Shown piece after piece: positions 1 to 64,000 of a stretch of 64,000 nt of DNA. Source of the stretch: Phoronis australis (Eukaryota; Animalia; Phoronida); NCBI GenBank assembly GCA_002633005.1, contig NMRA01000835.1, forward strand, positions 1 to 64,000. Reading direction: 5' to 3'. Within the stretch, counting starts at the first letter, position 1. Each line of letters opens with the position of its first letter. The position numbers and the translations under genes were made by a program. Below the pieces are notes generated by a model. It searched no databases and was not told where the DNA came from. It worked only from the letters and a program-made list of their open reading frames with translations.

Positions 1-2337
1 TTTACTAAACAGCTGATTACAATTGCTATTCAGTCAATCAGAGTTGATGACTAAGTAAAATCTCACCAAACAATGCAGTATCACCCACTTCGAGTAATTT
101 TATTTGCAGTGAAAATATTGCCTACAGATTATTACGGTAAAGAAAACGCTCTTTCTACCTGTAAAGCTGGTCTTTGTATCATCATTAGAAAGGCACCTGC
201 TATTGAGACCTTCCCTTTTGTCACTTTAGTCTATGTGGAGATTCGTCTCCGGGTAGATCTAATTTTCATATCTTTGATACCGATTGAAGTACCAGCAAAA
301 GATAATCGCGCCTCAAGGCTGCGTCGATTGAAGGGAATGATACTGGGCCCTCCAATGGATTTGTGTAGAGCTAAAGTGTCGGATTAAATCTGCCATTTGA
401 GGGCCATTCTTACGCTCTCACCTCGCCCAAATACTTTAATGGTCGACGTCATGAGTGGGGTGAAAACTGATGCAAACTTCCCTGCACCTGCGAATAATGC
501 GGTGTCATTGACGTCTCTTGGCCGACTTAATTTAATAATTCGGACATCGGTTCAATTCATTTACTGATTTTTGTTTTAATCGTATTTTGATCATTCAAAA
601 ATATGTCTAATCAAAAACATACTATAGCGGCATTATGTATTTGGTAAATATAGCATACAATTATAAACATTCACTAAAATCCACACAAAAATTATACAAT
701 ATTTCCACACAAAAAATAAAGATAATACAGAAAAGTGATGCAACATTTCATCTGTACATAATTGTCTCACAAGGGAGCCGTGGTTTGATCTGCAGGTCGT
801 GCTCGTGTGATCCAGATTCGAGGAATCTGCGGTCCAGTGTTGTCTGTGGTCTTTCATTGTCTAGCCGGTCGGTGCAAGAAAGACGGTGAATGTGAAACGA
901 GGGCATCACTGGCCCTCTTCAAATGCACAGTAACACTAAGCATACACGATGACACCTTGAAATAGTTCAAAGAAATGGGGATGAACATGCTCAATAAACT
1001 CGCTGTCATCACAAAAACAACTTTTGATTTGGACTGGTTACCGTTATGAAATTGGTATCAATTTTCCTTAGTCAAACTGAGGGTGATTCAAGAGCTTCGA
1101 GAGACTGGCAGTGAGTAATTTGTTTAGTCAAAGCTCGCGAAAGTTGAGATCACGGCGTGACTAAAAATCTTATGAGGTCTTGAGATCACTTCTAAACTGT
1201 GTAAGGAACAAGACAAGACCAATTTTACAGCGGTGAATGGTTTAAATAAAAACTTGTTATCTGGCTGAAATTAAGAGTTCAGTGCCACTTAATAGGGTTT
1301 GTTTAAAAATACAATCAACTACGTTCTGGCCTTCAAAACACAATCTTCCTCCAAATGCGTATTTGCTTGAATTGAAATTGGTTACGATAAATCGCATGGT
1401 ATACCGACACAGTCATATTGCGACTGAAACTCGCCGTGGCAAGCAACTTTTTGGCCGTCAGGTTACTGAACCCTAGTTTGGCTAATAAGATAGCTGAAAT
1501 TCTTGTTAAGTCGTTTTTTGTGTTATACATAGAAATAAATCACGATCTTTGATCGGGAAATCGAAAATCCAGTCTTGTATTTTTTATGAAAATAGCAAAA
1601 AATAATCGGGTCCACGAAAAAATTGTCAATCAAAAGACAGTGACCTCAACTTGAACTCCGTTCGTCGCATGATGATTGGATCAGAGATCGAAAGGTGGAA
1701 TCTCTCTGCGGAAGAAACAAGGTGTAAAAACGAACAACCACCTTTGTCAAGGCTTTATTTGATCGGTAAATTGGAATATTCTGTGAAGAAGCTGGACATA
1801 AAAACCAACAACTTGACAGGGTTTTTATTGAATGACCAAGTTTACCAGTTAAAAACAATGAGTTTCTGAGTATGATCGATCGTCGAAGTCCAATAGCAGC
1901 ATTTTAGTTTCCACCCCCTTTTGTCCATTCTGGGAACTATAGGTTACTTGACACATTTACTAGCCATGATCGACCCGAGTTCGGCTAAGTATATTTTGTC
2001 GGTTAAACATGAACGTGTTTAGTGTGAAGCAATTATTCGAGATCTTTAAAATGAGCTGGTTTGAAGCAAGTGTAGCAGGCGTTTTCTTGAGGCTGCATCA
2101 CTTACATGTATATGGAAAAAAGAAAATGTTATCAATTTTTTGCCTGAAACCTGGAAAAATGACAATAGCACAAAAAACTGGGATCTTGATAAATGTATTT
2201 GGTCAGTTGATAATTGTAGGTTGTAAGTTTTTATGGTAACATAGTCGAATGACATTCCTCTACTCTAGAAGTATTAATGAGTTAGAATAATTATGCCTTT
2301 CGCTAATTAGAAAATGTCTGCATTTTTCAGTAATATG

Positions 2338-3334
2338 CATAGGCGGATTTAGGGGGGGCAGGGGGCCCCGCCCCCCCCCCTTGGCTGCTGCAAAAAAATA
2401 AAACAGTAAGAGCGTAGGGAAATGGTGAGTTTATTAATTAACCCCGGTAATTAAAATTATACGGATGAAAAAAAGATTTAAATGTGTGCAGTTTTAGTGT
2501 TGGGGGGGGCTCAAATCCAATTTCAAGTGTCAAATTCGGAACACGGCGCATTGGTAACGGAACTATGGCTAAGTATAGGCTCTCCCGCGATTTCCCAGGT
2601 GACCGGCAGTGGCGCTGCGCACTACGACTCCGTTTCCGTCGTCTGCTCCACTGTGCAATGAAGAAAATTTACTTCAATTTTTAAAGAAAATGGAATCTGA
2701 GTGAAGATGAAAAAACAGAAGCTGCTGGTAAGATGTGAATTTTAATCCAAGCCTTAGTGAATCACTCAGAAACTCTCTTTGTCAAACCTTATCTTAAGAC
2801 GATTTCCAAAGCAATCCCGTCATTATTGCCAACATGAAAAATGGATTTGGTCTATTGGGCATTTGAAGACTATTTCAAATACGACAAATTTGTTAAGAAT
2901 TGATGGCACAAAATATAAAACGTGTAATAAGCATTACAAAAAGAAGTAGGTTTCGCGCGCAAACGCTGTGGACCATAAACAAGTAGGTCTTTTAATATGA
3001 AATCAGTGGTGTTATTCGTGGTGGTTTATTGGTAACGCACGCGCGCTCTATCCGCCAGGTTGTGAGTTCGAGTCTTTGATACTTGCAGTTTTTCCTGTTT
3101 GACACGTTCTCCGTTTTTTGCCGTGTTTTCTTGGATAATATATCAGGAATCAACGAAAATGCTTGATTTTTAGAGGTAAAAACAGAAAAATTTCCTGGGC
3201 GGGAGGGGGGCAAACCCCCTTCCGACCTCCCCCCATTCGGTGCTATGCGCATCTACAATCGTTCAGTTGGTGCAAATGCTTGCAGCCGGACAAAATGTTG
3301 GGCCCCCCCTTGTGATATCCTAGATCCGCCACTG
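2338..3334. mobile_element. ~1-kb non-autonomous DNA transposon (MITE), copy 1
   Basis: Imperfect TIRs CATAGGCGGATTTAGG ... CCTAGATCCGCCACTG; 5-bp direct flank ATATG at 2333-2337 and 3335-3339; closely similar copies at 18031 and 63415. Confidence 0.85.
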
Positions 3335-4827
3335 ATATGGGTGTCGCACGCAATATAGGTCCGCCCTCTTTCAGTACCATTGCGTACTGTAGTTTCTTAT
3401 TTGTTGAAAAAACTCTGGAAAGTTTGGTTGACATTACGCATATGGGTTATATTTACACTTTTTCGAAGTTTCAATCTTTGCTTTCACGGTTCAATAGGGG
3501 TCCTGATTAAGCGTTATTTTTAACGTTTTGAAATTTGAAAGTTACCATCCTTCACCGCTTCAACAACATTGTTTCCATGATCGACATCACCTGGATGTCA
3601 TATGTTTATGTAGAACGATTCTTACACCAATGCAAAATTTTATTTGAATAGTGGAAGCTAAGTGTGTCGTTGACACTAGTGAAATCTCCATTGGCAGGGC
3701 ACTCACAGCGCCCTCTATTTGCAATTCATGAACTGGGGTGTGTCCCAATGCTGTAAAAACTACTTAGATTCCAGGGCAAAACACAGCGTAACGGATAAAG
3801 TCCAGACTGCTGAGATCCATCAGACTTACAAGTGGGATGCAGGTACTACTTGTTGGGAAATTGCAAGACATGTTGCAGTACACTGAACCAAATTTCGGAA
3901 GGTTTGAATACTTTGTGGGCACTGTATTGTTGAACGTTGTTCATTTGGTGAAATAAATTTCGCCAAGTTTGGTGCTCTGCCTTCAATTTTTTTGTTTGCT
4001 CGAACTCTACAGGTCGCATTTTTCTTTCAATTTTCACAAATATCACACACAAGAGCTGAAACTCTATTGTTTTTTGTCATGATTGGATTCAAGATGGCGG
4101 GAGTGAAGGCCATTTTGTTTTTGAATTCAGATTCAAATGCTCATAGAAGCCGCGATAATTGACGTAAAAAGTTGAAAATCGGTATAGTTATAGATGAGGA
4201 CGTGTACTACAAATGCGTTTAAAATCTTTAACTTTTGGTTGAAGTTGACGGAAATATCGGACATCGCGCATGCGCAGCTCGGCTTCGGCACAAAATCATT
4301 TTGTCCTGTAGAGGGGGGATTGTCGAACCAATTGCTTCAAAAATTTCAAGCGTAGGTTTTCTTTAGCTAGCTATTGTCGAGTGTTGTTAAACCAAAAGTT
4401 TTTTTCAACTGAAAATGGCGGATTTGTAGCTTTTCAGCAATTTTCCATCGCGCTGGTCTTGCCATTTGTTGAACGGGATGAAGAAATTACGTAAATTTTT
4501 GCATGTGGATTTTCTGAAATATATTTTTTCATATGATCTGTTACAATAATTTTCAAACTTATTGTTTTGAGTTATTTGACCTTCCATTTCAAAAAAATGC
4601 AAAATTGGATTTTTTGAAGCGTTTATGGAATTTTGTGAATCTACTCCATTAGATACAGTTTGAACGTGGTTTCAGAAACCTGTTTCATTTTTTGAATTAT
4701 TACATATTTTTGATATCGCTATTTCTTTGATTAATGATTTTGTTGCGCTTTTGTTGGTTTACCTTCTACTGAACAAGACTATCATCTATTTCTTACTCAT
4801 TTTCGACAGCTTCGTTCGTCATATGAA

Positions 4828-4895
4828 TGTTATCATCATTTTCATCATCGCCACCTTCATCATCATAATCATCATCGTCGTCATCATATCCATCG
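4828..4895. repeat. (ATC)n-like degenerate microsatellite
   Basis: Run of catcatcataatcatcatcgtcgtcatc; explains the Ile-rich spurious ORF 4727-5065. Confidence 0.7.
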
Positions 4896-6020
4896 TAAAC
4901 TTTTCAGTTAATTTCGCCAAGTTACGCTTCTTTGAGTGCTTTCATTTTTTTATCCTTCAGGCTGTTTTGTATCAACGAAAATTGTTCACCATTCCGACCG
5001 ACTTACACAGGCAGTATACATTTCAGTGCATTTCAATTGTACAGCTAAGAAAGTCTAATTTGTAATAAATAGGTACTTTATTTTAGCATCTATTTCTTTA
5101 TTCCTGATAATGTCGGGTTCATTTCTTCACATTTAGTAATTTGTCCAAGTCACGCGAGGCATTTTGGATGGATTTTAGCACGATGTAAAGGCCGGAAAAC
5201 AATTTCCTCCTTAAATCCATATAGTAAGTCTCTATCAGTGACCTAACTATGGGAAACTCCTTATTAGGTCCATAGCTATCCGCACCTAATTCTTCTTACA
5301 GCACGCCATTTTAAAATTACAAGCTGTTGGACGTCTGTAAAATTCGACTCACGGATACTAACTTCGACAGTCAGTTCTGGGATGATACCAAAACTGAAGC
5401 CAGCGCCACCTATTTATTGTATTCGGCTAGCTCCGATCGTCCTGCCTTTAGTTGACTGCGCACTCAATGCGTTTTATTAACAAGGGAAATTTTCTTGTGA
5501 AATTAGCCCAGTAAACATATACCTTTTTACTAGCTTTAAAAATTTGCAAATGTTGGGTTAACTTGTCAAGAATCTTGGTTAATTAAACACCTCAATTAGT
5601 ATGTTTACCGATTAAGTCAGTAATTTTTGCCTCAATTTCAATTTTTATTATGTTTAAGGTCCCTTAGGAAAGAATTAACTATGTTCTATTTCTTGGTGAT
5701 TTTATTATTTTAGATGTAATTAACAAAAATGGCAAAAATATCTCATGCCACCTCATCTAATATCCCAAATTTGCGGTACTCTAACTTTTGCAAATAACGA
5801 CGACATTTATTTAACAGAAGCTACTGTGTTATATGTAAAAAAATGTGATTTGTCATATTTGCAATTTTATGCGACTTTGTCGTATTGTGACTGTTTACAT
5901 TATAAAAGACTTTCTGGCTCTCAGTGTTGGGGCGTTCCGTTATCCATTCCGGGAATATTTTACAATCGGAACAACTACACCCTTTTGGATGAGGTATCAG
6001 ACATTCAAAACGAAACCCGC

Positions 6021-6495
6021 TTCCAAAGAGTCGGGCAATTGTCACTCCCACAGAGTCGGGCAATTGTCACTCTCAAAGAGTCGGGCAATTGTCACTTCCG
6101 AAGTGCCGACAATAGTCATTTCCAAAGAGTCGGACAATAGTCACTTTCAAAGGGTCGGGCAATAGTCACTGCAAAAGAGTCGGATAATAGTCACTTCCAG
6201 ACAGTCGGACAATAGTCACTTCCAGAGTCGGACAATAGTCACTTTCAAACGGTGGGACAGTAGTTACTTCCCAAGAACAGGACAATAGTCACTTCTAAAC
6301 CGGCGTAAAAAGCCACTTTCAAAGGGTCAGGCAAAAGTCACTTCCAACGAGTCGGACAATAGTCATTTCCAAAAAGTCGGACAATAGTCACTTCCAAAAA
6401 GTCAGGCATAAGTCACTTCCAAAGAGTCGGAAAAACATCGCTTCCAAGGAGTCGGACAATAGTTACTTCCAAAACGTGGGACAGTAGTCACTTCC
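6021..6495. repeat. 25-bp minisatellite, about 19 degenerate copies
   Basis: Head-to-tail units of consensus TTCCAAAGAGTCGGACAATAGTCAC (e.g. 6121-6145, 6146-6170), no unique spacers. Confidence 0.9.
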
Positions 6496-9400
6496 GGGGT
6501 TCACGCATTTTGAGACTACTTTGTTACCCGTAGACGGTTGCTCGGTTAAAAACACTGGTTCCCAAAATGTGGTATCCAAAAAGTTGAATTCGCCAAAGGC
6601 ACCCTTTTGTGAGACGGGAAAGTGTCTTGAAAAGTTTATCCTTTCAAATGATATCGCGTTTTCTTTCACTTGCCTATACTAAGTACCCATGCAGAAAAGA
6701 GTATCCTCAAGGTTCAATACACACTAATTTCGAGGTTTGATACTCACCTTTCAGCAGACACACCGTGGATTATTGTCAGTAAGTTGTATAACATTCCGGC
6801 TTAAATAGGCAGATGAATTAATTTTGTTTTTAAAGTTCTTACACACACTCACACAGTTTCAAAATAGCGCACAGACAAAAACGATAACCAGAAAAATATC
6901 TAGACCCAATTCACGCGGCAGACATTAAAATCCAAAGCGAGGCTCACTGCGATAAACAAAGCCGAAGTTGACATTGCGTGAGTTAAATGGCCGGTCTTTT
7001 GAGTCCAAACCTGGATATTAAATCTTAAAAATGTGTCAAAAATAACCCACAGAGACGTAAAAAAATACATTAGAGAACAAGTCAATGCACCAAAGAGTTG
7101 TCTGGCGAAAGGGTATAAGCTTTTTTCGGAAAACTGAGTTCAAAACATGAAAAGTAAATATGACCAAATTGAGGCGATCGACGTATTACGGCTACTAGGT
7201 ATTATGCTGAACGCAGGGTTATGTTTCTTCTTGTAAATTGTTGATAAAAATGCTAATTTCTACACGAACCAGTTCGTCTGCTCTTAATGTTGACGAGTTG
7301 ATGAAATATTCGACAGCATTTTGCTGTCATGTGCATCTGGTATAATTTGTTAATCAACAATATTAACAAAGCATAGCCTAGCTATGTCCTGGTGAGGTAG
7401 GAACTACCGGGACTAACAATTGATCTGTTATTGATCTGAAAGAATAATTGATGTTGTTAAATACATGTATATTTTTATTAAAATAAAAAACCTGGCTCGT
7501 AATTGAAAATAAAAAATATTTGACCATGAATTCTGCTTTCTCGGTTTTAATAGTTCTTACGTCTTTGCATGTGTTAGGTTTCAAATATCAGTCTGTACCA
7601 AGTTGTATTTTAAAATTAAAACACATACCTAATTCGTTCGTCTAAAGCATAACCTCGTTTTAGAGGGTGTACAGAACAAGCATAGTTATCATGTTTCTTC
7701 AGGGGCCTCGTTCGTTCATCCCGGCGAGGGGAAAGATGCCTGTGCCTTCAAGAGGGGGATTTTTTCGCCGAGTGACGGGAAAAATCTAGCTCCCGATCAC
7801 CATCAATAAGACCCCCGCCCTGTTGCAAATTCTCATAGGCTATGTCTCAAATAGCATTTTGTGCTATTTCAAATTGTCACCTGGTGTGGTTCACTCCAGA
7901 TGATTTGAACTTCGAAGAGAAATTTCCAATCACTTTTTTAGGCCTCGTGGGGGAATTTCGCGTGATTTTTAAATATTTTTAGAGGGGAATAGAGCAGATA
8001 TTCGGCCCAAAATCGAGGGATTGAGGGACCTGTCCTTTTTTGGAAAAATGCATCATGAAAACATACTGAGCCTGGCTGGCCGAAGATTCTCCAGTCGTCA
8101 TTACGCGGCAACGAGATGCTATCAAACATGATCTAACTTTTCGAAAACATTTATAAACACGTACTGTACATATTTTCTTTCGTCGCTTCCGCATCTCAGC
8201 GTCCTTAGTCGGAGATTATAAAACAGACAGTTGAATGTCCGTATTTTCCTAGCTGTTCGAGCAACGCGGAATACTGCTATAGTAGCTAGCCTCGTTTGGG
8301 AACTCGCCTCCTGTCGGCGTGAATAGGGTCTATTATAGACGATTCTAACTCCAGTTTATCTGAATAAGAATCTAACAGAAAAATCCAGAATTTGAGAGCG
8401 TTCATACTACCCCGAAAATTCCCGACAAAGTATAATTTAAAAACTACTGTAAGAACGTAAATGTTAACCAAATGTTAGACAGTTAAATGTTAATTTTGAG
8501 CATTAACTCCTGACCACCTGATGGTGTTACACTTTTGAAATACGTGATAATTTAGCTTTTGCTTTTATTAAAACATCTGAACATTTGGGCTGAAACTAAA
8601 TGTTTAAAATGGAGGAAATGCGACTATCAATTTAGAACACCGGACATGTTGACCCAACGATAAACTTTACTTTAAATCAAAAAAGTATTGTCCTATAAAA
8701 CTTAAAATTTCCTACCATACCTCGTGTCAACTGCGAACTTGAACGGCATCTGTGACGGAACCAACCAAAAGACGAACATCCAGTCATTCGCTTTATGTTT
8801 TTGACGTTGTTAATGTTTTTTAGAGTAGAGTAGGAATGCAATGGATGATGTCCACATTAGACGTGGAGCACATAGTTCGACGTGCGCATCTGACATCTAA
8901 GAGGCGACTGCGCTGCGTGCAGGGATGCTGTCAATGTACATCGCCGGCATATTCTGCACCTCAAATACACAGCCGACAGAGCAAAGATCTGAGACACGGC
9001 CAAGACCAGTGACCATTTGGGAGTTCGGGTGCGCGCAAGCAGGGGCTCGTCGGGGCTGAATAAACAACGCATAGGCCCTGAACAAACTGAACAAATCCCG
9101 TTTGCGTTTTTTTTAGTCAACAGGAGGTCCACAACCCCAAGCACATTCGAGGCTTCTGCATCCCCACATTATAGGCTGGGNNNNNNNNNNNNNNNNNNNN
9201 NNNNNNNNNNNNNNNNNNNNNNNNNNNNNNNNNNNNNNNNNNNNNNNNNNNNNNNNNNNNNNNNNNNNNNNNNNNNNNNNNNNNNNNNNNNNNNNNNNNN
9301 NNNNNNNNNNNNNNNNNNNNNNNNNNNNNNNNNNNNNNNNNNNCCCCCCTAACTCAGAATCCTGGATCCGCCCCTGAAGACATCGTTTATTTTCTTGAAA

Positions 9401-10631
9401 AGACGGTCTAATCGTGTAACTTAGTATAAGGAAAACCTACAATTACGGAAAAAATTATGGCAGCTATAAATCCGCGTGATTGAGACTTTTCAAATTGGCG
9501 CTCTCTAGAGCAATTAGAGCACGAAAGAGACCTCCGGTTGATCACGACTCAGATTCGGTGGACAGAATTTCAATTATGAATCGTGGTTCGTTAATTACAA
9601 AAAGCAGGGGAATAAAAGCCGGAGTCAGTCCCTCCCATCCTTTGATTACTTTAAGTTTCCTTTTTTTATACCGGCTTGAATCGAAACTCTGCCGTTTCAT
9701 AACCCGCAGCCACTGGCTTTGTCGCGGATTCTTTGTCGCATTGGCGGGGAATGTATTGAACATATGTCCTTGTTCATCTATTGATATTTCAAAAGATTTG
9801 CCTTTTTCGTAAGGCATTAGTACATCCCACCGCACAGCAATGGAACTTTACCGGCATCATAAAGCAGGAAAAGTATTCAATTTCTGGTTATACCAGTAGG
9901 TTGAAACCTCCCGTCAGCTATACATGGTATCTGTGGCGCTGAACGCCTGTCCACCAATTTGAAAGACTCGATTGCCGTCTGGCGGAATAGTGAATTTCAG
10001 TATGGCGTGACTATTTCGAAAGCCAGCTATTGCTCATAACCTGCATGTGGAGTGGTTTTTGGGGTGGGAAAAGTACAGGTTAATCTTGCTTGAAACCATG
10101 CTCGTCGTATGAAATGACGCGTTCTAACAAGCTAACTCACGGAGCTTGTTCTCAAGTAACATCAGACTGTCGATTCACTATAACCCTATATTTTTCATCT
10201 TACTTGACTAAGGAACAAGTTGAGACAAATTTCGTAGCGCAAAAGTAAGTTTTCGAGACGGAAAGCGAGTTTTTAAGGTGGGAGGCTTTGAATCTTTCGA
10301 TAATTTTTGTAAACATGATTAATCAAGGGCGAACAATACGCTTTTGCAGCGCACGATCTCGCACATAAAACCTATCTTCCACGCGGGTGAACAAAATATT
10401 TTTAGAAATCAGTTTATTTCAACACCTAGTCCCCCAACCCGTATTTTGCGAGTTTGTTTTTTTCCGGAAAATGCGCATAATTTGGAAACAACAAATTCCA
10501 CAATTTTTGATTCCGAAGAAAATCCGCAAAAAGACCCGCATGAACAGGCTTTTAGGCGCTTCAAGTCACCAAACAACAAGAGTGTGAGCAGCGTTACTTC
10601 CGGAAACGCTCAATTTGCGCAAGAGGAGCCT

Positions 10632-11831
10632 TTATACTGAGTTCTCGCTGCTGACGGTTGACACGTAACTCATTTGTGATTCAGAACCAGTACCAGTAAC
10701 GGTGGTACCCATAGATTCCACAGGAAATGGAGGGATTTTCTTTCCACTTTCCATCTGCCATTTGCTAGTCGCAGGCGGTTTTTTGCATTTCTTTCTGTAG
10801 CAATTACAGAGCAAAAAGCAAAACGGTCCAACCAATATACACGAGACTGCGGCAATGATGCCGTAGAACATAGCCCCGGCTGTCTTACTTCCAACTCTAC
10901 ACACATTCCCTAGAGCTGAAGTGTTGTGCTGCATACATATCGGTGCCGGACACTTCACCTTCTCTCCCGCTTTTGTGAAGCAGAATGGTGTATCCATTGC
11001 AGAACCTTCAAAGTTTCTGCACATGTTGTGATCAGCCTTGAATTTGTCTTTTAAAACATTCACCGTCGACGTCCACGGCGCGCACTCTGTTCCCCAGATT
11101 GTATGATGTATTGGCCCCACGTAATCATATCCATGTCCTGAACTGTTCCAACAGCCAGGATCACCGGTGTAAACACCAAATTCACAAATTGTGAATTCTT
11201 CACCTTGACCTTTCTCGCGCTGTAGCCTCACGGTGTCCCCCACCAGTCGACTACTGCACTTGAATAGCCCGGGAGCTCTTGACGGAAGAAGATTTCCTGG
11301 ATCAGCATGTGATGTACAGCTGCCGACCATCTTGTCTCCAACCATGACAACTAAGGAAAATCTTTCCAATAGGTTTTCATATCCTAATCTATTCAGGAGC
11401 ATAACGTAGTTTATTGCTTTTCGCTTGCCCAGTTCTACTTGTATCCAGTTTGGAGTTTCGGTTGCGGCCGTACGCGCACACGCGGGTCGGTCGAGGATGT
11501 CTGTAGGACCTCCTGAGTCTCCCGCCTGATATTTGTTATACCAGTAGCCGTCAGTGGCTGCCCCCACACCCGGTCTTCCATCTGTGCTCTGTGTGACAGT
11601 TTTGTTCAGAGAGTGGTTTTCAAGAGTGCCCTTCTTGCACGCTTTGTCTTCGTAGCATGTGACCAGTCTCGTGCTGGGACCTTCGCATTGCCCAGTACAC
11701 GACCTCTGCTGGCAGATGCTACACGTCTGACAATTGCGCCAAGCATTAATCCATTTCGACCACTGGCCCTCACAGGTGGCGCTTTCAACCAATAGCATCA
11801 TAGCAAGCAGAATCGTCACTGGGGACACCAT
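10632..11831 (-). CDS. Single-pass membrane protein: signal peptide, TSP1 repeat, F-type lectin (FTP/F5/8-like) domain, kringle, TM, cytoplasmic tail (399 aa, one coding exon)
   Basis: Hydrophobic N-terminus; WSKWINAWRNC...RSC..C.G TSP1 pattern; QST..A.DG..C..T..W.QVELG..V.L.NR..CEFGVY FTP pattern; kringle Y.G..T..G..C..W..N.CRN..P.CFT..C...C; TM MFYGIIAAVSCILVGPFCFLL followed by basic RKKCKK. Confidence 0.88.
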   Translation of the reverse strand: MVSPVTILLAMMLLVESATCEGQWSKWINAWRNCQTCSICQQRSCTGQCEGPSTRLVTCYEDKACKKGTLENHSLNKTVTQSTDGRPGVGAATDGYWYNKYQAGDSGGPTDILDRPACARTAATETPNWIQVELGKRKAINYVMLLNRLGYENLLERFSLVVMVGDKMVGSCTSHADPGNLLPSRAPGLFKCSSRLVGDTVRLQREKGQGEEFTICEFGVYTGDPGCWNSSGHGYDYVGPIHHTIWGTECAPWTSTVNVLKDKFKADHNMCRNFEGSAMDTPFCFTKAGEKVKCPAPICMQHNTSALGNVCRVGSKTAGAMFYGIIAAVSCILVGPFCFLLCNCYRKKCKKPPATSKWQMESGKKIPPFPVESMGTTVTGTGSESQMSYVSTVSSENSV

Positions 11832-13841
11832 TAGCTTACGACTTCTAAATAAATCCTCAACTCCTCGTATGTGTAATGGAATACTTGCGTGGCGTTACAT
11901 CTCCAAGTGCTTTGACGGTGTCCTTTAATATTAACCAAATGTGCTTAGCTGGGATACTAGCATTTGACTAGGCTATTTTGAAACCACGTGAAACTTGCTT
12001 TTTATTATTCAGTTTTTGACGTGTACAGTTTCCGAAAGACGCCAAAATAGGCACACGGGATTTTCGTAGATTTAAGACAATACGCTTCCCATTTTGTTCC
12101 AGACACTGGTTTCTTGTCTCTTCTGTGGACTTCTACCGACACAACTGCCCCTCAGATGTATTATTAAAACATTCCACAAATGTATTTGCAAATCGGAAAC
12201 ACGTTGCCACAATTAAAAAAAAAAACACGTCATCAATTGTTTCAAATCGCTTTGGCCTCTTCCACTGTACTGCTTTTTTTCCTAATTTCTCTTCAGTTTG
12301 CTTTAATCTTTTACGTGAGTTTGGAGAAAACGTGAGCTTTTAAAATTCCAACTCATTTTCAAATAGTGAATAGAGAAAGACCAACCACCAAGAACCGCAG
12401 TATCCTATTTGTGACTCAGAGAAAATGAATTTTTAGTTGACATCTTGCTGCTGTTGGCAGATCAAGGATTGGCTAAAATCATCAATCAAAATAAGGTTTA
12501 GTATTATTTTAACACAAAACTTAAGCCAAAAACTTAAATAAAACTTAGGAGTTCTTTATTGAAACGGCCTTGAGACAAATTTAAGTTTTATTTTAAAACT
12601 GACTGAAATTAAAGATTTGTCTTAGCTGAGTCAGTTTTCTTGGAATGGGTTCCGGATCTTTGGAGCCTGTTATGAACTGTTATGAAAATGACATCGTCTA
12701 TCTCACATTTTTATAGCACTATCTGTAGCGATTTGCTGTTTCCTTTGTTTCTGGCACTAGAACCTGTCAATTCCATATCAGAATAATAAATATAAAGAAA
12801 TGACACTTTGTTCTTAAGAGTCTAATGATGTCAATCAATTATTACTCATTGACGCTGCCGACTTTCTCCACGGTAGTTAAGCATTTACCAAAATGTAGTG
12901 CAACTTGTTAACACTGTCAAAACTTGACCATTTTCCGATTTGAACGTGTTAAAGAAATAATCTGGGCGATATGCTAGTAGCAGCAGCAGCAGCAGCAGAT
13001 TCTAATCCCACGCGTTAAATAGCGAAGTGCTTTAAGAGCATTTAATTCGACAAGATACCAGTCTTGATTTCAACGAATGGCTGGCAGACAAGGGCTAGAA
13101 TTGGCGATTTGTCATGAAATCACAAAAACCACAACGGATTTTGTTGTTTTGTAGTTCTATTCAAAGCTGATGCATGTAACTTTAAGAAGTTTGTACCGTC
13201 CGACAAAAATCCCAAAACTGCGTTTTTCGACCGTGACGATGTTCCTTTAATGTAAATGAAAAAAATTACTTGTGTATCTGCATTCTTGTCTATTTCACAA
13301 GTGTAGAGCATATAAATATGTGATTGCGTAATGTTTTCCGGAATAATTTATCAGCGCAAGGTGTACCTGATGTGCATCGATTTCCGGGCAGTAATGTTAA
13401 ACATTGTACAGTATATTACGGTAAACTTATGTTTATGAAAATGACATAGAAATTGAAATTATTCCGACTTGAATGTTCCTCCTATTTCGCACAAAATAAC
13501 AGCCACAGTTTTCATTTTCCAAAAGCTGATAACGTTTCTGCAAAATTTGGAAACGTTACCAAAAGTTGTTTTATGACATCTACGTAGTACAAACTATGCT
13601 AAATTTTCTTAATCTTTACTTTTTGAAGAACTTTGACAAAATAGAATTTCACCTATCGGCACATTGTGTACTAAATAACTGAAGAAGAGTTACCGTAATT
13701 CATATCTGGTCAAATTGTTATCGGACGGACAAAGGGATCTCATATTATGCTATCATTACAGCCAGTATTGCATGTATTGCAACCCAGCTGTTGTTAGACA
13801 TTGGATTCAAAGCGATTATCGGGTTTTTACGGCAGGAAAAC

Positions 13842-14059
13842 GTGTGTGTGTGTGTCTNNNNNNNNNNNNNNNNNNNNNNNNNNNNNNNNNNNNNNNNNNN
13901 NNNNNNNNNNNNNNNNNNNNNNNNNNNNNNNNNNNNNNNNNNNNNNNNNNNNNNNNNNNNNNNNNNNNNNNNNNNNNNNNNNNNNNNNNNNNNNNNNNNN
14001 NNNNNNNNNNNNNNNNNNNNNNNNNNNNNNNNNNTGTGTGTGTGTGTGTGTGTGTGTGT
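13842..14059. repeat. (GT)n microsatellite spanning an assembly gap
   Basis: GT repeats on both sides of the N run 13858-14034. Confidence 0.85.
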
Positions 14060-14267
14060 GGATCATTCTTCTTGAGCCATAAAACAACAACTTCAGTTGT
14101 ATTTCTTTTGTGATTTTATAAAAGTCGCCAATTCTCGAATGGGATTTAACGCGCCTACTGAGGTTAGACTGCAAGTTCGATTCCGCGCCATTCTCAGAAA
14201 ATTTCCGCTCTCGCTGATAATGTCGTTTAAATGAAAAGGTAACAAAATAAAATTTGTTCACTGCAGA

Positions 14268-14273
14268 TTTATT
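14268..14273 (-). terminator. Candidate Rx polyadenylation signal AATAAA
   Basis: TTTATT on + strand about 280 bp past the Rx stop codon. Confidence 0.4.
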
Positions 14274-14553
14274 CATTCTTGATTGAATTACACAATTTGA
14301 ATACAACCACGTCAATGAGTTAGCTACGCTTTACAATTAAAACTTTGAATAAATAAATTTCACAAACTTTCTTTCGTTCGATTATCCCCATGGAGCTTAA
14401 ACAATAACGTTTAACATCTCCATAGCAACCTCGCTTGTCCAATGGCACTGTTGGAATTGACGCATTACGGTCCAATCCGTACGGGGTCGCTGGCCACAAA
14501 TTTCTATCCACGAAATGACCGGAAACGTAAAATAAAAGATCAAAAAGAAGAGC

Positions 14554-14876
14554 TCACACGGGAAAATGCCGTCCAAAAATCCCCATGTGTTCCCTAGCTT
14601 TCATCCTTAAGGAGGCGATAGAATTATTTCTTGGGTCACTTCCCTCAACATCCACGTTTTTCACTGATGCGTGCGGAAGGCTGCTCATTGCTGTTGCAAG
14701 TCCAGTAAACACATCGGCTGTGTTCGCCGCGTTAAAGTATGAGGACAAATTGACGTTAGCTCCCGGATGTGGAAAGTAACCCGGAAGACTGTGCAGGCTC
14801 GTGCTCACGCCCATGTGACCTGGGTTAGAGATGGGAGACGTCATCCAAGGGTCCAACGGAAGGGAAGTAGTGAGTC
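14554..14876 (-). CDS. Rx: Rx exon 4 (Rx motif + OAR domain, stop)
   Basis: Acceptor tttcag; [11 protein letters not shown]...[27 protein letters not shown]. Confidence 0.93.
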
Positions 14877-17800
14877 CTGAAATAAAGGATTGCCTTTTAT
14901 GTGGATTCAAGCATCACGTGGAGACTAGAGATGTAGCTCACCTGCCTCTATTTTCCTGGCGCGTTTAAAGAGTCGCAGACGACATTTAATTAATGTCAAA
15001 TGATGTGCTTAAAATGGTAGTAAAGTGACAACAAATCCTCGTTTCGACAAAGAAAATTACTTTTTATATAGGTCACATACCGCTATAAAATTGATGCGTC
15101 ATTTTGTTCCTATTATCTGGCTTCTAGCCTGAGACCACGCACAGTGTATAAAGTGACACGCCTAAACAAGCCAACATGTACATCCTGCCTCCTGTTCAGT
15201 AACGCTAGGACCTCGCTAAAAGGCAAGACTTCGTGAGATTACGTGAGATATTGCCGTGCATTTGAAAAGATGAACACGTGACTTTGACTAGATTTTAGCT
15301 AGGTCCTAGCGTAGGTCCTAGCGTCTACTGAACGCACGCCTGGTTTCAACTCTTTCGAAGCCATGATATCAGCTCCAATTTGACTTTAAACAATTAGAGA
15401 ACTATTTCATAAAAGTAAGTGACATTATTCAAAAACCATTTTGTGTGACGTAAGGCGGGTTTATAGCCGTTTTTGTATTAAAATCCATATACACGTAGAC
15501 AAATCAGACTTCGAGACCCTCTCCCGCATGTTGCATGAATGAAGAGTCTCTCACATCTACATGCAAGTGTTGCGAAAGATGTCAAATACATGCACGATCC
15601 CGTATAGGGCTTCGCAAGGTATGTGTCACGTCACCCGTCATCCTTCGCTATACGCGAGGAAAATAAAATGAAATCCTAATTCGCAACATGTGGTGAGTTT
15701 GACACACATACGAGGGCGGATCCAGGATTTTGAGTTAGGGGGGCCAGGGCAGAGTGTTAGCCAGAAATTTGCCTGGCAGACATTCGCACCCCCCGAATAA
15801 CCAAATGGAATCTGGGAAAATATTGTGGGGGTGTACATGGCCCCTTTGCCCCCCCCCCACCTCCCTTAAATTCGCTTCTGAGATGTGCCACCCTCTGTAA
15901 CACTAAGGGATTTGCAACACGCGTCTTAAAGTACGGAGAATCTGCCATCACTCGTAACATGGGTAAGTATACACTTTGTTTCTTGCGGTGTTGTAACACC
16001 CGCTGTAAGGTGCGGAGGGTACGAAATCCTTAGCTGCATGTGGGGGTTTGCAGTGCTGGTCGTAACATACATGTACATTCGGTTAAAAAGTCCCGAGAAA
16101 AAGACGAACAGATGACCCTTAAGGTAGTACGCGTTTGTTTTTAAGGATGACCCATAAATGTACTGTACTAGAATGTTTTCACCAATTGCTTACCTGTAGG
16201 GTTTCTTGCGGTTAGGGACGCCATAGGGTAGGTATCGTTTATCTTTAATGAACTACTTTCGAGCTTTTCCTGTCGTCGCCATTTTGCTCTTCTATTTTGA
16301 AACCAAACCTGAAATAACATGACGTCATCGATACTGTTAGTGCTACAACCGACGCTAGGCCTTTTAGAAGTACATTTGCTAGGGTTAGTAAACGTACTAA
16401 ACACTTTATTACATTACATTACATCAACAAATTGAAGGGACCAGTCAACGACACCATACTCGCTTCCAGAACGTCAAAGCCCGCTCTACAATCTCGATGA
16501 AACCACGGGCTGGGGACATGTGGACGAGGTTGTTGACTGAGGGTGCAACAAGTGTCATCGTTTCCTACTCAGGTTAGCCTGTCCTGTAAAACTCTTGTGA
16601 ACGAAGCGAGAACTACGTCATTGATGGGACACAGCCCGCGTTCAAACGGAGAATAGCAATGATGATGATGATGGTGAAGATGATGATAGCAATAATAAAA
16701 ATAATGGCCATAATATTTATAATAATTACAATAATAATAGTAATAATGCTAACAATAATATTAATATGATGATGATGGTGATAAAAATAATAATAATAAT
16801 CATAATAATAATAATAATATGATGATGATGGTGATGGTGATAATAATAATAATGATCATAATAAAAACAATAATAATAATAATAATAATAACAATAATGA
16901 TAATAATAATAATGATGATAATTATAATAATAATAATAATAATATACTTCATTTATAGAGGATACGGAACAAATAAAACAAGCTAAAAGTACGTGTGCCC
17001 AGCCTGATCCTCCTGAGTTCAAAGTTAATTAAGCCATGTAAATTACGTGAAGTTAAATTAAACAAGTAGAGAACAAAAAATGTAAAAATTAAGAAGATAA
17101 CGACACAAGGGATGATGATACATGCAATGAGCTTTAAATAACAAATGATGTGAGTAACGAAACGACAAAAGGGTGAGTCAGACAAAGGAGGCAGCGTGTT
17201 CTTTGACTACAGGAACCTAGAAAAATGTCTGAATTTGGCTTCTTTCAAGACATCATACATCAGAAATGGCTGACCGGATTCGTATGAAACTTTCACTTAC
17301 TATACTTCATATAATGTTCTCTAAAACGCCAGGAATATTGTATTTAAAATGTTCCACTTTTGCATACAATGAAAAATAGTTGCAGGCGGTCACGTACACG
17401 TTGTACCAGAGATGCGCAAGCCGCTCGGGTGGGCCTATGGCATTGATCACCTGGAACCATTTTTATGTCTTAATAATATATAGATAAAACCGAGCTGAGG
17501 AGCTAGAACCCACGACCTTGACCTTCAATACAGGAGGTGGGCACTTATCCCACTAGGCCACACTGCCTCCTCTGCCTTTTAGATAAGGTCCCACGTAAAC
17601 TTAAATTCACTTTTAGAAAAATTACTCTTGCATAACAAGCTATCAAATATATACAGCTTTAATGGCTTTATTAAAAAGTTCAGAAGGTGCATAAATCGAA
17701 AATGCAATCATGATACCTTACAAAACTGTAGCAGCGTTTTTGAAATTTCATATGGAACAAAATTTGTACATGTTACTGCTGGTGTTGTTTTGCTGTCAAT

Positions 17801-20800
17801 GTAAATTTATTTTGCTTGATTTTACTTAAAACACGGTCACGTGACCCAGTTAATGACAGATTGGTAAAAAGTGAAAAATTCTACAGACTTTCAACTTTTA
17901 GAAAATGTATGCTGTGACTAAGTTACAATCTGTAGCTTTATGGGCATTTGAGTAAATACAAAGTTTTGTCGATAAGGTCTCCGATAACCTGTGAAACACA
18001 CAAAACCGCGTTTTTTCAGTTCTACTCATCCATAGGCGGATTTAGGGGGGGCCCGGGCCTCCCCCCCCCCTTGGCTGCCGCAAAAAATAAAACAGTAAGA
18101 ACGTAGGGAAATGTTGAGTTTATTAATTAACCCCGGTAATTAAAATTATACGGATGAGAAAAGATTTAAATGTGTGCAGTTTTAGTGTTGGGGNNNNNNN
18201 NNNNNNNNNNNNNNNNNNNNNNNNNNNNNNNNNNNNNNNNNNNNNNNNNNNNNNNNNNNNNNNNNNNNNNNNNNNNNNNNNNNNNNNNNNNNNNNNNNNN
18301 NNNNNNNNNNNNNNNNNNNNNNNNNNGTTTCCGTCGTCTGCTCCACTGTGCAATGAAGAAAATTTACTTCATTTAAAAAAAAAATGGAACCTGAGTGACG
18401 ATGAAAAAACAGAAGCTGCTGGTAAGATGTGAATTTTAATCGAAGCGTTAGTGAATCACTCAGAAACTCGCAATACTCTCTTTGTCAAACCTTATGTTAA
18501 GACGATTTCCAAAGCAATCCCGTCATTATTGAAAACACGAAAAACGGATTTGGTTTTTTGGGCATTTGAACACTATTTTAAATGCGACAAATTTGTTAAG
18601 AACCGATTGCACAAAACGTGTAATAAGCATTACAAAAAGAAGTAGGTTTCGCGCGCAAACGCTGTGGACCATAAACAAGTAGGTCTTTTAGTATTAGATT
18701 AGCACTTAAATCGTGTTGGTGTAGTGGTAACGCACGCGCGCAGTATACGCAAGGTCGTGAGTTCGAGTCTTTGGTACGTGCAGTTTTTCCTGTTTGACAC
18801 GTTCTCCGTGTTTGTTTTCTTGGATAAAACTTCAGGAATCAAGGAAAATGCTTAATTTTTAGAGGTAAAAACAGGAAAAATTCCTGGGCGGGAGGGGGGC
18901 AAATCCCCCTCCCGACCTCCCCCCATTCGGTGCTATGCGCATCTACAATCGTGGTTCAGTTTGCGCAAATGTTTACAGCCGGACAAAATGTTGGGCCCCC
19001 CTTGTGATATCCTAGATCCGCCACTGTCATCAGTTCACTGAACTCAAAATGCTTCGGTTAATATCTGGAGAGGTTTTGTTCGGGTTACATAAGAACAGAT
19101 TCTAAATGTGTTATAACTGATAGCGTTTTGAGGAAAAATTTGGGAAAACGAACGAGAATGTTCCGGTCAATTATACCGCTACCTCTACTATTTGAAAACT
19201 GTACACCGTTCAACGCACAAAATGCATTCCGAAGTTATGAAATAATTGTTGCTTGACTGGATAATGATTGGTTTGTAGACAGGTTAGGTATTCTACTGAA
19301 CGAGAAAGCGACAATTTCAGGAAATTGTCACTCTTATAGACTACACATTTAATTGAGTTTTGAATACAATAATGCCGTAATTATATACACAAGATTCCTA
19401 CCTTCATTGAACTCTAACCACAAATAGAAACTCGTAAACTGGCCAGGTGATTACAACCTTGTGACTAAAAACTGTAATTTAACAACCCGCAATTCATTTC
19501 TTAATTCCCTATTAGAAATAATAACCTGAATTTGTTAAACTCACGTCGTATAGTTTTCTGTCAACATGCTTTGGCGTGAACGTGATTCAATATCTAATCG
19601 CAACCTCTTCTCAACATGGAAGATGGCTAGTATATGTTTTGCGGACTGAGTGTGCGAAACACAATGTCCTTGTTCAGTCAAGATTGGTTAACTAAATTGC
19701 ACTGTGTATGATTTAACTAATGTTAGGAACTCGTACCATATCTCATCAAATTTGGCTCTTAAGTAACCTCATTATGTTCTTACATTTTCTCGTCAAATTA
19801 TCCCCGTATCCACAGCATGCGTAATTCGTTTCTCAAATTAATTTGTAAATCGCCGGCAAGCCTAAATCAGCACTTTTAGTCTGGTTTCTGTGTAGTACCA
19901 ACACCTATTTACGTTATTTGTACTGCCAGTGACGATTTAACTGTCTGAAATTATGGTTAATTTGGTAGAGATCCCGTGTACGGATTGGCGCCTGGTAATT
20001 CTACCGAAGTAAAGCTTCTTTGTGAAAATATCGCTTCGTGAGAATGTACTCTGTAGGTTTCACCGATTGCTACAGCACCTGCTGTTTAGAAACACCTACG
20101 ATATAAAACAAAATTTTGTCCGCAGAAAATTTTTAATTTAGATAGAGCGGTAGCGTAGAGTAGGGTTTTAGCCAAAATTGGTTTACATGGGGAATTGCTT
20201 TAGTGCCATTTATAATTTATAAACATTTCAAAAATGAGATGCCATTGTCGATTCGTTCTTGGTCTATTTTAAAATAAAAACGACGTGATCTAATAGTGTT
20301 TGTTTTGCGTAATCGCTTTAATAAATAAGTGATAACTTTTTAAAACATATTAAAAATGTTTTTAAATCATGCATTTGATTGTAATTTCCCAATCTGATTG
20401 AATTGATAATTAGACTACATTTCCATCTTTATTTTGAAAGGCTAATGTATATGTATCCATTAAATGTTCCACGCTGTACGGATATATTATGTATTTAGGC
20501 GCGCGCGAATGTGTGTGTTTGAGTGTGTGTGCAATGTATGAACCGGTATGTATGCATGTGTGTGTGTATCACTGGTTGTTTGTGTGACTGTAGACGTTTT
20601 TGGGTATGTGCGTCCACGTATGTGTGTATTTGTGTATTTTTGTCTATCTAATGTCAGTCAGCCAGCATGCATGTGTGTGTACATGTATGAATGTATCACA
20701 TGATGAACATCACAACGTGTTCGGGTTCGTGGAAGGTGAAACCAAAGCGGCTGATTCGTGTGCCTGCTCCAAACACTAGCGTATGGCGGCCTACTTCATT

Positions 20801-23800
20801 GTTTTGTAAATAATTCAAAGTGGTCGTTCAGTGCATAAGATGTGATTTTAGCCCAAAGCGAGGCTATTTTCTGTTGAAAACTTTGAAACTCATTCGTGAG
20901 TTCTTTTACTTTAGACTCACCTGATATGTCTCAAAGCTTGGCAAGACTGGGCCGTCCGTAAAACGTTTTGTTTCCCCTCGCTGTCTGGGACGGGGACGTC
21001 GTTTGGTAAACTACTAAAATTATTTCTCCGCTTTTCATTTTCGGGAAGCAATCGTTTTTGTTAAAAAAGTACATTTTATACTGAACAAAAAATATTTACC
21101 TGTCGAATTACTGTCTGTTATGCGAGAGGAATCAAACTAATACTTTCATGTTGATTCTTACGCGTCCATATTTGTATTGTACATTAATAAAAAAACTGTT
21201 GGCGACAGAGGGAGCTGAAGTGGGTGGCAACCTGAGGCAGTTTGCAACGAACGGGAAAGGGGATGCAAAATGATCTTCGACGAACAGGTGGTTATGGTCC
21301 CACTGTGCCCCTACTACGGGCCAAGCCAGTGTCTGAGCTTATAACGAACTTTTGCCAAGATTACCGGCACGTACGTACGCATGCGTATATGTGGTAACAC
21401 TTTTCACATTTTACAATTCACAGCGACATGATCTTGGTATTTCCATGAATCTGATTTTCTAGGAGAATGCAGCAAATTTAAAATCATTTGCGTGTAAAGG
21501 GAAGCTAAATTTGAGCGCTGTCTCTTAAAAATAAATGCGTAATTAGTAATTAACTTCCTGTGCAATTTCTTTGATCAAGACTAGTAGTGACCGCCGGTTT
21601 AACAAATTGGTAGGAATCCTAACATTAATATAGAACCTAGAGCGAAATAGTAGAAAAATGGTTGCCCCAACAAATGTATTTCATCGATTTTAAACAAAAG
21701 GAGAATTTGTTAGTTTTATTAAAACTGGATTCAGTTGAATTGAAAGAGACTAGCGTTTGACTCGAGCACATGGGTTGGACCGGTAACCGGTATAGTTTAA
21801 TTACAGAATTGAATCATCGATGATATAACATCCTGAGATGGTTTAGTTTTGGCTGGTTACATCAAAGTTAACAGATTATGAACACAAGCAGAATAAATTG
21901 ATTCAATTTGTTTGAAGACGTAATGAAATCAGCGACAATCAAATTACATTATTATATTATTAAGTCAACTTGTTATAGTATATTCCTTGATTTGTCACCA
22001 TTCCACGTAATTGCGTATTAACTTTCACCGCTAACTGAGTTATGAAGAAACGACGCGAATAGCGAACTGTGATAGTTACGTTTTATTCGTTCAGATATTG
22101 CTCAATACGTCGTTGTCACAGAAAGTACAGTTGCGTATTGGATCCAGAAATTACTCATTCGTTTCCTCTTCGTCAGCTGTTGAAAAGATAGTATAACTTA
22201 CCCGACGACAAGCATTCCAGTGTGTTATCGGCGTCCACAACTTAACTTGATGTTACCTTTGAGTTTCAGAAATGGGAATTAAAAGGTTATATATTCTTTC
22301 TTTTTCAATTTAGTTCAAAACGTTTATGAAGCGAATTCTAATGTAATCGTTAACCATGGCTTATTACCCATGCATTTGCAATATTAGAAATGTAATTCCG
22401 AATTTCTGTTGGTACACCAAGAAAATAGTGCCCACAATTGGAGAACCTAGCTCTTTAGAACTTTAGTGTCGAGGTAAAAATGTTAGTATACAAAGGGTTA
22501 CTATTTATGAGGTCACAGTTTCCATATTGCGAAGAGACGTGAGCAATAATTATTAAAGCCATTTTCGCGAGCATACAAATAGTACACTTTTCTGCTCCCC
22601 CGCTCCCCCGACATTGTACCAAATTGATGACACGTAAATATAAATGTCAATATCTATTTCTTAAAGTGTGCGTATGGTTCAAACTCTGATGCTGGTATGC
22701 GCCTGGACAGGTAAATATGTAATTATTTTCAAACAATTCCGCTCCGTGTTTTAGGTAAGAAAACCACTGAGTAAAAATTTGAATTGTCTTTACGTGTACG
22801 TATCGCCGTAGTCAGCGCTGTACACGTTTTACCAAAGCGATGCCATCATTTTGTGCATTTTATGAAATTGACAAAAATAGCAAACGGTCTTCTAGGTATA
22901 CTTTATAATTAATGAGACTCACTGCAAGCTGTCATCCCCATCACAATAATTCGATAACATGCTCCTTGTATTCCGGTCATGACATATTTACAGTGCGATA
23001 TGTCTTGTGGAGCCATTTATGCCCCGTCCAATTTTCCGAAATTATTTATCGTAAATGAACATCTATGTTTTAAGAATTCCTGTTGTTGCCACGGTATATC
23101 ATCCTTTCACTTACGCCCTGTCATTTTTACTTCTTGGGAAACTGAGAATAGTACACGCGTTATATCGTTCGGGACATATATCGCTCAAATAAGCCACACC
23201 TAACTTTGGGCGTAAGTTGGACTGTTTTACAAAAAGCTCCCCGCTTACAGTTTGTTTTTATTTTTACCGTTCCCCCATCACCATTTACACTCTCGTCTAA
23301 CCCTTATACCCTTTCTCTCGCTGATGGCACGAACCAAATTGTATACATTACGTCATTCCTACCAATAATTACGGGTACACGCTTAATTAGCCACGGTTTC
23401 TGTTCATTTATTTGGACCAATAACCATCATCGCAATAACTGTCTCTTGTCATTATGATTCTGTTATAGTCGGATTATACTGTTTAATTAATAGCTTATAA
23501 TGGGATTACAAAGCTCACGTCACTAAAGCAATAGATTTAGATCTATAACAATCTACATTTAGGCAGTCCCATTAATAAACGCGGAAATACAATGCATGGT
23601 TAATAGCCGTGAGATGTATTTAATTGTAGTAATATACAGTCACCAAATGCGTACGTACTCTTCTCAAGAACAAAAGATGAAACTGGCAAGCATTTTCTCT
23701 GAACAGAACCATAGGTTATAAATCCACTTATTATGAAAACTGATTGCTATATACTTCAAGAAATGTTATCTGCGCAATGATTTGTCCACAGATTCTCGTC

Positions 23801-26800
23801 GACCGGTCATGTATCATAGCTGCAAAAACATTCACCCTGCTTAGCCTTGTGTTTCGAAAAATAAACCATGATGAGGTAGCTAAAATCCGTTTACCAACTC
23901 CATATTGGAGCCGATGATTAGTGTGCAAGTAAATACACGCTCTGTAAGTAATTGGTCGATTTAATTGCCCGTATTAATTGACAAAAATGTGATTTATAAG
24001 TTACCAATTTGTTTTCATTTTCTCAAGGCTAATTCGTTTTCTAATCAATGTTGGCTTTGTGACTGATTTATCAAACATGACATACACTTTATTGGCTAAT
24101 AGGCTGAAAACTTTAACTAAAACGTCAGTACAGAAGATGTATCTATTAGATGGTAATAAATTACGCGACTGCTTAAATTCAATCACAAATGTTAAATGTT
24201 CAAACCGAGGATATCATGGCAAAGTACTGTAACTTTCAAGACTCAATTTGAAAGGTTCGACCGTCATATTTCTAAAAAATTCATCTACCGCAGAAGAGAT
24301 GATAGACCCTTGTGATAAAAAAATAACTACTCCTCTTCTAAGGACTGCGCTATGCACAACACTCGTGCAGAGGAACTGGACAATTGGTCAATTCTTGTTA
24401 ATATTTAATGTAAGCCCATCAACTCGTGTGACAGTTTGACAGGTGTAGAGCTACACTGATCACGTCTTAAGGAGTCGATGCCAAAGCGGCAACGTGCTAC
24501 ACGTTAATACCGCGCCATTAAATACGCATTAAACGGTGTGTGATTCAATATTAACGATTTAATTACATTTATCTCTTTGAAGTAGTGGTCCATTGCGTCT
24601 GGTGTTATTTTCGTCACATTAGCAAAGGAGCAAAATAGAAAATGGTTTCGTCTAGGAAGACCGTTCCTACAATTCAATACTCTCATGAAGTATGTCTGTT
24701 TTCAATTCGTTATCTTGGTATGAACTTCAGCGGCTACACGAATATTCTTTGTATACCAATTTCATGTTTTCTTATTGTTACTTTGATCTGTTTTTTTTAA
24801 TATTTTCACATATACTATTTCCTTTATATCAACTAAGGCACAGAACTTAGTTATATGTAGATATATAGAGTATATAGATCCAATATTGAATTGTACTTCC
24901 TTTCACAATGGAAGTTTAAGGCAACAGAATATCTATTCAGAAAAGTTGTCAGTAACTGGAAACAGGAAAAACATAATGGTCGTTAACCAGCCCTGCGATA
25001 AGCAAATATATTAGAACCAAGGCATTGGTTTCTGAGTTTAAGCAAAATTGTACTACATTTTGTAGCTTCAATAAAATTGCGGACCGTTGTCCTATTGGAA
25101 TTCCATGTCAATATTTTAAATTTACCTGAACTCTAACTTCTGGTAAATTGACTTTAAGCGCCAGTTCTTCGCGGCTGTATACGTCCGGATAGTGCGACTT
25201 CTCAAACGCCCTCTCTAGTTCATGCAGTTGGTATGTTGTGAACGTCGTCCTGTTCCGTCGGTGTTTTTTCTTGCTCGGCTCATCGCCACTGTCCGAAAGT
25301 TCGCCATCTTTGTTTGAGTTCACGTGATCATTTTTTTCTTGAGTTGAGACTGGAGAGTGTTGGGATTCTAGAAAGACAGAAAAGTCGTCTGCGTCAACCT
25401 CAGATTATACAATTTCCTTTCTTGTTAAATTTTAACTGTTAGTGTAACTGTTCATTCATTTTATAATTTGGCAGCGAATACTCTAAGATACATGTTACGT
25501 TGAAAACTGCTGTGAAATTAAGACTTTTCAGAAACAATCTTTCAGTCACGCAGTTGCGTAAGCATACATTTTATATTCATTTTTAGTTTAACTATCTGCC
25601 TACGATTTATTCTTACCCAGTTACTGTTCTTTCACGCGGTATTAGTCAAAATTGTCGCAAAATGTGGAAGCTGGCGGAATAAGTCGATTATATCTCAATT
25701 ATTATTAGTTTAAGCAGAAATAGTAATTTCGTAAACAATCAACACAGTTACAGTGATTTGGCATATTTTAAATTTTTATAATTTCTCAAAGAGGGACTTT
25801 TAAAGCGTTTTCTTTAAAAATCGTTTTTATAAACATAGTCGAGTTAAAACACACGTTAAACGTTATAGTTGTGATATAATCAACTTTCTAAATACTTTTT
25901 ATCTCTTTTAAGTTGTGGGTGACTTTTTTCTCTAGTTTATGTCAAGAATAAAACATATAATGGAGCGCAAATTATTACGATTCATGTAATATGTTTTCAA
26001 TTTGAATGAATACTGTAATTAAGTTTTTAATTATTATTATTGAATATTTGTTGAACGGATGAGTGAACAAAGAAATCGATTTGCCTACCAAGAAAAATGT
26101 ATTCATCAAATCAATGAACAAAATTCGAGCTAAACTTCACAATTAAGATATATAGAATAGTAAATAATAAAATATAATATATTAATTTTTCAATCAGTCG
26201 CGTGCGCTGATAATTCAACAAGGTAGGCAAATTATCAAATGCGACCTAATATAATCCAATAGTTTAATTCATAAAAAATGTCCTTTTTCAAGAATAACAA
26301 TACTAAATAAAACCAAATGATTTTCTAAAAATGAAAGAAAAAAAGACTTTCTCACCCATTATCGTTTAAATGTCCGAAGAGTCAACCGATGCGTCTTAAA
26401 TAACAGACGAACGTGAGAGCGCGATAAAACGCGGCGAAGATTTATAAAGATCTCGGTAAATCTAAGGGATTAGCACAAGTCGCCACAAGTAGAAGCAATG
26501 TAATGACAAAATGGGAACTAACCTTTTTTAAATAGTACGTTAATTGGAAAAATATTGCGTGTTAAAAGACTCACGCTCGACACGTGGTCGAGACCCTCGC
26601 TCATGAAGAGGACACACATTAACGGCTAATGAAGCGATAGTATACATGATTTTATCAATTAGACGAAGTAGTCAGAGTTTTTATTAATTGCAGTACAAAA
26701 TACGTCGATTAACTTATCCGGGGGGTCGACGTTATCTGTATGTCTCCTCTTGGCTTTTATCAATGCCCAAAGTATACTTTGAATGTATTCCTTGGGTTCT

Positions 26801-29800
26801 AATCACTTGCAGAGCGGGGATTTTTATTCTTTTTTAAAATAAAAAGCTGATATTAAAATATCAGTTACACACGTTATTTCGTTCGTTCATCGTCACTTCG
26901 TTGTTTAGTAGATTCAGTCGGCTATCGCGCTCACAAAAATGATAAACACGACGTTCACTTTGACGTGGCTAATATTGCGTGTGGCGATTGTGCAGTTTAA
27001 ATCAGTTATAGATCCTGTTATTGGCGTTAAATATCAGTTGTTAAAGACATCAAACTCGCTTGCAAAGTATTCTGTTGTTCTTAATGGTGTTTTCTTTTAC
27101 TAGGCTAATAAAAAATGAAGCGGCCATAAACACGCCATCCCCCCACAAAAGTACTTTTTTTGATTAAGCTCCGTTCGTGTCAAAATCCTCATGGGCTTTT
27201 AAATTTTTGAGAGTTTGTTGCCACCCGAGAACAAGCTCTACAAGATGGGTTGCTACGTCGCCCTATCAATTCATGCGTCGAGCATGGTCTCAGCGGTCAC
27301 CAATTGAATTTTTTCAAAGTCCAAACGCCACTCGTCACCTGAAATAGTTTTATGGTTGTAAGTTGTCTAAACTGAATGTAAGTTTCTTTGGTGAACAGTA
27401 AGAATGTAGCCGCTTTAAAATTGTATTTTCATTTGAAGAACTCAAAGAGCGTACTCGTATTACTGCATTTCTTTTCTTGACAAAACAAATATTTAGAACC
27501 CCCGCTTGGGGAAAATATATCTAACTAACGCATCAAGCCCGGAATTTAATGCATAATTATGGCGTACACGAGATAACCATTTTGTATTGTTTCTGTTTAG
27601 TTCGTTAATTCCTTTCAATAGAGTGCAGTTAAACGTTAATTTAACACTATCAAAAGCCAATCTGTGGGGAATTGTGGGGGAAACGCACGTCACTGAGCAT
27701 TTACGCTGATGGATGGTGCGCCTTTAAAACCGATGTCGTCACGAACGTGATACAAGGTTGGTTTTCCTTTCACTCGCGTGATGTGCTCGCGGGGCACCCT
27801 GTGGAGACTTACCTGGAAACCATTGTTTTACGTGCAGAATCGTAAAATAATGTGTTTATTGGATAACGATAAAGGAAATAATCTCCCAGATTGTTATCTG
27901 AAAATAAGTGCATTTTGCGGTGGTGTTGATCGCTTTTCGCGTTTACGGGCACAAGTTCACAGATAGTTAGTGAAAAACATAAACGATTTAATGAAAACAA
28001 AATTGAGCGATTTCTTGATGTGTTCTGGGAAATACGTGGAAATATTGCGCAGTAGTGGCTTTCCCCATTGTTGCCGGGCGTACATTAACGTAGGCATACA
28101 GGTGGTTAAATCAAAAACTTTCATCTGTTACGGGATGCATTCAGTTGCAACAGAGGTGAAATTTTCATTTTTTGCTACTGGATGTCTGAAAACGTTCTAA
28201 TAATGTAAAGCTTTTTCTTTTAAATAATCAAATTGCTAAGATCAAACACAGTGTACTGTGTCGAAGGAGTCCTCAATGTGGAAATATTGAAACATTTCAA
28301 TTATACAAGGACATCGATCTAGGAAAAGACGTCTTTTGCCATTGGGAAATTGTGCGTGAAATTCGGGGAACTATATGACTTGAATAACTTCAAAGCAGTT
28401 TTATGTTTCTGAATCTCTAACAAGTAGCTGAAGTGTTTTAAACTTTATCCTGTACTACACAACAGATTCACAGAGGTGGAGCCCTCTTCTCACCAAGTGA
28501 ATACAAGTAATTTTCTCACAATACCTTCTTGACAAGTCCATTACCATCTCTCTTGAGTGGTTTATAGGAACTGCACAAGTGTTAAAGAGCTTAACAGTAA
28601 CTGTACATATGTTGTGTTCATTAAAACTTGCTTCAACTTGTGATAAATGTACAAGTAACAAGTATCACTCAGACGCACATTATGTTATCTACAGCAGAGG
28701 ATTATTGTGAATGTGTTTGATGGACGTCATTAATTGACGTGTTGTTACCAGAACAGGTATCGTTAAAAGGCTGTGTATCTTATGCCGCTTTAATTGTATG
28801 CATATTAATCATGAAACAAATTAACTGTTTTCAAAATTGAAGTAGTGGTAACTAAACTGAGAAGTCGTATACCGACGACAGACAGTGGAGTAAATGACGG
28901 AAATGTGCAATAATCAACGTACCATGTATATCAGTTTACTAAATGTCGATGAGGTTGTTTCACATTTTAGTCATTCCCCCCACCCCTGCCTGGTTTTAAA
29001 TAGACCGTTCATGCTAGTCTTTTTGAGCATTTTTGTAAACTCTTGCAAATTAGTTATAGCATGAAAGCAAAAAACTGCGTAATTCTTTGCCGTGTTCACA
29101 CACTAGAGGAACAATTTTGCGGGAAACAAACAATATACTTGCATGAACGGAGTTAATGTAATCCGTGTTCCACCTTATCAACAGATATTGACCACGAACA
29201 AATCACATTAAAGTGTTTAAACAAAGTTACTCTCAAAAGTTCAGCAAAACTACTAGTAAAGACTTGTAAAGTGGTTATCTTGTGTAATTGACTCTTCGGG
29301 AGGGTTAGTCGTCGGCTCTGCACCTTCAACCGAGGCAACCACTTTTGAGGCAGAGTGAAAAAGTCTTTTAGTTGAATAAAGAGTTAATCACTTATTGGAG
29401 GCACCAATTGTGTAGAAACAACAGATCTAGCCATTTTGAGGAAATCACTAAACAGTGGCGGATTTAGAGGGGGGCCAAGGGGGCCATGCAACTCTTAAAA
29501 TTATCCCAGATTACATTTGGCAGTTCCAAGGTGCGAATGTCTGATGGCCAAAATCCTGACTAATACTCTTCCCTGCCCCCCCCCCCNNNNNNNNNNNNNN
29601 NNNNNNNNNNNNNNNNNNNNNNNNNNNNNNNNNNNNNNNNNNNNNNNNNNNNNNNNNCCGTTCATGCTAGTCTTTTTGAGCATTTTTGTAAACTCTTGCA
29701 AATTAGTTATAGCATGAAAGCAAAAAACTGCGTAATTCTTTGCTGTGTTCACACACTAGAGGAACAATTTTGCGGGAAACAAACAATATACTTGCATGAA

Positions 29801-32589
29801 CGGAGTTAACGTAATCCGTGTTCCACCTTATCAACAGATATTGACCACGAACAAATCACATTAAAATGTTTAAACAAAGTTACTCTCAAAAGTTCAGCAA
29901 AACTACTAGTAAAGACTTGTAAAGTGGTTATCTTGTGTAATTGACTCTTTGGGCGGGTTAGTCGTCGGCTCTGCACCTTCAACCGAGAAAAAGTCTTTTA
30001 GTTGAATAAAGAGTTAATCACTTATTGGAGGCACCAATTGTGTAGAAACAACAGATCTAGCCATTTTGAGGAAATCACTAAACAGTGGCGGATTTAGAGG
30101 GGGGCCAAGGGGGCCATGCAACCCTTAAAATTATCCCAGATTACATTTGGCAGTTCCAAGGTGCGAATGTCTGATGGCCAAAATCCTGACTAATACTCTT
30201 CCCTGCCCCCCCAACTGAAAATCCTGGATCCGCCTCTGCCAAAGCACGCTTTATTATTATTAAAATGACATTGTGTGCGAAAGAAATTGAAACCACGACT
30301 TCAGAGGTCGCTTTCAAACGTTCTGCTGGCTCGATAAATGGTATTTTATGCGCATTTCCCTTGTAAAGTCGCAGGTCTTGATTTAATAAAAGCACAAAGA
30401 CACAACGGATGTTGTTTTAAGCCCCTGGTCAAAGCTGATAACTTAAACATATTTATGCCATCCAAAATATTACAAAAATGCATTTTCAACCGTAAGATCG
30501 ATTATGTCCCTTTAACCAGGGGTCCGGCAACATGTATTTTATGAAAAGTGGCTTAAGACCTTAGTGAGATGTTTGGCGTTGGGAACATTGACGTGTCCCG
30601 CGCTACATCGGTTGAAAGCGCCATCTGTTCCCTGCATGAACTATAGGTGAAGTTCGACGAATACTAACACACTTATACAGTGACTTGAAGCTAACTGTCG
30701 TATCTACATTTTTGTAAACATCGATAAAAACACGGACAAAATACCGTTACACTGAGAAAATGTCAACCGTATCGATAACTCTTATTGGGTGTGCAACCTA
30801 AGCCTGTGTACCATTTTGTTCACCTTCATATATAACTAACAAATGGAGATGTGTGTAGCCAGCAGTTTGAGAACAGGTGTCGATAAATCTCATCATCAAA
30901 CCCAAGGCAACGGGGAACTGCACTGAATAAAGCCTATCGTATAATTTACCATAATGTTAGGAAATAAACACTCATCACCAGGCAAACATTGGCAATGAAA
31001 GTACAATTTTACATTGATCAAAAACGAAAATTGTGCAGCAATACCAGTCCTTAGCCAACGATGGAACAGATGTATTATGCCTCATAATTGAATGGCGGAC
31101 GATAAGTTCCGATTTTTGATTTTTTTGATTTCCTCTAGATGGCAGTGCACGTCTTTTCCTTCGCTGTGCACTGAGGCCAGATGTAAGCCAACCTGGTAAT
31201 GACATTTCTGTCGGTTTTCACAAAGGTACAAGTTGTGAATGGCATGAGAGCGTATAGGTCGATATGCGTGTACTATTTATTACAGAGGATATATACGTTA
31301 ATGGTTTGAAATTACTAATAACGAGGATTTTTCATTAAAGGCACGCTAGTTATTTTAACTTACAAAAGACAAGTCCGTTGTACCGTTAATAACAATCCCT
31401 GAAGTAGAGGGGGTAATCATTTTAAGAGCAAAAATCAAGCGAACCAACTTATATGTACAAGAACTACGCCTACGACTGTCTTCCGTAGTTCGAAGACACT
31501 CGCGAAAACACATGCTTACGTGTTCCAGTTGCAAGGCATGGCGAAAGCTCGCTAAGAAATGTGGGATCTCGCTTTTCTTGCAAGAAACTTGGTCTACACC
31601 CGGGGCGAAGTCGTGTACATTGGTGTTGATTGCTGTGTCGGGAATTGATAACTATCAAAGTTCCAGTAAAATCCTTAGCACAAGATGTGCTGGTATGTGC
31701 TCTCTGGGCGTTGCTAGATTCAAAACCAAAGCCACTGGCAGTCAATGCGATGCCTACTTGTAGCCAATGACGGCCATAGGTAAAACTAGTATTTTCATTA
31801 AGCGAGGAATGGAAATAACCTCATTTCCTGCCATCACAGTTTTGAATCACTAATCACCTGGTCGTCAAGGAAAAAGATTTATCTGATGCTTTTCTTCAAA
31901 ACTCCAGTGACAAGTCAGTCTTCCCCTGGTACAGTACACAATAACGCGAATGGACGATCATACGCGCATGTCAAACATCTTTCATTATTGTTTATACAGT
32001 GAGATCAGCACTGGGGATTTATAAAACCCCGGGGTGTAGTTGTTGATTGTTTATTGCGAGCTACAAGGCCACATTATACCTTTCTGCCGGATGTCATAGA
32101 TCCTTGACAGATATTCGATGACATTCTGAGTATGACGTAACAACTAATGTTATCCGCAAACAAAACAGAAGATCGTTGGGCTTCGCGGGTGTAGTGACCT
32201 CGCGTGGCAAGACTTTAAACTACGTCAAACGCTAGACACACCGCACTGCGTGAAGCACGCGCCAACTGCTTGCATTTTGAGATGGTTCAATAGTTCAGAT
32301 GTCCGTCATGTACCAGGATCGAGTCTCAGCTCCCGGGATCATCGTGTCCCATGACTGTAGTCGATCCGCCCCAACATGAACTATCAAGTTATTAAGATGA
32401 ACGCAAAATCATCGACCACCTACCGTAATTCACAAGGTCTTCCAAACTTTCATCTTTCTCTTCTGCATCGTCCGCTCGGGATTCGCTGCAGTGTCTAATA
32501 CCTAGTATAGCGTCAATAGTGTGGCGAGGGGTCGCCACCGTAGGTCCACTCTGCGCACCTAAGCCCCCTGTTTTTTCCTCGTGGTGCAT
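14554..32589 (-). CDS. Rx: Retinal homeobox protein Rx/Rax (paired-like Q50 homeodomain), 4 coding exons, 281 aa
   Basis: Exons 32589-32424, 25367-25126, 16308-16194, 14876-14554 join in frame with GT-AG sites (846 nt). Octapeptide HTIDAILG, homeodomain [49 protein letters not shown]|[15 protein letters not shown], Rx motif LPLDPW, OAR motif [15 protein letters not shown]. Confidence 0.97.
15194..15333. mobile_element. Small inverted-repeat element (MITE-like) in Rx intron 3
   Basis: GTTCAGTAACGCTAGGACCT at left vs AGGTCCTAGCGTCTACTGAAC at right (near reverse complements). Confidence 0.55.
15711..15880. mobile_element. Short GGCGGATC/T-type MITE
   Basis: GGCGGATCCAGGATTTTGAGTTAGGGGG ... CCCTTAAATTCGCTTCTG; the left end matches the reverse complement of 9343-9376 and resembles 30083-30238. 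Confidence 0.6.
16194..16308 (-). CDS. Rx: Rx exon 3 (homeodomain helix 3)
   Basis: tttcag|[38 protein letters not shown]|gtaagc; intron at the conserved paired-class position between homeodomain codons 46 and 47. Confidence 0.96.
16658..16945. repeat. (TAA/TGA)n trinucleotide microsatellite, probably an expanded retroposon tail
   Basis: About 290 bp of TAA/TGA/CAA repeats, preceded on the - strand by an AT-rich segment with a GAGGAT...ATCCTC stem. Confidence 0.85.
17380..17615 (-). repeat. Dispersed repeat with tRNA-like A/B boxes; second copy at 39133-39360 (+)
   Basis: On - strand TGTGGCCTAGTGGGATAA ... GGGTTCTAGCTCCTCAGCTCGG; the same blocks, including ACGTGGGACCTTAT, recur at 39133-39360. 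Confidence 0.65.
18031..19026. mobile_element. ~1-kb MITE, copy 2 (Rx intron 2; contains N gap)
   Basis: Same TIRs and body as 2338-3334; 5-bp TSD TCATC at 18026-18030 and 19027-19031. Confidence 0.88.
25126..25367 (-). CDS. Rx: Rx exon 2 (homeodomain helices 1-2)
   Basis: ttctag|ESQHSPVST...[49 protein letters not shown]|gtaaat. Confidence 0.96.
29005..30212. repeat. ~580-bp direct duplication across an N gap (probable assembly/allelic overlap)
   Basis: 29005-29586 is repeated at 29658-30212 with a few substitutions and one short indel. Confidence 0.85.
30083..30238. mobile_element. 156-bp MITE with CAGTGGCGGAT...ATCCGCCTCTG termini
   Basis: Imperfect TIRs; flanks CTAAA / CCAAA (5 bp, 1 mismatch). 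Confidence 0.7.
32424..32589 (-). CDS. Rx: Rx exon 1 (start codon, octapeptide)
   Basis: aaaATG start; MHHEEK...RHTIDAILG...LVNY|gtaggt; phase 1 matches exon 2. Confidence 0.9.
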
Positions 32590-32947
32590 TTTGACAGTTA
32601 TTCCGATAGCAAAGGGATCTGACGATTATTGAAACACTCTCGTGGTTTTACAGAACTTCTATTCTTTTGTGTACCGAAGTCAACTCTGGGTGTCAGAATG
32701 CGTCATCCGTGCTTGAAGATTCCCTCAAAAGTTGACCACGTATCTGAAGGTATTTGTGTGTGATAACTCTCGTGTTATTATTTATACTCGCGCACGGATA
32801 TACAACAGACGCGGTTAATTGACTATATATTCCAAAAATTCGTACACGGCTTCTTGTGCGTCCTAGACTACTAAATAATTGATGACAACGAAGCAGACTT
32901 TTTTGTAACGGTAAAATCACCAGTTCGAGCTGTTAAGATGTCATCTA

Positions 32948-33089
32948 TATTTATACCAATTCCACAAAAAGAGATAAATACGAAATTTAAGAAACGTGGT
33001 AACCAGCTTTAATGATGGAGGCGTTTCTTCACAGACACACGATACCACTACGTCGAACGGTTCAACCAATCAGAAGACGACACTAATTA
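32948..33089 (-). promoter_or_regulatory. Candidate Rx core promoter (TATA, CCAAT, TAATTA)
   Basis: TATAAATA on - strand at 32955-32948, CCAAT 33066-33070, TAATTA 33084-33089, 360-500 bp upstream of the ATG. Confidence 0.4.
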
Positions 33090-36000
33090 GGGGCTTTCAA
33101 TGACACACTTGCCAATAAATCGAAGACGTGTCTTTAATTTCACTCTTGTAAACGTTAGTAATTTTACAGATTTGCTTTGTGACCAATGCAATTAATTCTC
33201 ATAGAACCGACGGTGAAAAGAATCAGTGAATCTATCAATTATACCTATTCACTGGTGTTAAAAGTTAAACAATTAGTTGAAATTAAATTGTTGCTCAATA
33301 ATTATATTCGTAATTATATTCATTATGAGCGACCTTCAAATTATGATCTCAAAGAAGATTGGCTACGTTATATAGTTTATTATAGATGGTCATTAATCAC
33401 GGGGCGATTTGCAATTTTGTGAAATTGTAATAAATTAATTTAATTTAGTTCACATTAGCTCGATAGATAATCTTGAGCTATTTTATTGATCAATTAGACC
33501 TCGTGCGTAATGCCCTGTTAAATTGAGTACATCGTGTCGCTATTAAACCAGGCTTTTAAAATTAAAAATAGCACTGACAAACCATTGATAACTATACATC
33601 CACATGTACTAGGTCATTTTTGTACAGTAGAACTTTCAAATAAGCTCAGATTTCAACACCGTTGACACGTAAATGTAATGTTAAATTAAAATTTTCCTAA
33701 AACATATCGTGTTGATTTTTGTCAGATTTTTTCCCTATATGCCATTTTGTCACGTTACACGTGAATTTTAGAATAAATATCTTACCCACAGTTACCGAAT
33801 ATCAAAGGATAGCATAATAACGCAGGTTTCATTCCATTTCAACTAACCTAATATACACGAATTACGTGAAATATCGCCCACTGCAATAACGCAACTTCGT
33901 TGTGAATTATTGAACTGGCAAGCATTACTTACCTTGGTGTTAATCTTGCAACTAAGTAAAACTACTGAGGTGTGGTATTTATAAAACAGGACATTGCTTG
34001 ATATATTAATGTTTTCCTCCGTTTGCGGCGTGTTTTCACTGTGAGTAAAGTCGCGGTGAAAATGAGTCAAACAACGTGACTGAATTTGCAGGAATTTATC
34101 TGAACATTATTACCATGTTATAAGGTTATTCTCATTTTTTTGTTTTGTAAAAAGTATCCTGGTATATATTTTGTCTCAAAATTGACTCAGTCCTTCGAAT
34201 AGCCCACGGATGACAATTAAGAAATTTTCAGCAAAATATCATGGAAATTATACCGTTTACGAAATATAAAGCATTGTACATTTTTGTTCACTTCTGTTGG
34301 TGTTACTGCAAAGCGGGAATCCGAATGCGATTTGTAAGACCCCCTGCTGTTTCCAACGTGATAGGCGACCTCAAATTAACACAAGATTATGCAAGGAGAT
34401 GACGGTTTTGTCTCACTTCCCCTGATCAGTTGGGAAAGTCTCCCGTGGACTTTCAGCGTAAGGATAAATACCGCATTGCGAACACAAGAAGTGCCTTAAG
34501 TTCATTCTGTAGGTCTTACAGTTTCAGCTAGTACACAATTGACGGTCCCTTTTCAAATAAACGCCAATTAACCTTCGCGTCGAGAAAGAATTAAAAATTA
34601 ATCGTGCAAACACTAATGGTCCTGAAAACTAATATTCTTATTGTAGAGGTGAAAAGGCTCGTTTAATTAGTCTAACTAATCCATTGCAATTGATTTGTAA
34701 CAGTAAACAGGTGAAACCAAGCAGAGGTCGGGCACACTTCTGACTGTGTTCAAACGGAGGGGTCGGAAAGGCCAGCTAGGCCAGGGTCGAACAGGGCGTT
34801 AATCTGGAGCGCTGGGGAGCCACCTTTCATGTTAACGTGAATCTTTAAATCGGTTGTCGAGTAATGTTATCTAATTTTTAACGTTGCTTGCCAGTATATC
34901 TCATTTTTACCAGAAAAGAGACAATTACTGAGTCATGCTTTATGAACTATGATTTAGCTAACTTAATGCAATAAACTAGTTTTAAAAATTGCCAGTAATG
35001 AGTGATCACATGTTTTAGTCTCCTTTGTGGAAACTGTCTCGACCCTTGACGGGTCTCATGTCATATTTCCGCTAGTGTTGGGAGGCCTAAGAGGATTATT
35101 TTTATAAGAAATTCGTATAATTTAAGAGGATTTATCAAATTTGAGTTACCATCCAATTAAATGCAACTTCTGTTTCGTATTCATGCTAGATTGACACGCA
35201 ATTAATATAACTAAAGGTATGACTGCTCGACTGACGCGCTGATGCAGAGGCATACTTGAGTAATGAACATGGGAGCGAGAAATGAGAATACATGTATGAC
35301 CACTGATTTGAACACTATAAGAAACGGGTCAAATTTTTATTTTCAAAGAGAAAAGTCAGCAGCATTAGCATACAGGTGAACTAACGGTAATTTAACCCCT
35401 CTGTGAACAGTAGTAATATTGGATTTTTGTGAATCTGAGGTCGGATTATTGGGAACGAACTGACCATTGAAAAGTGAATGTGCACGTTTAGCGTGTGCTA
35501 TAAGTAATGTGAAAGAAATAAGCCGCAAATAGCTCCCTGTCAAAGGTTTAATCTCATGAACATGGACTTTGTAAACATTTCAGCAAACAAGGCATTTTTA
35601 AAATGTGGTAGGCCTTCTAATACAATGATGATGAAAAGTCAGTCCGTGTGAAACTGTCAGCACAGATTTAAAAATCGACAACGTCCTCCTGGTGAAAGTT
35701 TTAAATTCTCAACTAAGAAAGGGTTTTTACTTGCTAAATAAACTTCCGAACAAGCGATTTAAAATGCATGCATTGTAGGGTCTAGGCTCAACCAGGCCAG
35801 GGTGCATGCGGAACCAGACCCGTCCGCTGGCATCATATGACACGAGTGACAGGCCTCGTCGCCGCTCTCTGACATGGGGTTGGAAGAGATAAAGCCGCCC
35901 ACTTGTCTACACTGCCGTCTGATCCTGAGGCGAACGGATTTATAATGACCGCAGTTTTAGTAGTGAATAACGTCCAATTAATACTCTACTTTAATAGCGT

Positions 36001-39000
36001 GGTAGTCACAGACTTATGAACAGGTCTTGTGGAAATAATGAAGTGTTCCATGCGTCCAAGCGTTGTAACGCCTTGTGATCGAGACATTTGAGCGAAGCAG
36101 AATGCAAAACTGTTGTGAACAGTTTAGTTGGGCTATAATGGGGAGACCACTAGAACCTCTTCAATTATAGGTGATAATTTTGAATGTTGACAAACACTGA
36201 TTTCTCAAGGGTGTGAGCATAATATTGTTGAACAAATCGAGGGAATAGAAACAGGAATTTTAACTAAATTTTAAAATATTATGTTGTTAAAAGACGTTAT
36301 TTTGAAATTATTCGAGATGTTTTACGTAACAATAAACATGCAGGAAATTTTTCGACTGGTGACGTCTTGAGATAAAAGGACAAATGCACACAAACACTCA
36401 CTAACTGAAAGAGTTTTTAGTGAATTCTTCGCGACCACGAAACAACTTTGTGTCACTTTGTAGCGTTTGACTCCATCATGACGGGTCGTCATGTATCGAC
36501 CTACAACAGCTGCACTTGGTAGTACAAAACTGCCACTCAGACAACTGTCAAGAGAATGTCAACACGTCGAATAATGCTGGAGGGCCCAACGAATATAAAA
36601 GCCTACAATTTTAATCAGCAAAAAATGGAGCCACTATAATCATGTTGTCCGAATTACACGCTCCATTACACTCATTCAAAAATCGTGTCGCCTTGTGTTA
36701 GGCCTCTTTAGTTTGTTTAAAATATCAAAACATGACTGCGCGTTACTGAATTTACAGACAGAAAATTGAAAATTAAAAGCTGACTTCTTAACACGATTAC
36801 TCCCGGCTTGCGGTGATTAGGCATTGGAGGACTATTTTTGTTGTCAGTCGTGGCATAAGGCGGAAGGCTTGGTTTTCGTCCGGCGCCACTCGTGATCTCG
36901 GACGGTACTTTTCACAGCTAGCTGCCGCGAGCCAATTGGTTTAGGGAAACAGTTTGAAAGGGAAATTACTATAAATTTACAGTCTAGTAATGATCGTAAT
37001 TTACGAGATTATGAACTTGTTAAAATAAAATTTTCCTCCGATAAATATTTAATTTCATTTAATTGTGTAGTCAGGTACACACGGGACATTATTTGCCAAC
37101 CGGTGAATGTGGTGTTCCGCGACATAAATTAACGCCACCGCGACACATATTTAACCAATGCTAAACAAAATTTAACGATATTTGTAGAACCCAAATAATG
37201 CTTTATACGATTACATAAGACCACGAAAATAACATAATCTTTTCAACTCGTTGGAGTAATGTATTGAAGAAGTTAACAGCACTCAGTGTAACAGCAGGGC
37301 GCATGTTTTAGAAACATTTATTACAAATGTTGCATGCAGCGCCGCTGTTCTTACCCTTGGCAGACTCTAGTACTTACGCTGAAAAGACGACGGTCTGTTA
37401 CATGATAAACTAGCAGTGCGCTTTGGAATATTTCAAAACTTGAGAATCGAATTTTTAATTGTATTCTGTCACGATTTGTCCCTGCATTAACCAACGGAGC
37501 ATTTTGCAACTTTTCTAAGTTCACATGATTAATTATGGAAAAATGCCTCCTTTTATTTTAGCCATTGAGTAACTTTAAAATTCGACCAACGGTGAGAGAC
37601 GAAAACGATTTCCCACAATCCTTTGGTTTCCTTCCAAAGAGGGGAGCGATGTTCATGAGTGTGGTTGCTGTGTTGTTGCCACTCACAGAAAATGCGCGGA
37701 AATAAAAGCAGGGTGTCAGGGGAAATTATTACAGGTGTCTGTTTACTTGCTACAAAAAATTCACGACGCTGAGCCGCCTTGCCGAATAGGTCTACTTAGT
37801 CTTTCTAATGATTTTCTTATAAAAACATGTATGGCATTTATTTTAAAAAAGCGTTAACCGCCGCTTTCGTCTTTCATCGCGGTGTTGGCCTCCTCGCGTT
37901 GGTGCATGCCCCTGGAATGATCCGTGGCGACCACGGCCTCAGAGAAGCGTCCCTTCGTGCCGTGATCCACCCTACTGCGAGACGTCATCCGCTGTTTGCG
38001 CTGAGGATCTGGCGGAGATAATGCCGGGATAAATGCGAGCTTTTAATTTTGGATATTAATCTATTACTAAATAACGCCATTAGTCAACCTAATTCACAAA
38101 CGATTTGCTAAGGAATTCAAATTACACACTGATGTAACGTATCGTCATAATTCATAGCTAATCGTTCTCATTAGAAGACACATTCAGACGGGTTAAAGGA
38201 GTCTGAAAAGATCAAAGATACGCGGTAACAAGTTAGCAGGCCCTTAGCTATTGCTGGACAATGCATAGACGACAGTCTTGAGAGTAAGATTAGCCGTAAG
38301 ACCTAATTAAAGTACTACAACATATGTTACGATTCATAATTCGCCGTAAATAGTTGTCTACATACATTGGATTCTACGACATTTTGTTGATATTATCATT
38401 TCGAAATATAGAGGCATTCGCGTTGTATAAAACCAGATCTAGAATGAAAAAATCAAATCGGATTATTCAATGATCTCGAAGGCAAGTCAGTTTTGTTCTT
38501 AGTCGTACGTGCTCTTTCTAACTTTAAAAAAAAACAACAAAACCCCAGCTATTTGTCAAAAACCAAGTTTTGATTTGAATTCTGTAAATTTTGGGCTCAT
38601 GGAACAAGCTGACGATGATCTGAAATTCTATAAGCTTGGTCAGAAAAATAACGGACTATCACAGGGCTTTTCTCTTTTAAGAGGATTTATTTCCTCTTTT
38701 TTGGTTTCGATTTCCTCTTATATGATTTCCAGTTTCCCCTTTCTTCGTCTCTTTTTATCATTATTTTGACTTTATTCGTGCAAAAATGTTTATTTCAGTT
38801 AACTTTTACGACACAAAGGGTATTTCTATCACACAAACCTATTTATTTGTGGAACGATACATCACCTGAAAATTTTTTCATCTTTTTGTCGTTGATCATT
38901 CCAAAGTCTTCTACCAGTCCGTTCCGAGTTGATAGACAAAGAACAAGACAAGTGCAATTTTATAACGTTAGTAGCTTAAATCGGCACTAATAATTTTTAT

Positions 39001-39132
39001 AGAAAGCACTGGTTTAATGTCGCTTTAAATAAAATTAATTTTAAAAATACGGAGGCTCTATAAAACTCGTAGCTTCATACAATTAGTGTCGTGGAACATT
39101 TTGGTCACAGCGACTACGCCCACCTTTGTCTT

Positions 39133-39360
39133 AAAGTGAATTCAAAGTTACGTGGGACCTTATTTAAAGGTCAGAGGAGATACTGTGGCCTAGTGGGATA
39201 AATGTCCAATTCCTCTACTGGTGCACACTGCTAGGCCGTTGGCTCAGGTCTCTAGCTCCTCAGCTCGGTCTTAACTAAATATTAAGAAAGCATAAAAATG
39301 GTTCCAGATAATCAGTCAGTGGGCCCATTTGAACGCCTACTACCAGACCGCCTGCAATTA
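39133..39360 (+). repeat. Dispersed repeat with tRNA-like box, copy of 17380-17615
   Basis: AAAGTGAATT..ACGTGGGACCTTAT..TGTGGCCTAGTGGGATAA..CTAGCTCCTCAGCTCGGT..CATAAAAATGGTTCCAG..ACCGCCTGCAA shared with the other copy. Confidence 0.7.
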
Positions 39361-39713
39361 TTTTTTATTATCTGCAAGTCTGTATATATTGTTCTTTTTC
39401 TGAGGGAAATTTGAAATCGTAGTTTTCGGCATTCATTTCTCTTCAAGGCAACTGGTGCAAGAGTTCATTGACTGCCGAGAGAGAGACTAGCAATTATGGA
39501 AAATGTAACGTCGTGTTTAACATTTTTGGAAGTGGAAAACAAGACTACATCTGTACAGCATGCTTTAATTTGAACTGAAAAGAAGGACTTCTTACAAGCC
39601 TCTTTTCTTCTCGTTTCGACGTTGTACGATTGCAAAACACTTAAACTTGATCATTTCCGGTTAAACACGCCACTAAATGCAACCGAATAATTTAATTGAA
39701 ATGTTCAACACTA

Positions 39714-40363
39714 AAACCGAGACCTTCACATTTTTTAAAATGGATATTCATTCTTATAATCAGTTGTTGACGTAAGCTCGTTAGATAACGACTCTCGTTT
39801 TGGATGCCTGTGGGTTGAACCATGCAGGCTCCTAGCAGTAAGAATAAGCGTCAGAAACGAAACTGTTGTCCCCTTTGGACGACTGTTCTTATTGAGCTTT
39901 CAGCATTCTACAAGCACAAACCGGAGGTCCCGCGTAACAGATGGATATCCAGCATCGAGGTGTCAATAATCAGTCCACATCATTGTCCGGCAAACAATAT
40001 CAAGCAAAATTTTCATACCTTTGCCAGGTACACTCCTNAAACCGAGACCTTCACATTTTTTAAAATGGTTATTCATTCTTATAATCAGTTGTTGGCGTAA
40101 GCTCCATTAGATAACGACTCTCGTTTTGGATGCCTGTGGGTTGAACCATGCAGGCTCCTAGCAGTAAGAATAAGCGTCAGAAACGAAACTGTTGTCCCCT
40201 TTGGACGACTGTTCTTATTGAGCTTTCAGCATTCTACAAGCACAAACCGGAGGTCCCGCGTAACAGATGGATATCCAGCATCGAGGTGTCAATAATCAGT
40301 CCACATCATTGTCCGGCAAACAATATCAAGCAAAATTTTCATACCTTTGCCAGGTACACTCCT
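39714..40363. repeat. ~325-bp tandem duplication around a single N (probable assembly overlap)
   Basis: 39714-40037 is repeated at 40039-40363 with about 4 differences, all near the 5' end. Confidence 0.85.
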
Positions 40364-42439
40364 AATTGACGGCGCCTGAAAACAGCACGAGACCTTTGAT
40401 GTTTAGTTTTCCAAATCCTCAATCAGACAACACTATTATATTAGATGACCTAATCAATCCGTCTCGTGCAGCGCGCGCATGAAGACCGCGACGGAAAGTT
40501 GCTGGCAAATTTTTGGAAATTGCGCCTGATGGGGTGGATTTTGTAAATGAATTAATGGGGCGTAAACTTAAGCGTTGTAAATGGTTGGTAATTTGTCGCA
40601 ATGGGAAAAGAAGCTGAAATGATTAGTTAGTTGATTTGAGCAATATAGCCGCGTTTAATGATGGCGTCCCTTTTGTTGCAAGCTAATACAATCATTCCTT
40701 ACATTACGTTAAATATGTGACCTCAGTCATAAGACGGCTTAGCTGCGGGGAATAAAATTGAAATATACAAAACTAAACAATGATATTGATAACAGTTATG
40801 ATCATAATAGACACCTGGTTATGAAATCTGAGCATAATGTGAAACTCTACTCTAATGCAGTGTATCTGGGAAGGTAGACCATCTAAGTTTAGATAAAACG
40901 TGCACGAGAAATGTGAACTGAAAATTTTTGTAAATTTCCTACCATAACTACAAACAAAGAGTAGCTCATAGCTAGCCCGAATACATGCGTCTTTAGAACC
41001 ATATGCGTCTGCATGTTAACTTGCGCCTACAACAGAAATCAGGCATATTCGCCAATATGCAAAAAACTCCGTAAAAGCTAGGAGCAAATGCCATTACAAA
41101 ACGGTAGACATTGACGTGTATACTAGTTAACTGGCACTAAATATGGACACACCCAGGAGATTACCGCCTGCGCCTCAAAGAGTAAAACGCATCGCTTTGG
41201 ACATAGCCGCTTAGACGATACATTTGAAACACCGTAGTTAACAATAATCATGTTCCGCATCAAATAATTTTCTAGTTTCCGTCTTCTAGAGCGCACGTGC
41301 GTTAATGCGCACTGGAACTATTACCGCTGCAGTGAAAGCGGCAGCAGGTGATAACGCCCGGCGCTTGCTTACTTTCGGGCTTGATTACTGTTATTCTACT
41401 AAAATCTATGACTCGCTTAAATATTTACTATTGATTACCAGTTTACAACAATTGTTCACTGTGATTTGACCCCGCGGACGAATTCGTTTAATCACCATCA
41501 AAAGCATTTAATAATCTCATTAATCTACCCGCTCAGGTAGCTGTATCGAACATATTCCCATCGACGTGTTAAAAGTTATAATGCAGTTCAAATCACAAGG
41601 ATGAAGGCAACTGAGGCGTTCTTGTTCACTTTGAAAATTTCAGATTTTTGTAGATGAGAACCCGAAATTAACGCCAGTTGGCAAACCAATCAAACGACTC
41701 TACATACGCGGTACAATGTTTAAAAAAGCCTTCTTGTGAATGCAAAATTAGATAAATATCTTTCAAGATAACGATGAATATATTGACCTCAATGTTTCAA
41801 GCCATGTCAAGGATATCAATACAATTTCGACTGTATTCACTGGAATAATGAAGTGCGTTAATTCATTAACATAAAATAAAAACTAATTTGGTGGAAGCTT
41901 GCACTTGCGCTTGGTTGAAATTTAGTGATACGGTCGCACTTCACAACTGATAAAAAGTGTTTAGCCAAATATAGATACGAAAAGATACTTGACCTGAAAT
42001 TTCACGAAGTTTATAACCGGTTTAAGGCTATGTAGGACGCTAGAAAAATGTTCAACTTTGTAAAACCATATCTCAGAAATGGCTGTAATGAAATTTACGC
42101 ATATTACACCATTGTTTGGAATTTGTATTTCAAAATAATTCACCCATGCATGAGGAGCTAAAGATAAGACTTTTGTGATTTTCATGAAAAAGTTACATAA
42201 AACGAAAACGAGATGACAGTATAGAAAAAGGTAGCGACGTGTTTTGATTTCCTCTTGAACATTGATATTAAACTCAATTTGGTCATTTTACTGATACCGT
42301 TGCTTAGCTGTAAGTGTGTAAATTTTTCTTGTTTTTTCTAAAAAGGCATGGTTACTTAGTGGCAGATTAGTACAGTGTCGACAATCAAATTCCACAGACG
42401 TTCTGCTTCGAGAAAAGTTATACCTTTAGTAACTTAAAA

Positions 42440-42616
42440 TATATATATTGTGCTAATCTTTATAATTCTGATTGTAACACTGTATTTTTTATTCTCTGGT
42501 GGCTCCGTGGTCAGCGGACCCTTCGGGTGCTTTACGGAGTCTCCATAAGCGTAAATCTGTATCAACTGTATTTTTGTCTTAACGTGAATAAAGTGTATTA
42601 CTACTATTACTACTAT
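42440..42616 (+). mobile_element. 3' tail of a non-LTR retroposon (stem-loop, AATAAA, (TAC)n tail)
   Basis: Hairpin CTCCGT..ACCC-TTCG-GGT..ACGGAG at 42503-42539, then AATAAA and TACTACTATTACTACTA. Confidence 0.5.
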
Positions 42617-42749
42617 ACAGTGTAGTTGAATAACCCGTCTGTCAGGTCAAGCATGTAAAAACCAGGTCCAAAATGAGTGTGAAATAATATAACATATTTT
42701 AAATTGTTTTTCTCAAAATAACAAGTACATCAAAGAAAATACAGTATGT

Positions 42750-42838
42750 ACACACACAGACACGCACACACAAGGACACACACACGCACGCACACACACA
42801 TGCACGCACGCACGCATGCACGCACGCACGCACGCACT
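42750..42838. repeat. (CA)n/(GCAC)n compound microsatellite
   Basis: Direct inspection. Confidence 0.85.
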
Positions 42839-43225
42839 CATCATCTAACTTGTAAACTCGTGGTTGGTGCAGTTCAGGACTAATAAGGGTTTCCCAAAAA
42901 CCAGTTTGAGAGGGTTGTATATTACTTAGAATACAGTAATTATACAGGTAGCACATAAATTGGACTGGGGATCGCCAGGTGTGTAGAGTAGTTACAAATG
43001 AAATACTGGCAAATACTTTAAAGAGTTCCCACCATGCATTTTCTTAGTTTTTGAGGTTTCAGTTACCTAATATGAAATGAATATCATAAAATTTAACTAA
43101 ATAAGCATTTTTTATGCCAAATAGTCGCATTTTTTTTGATTTTGAAGAAAAAATAGTTACTCTCAACTTTCCCGCCAAATGACGCTATGGGTGGAAGACG
43201 TTTGGCCACTTGATAATCAATTGCA

Positions 43226-44948
43226 ATGGCGGAGTACAGCAGATCAGAAAACGACGACGATTTTGAACGAGAACTAGACAGCTATTATGCAGACAGAGAG
43301 GCGATTGGATACGGGGATCACTCTCAAGTGCTAGAAGAATCCGACAATGAGTTTGATTTCCCACTTGGGGAACTTTCGTCAGCTTTGAGACCGTATGAAC
43401 TCGACCCACCTGCACGAGAACTGCCGCAGCCACGTCGAGCGGAATCCCCCCCTTCTGGAGACTTCAGGGCAGACATTTCTGAATGGTAGGTACCCTTCTT
43501 CATTTATGCTTCTGTGTTCATATTTGCATTAATTTGAAAAACACGTACTCCTCACTTGGTATTACCTTGTCCTCGGCTGTGTCTGGGCCGAGTTCCGAGT
43601 AGCCGCCATATTGTTTATTATGGAGTTCGCAGTCAGAAGGCCTACCGGCTGTCGTACGACAGCGGTTAGCTGCACGACTAATTGCCATGCTCGTATTTAT
43701 TGCTGATTGGAGCTCTGATTGATTGTATTTTATTACTTTCAAAAAGCATGCAATCGTTACACCTTTAGCTCAATTTAGCACACTCAACTGCCAACACTTT
43801 CCACGGACGGTAATCGGCGGTCAGTGTGTCTTCGCCTGAGAAGGCTGTCCAGATGGCTGATTTTGATATCGTCTTGCACAGGGCAACATTATCACTTGAG
43901 ACAGAATAGATAGATAGCAATTTGGCACTAGTTGGATATAATGCACCCTGATTTAGAGATTAGATTGGATATGGGAGGATTTTAGAAGGCTCGCACCCCC
44001 TCTTTTTGGGGCCTACAAAAAATGTTGCCATTGCCCCACCCCCTGGGAAATCCTAGACCTCACAGTGATATAGAAGGCAGAGTAAGTGAATGGAGTTTTT
44101 GCCATATGTAACCCTCAAATTTTATTCGTAGGGGTAAACCTCAAAGACTTGATAATTTTGAAATTTAGAGGAACTTGCAGTATAAAATTATGGTTCCTCG
44201 GTCAGCGGAATATACACTCCAACACAGTTGCCACAGTTTCCTTGATCACCCCCCTGCCAAAATGACGTTACAGTTACTGCTCGTCGTATCACCTTGCCCC
44301 ACAACCATTGAGACTGCTTTTTATGAGGCCCTAATGTATACAATGCATATTGTGGCACTGGATGAAAGGAACTGTTGTGGTTCCATCACTGAACTGTTGC
44401 ACACTTCCACGGCATTACTTTACAGCTGAATTTATTGGATCATTCCACAAAAAAAATCCGAGATGATTAATTTTGATTCTTGCTTCTATGGTTTCACACC
44501 GAAGTCGTTTTATATTGTCATATTCACATATTTCAGGTGCACATGTGGAAACTGTCAACTGACACCGGTGCCAACGGAAAGAGTGTGTTGCCAAGAGATA
44601 AAGCAAGTGAAACAGAAGCTGCAAAAAGAACTAGATCGAGGAGGCCTTAGCAAACCCAGGCAGTGTATAACATATCACAGGGGATTTGACAACGTTTGTT
44701 TGGACCCTGATGTGCTAGAGATCAGTTGGGGGCAGTATAAATTCCATTACCCCGATGGTTATGAAGGACCATACGATCGCAAAATGAGACATACTGCCTA
44801 CCGACAATTCCAACGTTGGATCCATGGGTTCTTGGGGCGACGTGTGAGAGTGGTTATACCTGCCTGTGCTGTAGCTAAAATACGTGCTAACTTCCCGCCT
44901 CCAGGAAATGAAGAGGACTATACATTTACTGGATTTTCTTTTGATTGA
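43226..44948 (+). CDS. KolX accessory protein (P2X7 cytoplasmic ballast/Nanor-like Cys-rich domain), 2 exons, 223 aa
   Basis: Exons 43226-43485 and 44537-44948 join as SEW|CTCGNC; motifs PYELDP, WCTCGNC, ERVCCQE, CITYH.GF..VCL, RHTAYRQF..W..G.LG...R.VIPACAV..IR..FP; AATAAA at 44983. Confidence 0.88.
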
Positions 44949-46238
44949 TGTACATAGCTCATTAGAATCACTTAGTATTTTTAATAAAACTGTATATTAC
45001 GAACTTCAGTAGTCACATTAATGTAAATAATTGCTTTCCCACATGTCCTTGGCATTACTCAACAATATAGACTGTGGTGTAATACTACAATCTACTATTA
45101 TGAGACCAAACGTTCAATTACATTAGCGTGATACAAGTGGTTCAATTACATTAGCGTGATACAAGTCCCAGATTGGCTGTGACTTCCTTTATGCAAAGTA
45201 AGCCATGCTTTCTTTTTTGACATTGGTTAGACATGTCGATGTATTGGATTACTAGGAGAATCGACATGGAATCTAGAGTCCAAGGACTTCTTTATGAGTA
45301 GTACCTTTGCTCTTTCCAGAAGAATTTCGACATAATGCTGTTATATTCTTTGAACCTTAACTGGATGAAAAACTGGTAACAGGCATTGACACTTGGAATT
45401 ATTTTACACGACAAACCATTGAGGCTAACAATCCTACAAAGCCACTGCTTTCACAGGTTTGAAATTCCTTAGAACTCTTGATATTTCTCTTACAACACTA
45501 GGAATTGCATTTTTGATAAATCTGACAATATTATGCAGTACAGTTGTCCCAGTTTTTGCACTGGGCCCATTACACAAGTTTCTCTTTGAATGGCTCTGAC
45601 TATACACACAAGGACTTATGGGTGATTTACTTTATGCACTTTCAAGGCTAAATAAGTTCTCCTGAGGTAGCTATTGCAAAATCCCGAAAGTAAGGCCAAG
45701 GCCTTGTTGCTCAAATGATGCATTTTCAGGGAACAGTTAAATAATGGCCCATCAGTTCTCAAGCTTGGAGATAATTTCTAACCTGGGTAAGGAACACAAT
45801 GAGGCCTACTGCATCAGTAGCGATGTTGGTTTTTGACGGGAGCGAATTTATTGGCCCTTAAAATGTTAAACCATGTCCTTACATGTGGACCAAAAAGGAA
45901 TTCATTTCCTCCAAAATTACGATCCTATCTATGAGCAATGTTAAAATGTTCATATTATTTATCAATCATCAATCTTTCCGAAAACAGTTTTAAGTAATAC
46001 AATTACAGCAGTATAAATAACAATCAACATGCAATCGGGGCCCAATCGTAACACCTGGAACAAAACTGGTAATTATATGACACTTCTGTCTCAGTATTCA
46101 ATCGCTAGGTAATATTTCACTCAACATTATTCTGCTTATTGACACAAACCGAAGGTTGAGGTTGATACGCGGAATAATGTCTCGTGGGATATTACTTTAT
46201 GTACGCCACTCTCGGTGCGTTTTCTGTATGTATCCATC

Positions 46239-49200
46239 TCAGGGGTACACATGCGGGTATCTGCTTCTTAGGGCCTCAGCCACTTCATGAGTGTCAACTT
46301 CAGGATACTCCGTTGTTAAAGGCTGAGGAGCATTTGCCTCACGCAAGTCGCGCAGATGTGTTGCCAGCTGAGGATTCTTTACGAGGTACATCACTGTGTC
46401 CATTAACTTATCAACATACGCTGAAAGATACAAAGCATAAGTTGAGAGCATATAGTGAGAAGTTAGCAAAACTGTCCTTCCTTTTGTCACTCCCTTGGTC
46501 TATGCAGCTTAAAACCAATCATGTTCTCGCGTTAAACCCAATTTTCTGCTTGCTTATGGTTTTTTGAGACCAAATTAATGGTAACTCAAACTAGTCTGCA
46601 ATTGCAGGAAACTCGTTTTGTCAGGTAACAGACTGTACATCTTAATTACCATATGTAGCCTCTACTCTTGTAGCTCGTGCGACTGGTTCGCCTCCTCTCC
46701 CTCGTGGAAAGCTCCTCTTCCACTTCAGAGACATGTCAGCTTTCCGTGCCAATGCTCTACCCGCATTTTCATTGTAATGTAGAGCCGCCAAGGTGAGCCT
46801 GTGAAGAAAACAGAAAACAAAATCCAAAAAATTATAGTTATCAAATATTAGTGGTGTTCTAGAAAAAATCACACAAAGTTAACATCTAAAAGTTAAATTA
46901 AGACCTCTAACTATATGACACCTTCAACACTAGTGGGTGCAAAGATTTCATCCAAAAATGGGAACATGTCATTGTTTCCAAATTACCTGCTTTTCATTGT
47001 GTGATAGTGGAAGTGGCGCATCTTAGGAGCAAATTCATTTACCACAGCATGAAATGCCTCTAATGAAGCTGTCTGTCCAAACGGGGACAGTTTCTGTACA
47101 TCTTTTTCCATCTGCCGGCTTTCCAGCACTTTAACCAGCTCCTCATATTGTTGCGATCCTGTGACAAGGACAAAGCAGACACTTTCAGGTTATTAACCTG
47201 AAAACAGGGTCTAAGTCATCAAATCAATGGCTGGATCACTTAGTTTCAAAATCAGTCATTTTCTATTTTATGGTATCCACTGTTATACAACAAGGAAATT
47301 TTAACCCAATTTTAACATGGTTGATGTTGCTATGAACCTGTGTGCTGCCAATATTATTGGGACCACAGAAATTGTCTCTTGCTCACAGCAGAACTGACAG
47401 TAAATTATTGCTCAAGACCATTCTAAGTTCATAAAATGACACTCTGGACCAAGCAAAGTTAATGAATCTGACCTCCAGCAACAACAGAGCTCAGAAATCA
47501 CTTCCAATATGACCAAGAACCTATCAAAACCAATTTTACAACTAAGATGAAATTACTTTTTTGCAGAGGACAGATTATCCGGACAACTGAACTTGCAATT
47601 TTCACGAATATTATGTTTTGTAGGTAAGCAGTCAGGAAATGCTCCGGCAGCAATAAACATACTTTACTTGTATTCTGCAAAGATTTTGTGATGTACTGAG
47701 ACATCCACAGAAGTCAAACAGTTGAAAGCTTTGTTGTCGCCTAATGGTTCAACCAATTAAGTGACTCAGTGGTAAAAATAAGTAAGTCAAATCAAAAAGT
47801 ATACCTGGCTGTAACCACTGCCTGGGTGAAAGTGCATCATGAGCACATCTTGGAAACAGGGGATGCTTGTGTACATGGATATCTGCAATATGATTGGAGA
47901 GGCTCCTCCACTTGGCCAATGCCAGCTCTCCATTCCCATCACTTGAGGTTGCGCACCAATACAAGTGATTGGTGATCGCTGGTTTCCACTTTCCCACCTC
48001 AGGGTACTTTTTTACGATGACTAATAATTTTTTATTCAGGCCTAAAACAAAGTGATATAATATTACTTTGCAATACATGTATAAAGTAGCAGCACATTGA
48101 TCAAATCAGAGTTTGTCTCAATGCTTTCCTTAACAACGCGTGACTTGTCACTCGTCAGTCTGCAATGACAATGACACGATCTGTTATTTTCTGTTGAGGA
48201 TACATGTAGTTTATCTGTTGGAATTTCCGAGAAAATAAGACACAGAAATAATCAGTCTATTACCTTTTGAAACATGCCAAATGTCAAAGAAGTGTTCATC
48301 TGGCCTCCAGTGGTCTCGAATCCATGCTGTTATCTGCGGGTGCCGGTCTGTAACTACTGTAATTTTGGTAGGCGAAGCAGTAGCCAAAAGCTTAACCTTG
48401 CATCTCTTCAAGCCTTCAAGCTCCATGTGGTAAGAGCTACCAACTTCATTTTTCTGCAACATATTTAGCTCATTAAAAATCAAAACCAATAATAGAGCCA
48501 ACAACATAAACTGTATATTATTCACATATCAGACTTACTTGAACTAATTGAATCCTTTTCATATCTCTTTTAACCTGAAAGAAAACCATTTGTGTACTTG
48601 AAACAGAAATATTACCTGGACAATTTCCATGGCTATGACCTTGTTTCCATGAAGGTCCATCAAAGAGTATGACCCGTACTTAGCAGAGTGGCCAGGGCTA
48701 CAATTTAAAGAGGAGAGATCGCAATTTTCTATGTGAACAACAATTCTAAGAAACACCATCCTGAAAATATAATTTCCGTTACTAATAATAACTTCAATTC
48801 CAGCATAGAACGTGTGTGCCTAATTATTTTAGGTAATACCTGCAATGACTCTCATGTGTGCCTAATTATTTCAAGTAATACCTGCAATGACTCTCATTGA
48901 TCGTTGTATTGTTGATATGAAAAGGAAATTATCATAACAGCACTTATTTATAAACAAAGACAAAAATTTACCTATCACATCTTGCATCACCACCAAGCAG
49001 AACCTCAGGAGCCAAATTAAGGAGGAGTTCCTCCTGCTGGTCACAATAGACTTTGTCTATAGCATCATGAAGAAATAGCCGTTGATGGCGAAAGAATGTG
49101 TTTGTATGATATGATTGAACACCAATGAACTGCAGCAAATTTTGTACTTTTGAAATTGAGCTGCCACTAAACAAGGTGGCAGCTGACAACAAGAGATTTC

Positions 49201-52200
49201 CTTCCGGGTAATCCCCAACAAATGGCTGGGAGTGCCAGGTGTAGCCAGGACACTTTAACGTATCGCAGTTCTGCTGCACAACAACCATCGTGCCCATCAT
49301 CTTCATGATCTGAGGGGAAGCCTTTTTCCTACAGAGGTGGCAGACATCAAATAACTTCAACAGTGAAGCCTCATACACGATGTACTTCCTGTTGGCATCA
49401 GGTTCGATGAAGTCAGGTGTTGACAATTTCCTAAAACGGTATTACAAATTACACGTTAGATTTATGTGCAATAATAGCTTACCTATCAATAGGCAAACAC
49501 AAAGGTAACTATGACTTCATTTATTATGGCGTTTTCCCGTTCTTCAAACTTGTTCAATTTTAAAACCCAACAGCAAGTTGGGAAGATGACCTGAGATTTT
49601 TTGCGAAATGTCAAATGTGAACAAAAGTTCAGTTAATATTGGTCAATATATTTCCCTAATTCTATAAGACCAAGTCATCAATTTTGATAAAAGCTTACTT
49701 GGGGCGCTTTTCTGGGCTAGATTCCTCTTCAGAAGAAGGACTGTACGAGGAATCTGAATCTTCAACAGGCGAGTCCAACTGAGGCTCCAGAGGTAGAAGG
49801 GGAGGTGAAGAGTCTGTGGTGGATGGCAATGTGGTATGAGTCTCCAGCTGAATCTCAACGTGCAGGGGAGAGGACGCAACAAGTGGGGTTTCTGCAGATG
49901 CAGCACACACTGTAGATGACGACATGGTAGGACCTGACTCGACACTCATCTCACCTTTCTTAAACCATCCTTCAAGATCACTGCCTGCAGGAAATAAATT
50001 GACAGCACTTTAGAAACAGACACTTGGCAAAACAGCGTTTCCGAAGAAACCAAATGTCATCTCAACAAGGAACAAGATGAGACCATTGTTACAGCATTAT
50101 CTGGTCTAAGTCAATCCTTTGTTTTTAAAGTCAGCACAATTAGCAAAATATCTAGTGTAAGAATACTGCAATCTTATTAAAAATATAATTTTTCTGAAAG
50201 TACAAATCCTGTACAATTTGCAGCATTTTTGACTTTTTACTAATCTAATATAAGTGGGTCACGTGACCACGTATTAGTAAAATTCAGGAAAAAGGAAAAG
50301 GTACAATGATAGCAAAACAATGGTATCAATTACGGTAACCATAACATGCATGATCAAATTTCACTTGAGATAAATTTTCTAAATGAGATATCAAAAATGC
50401 TGTTATAGTTTTTCATCATTTTCAATTCATGAAAATTAAAAAGTTTTTACGCAAATCACAAAATTCCTATTTTGGGATAGACCTTCACACAAAAGTGGAT
50501 AATTATAAAAACAAACCCTAACAACCTTTTCTATACCAGTGGATAAAGCATAGTACCTGAAGTTTTCATACGAGGTGTGATGTTCCAACGTAAGCCATGT
50601 TCAATACATTATAACACGTTATCTCTTTTAAAGTAAAGCATCTCAAAGCAATATACATATACAAAACAAAACAAAACAAAACAAAGCACAGCAGCAGTGT
50701 ACTGATGAAGGTCGTCCCTGACAAGATAATGCTATTATGGAGAAATACAAAATGCGCCTTCCTTCTGTCCATAGGCAAACCACTTCAGCCCATAAATTAA
50801 GTATACTATCAACTCAACTCAATAACCAAGTATTCATGAAAGGCATTCCCATGATAATCCAAACAAATTACCAGTAATTTTCGTTTGTGTTTCAGCATCT
50901 TGTTTGATAGGCTTCACGATGAGTTCTGTGTCCCAGGAACACATAAGTTTAGGTGGTGAAGGCGATGGAGCACGAGACACAGTGTGAGGAGCTTTCGGGT
51001 TCTTGGTTTGATGCTGCTTGGCAAGCGAACGTACTTCTTCACGAATCTAGACAAGTGCAAATTGAGAATATTTACCAAACCTAGACGGTTTGAAAAAAGT
51101 ATAAAAATAGCACTTTGACAGAGCAATACGATGTCAAAACGGAATTAACTCGATATGAAATTCCACAAGGCAATCACAAATTTATAAAATTCATGGCAAT
51201 GAACTTACCCTTGCAGTCTGAAGCTTTTTTGTCACCACAGCCCGTTCAGCCTTGCGTTTCGTACTCACAGCCACTCGCTGAGACGGCAATGTGCTTACTT
51301 TACCAGATATAGGTAAAACTGATGGCACACTGCCTGGAAGTAAGCGAAGACGACTGCAAAACAAATCCGAAGAATTTAGTTACTCACGCTGCATCCAGTA
51401 CAACATGGTCAAGATTTTCTTCCAGTATAATTCATGTATAAGCCTATGCATTTGCTACAGTGTATGGACTTACAAGTTACATGTTTGAAGGACTCTGCAA
51501 TGACATTGTAAGAACCCCCATGGCACATGGACTGATCAAGTCGAACACATCCACACCCGTCACACAAGAAAAGGCATCCGAGAATTACTTAGATGCATGG
51601 TAAAGAAAATCTAAATTAGAATCCAGTGCATGCTGTGTTCACTTGGAAATCCTATTGGCACACATCAGTGCTAAATTAAGTTACAGGATTCTCCAGTCTA
51701 ATCTGTCCAACAATAAAACAGTACAAATGTCATGAAGAGACTCACTGCAAAAAAATTGCAGATTTGAATGCGGCTTTGACGAAGAAAACTATAAGTGGGT
51801 TGAATCATGAGACACAAAGAACAGTGCTTGCATGATTGACAGTGTATTCACGACCAACACCCTTGGTTAATGGAGAATTGTAATGGCCTTCCTTGTTACA
51901 TTGAATGTTTGAGTATCACAAGTACACAACCTGCAGAATGTAGGTGCCATCTTGTTTACTGAAGAAGACCAGCGTAAAATTTTGCCTTCAAAGAATTACA
52001 GGCATTTGATTTCCTCCTCTGAATACTGCAGTAATAATCCAGTGTTCATACAGAAAGGTACTGAGTCACAACCAACTCAACTGAACCAAGGGGTGGTCAA
52101 TTTTCACAAAACTGACACTTTATAATCGCTGACAAAGGACAAAGTAAGCCTGGGTCACTCCTATTCACTATTGTCATGATGGAATGAACGTGGTAGGCAA

Positions 52201-52591
52201 TGCTTACTCCGTAGTCCGTAATGGCATAAGCCTACGAGGCTACGTGTAGTAGCACTCGATCTGGGCCGGAGTCGAGGGCTACTCCTCAATCGCCCTAGAA
52301 TAGAAGCAGTGTGTTCGTTATTTATAAAATTTGAAAATACACTTACAAGGTGGCGAGTCCTTCATCGTATCGCCGCTTCTGTGTGGGGTCGAAACACGAC
52401 TCGCTAAAATGTGACGAGCAAATGGTGGCTCCCGACCGGATCGCATGTTCAACAGTAACATTCCATACCCGAGTACGGCGCACAAACCGGTGCCATTTCT
52501 GTGCAACTTTGACATCTTTCGGGAATTTGAATGCTGAGACGTTCTCAGTCAAATTGCTGTTGCTACAGCCGCCACAAACGCACCTTTTCAT
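46239..52591 (-). CDS. Kolobok transposase with N-terminal THAP domain, DDE core and H2CH zinc motif; 11 exons, 773 aa
   Basis: Exons 52591-52347, 51353-51209, 51046-50872, 49984-49699, 49430-48972, 48697-48616, 48453-48264, 48041-47805, 47158-46987, 46798-46650, 46420-46239; all GT-AG and phase-compatible (2322 nt, no internal stop found). THAP: CVCGGC..FP..W..CSSHF..GSVPS. Core: GDARCDSPGHSAKY, VTDRH, DIWH, HLYWC, HIADIH..CAH, QTASLEAFH..FAPK, LAALHYNEN. Confidence 0.9.
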
Positions 52592-53005
52592 GACTGAAAA
52601 AAGGCAGCTACCCACGAACTTTCCTCTCGACTCCTTAGTTCAACACTGCGTAAACAACAACAATGGCAGAGACGGCCTTCCACCCGTTACGTAGAACAGA
52701 AAATATATTTTTTTTAATTTTTGGCTTTTTCTAAGCAGTAGGTATACTAAAGACTATTAAATCTCTTAAGATATATTAATAAAATTCTTTTTTGGTATAC
52801 AATGTCATGGTGGGAACTCTTTAAATATACACGGGTAACTCCATTTGTGACGAACGTACAATCAGAGAACATTTTGATCAATTGTGAAAAATATGTTTAT
52901 CCTAGGAAAACAATTAATACATCAATTGATAGGTCTCACTGATACCTTTCAAAGCGTGTATCAACTTTTAAACAGTCTTTTAATCTGAGAGAAAATTGCC
53001 TTTAA

Positions 53006-53676
53006 AGGGATGTGACGGACGAATTTAAAAAAAATAAACAGCTTATTATTTAAAATGACTTATTCTTATTAAAATGACATAGGCACAAAATTGAATTTCG
53101 GACCTCAAAAGCCTCCCACCTATATTAATATAGGAGCCCCGCTCTGCGGCCTCCTTTCGGCGGGACCCTCCTATATTAATATAGGTGGCCTCGCTTTTGA
53201 GGTCCGAAATTCAATTTTTTGCCTATGTCATTTTAATAATAAGTCATTTTAAATAATAAGCTGTTAATAACGTTAATTTTCTGTGAGTTGCATTAAGCTA
53301 CAATTTTTTGTTTTATATGATGATTTTGTGGAATGTTTACAAAGCACAACACACTATTTTGATGATATCTTCTAAGAATTTTTTGTGAGACAGCTCGATA
53401 TCAGTTGAGTTAGTGTGACGTGACGGGTGTACGCTCTGAATTTATAGTATTAAATTGTTTGTTGTGACTAAGATATCAATTCAGAATGATTCAAACTTTT
53501 GCAGTATATATTGGTCTTTTCCTACTAATTCGATGTTTTTTAATTAAAATGTACCGATTGACCTTTTGCACGAAATCATCATAGATAGCCCTATGCTAGA
53601 AATATACTCTAGGATTTTAACTTTTCAATACATTTGATTAAAGATATAAAACAACCCCTAAATTGTTCACTTCCCT
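53006..53676. mobile_element. 671-bp non-autonomous TTAA-flanked (Kolobok-like) element with internal hairpin
   Basis: TTAA|AGGGATGTGA ... TCACTTCCCT|TTAA (10-bp TIR, 1 mismatch). Confidence 0.6.
53037..53265. repeat. Long inverted repeat (~100-bp arms, ~31-nt GC-rich loop)
   Basis: AACAGCTTATTATTTAAAATGAC...CCTATATTAATATAGGAG mirrored by CTCCTATATTAATATAGG...GTCATTTTAAATAATAAGCTGTT. Confidence 0.93.
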
Positions 53677-55459
53677 TTAAAGATTGTAAGCAGTATAGAT
53701 AGGAATGAGAGTGATAATTATTTTGTATCTGACAGCTGTAAGTTATCAGGAAAACTTGTTTTATGCGTTAAATAGAATACTAATTCAAAACTAATAAGTA
53801 AATGTGACTGTCAAAATATAAATGTGAAATAAAGTTTGTAAAAAACATTACTAATTACTGTCATAAAAACGCATTTTAATTAATTTTTTTAAATTAGAAT
53901 TCGCCCTAAGTTTGTACAAAATTATTCTCTGGGACACACCGTTGATGGTTTTGATGTATGCCCATGTAAGTAATAATAATGATGTTTTAAAAGTTATTAG
54001 TAACAGGGCTTCAGTATCTTCTTAAAACAAAGTGTGAAGCATGGTTTAGTAAGCAGCATCAACTTTTGGCATTTTTTAATTAATTGTATTTAGGATTATC
54101 CTTTAGGAATATATAGAACTAACTTAATAGATGTTGGTTTCTATTTAGTGATTAGCATGACTAGGTTTTCAACCACCTCTAGTCTTTAACTCATGCCTTC
54201 TTTTCATATTTAAAGAGAGGCTGATTTAAATAATGTCACATCACAGTACGCGCAAGTACAATGAATTTCTTGATCCACGATAGCATTTTTTTCCAGTTTA
54301 GGAAAATATTCCGGCAGATATCTATTTTTCTCCCAGTTGCATCTGTTCTTCCTGTGGTCTCTAACAATTTCCTCTATTATTTCTAAACGCCGATTTAATC
54401 TTTTCAGAGCTCAGCAGAAAAAAATAGTCGAATTCTTAAAAAGAAACTTTAGGTCTCTTGTTATTTATACTCTAAAGCACCTTAGGAATTCTTTTGTATG
54501 AATATTTTTGCATCGTGAATTTCCCAAAACCTAAGCATTTCTCTATACACACGGGGTACCAACAGAAAAACAATAAGTTCAATAAATTAACATTTTGTTT
54601 TATTTACATTTTTAATGGTCCAAGTGTCTGATTTTAATATGTTGAATTCTATTAAGAATAACTAGATGACATTGTGAAGTATAACTTTTCTGCAAATACT
54701 TTTGAAACTGAAAAAGGCCAATGCATTTAGTTTAAGTCTATAGCAACTTCTTCACTTAATTTTTAAGCTACATTTGTAATATCTTATCCTAGTGTTCTTA
54801 GGTTTGAGATACATTTTATCTTTTGCAAGTTTGGAAACTAAAAATATGGCCTAAGGTTATTTTTATTGGCTGAAAAATTGTATTTTCATGGGTGTGACGG
54901 ACGTACGTGACGAACATACAAATTTGCTGTACGTCTGTCACGCAATTTCTGACTTAACGAATAATCCCTTGAATCTAAAATTTTGGTCAGTAGTATTAAG
55001 TAACAAGTTAAAAGAGAATCTGAAATTATTTGGATTTTTATTGAAAACTTTTAACGTGACTAAACTTTTTAACAGTTTTTAAGACGGACGTACGGCGCCA
55101 TGATATTCAAAAGTTGACCTTTCAACCCAAGAGGTCGATGACGTGAGAAAGTTGAACTGTCAGTTTCTTATAAAGTGTGGAGATCATGTGATTGTACAAA
55201 TTTGGTAGTAAAGTGAAATACCCATAATTAGCTTTTTATGACAATACTTAGCAACACACATGAAAATCGAGCTAACTTTTTAGGGTCAAGAGACCCCCAA
55301 AATGCGTTCATTTAGGCAAAAAATGAAAGTTATTAGACAGTCAAATATGGGTCCTGAAACCAGAGAGCGTGGGCTTTTAGGTGAGACTAGAAATGTTAGT
55401 GTAGCCAGGATTTTAATTTTTTGTCTCGAGGTTGACTTTTTCACGGAATTGCCAACATA

Positions 55460-55463
<4 letters not shown>

Positions 55464-55507
<44 letters not shown>

Positions 55508-55582
55508 CGCACACACACACATACACGTGTGTGTGTGTGTGAATGTATGTATGTATGAAGTATGAATATTGGTGTGTGTGTA

Positions 55583-55616
<34 letters not shown>

Positions 55617-55617
55617 N

Positions 55618-55661
<44 letters not shown>

Positions 55662-55665
55662 ACAC
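55464..55665. repeat. (CA)n followed by (TG)n microsatellites, with a single-N join at 55617
   Basis: Direct inspection. Confidence 0.9.
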
Positions 55666-55914
55666 ATCAATATTCATACTTCACACATGCATTCATGCAT
55701 GAATTCATACAAATACTGGCTTATTTTACTTGATTTTGCACGCTCGAGTTTTCCAAGTGGAATCGTTTTTTGTATTTTTTATTTATTGTTAGTTACCCCT
55801 AGAAGAACGCCCTCCTTAATCCTGATTTAGTGCAAAGAGCTTCTTCAGTCATCCGTCCGAAAAGCGTCAGAAGAATGATATTTTTCCTCATGCATATGGT
55901 TTGTCTACCAATAG

Positions 55915-58900
55915 GATTCACGGTTTCTGCGTAAGAACTTCCACCTCAGAATTATATGAATTGATGGACGACGGCTTGGCCGATGTTGGATTAACAGGCG
56001 TCACAGCCCGTGAAGTGGTCGACTTGATAGACGGACACAAGGGGGCAGGTTACCAAGTAGCGACCGAGGAAGAACTTGGTATGTAGTCTTGTGGAAGGGG
56101 GCCAGCTTGTCACAAACCCACAGTCGTAGGAAGCGTAAGATCCTCTCTACCACCAGTAATGTTCAAGTCAGGGGTGAAACCTTGATGACGACTTGGATTT
56201 TTTTGAAGTTTGTGACGATCAATCCCGAAAATGGTTGTGAGTGGAGGGCATTTTTGTGTTCTGTCCTGGAACCCAGCAATGAATTTCTCCATGCATAGGC
56301 GTACGAAGCGGGGTGGGTGGGTGCAGCACCCGATTCCAATGGCAACGTTTAAATCCGACTGAGGTATGGAACCAGTAGCCTTTACTCTTGCGTATATGGA
56401 AATGGTGCACTTGCTCACGAAGAGATTGGCAGACATATAAAAAATACAATTGACCAGATAGCATAGAATCAGTTCAACATTTTATTGGAATACAAGCTCG
56501 TAGCCTCATAGTCGTAATCTTTGAATTTTTATGCGCCCATATATGTCTGCACGTGCATGCTTGCTTGCTTGAGTGAGTGTATGGGAACATTACATACGGC
56601 CATGTCCGTCCGTCCGTCTGGCGTCTACTGATATATCTCCAAAAATTCTAACTGAACATGCATGACATTTTTTGCCTATGAATTTGATGGGTTTTCATGA
56701 AATTTGACAGTGCCATCTGTTAAGGAGACACCACCTTCTCGTTTTTGGTTGGATTTGACGTATTCTGCACCACATGACGGCCAATTCTACTGCTTTAGAA
56801 TCTGTTTTCTAGCATCCACTATGCGGATCGTCACGAAAATTAGCACGTGTTCCTATTGGAAAAATACTTCTTACCAACGTTATTTTCAGATGTTTCCGAC
56901 TGCAGTGGCGACACCTAGTGGCAATTTAATCGCGGTTGTATCTTCTAAGCCCGCGCAGGATCTTCGTTAAATTTGGCAAATAAAAAACGGATGACTACTT
57001 CTTTCTGACGGATTCCGAAGACGGTTGTGCACCCTAGTGGCATTTTTTTTTTCGTTTTCTTCAGTATCTTTGGAGCTCCCTCACGGATTTTCATGGAATT
57101 TATCAGATAGGCTTCTAGTGAAAAGACGATGACATCTTCTCGTTTTGCTGTGGAATTCGTTGATAATTTACGCCACCTAGATGTCATTTTTATATTATTT
57201 TCGTGTCTGTTTTTGGCGTCCGCCTCTCCATCGATAAAAGCGCTCTAACAATAATCGTGAAAATTACTATACGTGTTCCTACTGGGAAGAGCACGACTGA
57301 CCATGATTTTCGGACAAGTGTGACAAATTTGCTTTTTTGCTTGTTGCTCAGTATCTGCCGTATTTGATTTAGGAGGGGACAATTGGTGTGGATTTTGAGT
57401 GCCCTAGTGGCAATTTTTGCTTTTTGTCGTTGTCGTTGTCTTGATACTTGTCAATCTCGTTCATGGACGTTTACGAAATTTGGCAAATAAGTTAGTTCTT
57501 TCACGCAGGCGAAAGCGCAGACCTGTCTCAAACGACTTTTCTTATGTTACGCCTATAGTGTTTTTGTGTCTGTCTTTGTCGTCCGCCTTCCTATCCTCCA
57601 ACCTCCTTGGAGAAAGGAGAATGGTGTGTTCCTTTTGACGGAAAAATTGCTGACTAGCTTTGCACACCCTAGAGGCTACTTAAAATTTGCTAGCATTGCT
57701 CCGTTCACTGAGAACGTTTGAAATATTTGTAATTCCTTGTTCTTGCGCAGCATGCGATACTAACGGTGGACACAAATTAACATTCGCTGTTGCTCTGGCT
57801 ATCCTACGAAACCTAATACATTATTTGTGATGAGCCCATGGGTTTGTATGCGAGATTTTGGATAGGAGCACATTGATACTTACTATTTTTATCCGCTCAC
57901 ATATTTATGTGCGGGTGCATATTGCCGTCATATCTGTTGGGGTGTCCTGCATCCGCTCTGCTGTTTACTGGCAACTTTTAAAATTAAAATTTTTTACGTT
58001 TGTGTTTCTTGGTGGATTTTTATTATTTTTTCAAATAGGTTTTTATTGAGGAAACAAAAACGCTTTCCAATTTTGGACGGGTATGACGTATTCTGTGCCA
58101 AATGGTGGGCATTTAAACAAATTTTGGGGACCCTTTGTCGTCCGCCTCGTTATTCGCAAAACCGGTTAAAGGATGAACATGAAAATTGGCAGATAATGTT
58201 CTTGATGGGAAGAGCGCGGCTCACTTTATTACTTTGGCACCCCCTAATGGCAATTTCTCAGATGTGTTCTCATGCAAATGGCAATGGACGACAATGAGTT
58301 TCAGCCCAGTCTGACTACATATGCGGCCCCTAGTGGCTGTTTTAATTTATATTTTTTCTCTGCATTTTGGAGTTCATAATTGGATTTTCATGAAATTTGG
58401 CAAATAGGAATCTATTAGGTAGACAACGCCTTTTTATTTTCGAACGGATTTGACGTATTCCGCGACAGCAATTGGCTGTTTTTAGTATCTCAAGTGCCTT
58501 TTTGGTACATCTTTATCTACCATAATGCTTAAGGATCTTTCTTAAACTTGCCAGTTGTGTTTCTGATGAGAAGACGATATCTGGCGTTGATTTTTAGACG
58601 GGTCTGACAACTTAAGCTTCCCTTAGTGGTGAATTTACTTTTTTCTTTTTTCTGCAACCATGGCTGTTAAGCTCCTCAGTGAGCTTTGTGAACCTTTGCA
58701 GGTATTCCCCACGAGTGCCTGCGACTGTTTTGGACGGCTCTGACTACTGCTGTGCTCCCTAGAGACATTTTTTTTCGTTTTTGCGTTTTCCTCTGTATTT
58801 TTAGAGTTTCTTGGCGGATTTTTATGAAATTTGGTCAGATGACGTCACTTTTCCAATGTCGAAGGAGTTGGCTTATTTTGCGCCATCTATTGGCCATTTT

Positions 58901-61264
58901 ATGATACCAAATAACACCCCTAAAAGCACATTGTGGGCGGTGTAGCATAGGTGAATTTCAAGTCTCCGTTGTTGTTTTTACATTAGTGATTCCGATACAT
59001 GCTGTGTGTGTTCCGTGAACAACAGACATTGGAACTTTTTTGCTAAATTAATTGAAAAATAATAATATTCAAGACATAGAGGTAAATGAACACCTGTTCT
59101 ATAGTTGTCAGCATTCGAGAATGAAAAATCGAGATTCCAAAGCAGGACTTCCGGATACAAAGCGTGCCATCTCGTTGTACACCAAAACGCAAGTAATGTT
59201 CCCCGCAACACAAAAAATTGCCAGACAGCGTCTTTTTGTCGAACGGTAGACGTTACACCAAAAGTGCCCGACGGCGTTTTTTGTTTTTTATTTGAATCGA
59301 ATAGGAAATTGCGGTGCTTCAAAATCCCATGAAAAACTTGCGCAAAACAACATTTCTCGCAAAAACCTGGGTCTATTGAACGTCACCTAGATGTCTCATC
59401 CAATGTTCTCGGATTCACCGGTGGAGAGTGTTTTACACATTGCTGTAGATGCACGCATTAGGCCGTATCTGGGATAGATTTTTCGTTACTTTTGTTTGGG
59501 CCTATTGTGTTTTTTCCAACCCAAACATTACTCCACCAAGACATAACAAAGCCAATGTTAGGCAACGTCAAGGACTAGATCATTTACTACGAAAAGCCAA
59601 CACTAGCCGACTAGAGCGACATCTTTCATGAAACTGGGACTTAATTTACTTTTAGATTTCTATGCAAAAGTTGCCAGTGAGACAGGTATTGTGCTAGATT
59701 CGACCTACACTGGCAAGACCGTGATAGCCATGTTTAATGAGATGGAGAACAACCCTGAGAGGTTCAAAGGGAAACGGGTCCTTTTTATGCATACAGGTAA
59801 GTCTGATTTCCCCTGACACAGTGTGTTGTTATAGAATTTAACCGCGTTGTTAATGAACGCAAAAATATTTCTTTTATTTCAGAGTTTAATAATTTTGATC
59901 GTATATTATGTGAGGTGGCCACAGTAAAGTTTCTATTGAAGTTGCATTTCGCTGTGTTTAATATGCTTAAAACGAGATAAGTCTTACTAATAAAATCAGT
60001 CAGAAAACAATTCTTGCCATGGTAGAATTCTATTTTCATCACCAACAAGAACATCCAAAACACCTGCGACTCAAGAAAACGCTTCAGAGTTTATTGGGGT
60101 CAGTAATCCTAAAATTGTGGATTTGAAAATGGTGTATGTGCGCATTGCTGGCTCATTCGACAACAGTTGGAAATTGGACGAGGGTGGAAGTGTTACAAAA
60201 CTGTGAGGCGCTTCGTTTAAGAATACCTTAACTATCATTCAACAATAGCATCAAAAGGTCGACTCAGATCTTGAAAAACATGTGTGTACATACATTCTGG
60301 TGAGATATGTTCAAAGCATGCATTTCAATATTTTGGACCATTACTTCTTAAGTTAGAGTATCATGAATAGTTTGGCCAAAAATAGCCCATTTTTGGTTCA
60401 AAAGGTTAAATTAGTGAAGTTGTTTCAAAACGGCTTAAAAGAACAGTAAATAAAAATGTTCATGTAGACATTGAACCTCTCTATCAGAAGGCAGTCTTTG
60501 AATTTTCAATAGGGTTTCCGTTAGCCTTCACTGGACTGTCAAAATTCGGTAAATTTTGCCCAACTTTGTGTGTTTGATTTTTAGCCATTTTTGGGGGTGC
60601 TGTGAGGGCCAGTTTGTGGGATGCTGGTGATTTCCAATGATATTTTACATCAATTTGTTCTCTAAGAAAATAAAATCATAAAAATGGGATTTTTGTTGTT
60701 TTCAAGCAACAAGCGATAGAAAAGACATACCATCGCGTATTTTACATTTTCTGACTACGGGCAGTATACAACTGTATCTCATAAACCTTATAAAGAGGCT
60801 GCATTAATTATTGCAGATATGTTTCTATGGTGATCAAATCAGTTGACGTCAATTTTTAGATAATTCGACTACTTCTGGCCCTCTAGATTTCTTTCGTGAA
60901 ATTTCGTGAAATTTTGTCAAAACATTTTCATCGAGGAAACGATGACACGTGCATGTTTGAGAACGACGTTTCAACATTAATTTAACATTGCTTTACGATA
61001 TTTTGTTTTCTGTCCACTATTGTACCTGAGGATGACTCTTAATTAATATCGAAACGTCGTGCACATGCTCCATTCTATCCTCGTTGTTTTCCACCCATTC
61101 GTGAAAGGCAGCTTTGACATTTTACCATTTCTGTTTCCCTTGCAGGAGGTACATTTTCCCTTCAAAACGGGTGTATGGATGGCGTGTTAAAGAAAAAGGG
61201 TTCATCGGGAAACAAGTGCTACATGTGGGAAGACATAGAAAGCAGTTGCCTCATGAGCAATTGA
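55915..61264 (+). CDS. D-cysteine desulfhydrase / ACC deaminase-family PLP enzyme, last three exons only (5'-partial)
   Basis: Exons 55915-56078, 59656-59796, 61146-61264 splice in frame: IHGFCV...VVDLIDGHKGAGYQVATEEEL|DFYAKVASETGIVLDSTYTGKT...RVLFMHT|GGTFSL...MSN*; the G.GY, GI.LD..YTGK and LF.HTGG motifs are typical of this family. Confidence 0.85.
56590..58900. repeat. Degenerate internally repetitive non-autonomous element in an intron
   Basis: Recurring blocks GGATTTTCATGAAATTTGG, GGATTTGACGTATTC, GTGTTCCTA.TGG, CCCTAGTGGC; starts with a CCGTCCGTCCGTC microrepeat. Confidence 0.6.
61021..61063 (+). ncRNA. Minimal type I hammerhead ribozyme-like motif (Penelope-like element remnant)
   Basis: UGUAC-CUGAGGA-[weak stem II]-GAAA-CG-UC-GUGCA; helix I UGUAC/GUGCA, palindromic ACGU helix III, GUC cleavage triplet. 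Confidence 0.5.
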
Positions 61265-63414
61265 ATTGAGAGAACAAGAATCAGTTGTTGGCATGGAATA
61301 ACTTGAGTAAAACATTTGCATGTTCGTGGGCTATTAAAATATGAGTAGAGGAGACTTAGCGAAGTCTTTTGGTGAAAAAATCTTAACATGTGAGTTTACA
61401 AAAAATAAATATAATAACAAAATAGAACTGGACATTCCCGAAAATTGATACGAATGATCGATAAAATGGCAGGAAACGGAGTCCTGGCGTGACGCAAAAG
61501 TTCATGTCTCCAGCTCAGTCACTGCACTGCAATGCAACATTGTTACAGGTATTTGTTCCGCCGATGCTGCACTCTAAGGCATCCTTGGTGATCCTCATGG
61601 CTAACTTGTCAACCATTAGCTATCGCCAGAAGTAGTGACACCTGTTGAGAAAAAATAGATGCTTCCTTATTTGAAGTACTTTAATCCTTTATTAATGCAA
61701 TTCAGTTAAATTCAATCATAATACCAGAGCAATTTACTCAGCCACATGGTAAATATTGTCCTTGACAGACATGTTTTTACAGCCAATGTTACAATTTTTG
61801 TGATCAGGTAACCTGGGAGATAATTGCAGTTTTGGCAGTGCATTTCAATTGCTCACATATAACTGTTTCCGTAAATATTGTTTAGTTTACTTTATTTTAT
61901 CAATAAGATCCATGACAGGGCGATGATGCCTACGACATCCACATGTGATACATCGCCTACAATAATACAAAATCGGTCTCACGCTCCCACGCCACAGTTA
62001 CAGTAAAGGTTATGCTGCATAATTATTAGCGCGTCACAGCCTAGAAATAATTTTAAAATTTATCTCAGTAACTAGAAGTTATTGGTGTATTCCCAGATAC
62101 TTTGCACATGTACTTTTTCTAAGGTGAGTTTCAATTATTTTTCAGAAATAGTTATGCCGAGCCTAAGATCAAACATTTGACTTCAGATTTAAATCACCTT
62201 TCATGAAACAGACACCCGGACTCACTTGAAGGTCAATCGGAATATATTTGAGCGGCATTCTAGGTATTCCGACAGCATTGGAAATGCATATGATCCATTT
62301 TAAAATCTAAGTAGATTCCATCAGCAATCAGAATACATTCGATGCGTATTCCTGTTCATTCGAGGTAGATTGGGGACATTGTGGCCGGATAGGGAGTGAC
62401 TTGTCGACTCCTTTTCCCTTGAACGCCACCAAAATGTCTTTTTTCCTGTTATAATGCAGTTAGAATGTTAAAAAATGCAGTCATAATAAGGCACGCATGT
62501 TTTCAACATGAAAATAATTCATGACGGCCACAAGGATGGAACCGACTGTACGTAGAATGCGGAGAAAGTCTTAAAACAGACTTCAGATATCCCGGAGTAT
62601 GCGAAGAATTCTGATTCCGACGGCATTCCGGCTGACTGTAACTCTTCTGTGAATAAGGTTCAGAATAAGTAACCTGCTTGCGTTTAAAAACTCGCCCTTA
62701 TTGTTTGGGTTTCAAAACTCAACCATATCGTTTTCGTACGAACGAGCTCAAGCACAACTCTGAAGTAGCGTCACTTACTGCTTTTCCCGCGAAAGTTCAA
62801 CGAGCCCTTGTAGGCCTACATTGCAATGTGAAGCCACTGTGAGCCCACCTTCCGTTAAGGAAGTGCGTAACATTACTCACTGCAGCTATAAAACAGTTTC
62901 AACTTGTTCCTTACCTTGACAGGCTTGCAAAAAACTGACACCTTGATTATTCCTTGAGATCATGCTGGCCACATAAAATGACACGCCGTGACAAGCCAAC
63001 TTGTAACGCCTGTGGTCTCGAGCAATAAGGACTGCCAATGCTTTGGAAGTCTGAAAACATATCTTATTTGTCTACAATGTGAGATCAATTTCTTAATGGC
63101 AAAGGGGTCTAAATCAAAAGTAGTCTAGGTTTTGGCAGTGGCAGAAAGGGCATATATAAATATAAAACGTTCTTCTCTGCGTACACGGTATGAGTATGAC
63201 AGCAAGCTAAAATCCTAGAAAATTCTGTAATTTCGTAGAAAGTCCTCCATCGTAAACTCAAAGTTAGCGTTTTAAAATACTCGGAAAGAAGACAGCTTTG
63301 AAAAATATTCAGAACTGCCTTAGATGGACACATAAAATCGGTCAAAATATTATTTAAAAGCGTTTCGAAATTCGCGCCAGTTTCAGTTATAGAAAAAAAA
63401 TTTTCATGAGGCTG

Positions 63415-63850
63415 CATAGGCGGATTTATGGGGGGCAGGGGGCCCGCCCCCCTTGGATGCCGCAAAAAAATAAAACAGCAAGAGCGTAAGGAAATGTTGA
63501 GTTTATTAATTAACCCCGGTAATTAAAAACATACGGCTGAAACAAGATTTAAATGTGTGCAGTTTTAATGTGGGGGGGGGGGAGGCTCAGATCCAATTTC
63601 AAGTGTCAAATTCGGAACACGACGCAATCGTAACGGAACTATGGCTAAGTATGGGCTCTCTCCCGCGATATCTCAGGCGACAGGCTTTGGAGCTAGGCAC
63701 TGCGACTCCGTTTCCGTCGTCTGCTCCACTGTGCAATGAAGAAAATTATAAATTCATTTTGAAACTGGAATCTGAGTGATGGTGAAAAAACAGAAGCTGC
63801 TGGTAAGATGTCAATTTTAATATAAGCTTTAGTGAATCACTCAGAAACTC
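63415..63850. mobile_element. ~1-kb MITE family, copy 3 (left part only)
   Basis: Starts CATAGGCGGATTTA and follows 2338-2775 until GTGAATCACTCAGAAACTC, then diverges. Confidence 0.82.
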
Positions 63851-64000
63851 ATGATTTGCAGCGCAAACGAACTACGCATTGCGCATGTGCGAGTTACTTC
63901 CTGCGCGAAGGCTCATGGGATAGCTTGTGGTCGGGCATGTCTTGAGCAGGCTGGATAGTGTGTGCATTTGGAGTGATTTGCAAACTAAAAACCATGTTTC

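Follow-up and report, generated by a model that had tools for sequence, protein, structure and literature searches.

The window analysed here is a stretch of 64,000 nucleotides from the phoronid Phoronis australis (GCA_002633005.1, contig NMRA01000835.1, positions 1 to 64,000), of which positions 43022-52820, 9.8 kb in all, had been put forward in a preliminary description as an intact two-gene Kolobok transposon. The question that this locus raises is whether the segment is a complete Kolobok with expressed genes and, if so, whether this copy still moves. We conclude with good confidence that the segment is a Kolobok of the Kol0 lineage, complete in structure and both transcribed and spliced, and likely the autonomous low-copy member of a family with many non-coding derivatives.

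Ends, target site and coding capacity

The element is bounded by two 15-bp terminal inverted repeats (TIRs), one at 43022-43036 on the plus strand, starting with AG, and one at 52806-52820 on the minus strand, where the element terminates in CT. The repeats are complementary at 15 of 15 positions and each is flanked by a TTAA target-site copy, at 43018-43021 on the left, where contig ends with unlike flanks also mark the boundary, and at 52821-52824 on the right. Exactly two matches to the 19-mer composed of TTAA and TIR occur in the window, even when up to three mismatches are allowed, compared with a mean of 0.03 in shuffled sequence, in which two matches were reached in 0 of 100 shuffles. 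The perfect TIRs and TTAA duplication of the preliminary description are thus borne out. Neither long direct repeats at the element ends nor a second copy of the transposase or KolX gene elsewhere in the window was found.

Inside the element, a minus-strand transposase gene (11 exons, 773 aa) converges with a plus-strand KolX gene (2 exons, 223 aa). With splice sites picked from the sequence, the transposase exons join at GT-AG sites in agreeing phases; the 13 exons contain no frameshift and the sole stop of each gene is the terminal one, which upholds the two convergent genes as first described. Between them an AATAAA on the plus strand overlaps an ATTAAA on the minus strand (44980-44988), likely a polyadenylation signal common to both genes, and in the bin below 44972 minus-strand RNA has dropped to a depth of 0. 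The transposase 3' UTR delimited by RNA depth is ~1.25 kb long (44972-46238, minus strand) and contains a high-copy repeat at ~46030-46230, visible from DNA depth and loose contig ends.

The first transposase exon (52347-52591; all exons of this gene are on the minus strand) encodes a THAP domain (Pfam PF05485, E 7.7e-11, 43.1 bits against a cut-off of 23.9), while the ten others are supported by both the gene model and RNA. Exon 2 (51209-51353) supplies the end of the THAP domain, with SVPSVL at the position of the AVPTIF box, and is followed by exon 3 (50872-51046) and by a linker rich in serine, proline and acidic residues in exon 4 (49699-49984). Exon 5 (48972-49430) carries a cysteine cluster (C314/C317/C339) and the catalytic D432; exon 6 (48616-48697) leads to exon 7 (48264-48453), with the catalytic D500 and the DxxH signature D521-H524; exon 8 (47805-48041) holds the H2CH finger (H578/H583/C593/H595) and exon 9 (46987-47158) the catalytic E640. 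After exon 10 (46650-46798), exon 11 (46239-46420) contributes residues 714-773 and the stop, with a conserved RSR(F/Y) end. Over 470 aa, the spliced protein shares 41% identity with a THAP-bearing fish protein. In a shallow alignment of 57 rows, mainly fragments, D432 is kept in 9 of 9 relatives, and D500, E640, D521/H524 and the H2CH residues in all 8 relatives whose sequence reaches them, save that E640 is an aspartate in one. Intron 3 contains a repeat of ~180 bp with 12-bp inverted ends (50221-50402) and raised DNA depth, 77% alike to positions 17785-17885; it is likely a MITE-like secondary insertion.

The element had also been placed 10 kb upstream of Rx. A minus-strand homeobox gene does start at about 32589, which puts 10.4 kb between it and the left TIR, so the distance stands. 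Its product has an OAR motif and an octapeptide-like motif besides the homeodomain, a combination for which we provisionally use the name Rx. The single Rfam match, to mir-975, lies outside the element in a hairpin within a repeat and was rejected at 31 bits against a cut-off of 90.

Expression of the two genes and the nature of KolX

RNA data over 42860-53400 came from three stranded raw runs of 2026 (X6, X7 and X8), about 18-19% of each of which was read, and from a 2015 contig set (X5) presumed to be RNA; the raw runs carry the same species label. With 3 reads from 2 starts required for a junction to be listed, the transposase gene shows introns 2-10 at exactly the predicted positions, that is, 9 of its 10 introns and 9 of the 11 in the element. 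Junction reads in X6, X7 and X8, in that order, numbered 1/12/0 for intron 2, 12/12/0 for intron 3, 23/7/2 for intron 4, 18/5/3 for intron 5, 10/1/1 for intron 6, 3/7/0 for intron 7, 11/7/3 for intron 8, 10/3/0 for intron 9 and 8/3/0 for intron 10, and all derive from one strand; introns 3, 4, 5, 6, 9 and 10 are also spliced in X5 contigs. The transposase gene is therefore transcribed and spliced. The confirmation of the proposed junctions stops short of two, since neither intron 1, which separates the THAP exon from the catalytic core, nor the KolX intron is among the junctions listed for X5-X8. Sense reads occur within intron 1, at a depth of 3-8 in X6 and X7 that is about exon level, and within intron 3. 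Intron 1 nevertheless has canonical GT-AG ends, and joining it brings back the C-terminal box of the THAP domain in frame, whereas its retention would end translation after 82 aa. For KolX, depth over exon 2 is 0-0.85 in X6-X8, three of the four RNA sets, and X5 has an RNA-type contig at 44545-44969 that covers this exon.

KolX exon 1 (43226-43485, plus strand) is a model exon that encodes an acidic N-terminal part, with 24 Asp or Glu residues in the first 86; exon 2 (44537-44948, plus strand) encodes a zinc domain like the P2X7 ballast (Pfam PF20478, E 3.8e-13) and the stop codon. The junction between them is supported by a homolog from Owenia fusiformis (P0033) that aligns across it with 57% identity over 175 aa and is, among the 120 relatives listed, the closest, at 65% over exon 2. 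A sequence search of the PDB matched exon 2 to P2X7 residues 477-585, and all 14 top fold matches of its predicted model (pLDDT 83.7) are P2X7; the fold is the same as that of the P2X7 ballast (also ZCD or nanor; PF20478; PDB 6u9v; Foldseek E 7.7e-5, TM ~0.6), although KolX lacks the channel domain and has the acidic N-terminal extension. All seven zinc cysteines of the ballast are kept, in a P2X7 numbering taken in part from the PDB alignment. Three of the five GDP contacts, as defined by Rump et al. 2020 (PMC7016195), have equivalents in KolX (R546, H547 and R578; R546 and R578 correspond to KolX R171 and R203), while R574 and K583 are replaced by valine and proline. Of the 120 homologs listed, from 376 found, 115 retain R546, 116 R578 and 54 H547; one match (P0116) carries the UniRef name 'Kolobok-2 xt'. 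The link between KolX and the ballast fold, which the preliminary description leaves out, is already published (Kojima & Bao 2022, PMC9587614), and KolX has been proposed as the source of the P2X7 domain; GDP binding by ballast-type proteins is discussed as a possibility by Rump et al. (PMC7016195). We consider it likely that KolX binds guanine nucleotide, and likely that it is a non-catalytic helper or regulator, a putative role. When the KolX of a relative was modelled in complex with the transposase core of that same relative, the score was 0.00, which is evidence neither way.

Relatives at other loci place this layout in context. A KolX relative was found at 297 metagenome loci; of the best 80, many of them redundant, 46 have a transposase match, in all 46 cases downstream and on the opposite strand. 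Downstream sequence extends for 2 kb or more at 41 of these loci, 37 of which carry such a match, and at 9 of the 80 we found TTAA-flanked TIRs starting with AG. At least one of introns 6-10 lies at the identical codon and phase in 9 of the 12 spliced loci checked, the position of intron 5 is common to none of the 12, and some fetched relatives are intronless. Because relatives have the convergent arrangement and common intron positions, a two-gene, intron-rich layout is ordinary for Kol0. The left-end sequence had no match in the metagenome contigs, and in viral contigs no KolX relative was found in 19 pattern stretches and no transposase relative in 6.

Family copies and mobility

The DNA evidence consists of four contig sets (X1-X4) from one sample, covering 42860-55400, in which depth is not true copy number. 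In X1, 63 contigs with unlike flanks stop at the TTAA-TIR boundary, 38 at 43018 and 25 at 43017; X4 has 47 such contigs at these two positions, X2 at least 29 and X3 at least 28, the last two counted at 43018. Depth in X1 is 7076 in the left-end bin against 50-110 in core bins free of other repeats. An internal-deletion form that joins 43420 to 52076 is present in DNA and in RNA, and 14 contigs in X2 have a variant right end with the TIR unchanged. From these many differently flanked ends at TTAA, it follows that a non-autonomous family has spread at TTAA sites and was mobile; the numerous short non-coding elements with the same ends were likely mobilised by the element itself.

The core behaves differently from the ends. 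Its contigs differ from the window at only 8 of 20,342 letters, introns and UTR included (25 of 32 pieces shown), and the coding core has long unbroken contigs at about single-locus depth, a weak measure, which argues against a burst of full-length copies. Core depth is ~2 times that of one variant flank contig, which fits two copies per diploid genome, at one homozygous or two hemizygous loci. The 5' part (50.4-52 kb) is covered more deeply, with 43 differences in 2,988 letters (6 pieces), and in exon 2, 4 of the 5 differences shown alter an amino acid, a pattern suggestive of a truncated sister copy in decay. Samples from three studies all contain this gene with high identity, which would be compatible with a fixed locus too. 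The element had been called recent and potentially active, with near-identical copies and an empty site as the expected signs. The many TTAA-flanked family ends and the nearly invariant core agree with this, but other repeats lie within the element, in intron 3, in the 3' UTR and probably in the KolX intron, and these argue for some age; no near-identical full-length copies were seen, and the 15 rows listed, beyond which there are 148 more, include no empty-site joint. The single-locus core depth, the decaying sister copy, the internal repeats and the lack of an empty site among those rows leave present activity unproven.

That the copy is immobile and fixed, its genes kept by the host (domesticated or becoming so) while TIRs and TTAA have not yet decayed, seems to us unlikely. 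Such a history would account for the single-locus depth of the core, for the nearly identical spliced transcripts that samples from two other studies contain, and for the X5 contigs, which may however stem from different copies, with 10 differences in 794 letters of 3' UTR and no more than 4 in 1,235 of coding sequence (Fisher p 0.024); it would also have precedent in Xenopus, where Kolobok transposase domestication is common, some domesticated proteins retain the DDE residues and intact single-copy ones are included (Hikosaka & Konishi 2018, PMC6004289). It sits poorly with perfect TIRs and TTAA, with a core in which introns and UTR vary as little as stated above, and with the many family ends elsewhere and the sister copy. 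Selection on coding sequence arises in active transposon lineages too.

We consider it improbable that a recent insertion is already non-functional, its frames open but yielding no full-length mRNA that includes THAP, or no KolX. The unlisted intron 1 junction, the sense reads in introns 1 and 3, the stop after 82 aa on retention and the near lack of KolX reads in three of four RNA sets all point that way; against them stand the canonical ends of intron 1 and the in-frame THAP box that it restores, the thin coverage of 5' junctions (1, 12 and 0 reads for intron 2), a diverged sister copy from which intronic reads may stem, and the KolX exon 2 contig of X5. At the opposite extreme, the element might be a living, self-regulating Kolobok that drives the TTAA MITE family, with its output gated by intron-1 retention and with KolX as a zinc and GDP/GTP switch ancestral to the P2X7 ballast; the P element has a regulated intron, a model for gating of this kind, yet we hold this reading to be a long shot. 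We return to a structurally complete and likely autonomous Kolobok, of which this copy is possibly, though rather doubtfully, mobile at present; the probability that mobility and domestication leave over goes to a copy that is neither, intact but quiescent.

Place among known transposons

The assignment to Kolobok, and within it to Kol0, is supported by motif agreement, and the family named in the preliminary description holds on the ends, on Pfam and on published alignment motifs. Family ends adjoin the 4-bp TTAA duplication in dozens of contigs; the termini have the form 5'-RR ... YY-3' (AG...CT); the DDD/E triad (D432, D500, E640) has C/DxxH after its second member (D521-x-x-H524) and H2CH between this signature and the last glutamate (H578, H583, C593, H595). 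The N-terminal THAP domain is that of the XKol type, and KolX with the ballast fold and seven cysteines is that of Kol0 (Kolobok0). In a by-eye comparison, the transposase motifs agree with the published Kol0 rows Kolobok-1_XT and Kolobok-1_BF. The KolobokP/E/D/H lineages were rejected, as there are no long terminal direct repeats, the accessory gene is KolX instead of a nuclease or helicase and no CCHC lies between D432 and D500; piggyBac agrees in TTAA but its ends, which set it apart from Kolobok, are unlike RR..YY (Kojima & Bao 2022, PMC9587614).

It is scarcely credible that the element belongs to piggyBac, P or Mutator. TTAA is also the target of piggyBac, some members of which carry a partial KolX (PMC9587614). 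Among the fold matches of a Kol0 relative are ISCth4 and the P element, and the nearest Atlas clusters are named Mutator-like, with PF20700 in 39% and 83% of members. The P element also has a THAP domain, which is thus common to it and Kolobok. Matches of the Mutator and P type are expected, because these superfamilies have the C/DxxH fold in common (PMC9587614), and relatives score below the Pfam cut-offs for Mutator and MULE. Kolobok is favoured by the RR..YY ends, by an H2CH finger that follows the second catalytic residue and precedes the third, by the complete set of seven cysteines in KolX and by the motif-by-motif agreement with both Kol0 rows.

The fold comparison used an AlphaFold model (pLDDT 78) of the core of a natural intronless relative (L027), not of the Phoronis transposase itself. 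Its top match is ISCth4 (E 1.9e-6), followed by integrase, P-element and Hermes entries (E ~1e-3). ISCth4 (IS256/Mutator; PDB 6xgx), the P element (6p5a) and Hermes (2bw3) have the RNase H-like DDE core and helical insertion domain in common with the relative, at an identity of only 9-13% and a TM of up to 0.36, and, unlike the Phoronis element, are without KolX. Their target duplications are longer and less specific than the TTAA of Kolobok.

As a working mechanism, the THAP domain would bind sequence near the element ends, the catalytic DDE core, RNase H-like and with a DxxH insertion domain, would cut at the 15-bp TIRs and insertion would follow into TTAA with a 4-nt stagger, the same transposase moving short derivatives in trans; KolX would be a separately expressed zinc protein of ballast fold and a nucleotide-binding helper. 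A circular intermediate has been proposed for KolobokP. Since this route and a fold akin to IS256/Mutator and P make chemistry of a non-piggyBac kind likely, cleavage without the piggyBac-type hairpin is more likely, perhaps via a circular intermediate, and the suggestion of a piggyBac-like tool is true of the target only.

The element is also no special candidate for such a tool, given ten published full-length frog copies with single-ORF transposases (PMC6004289) and the intronless relatives among the fetched loci. Our literature search, with subscription journals mostly outside its reach, found no experimental demonstration of Kolobok transposition, and PMC12292965 does not mention Kolobok. 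Being intact and confirmed at most of its junctions, the element can serve the study of Kolobok transposition and KolX function, and a second TTAA-specific system with a fold different from piggyBac could be useful; were the self-regulating reading true, the pair of cDNAs with RNA support would give the first experimental reconstitution of a Kolobok and a role for the ballast fold.

Set beside its closest counterparts, the element adds no new architecture, and similar intact copies have been published for Xenopus. Kolobok-1_XT, the type, and Kolobok-1_BF have the same TTAA, RR..YY ends, DDE with DxxH and H2CH, and seven-cysteine KolX, and no difference of kind from them appears (PMC9587614); the Phoronis copy has 10 transposase introns, 9 of them RNA-supported, and the five positions of introns 6-10 are common to distant relatives. 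The XKol elements of Xenopus (Hikosaka & Konishi 2018, PMC6004289) are 7.8-12.2 kb at full length, with AG ends, TTAA, THAP, DDE and H2CH, and a transposase of similar length, and there too, among XKol and T2-MITEs, few autonomous copies stand beside abundant non-autonomous ones. In that account the frog transposases are taken as single long ORFs, whereas the Phoronis one is divided among 11 exons, and many frog Kolobok genes are domesticated and have lost the DDE residues, which the Phoronis transposase retains.

RNA across intron 1 and the 3' end of the transposase gene

In the RNA reads, sense RNA covers intron 1 of the 11-exon, minus-strand Kolobok transposase gene (51354-52346) at approximately the depth of the exons, and the junction of this intron is absent among the junctions listed from these reads. 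Judged from the sequence, retention of intron 1 would yield a THAP fragment of 82 aa. Alternatively, the RNA over the intron may derive from nascent transcripts or from the sister copy, the second, diverged and probably truncated copy of the 5' part of the element that is suggested by DNA contigs.

Between the transposase gene and the convergent KolX gene lies a 9-bp stretch (44980-44988) that reads AATAAA on the plus strand and ATTAAA on the minus strand, and it is near this stretch that the RNA read depth of the transposase stops. We also observed a very high-copy repeat (46030-46230) within the transposase 3' UTR, directly past the stop codon; a search for inverted ends in this repeat found none, and an Rfam search of it returned no match.

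Other genes and repeats in the window

A minus-strand, Paired-like homeobox gene, which we take to be Rx, occupies 14557-32589. Its homeodomain is in two parts, near 25260 and near 16310, and the gene also has an OAR motif and, at 32523, an octapeptide-like motif. An open frame of 420 aa on the same strand (10635-11894) has weak matches to F5/8 type C and Kringle domains, both under the Pfam cut-offs, and seems to encode a signal peptide along with a membrane segment.

One dispersed repeat is present in three copies that are approximately 87-90% alike (2323-3334, 18012-19026 and 63413-63850). Tandem, near-identical blocks meet at N runs at 29005-30212 (578 bp at 95%) and 39711-40363 (328 bp at 98%); these are possibly assembly overlaps of two haplotypes.

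Further TTAA-flanked elements

A second TTAA-flanked element, of approximately 670 bp (53002-53680), lies 180 bp to the right of Kolobok. Its ends are AG..CT, with nine of the first ten letters complementary; a perfect 28-bp inverted repeat lies inside it (53037-53265), and the element has a very high depth in the DNA contig sets. It is likely a non-autonomous, Kolobok-type MITE of a different family.

In L067, one of the 80 metagenome loci fetched for having a KolX relative, a TTAA-flanked element of 2.4 kb with perfect 25-bp TIRs (9506-11876 of that locus) contains KolX, while the transposase is present in pieces only. This element is an internal-deletion derivative in which KolX has been retained.

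Follow-up and report, generated by a model that had tools for sequence, protein, structure and literature searches.

A two-gene element in the window

The window, a 64,000-nucleotide stretch of Phoronis australis DNA, contains a TTAA-flanked transposon with inverted ends, within which two genes converge: one encodes a transposase and the other a short protein, KolX (Table 1). The ends of the element are alike at 17 of 20 positions, 15 of them in a perfect match, and when all pairs of TTAA-flanked ends were tried the runner-up reached 13 of 20. The 15-mer of the inverted repeat occurs once on each strand, and the KolX start sits 204 nt inside the left end.

Table 1. Positions of the transposon, its ends and the parts of its two genes in the window.
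Feature	Position	Strand	Remarks
Left TTAA target-site duplication	43018..43021		
Whole Kolobok (Kol0-type) DNA transposon	43022..52820	.	9799 bp, no internal N
Left terminal inverted repeat	43022..43036	+	15 nt, starts AG (RR)
KolX exon 1	43226..43485	+	acidic, predicted disordered; predicted exon, splice absent from reads
KolX intron	43486..44536	+	GT..AG, 1051 nt; interrupts the Trp codon preceding CxCxxC
KolX exon 2	44537..44948	+	ballast (P2RX7_C) domain
Overlapping polyadenylation-like hexamers, AATAAA (+)/ATTAAA (-)	44980..44988		putative meeting point of both transcripts; function inferred
Transposase gene	46239..52591	-	11 exons, open 773 aa, convergent with KolX
Transposase exons 1-6	52591-52347, 51353-51209, 51046-50872, 49984-49699, 49430-48972, 48697-48616	-	
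Transposase exons 7-11	48453-48264, 48041-47805, 47158-46987, 46798-46650, 46420-46239	-	
Right terminal inverted repeat	52806..52820	-	15 nt, element end CT (YY)
Right TTAA target-site duplication	52821..52824		

The transposase has a THAP domain (PF05485, E 7.5e-11), followed by an acidic linker and a DDE core, in which the motifs GGDARCD (430), VTDRH (498), FFDIWH (519), an H/C cluster and SLEAFH (638) are found in the 773-aa model; these core motifs were judged by eye against the reference rows of Data S5. Among the Data S5 rows compared, the core is, again by eye, most like Kolobok_2_DR, and over 514 columns it shares 45% identity with an Antedon protein. Three traits of the Kolobok superfamily are present (TTAA duplication, 5'-RR/YY-3' inverted ends and DDE core motifs), as is the Kol0 (Kolobok0) trait, KolX as a second encoded protein. 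None of the accessories of KolobokP, D, E and H (His-Me finger, DEDDh, lambda exonuclease, RecQ) was found between the ends, which enclose the transposase and KolX alone. The Kol0 type family, Kolobok-1_XT, is described with TTAA, RR..YY ends, a DDE transposase and a seven-cysteine ballast-fold gene, as here, and the gene in the window does not differ in kind from the KolX of Kol0 in that description (PMC9587614). The gene is almost certainly KolX, and the element that carries it as its second gene is an intact Kolobok transposon of Kol0 type; the name given in a preliminary description of this DNA is borne out both by the P2RX7_C match presented below and by the Kolobok context. The Kolobok family to which the element belongs may be uncatalogued.

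Elsewhere in the window, a 420-aa open frame on the minus strand (10632-11894) has a signal-like start and a hydrophobic segment toward its end. From its sequence, the product is likely a single-pass membrane protein; it gives a weak Kringle match (E 6.9e-06) that lies under the Pfam cut-off. A near-exact tandem duplication of ~340 bp at 39760-40369, with N in the junction region and repeated ORFs, is possibly an assembly artefact.

KolX gene model and protein

Translation of KolX starts at the ATG at 43226, and the two exons join into a single open frame of 223 codons (223 aa), the Trp codon being divided TG/G by the intron. Among the 69 related loci that show the beginning of exon 2, 57 have an intron at this Trp codon and 10 lack one. 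The motifs quoted in the preliminary description were all located in the 223-aa translation: WCTCGNC at residue 87, ERVCC at 101, CIT at 130, RHTAYRQF at 171 and PACAVAKIRANFP at 195.

The N-terminal exon had been described as acidic and probably disordered, and this view is upheld by its composition (24 D/E versus 8 K/R across 87 aa), by a FoldIndex of -0.31 and by the full-length model of a relative, P0131, in which residues 1-80 are without secondary structure at pLDDT 50-72 and the ballast part reaches 87-98. A family motif, P-Y-x-x-[DE]-P, lies at residues 56-61. Exon 1 by itself matches no Pfam family, and BLAST with it returned weak matches (best E 0.017); its alignment with the N-terminus of P0041, a protein of Owenia fusiformis, has a local score of 69, which was equalled in 0 of 1000 shuffles (highest 62). 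The peak 19-residue hydropathy of KolX is 1.1, indicating that there is no membrane segment, and the ectodomain and two membrane helices of P2X are absent from the 223-aa protein. The match to P2X7 is confined to residues 477-594, and the earlier statement that no channel or transmembrane segment is present thus stands.

Read evidence for the two genes

Reads were drawn from four runs, as contigs for X1 and as raw reads for X2, X3 and X4. Nine CT..AC read joints, on the strand expected, confirm transposase introns 2-10 (nine of ten) in these four runs, in which no joint is listed over transposase intron 1 or over the KolX intron. KolX exon 1 therefore rests on homology. One X1 contig spans 44545-44969 with one difference, at a depth of 34 and with nothing in the intron. 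The depth over KolX exon 2 is 0 in X2, at most 2 (sense strand) in X3, and 0 in X4 except for a pile at 44524-44557, which was rejected as KolX expression because it is foreign, being 34 nt long and unanchored at either edge. The transposase is covered by reads and spliced in the three raw-read runs in which KolX exon 2 is near nil, so the two genes are not simply co-expressed. Minus-strand reads drop near 45025, giving a transposase 3' UTR of ~1.2 kb. Reads exit the left end into varied flanks (39, 29 and 172 reads at 43018 in X2, X3 and X4, respectively), suggesting either a multi-copy family or related families.

Transposase intron 1 (51354-52346) has an exon-like depth of 3-8 on the transposase strand in X2 and X3; the depth at 47233-47573, inside another transposase intron, is 0 in the raw-read runs. 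Retention of intron 1 would end translation just past the first THAP exon (82 aa), and the resulting peptide would miss the end of the THAP domain, although translation may start internally. The case is reminiscent of the P element, in which a retained third intron keeps the element off in the soma (PMC7776569). Other reads match KolX exon 1 at 85-90% and continue from ~43420 into sequence like 52066-52090. The ~43420/~52076 junction is seen in two joined reads and in loose ends in X1, in 15 reads of X2 and in 12 reads of X3. These reads likely come from a non-autonomous deletion family, ~1.1 kb long, in which the ballast exon and the catalytic core are missing and the THAP exon would be retained.

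Ballast homology and predicted fold

KolX exon 2 matches Pfam PF20478 (P2RX7_C) with an E-value of 1.1e-13 and 51.9 bits (cut-off 23.5), and in a phmmer search of the PDB rat, mouse and human P2X7 made up the top four of five matches (best E 6e-05). The structure predicted for exon 2 from 111 sequences has a pLDDT of 83.9 and a pTM of 0.80. With this model, the top 14 of 83 Foldseek matches are all P2X7 (TM 0.56-0.65), and the next match has an E-value of 2.4; in the VIA structure comparison P2X7 scores Z 10.0-11.6, with an rmsd of 3.1-3.5 over 108-111 residues, and the next match Z 3.5. The region matched is rat 477-594. The likeness to the ballast fold claimed at the outset is thus confirmed at the level of a predicted model, which superposes on P2X7 structures only (TM about 0.64, Z 10.0-11.6).

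KolX and the P2X7 ballast (PF20478; rat 6u9v and later structures) have in common the fold, the three cysteine clusters, RHxAYR and PxC..IR..FP. Unlike P2X7, KolX has no channel, no membrane helices and no match to ballast residues 395-476, and an acidic tail stands in front of its ballast domain. The helix after the CC pair (helix 22-33 of the model) is also longer in KolX, with 13 additional residues in the phmmer alignment.

Of 1115 candidates, 376 proved to be relatives in a profile search; they range from sponge to fish and are, with few exceptions, short and stand-alone. A full HMMER scan returned 1423 clusters at E <= 0.001. In the ESM Atlas, P2RX7_C clusters at 0.91, a recognition under the trusted level, and among viral contigs 19 pattern matches yielded no relative. 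The nearest sequence is P0041, with 65% identity over exon 2 and matching N-terminal motifs; it clusters with the KolX of the window and P0131 at 100/99 in the tree, in which the bootstrap is not settled. Stand-alone domains of the ballast type have been reported across animals, with GDP binding proposed from models (Rump 2020, PMC7016195). The ZCD proteins and zebrafish nanor of that study resemble KolX in being short and stand-alone, with a C-terminal domain and a variable N-terminus. The main text of Rump 2020 does not contain "transpos" and so makes no transposon link, whereas the KolX described here lies inside a complete element.

Zinc cysteines and GDP-site residues

The KolX of the Kol0 lineage has been reported to resemble human P2X7 476-595 and to have a ballast fold with two zinc ions and seven cysteines (Kojima and Bao 2022, PMC9587614). 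All seven ballast cysteines are found here, in three clusters: C88, C90, C93, C104, C105, C130 and C197. The first cluster is conserved in 71-72 of 73 relatives (37 of 110 rows are gapped there), and the remaining cysteines in 109-110 of 110. The CC pair was assigned by motif because phmmer misregistered it. The set of putative zinc cysteines is accordingly complete in the KolX sequence.

The picture for the nucleotide site is more mixed. From the rat P2X7 GDP contacts listed by Rump 2020 (PMC7016195), namely R546, H547, R574, R578 and K583, three of five are conserved in the phmmer alignment (R546=R171, H547=H172 and R578=R203), and R574 and K583 are replaced by V199 and P208. The arginines are retained in most relatives (R171 in 105/109, R176 in 107/110, R191 in 106/110 and R203 in 106/110); position 172 is His in 53/110 and Tyr in 54/110, and position 199 is Val in 100/110. 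C141 and R191 are near-invariant in KolX (106/110 each) and absent from rat P2X7. R191 aligns to rat F566, which adjoins A567 and L569, both reported as GDP contacts in P2X7 (PMC9859053). In P2X7, the adjacent subunit contributes its helix 9 to the GDP cavity (PMC9859053); KolX aligns only to the final 120 ballast residues, and by our reading of the residue ranges helix 9 appears to fall outside the match. A putative phosphate-holding pocket thus looks conserved in KolX, with R171, R203 and R191 near-invariant despite the loss of R574 and K583. Residue-level conservation of the GDP site may already be displayed in the KolX alignment of Figure S6 of Kojima and Bao (PMC9587614).

Linkage to transposases and selection among relatives

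The best 80 of 309 confirmed metagenome matches were taken as loci; they are redundant, with many copies of few families. A convergent transposase lies downstream of KolX in 47 of these 80 loci, and in 40 of the 44 with a downstream flank of at least 1.5 kb; none of the 80 has a transposase solely in another orientation. TTAA-flanked inverted ends were found at eight of 12 loci checked. KolX is retained across cnidarians, molluscs, annelids, echinoderms and chordates. In seven compact relatives (L014, L022, L024 and L027-L030), a nearly intronless transposase core adjoins KolX, and the span between TTAA-flanked ends is about 5.5 kb where both are present; these would be handy cognate pairs for modelling and assays. 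In L027 the transposase core occupies 3826-5292 on the minus strand and KolX exon 2 occupies 3032-3445.

Selection was estimated from 31 distinct open exon-2 frames, for which 15 of 465 pairs are unsaturated. The median dN/dS is 0.19, and 14 of the 15 usable pairs fall below 0.5, the pair L006/L074 standing at 0.55, close to saturation. As measured in this way, the ratios show purifying selection on KolX in relatives, the pairs coming from about two families, picked for open frames, and the window's copy being saturated against all of these relatives.

A THAP domain is fused ahead of the ballast domain in three of eight long relatives screened, one of which also has SAP. These database proteins (P0263, P0219 and P0223) fall on two separate tree branches and are candidate domesticated or rearranged Kolobok genes. 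P0231, in which MULE is joined to KolX, resembles a chimeric gene model and was left uncounted as a fusion.

Proposed function of KolX

We give about even chances to the proposal that KolX is a helper of the element's own transposase. According to this mechanism, KolX would be made from its own transcript and its seven cysteines would hold two zinc ions, forming the structural core of the protein. A pocket lined by R171, H172, R176, R191 and R203 would accommodate a ligand that carries phosphate; this could be the end of a DNA molecule or, as in P2X7, a guanine nucleotide. The acidic tail would make flexible contacts with basic protein surfaces. The target of KolX, acting in trans, would be the complex of transposase and DNA, perhaps during end pairing or strand transfer. 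The fixed convergent layout and the purifying selection in relatives favour such a helper, as do two published systems: the isolated human ballast (395-595) is a trimer that binds GDP with a Kd of 2.6 uM (Sander 2022, PMC9574498), and the P element depends on GTP to pair its ends and transfer strands (PMC7776569). Against it stand the missing equivalents of R574 and K583, the Tyr found at the H547 position in 54/110 relatives, the apparent lack of helix 9 in the matched region, the uncoupled read coverage of the two genes in the raw-read runs, and the fact that other Kolobok lineages transpose without KolX. No Kolobok transposition assay was among the papers listed in a literature search covering few subscription journals and no Repbase Reports.

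One alternative concerns the ligand and cuts across the other readings. KolX may have the fold and the zinc site in common with P2X7 and bind no free nucleotide, high-affinity GDP binding having arisen later in P2X7. The equivalents of R574 and K583 are missing in the window's KolX and across the family, and these two residues are reported to be lost outside mammals (Rump 2020, PMC7016195). This is quite possible, if somewhat short of probable, but the near-invariance of the R546 and R578 equivalents argues against it, as does the further invariant arginine, R191, which is placed at rat F566 beside the GDP-contact residues A567 and L569.

KolX could instead have an indirect role, in chromatin or against silencing, by which the promoters of the element stay open without any contact between KolX and the cutting complex. 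Its acidic, disordered tail resembles an activation region, and the fusions of THAP (in one case with SAP) to ballast domains in long relatives point the same way, as do a THAP fusion in Ixodes and the transcription role proposed for zebrafish nanor (Rump 2020, PMC7016195); purifying selection fits equally well. The fusions are, however, database gene models taken without their genomic context, Pfam finds no chromatin-reader or DNA-binding domain in the window's KolX, and a conserved arginine pocket would be left unexplained. We consider an indirect role rather unlikely.

A still less probable function is that of a brake, in which the acidic tail would mimic DNA, or the pocket would sense guanine nucleotides, and so damp the transposase. 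P elements encode repressors (PMC7776569), and KolX is a separate convergent gene with expression uncoupled from that of the transposase in the three raw-read runs. In those same runs, however, KolX is missing exactly where the transposase gene is transcribed, and retention from cnidarians to chordates would be easier to explain by a needed helper.

By analogy, Kolobok might be a split P element, with KolX as a separate guanine-nucleotide subunit and GTP gating end pairing or strand transfer. This is suggested by the P element's need for GTP, which is met through a domain internal to the transposase. The Drosophila P element transposase combines THAP with DDE, belongs to a related superfamily and sets a precedent for a guanine nucleotide cofactor (PMC7776569). 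Its GTP site is, however, an insertion domain within the transposase, whereas KolX is a separate gene, and the fold search gave no likeness of the P element GTP domain to KolX. We regard a split of this kind as improbable.

Domesticated KolX genes have been proposed (PMC9587614), but the idea that the gene is a nanor-type host gene adjoining a transposase by chance is very improbable and largely refuted by its position 204 nt from the left end, within perfect inverted ends flanked by TTAA, by the reads leaving that end into many flanks and by the identical layout in related loci.

Significance

The ballast homology of KolX is already published, as is the view that the P2X7 tail and nanor originated from it (Kojima and Bao 2022, PMC9587614), and GDP binding has already been proposed, so the finding brings no new concept. 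Its value is practical: the element suits a two-component transposition assay, which is feasible because its two genes have open frames, its ends match perfectly and nine transposase introns are confirmed by reads. Were KolX, improbable as this is, the guanine-nucleotide subunit of a split P element, the GDP of the P2X7 ballast would be a relic of transposition chemistry.
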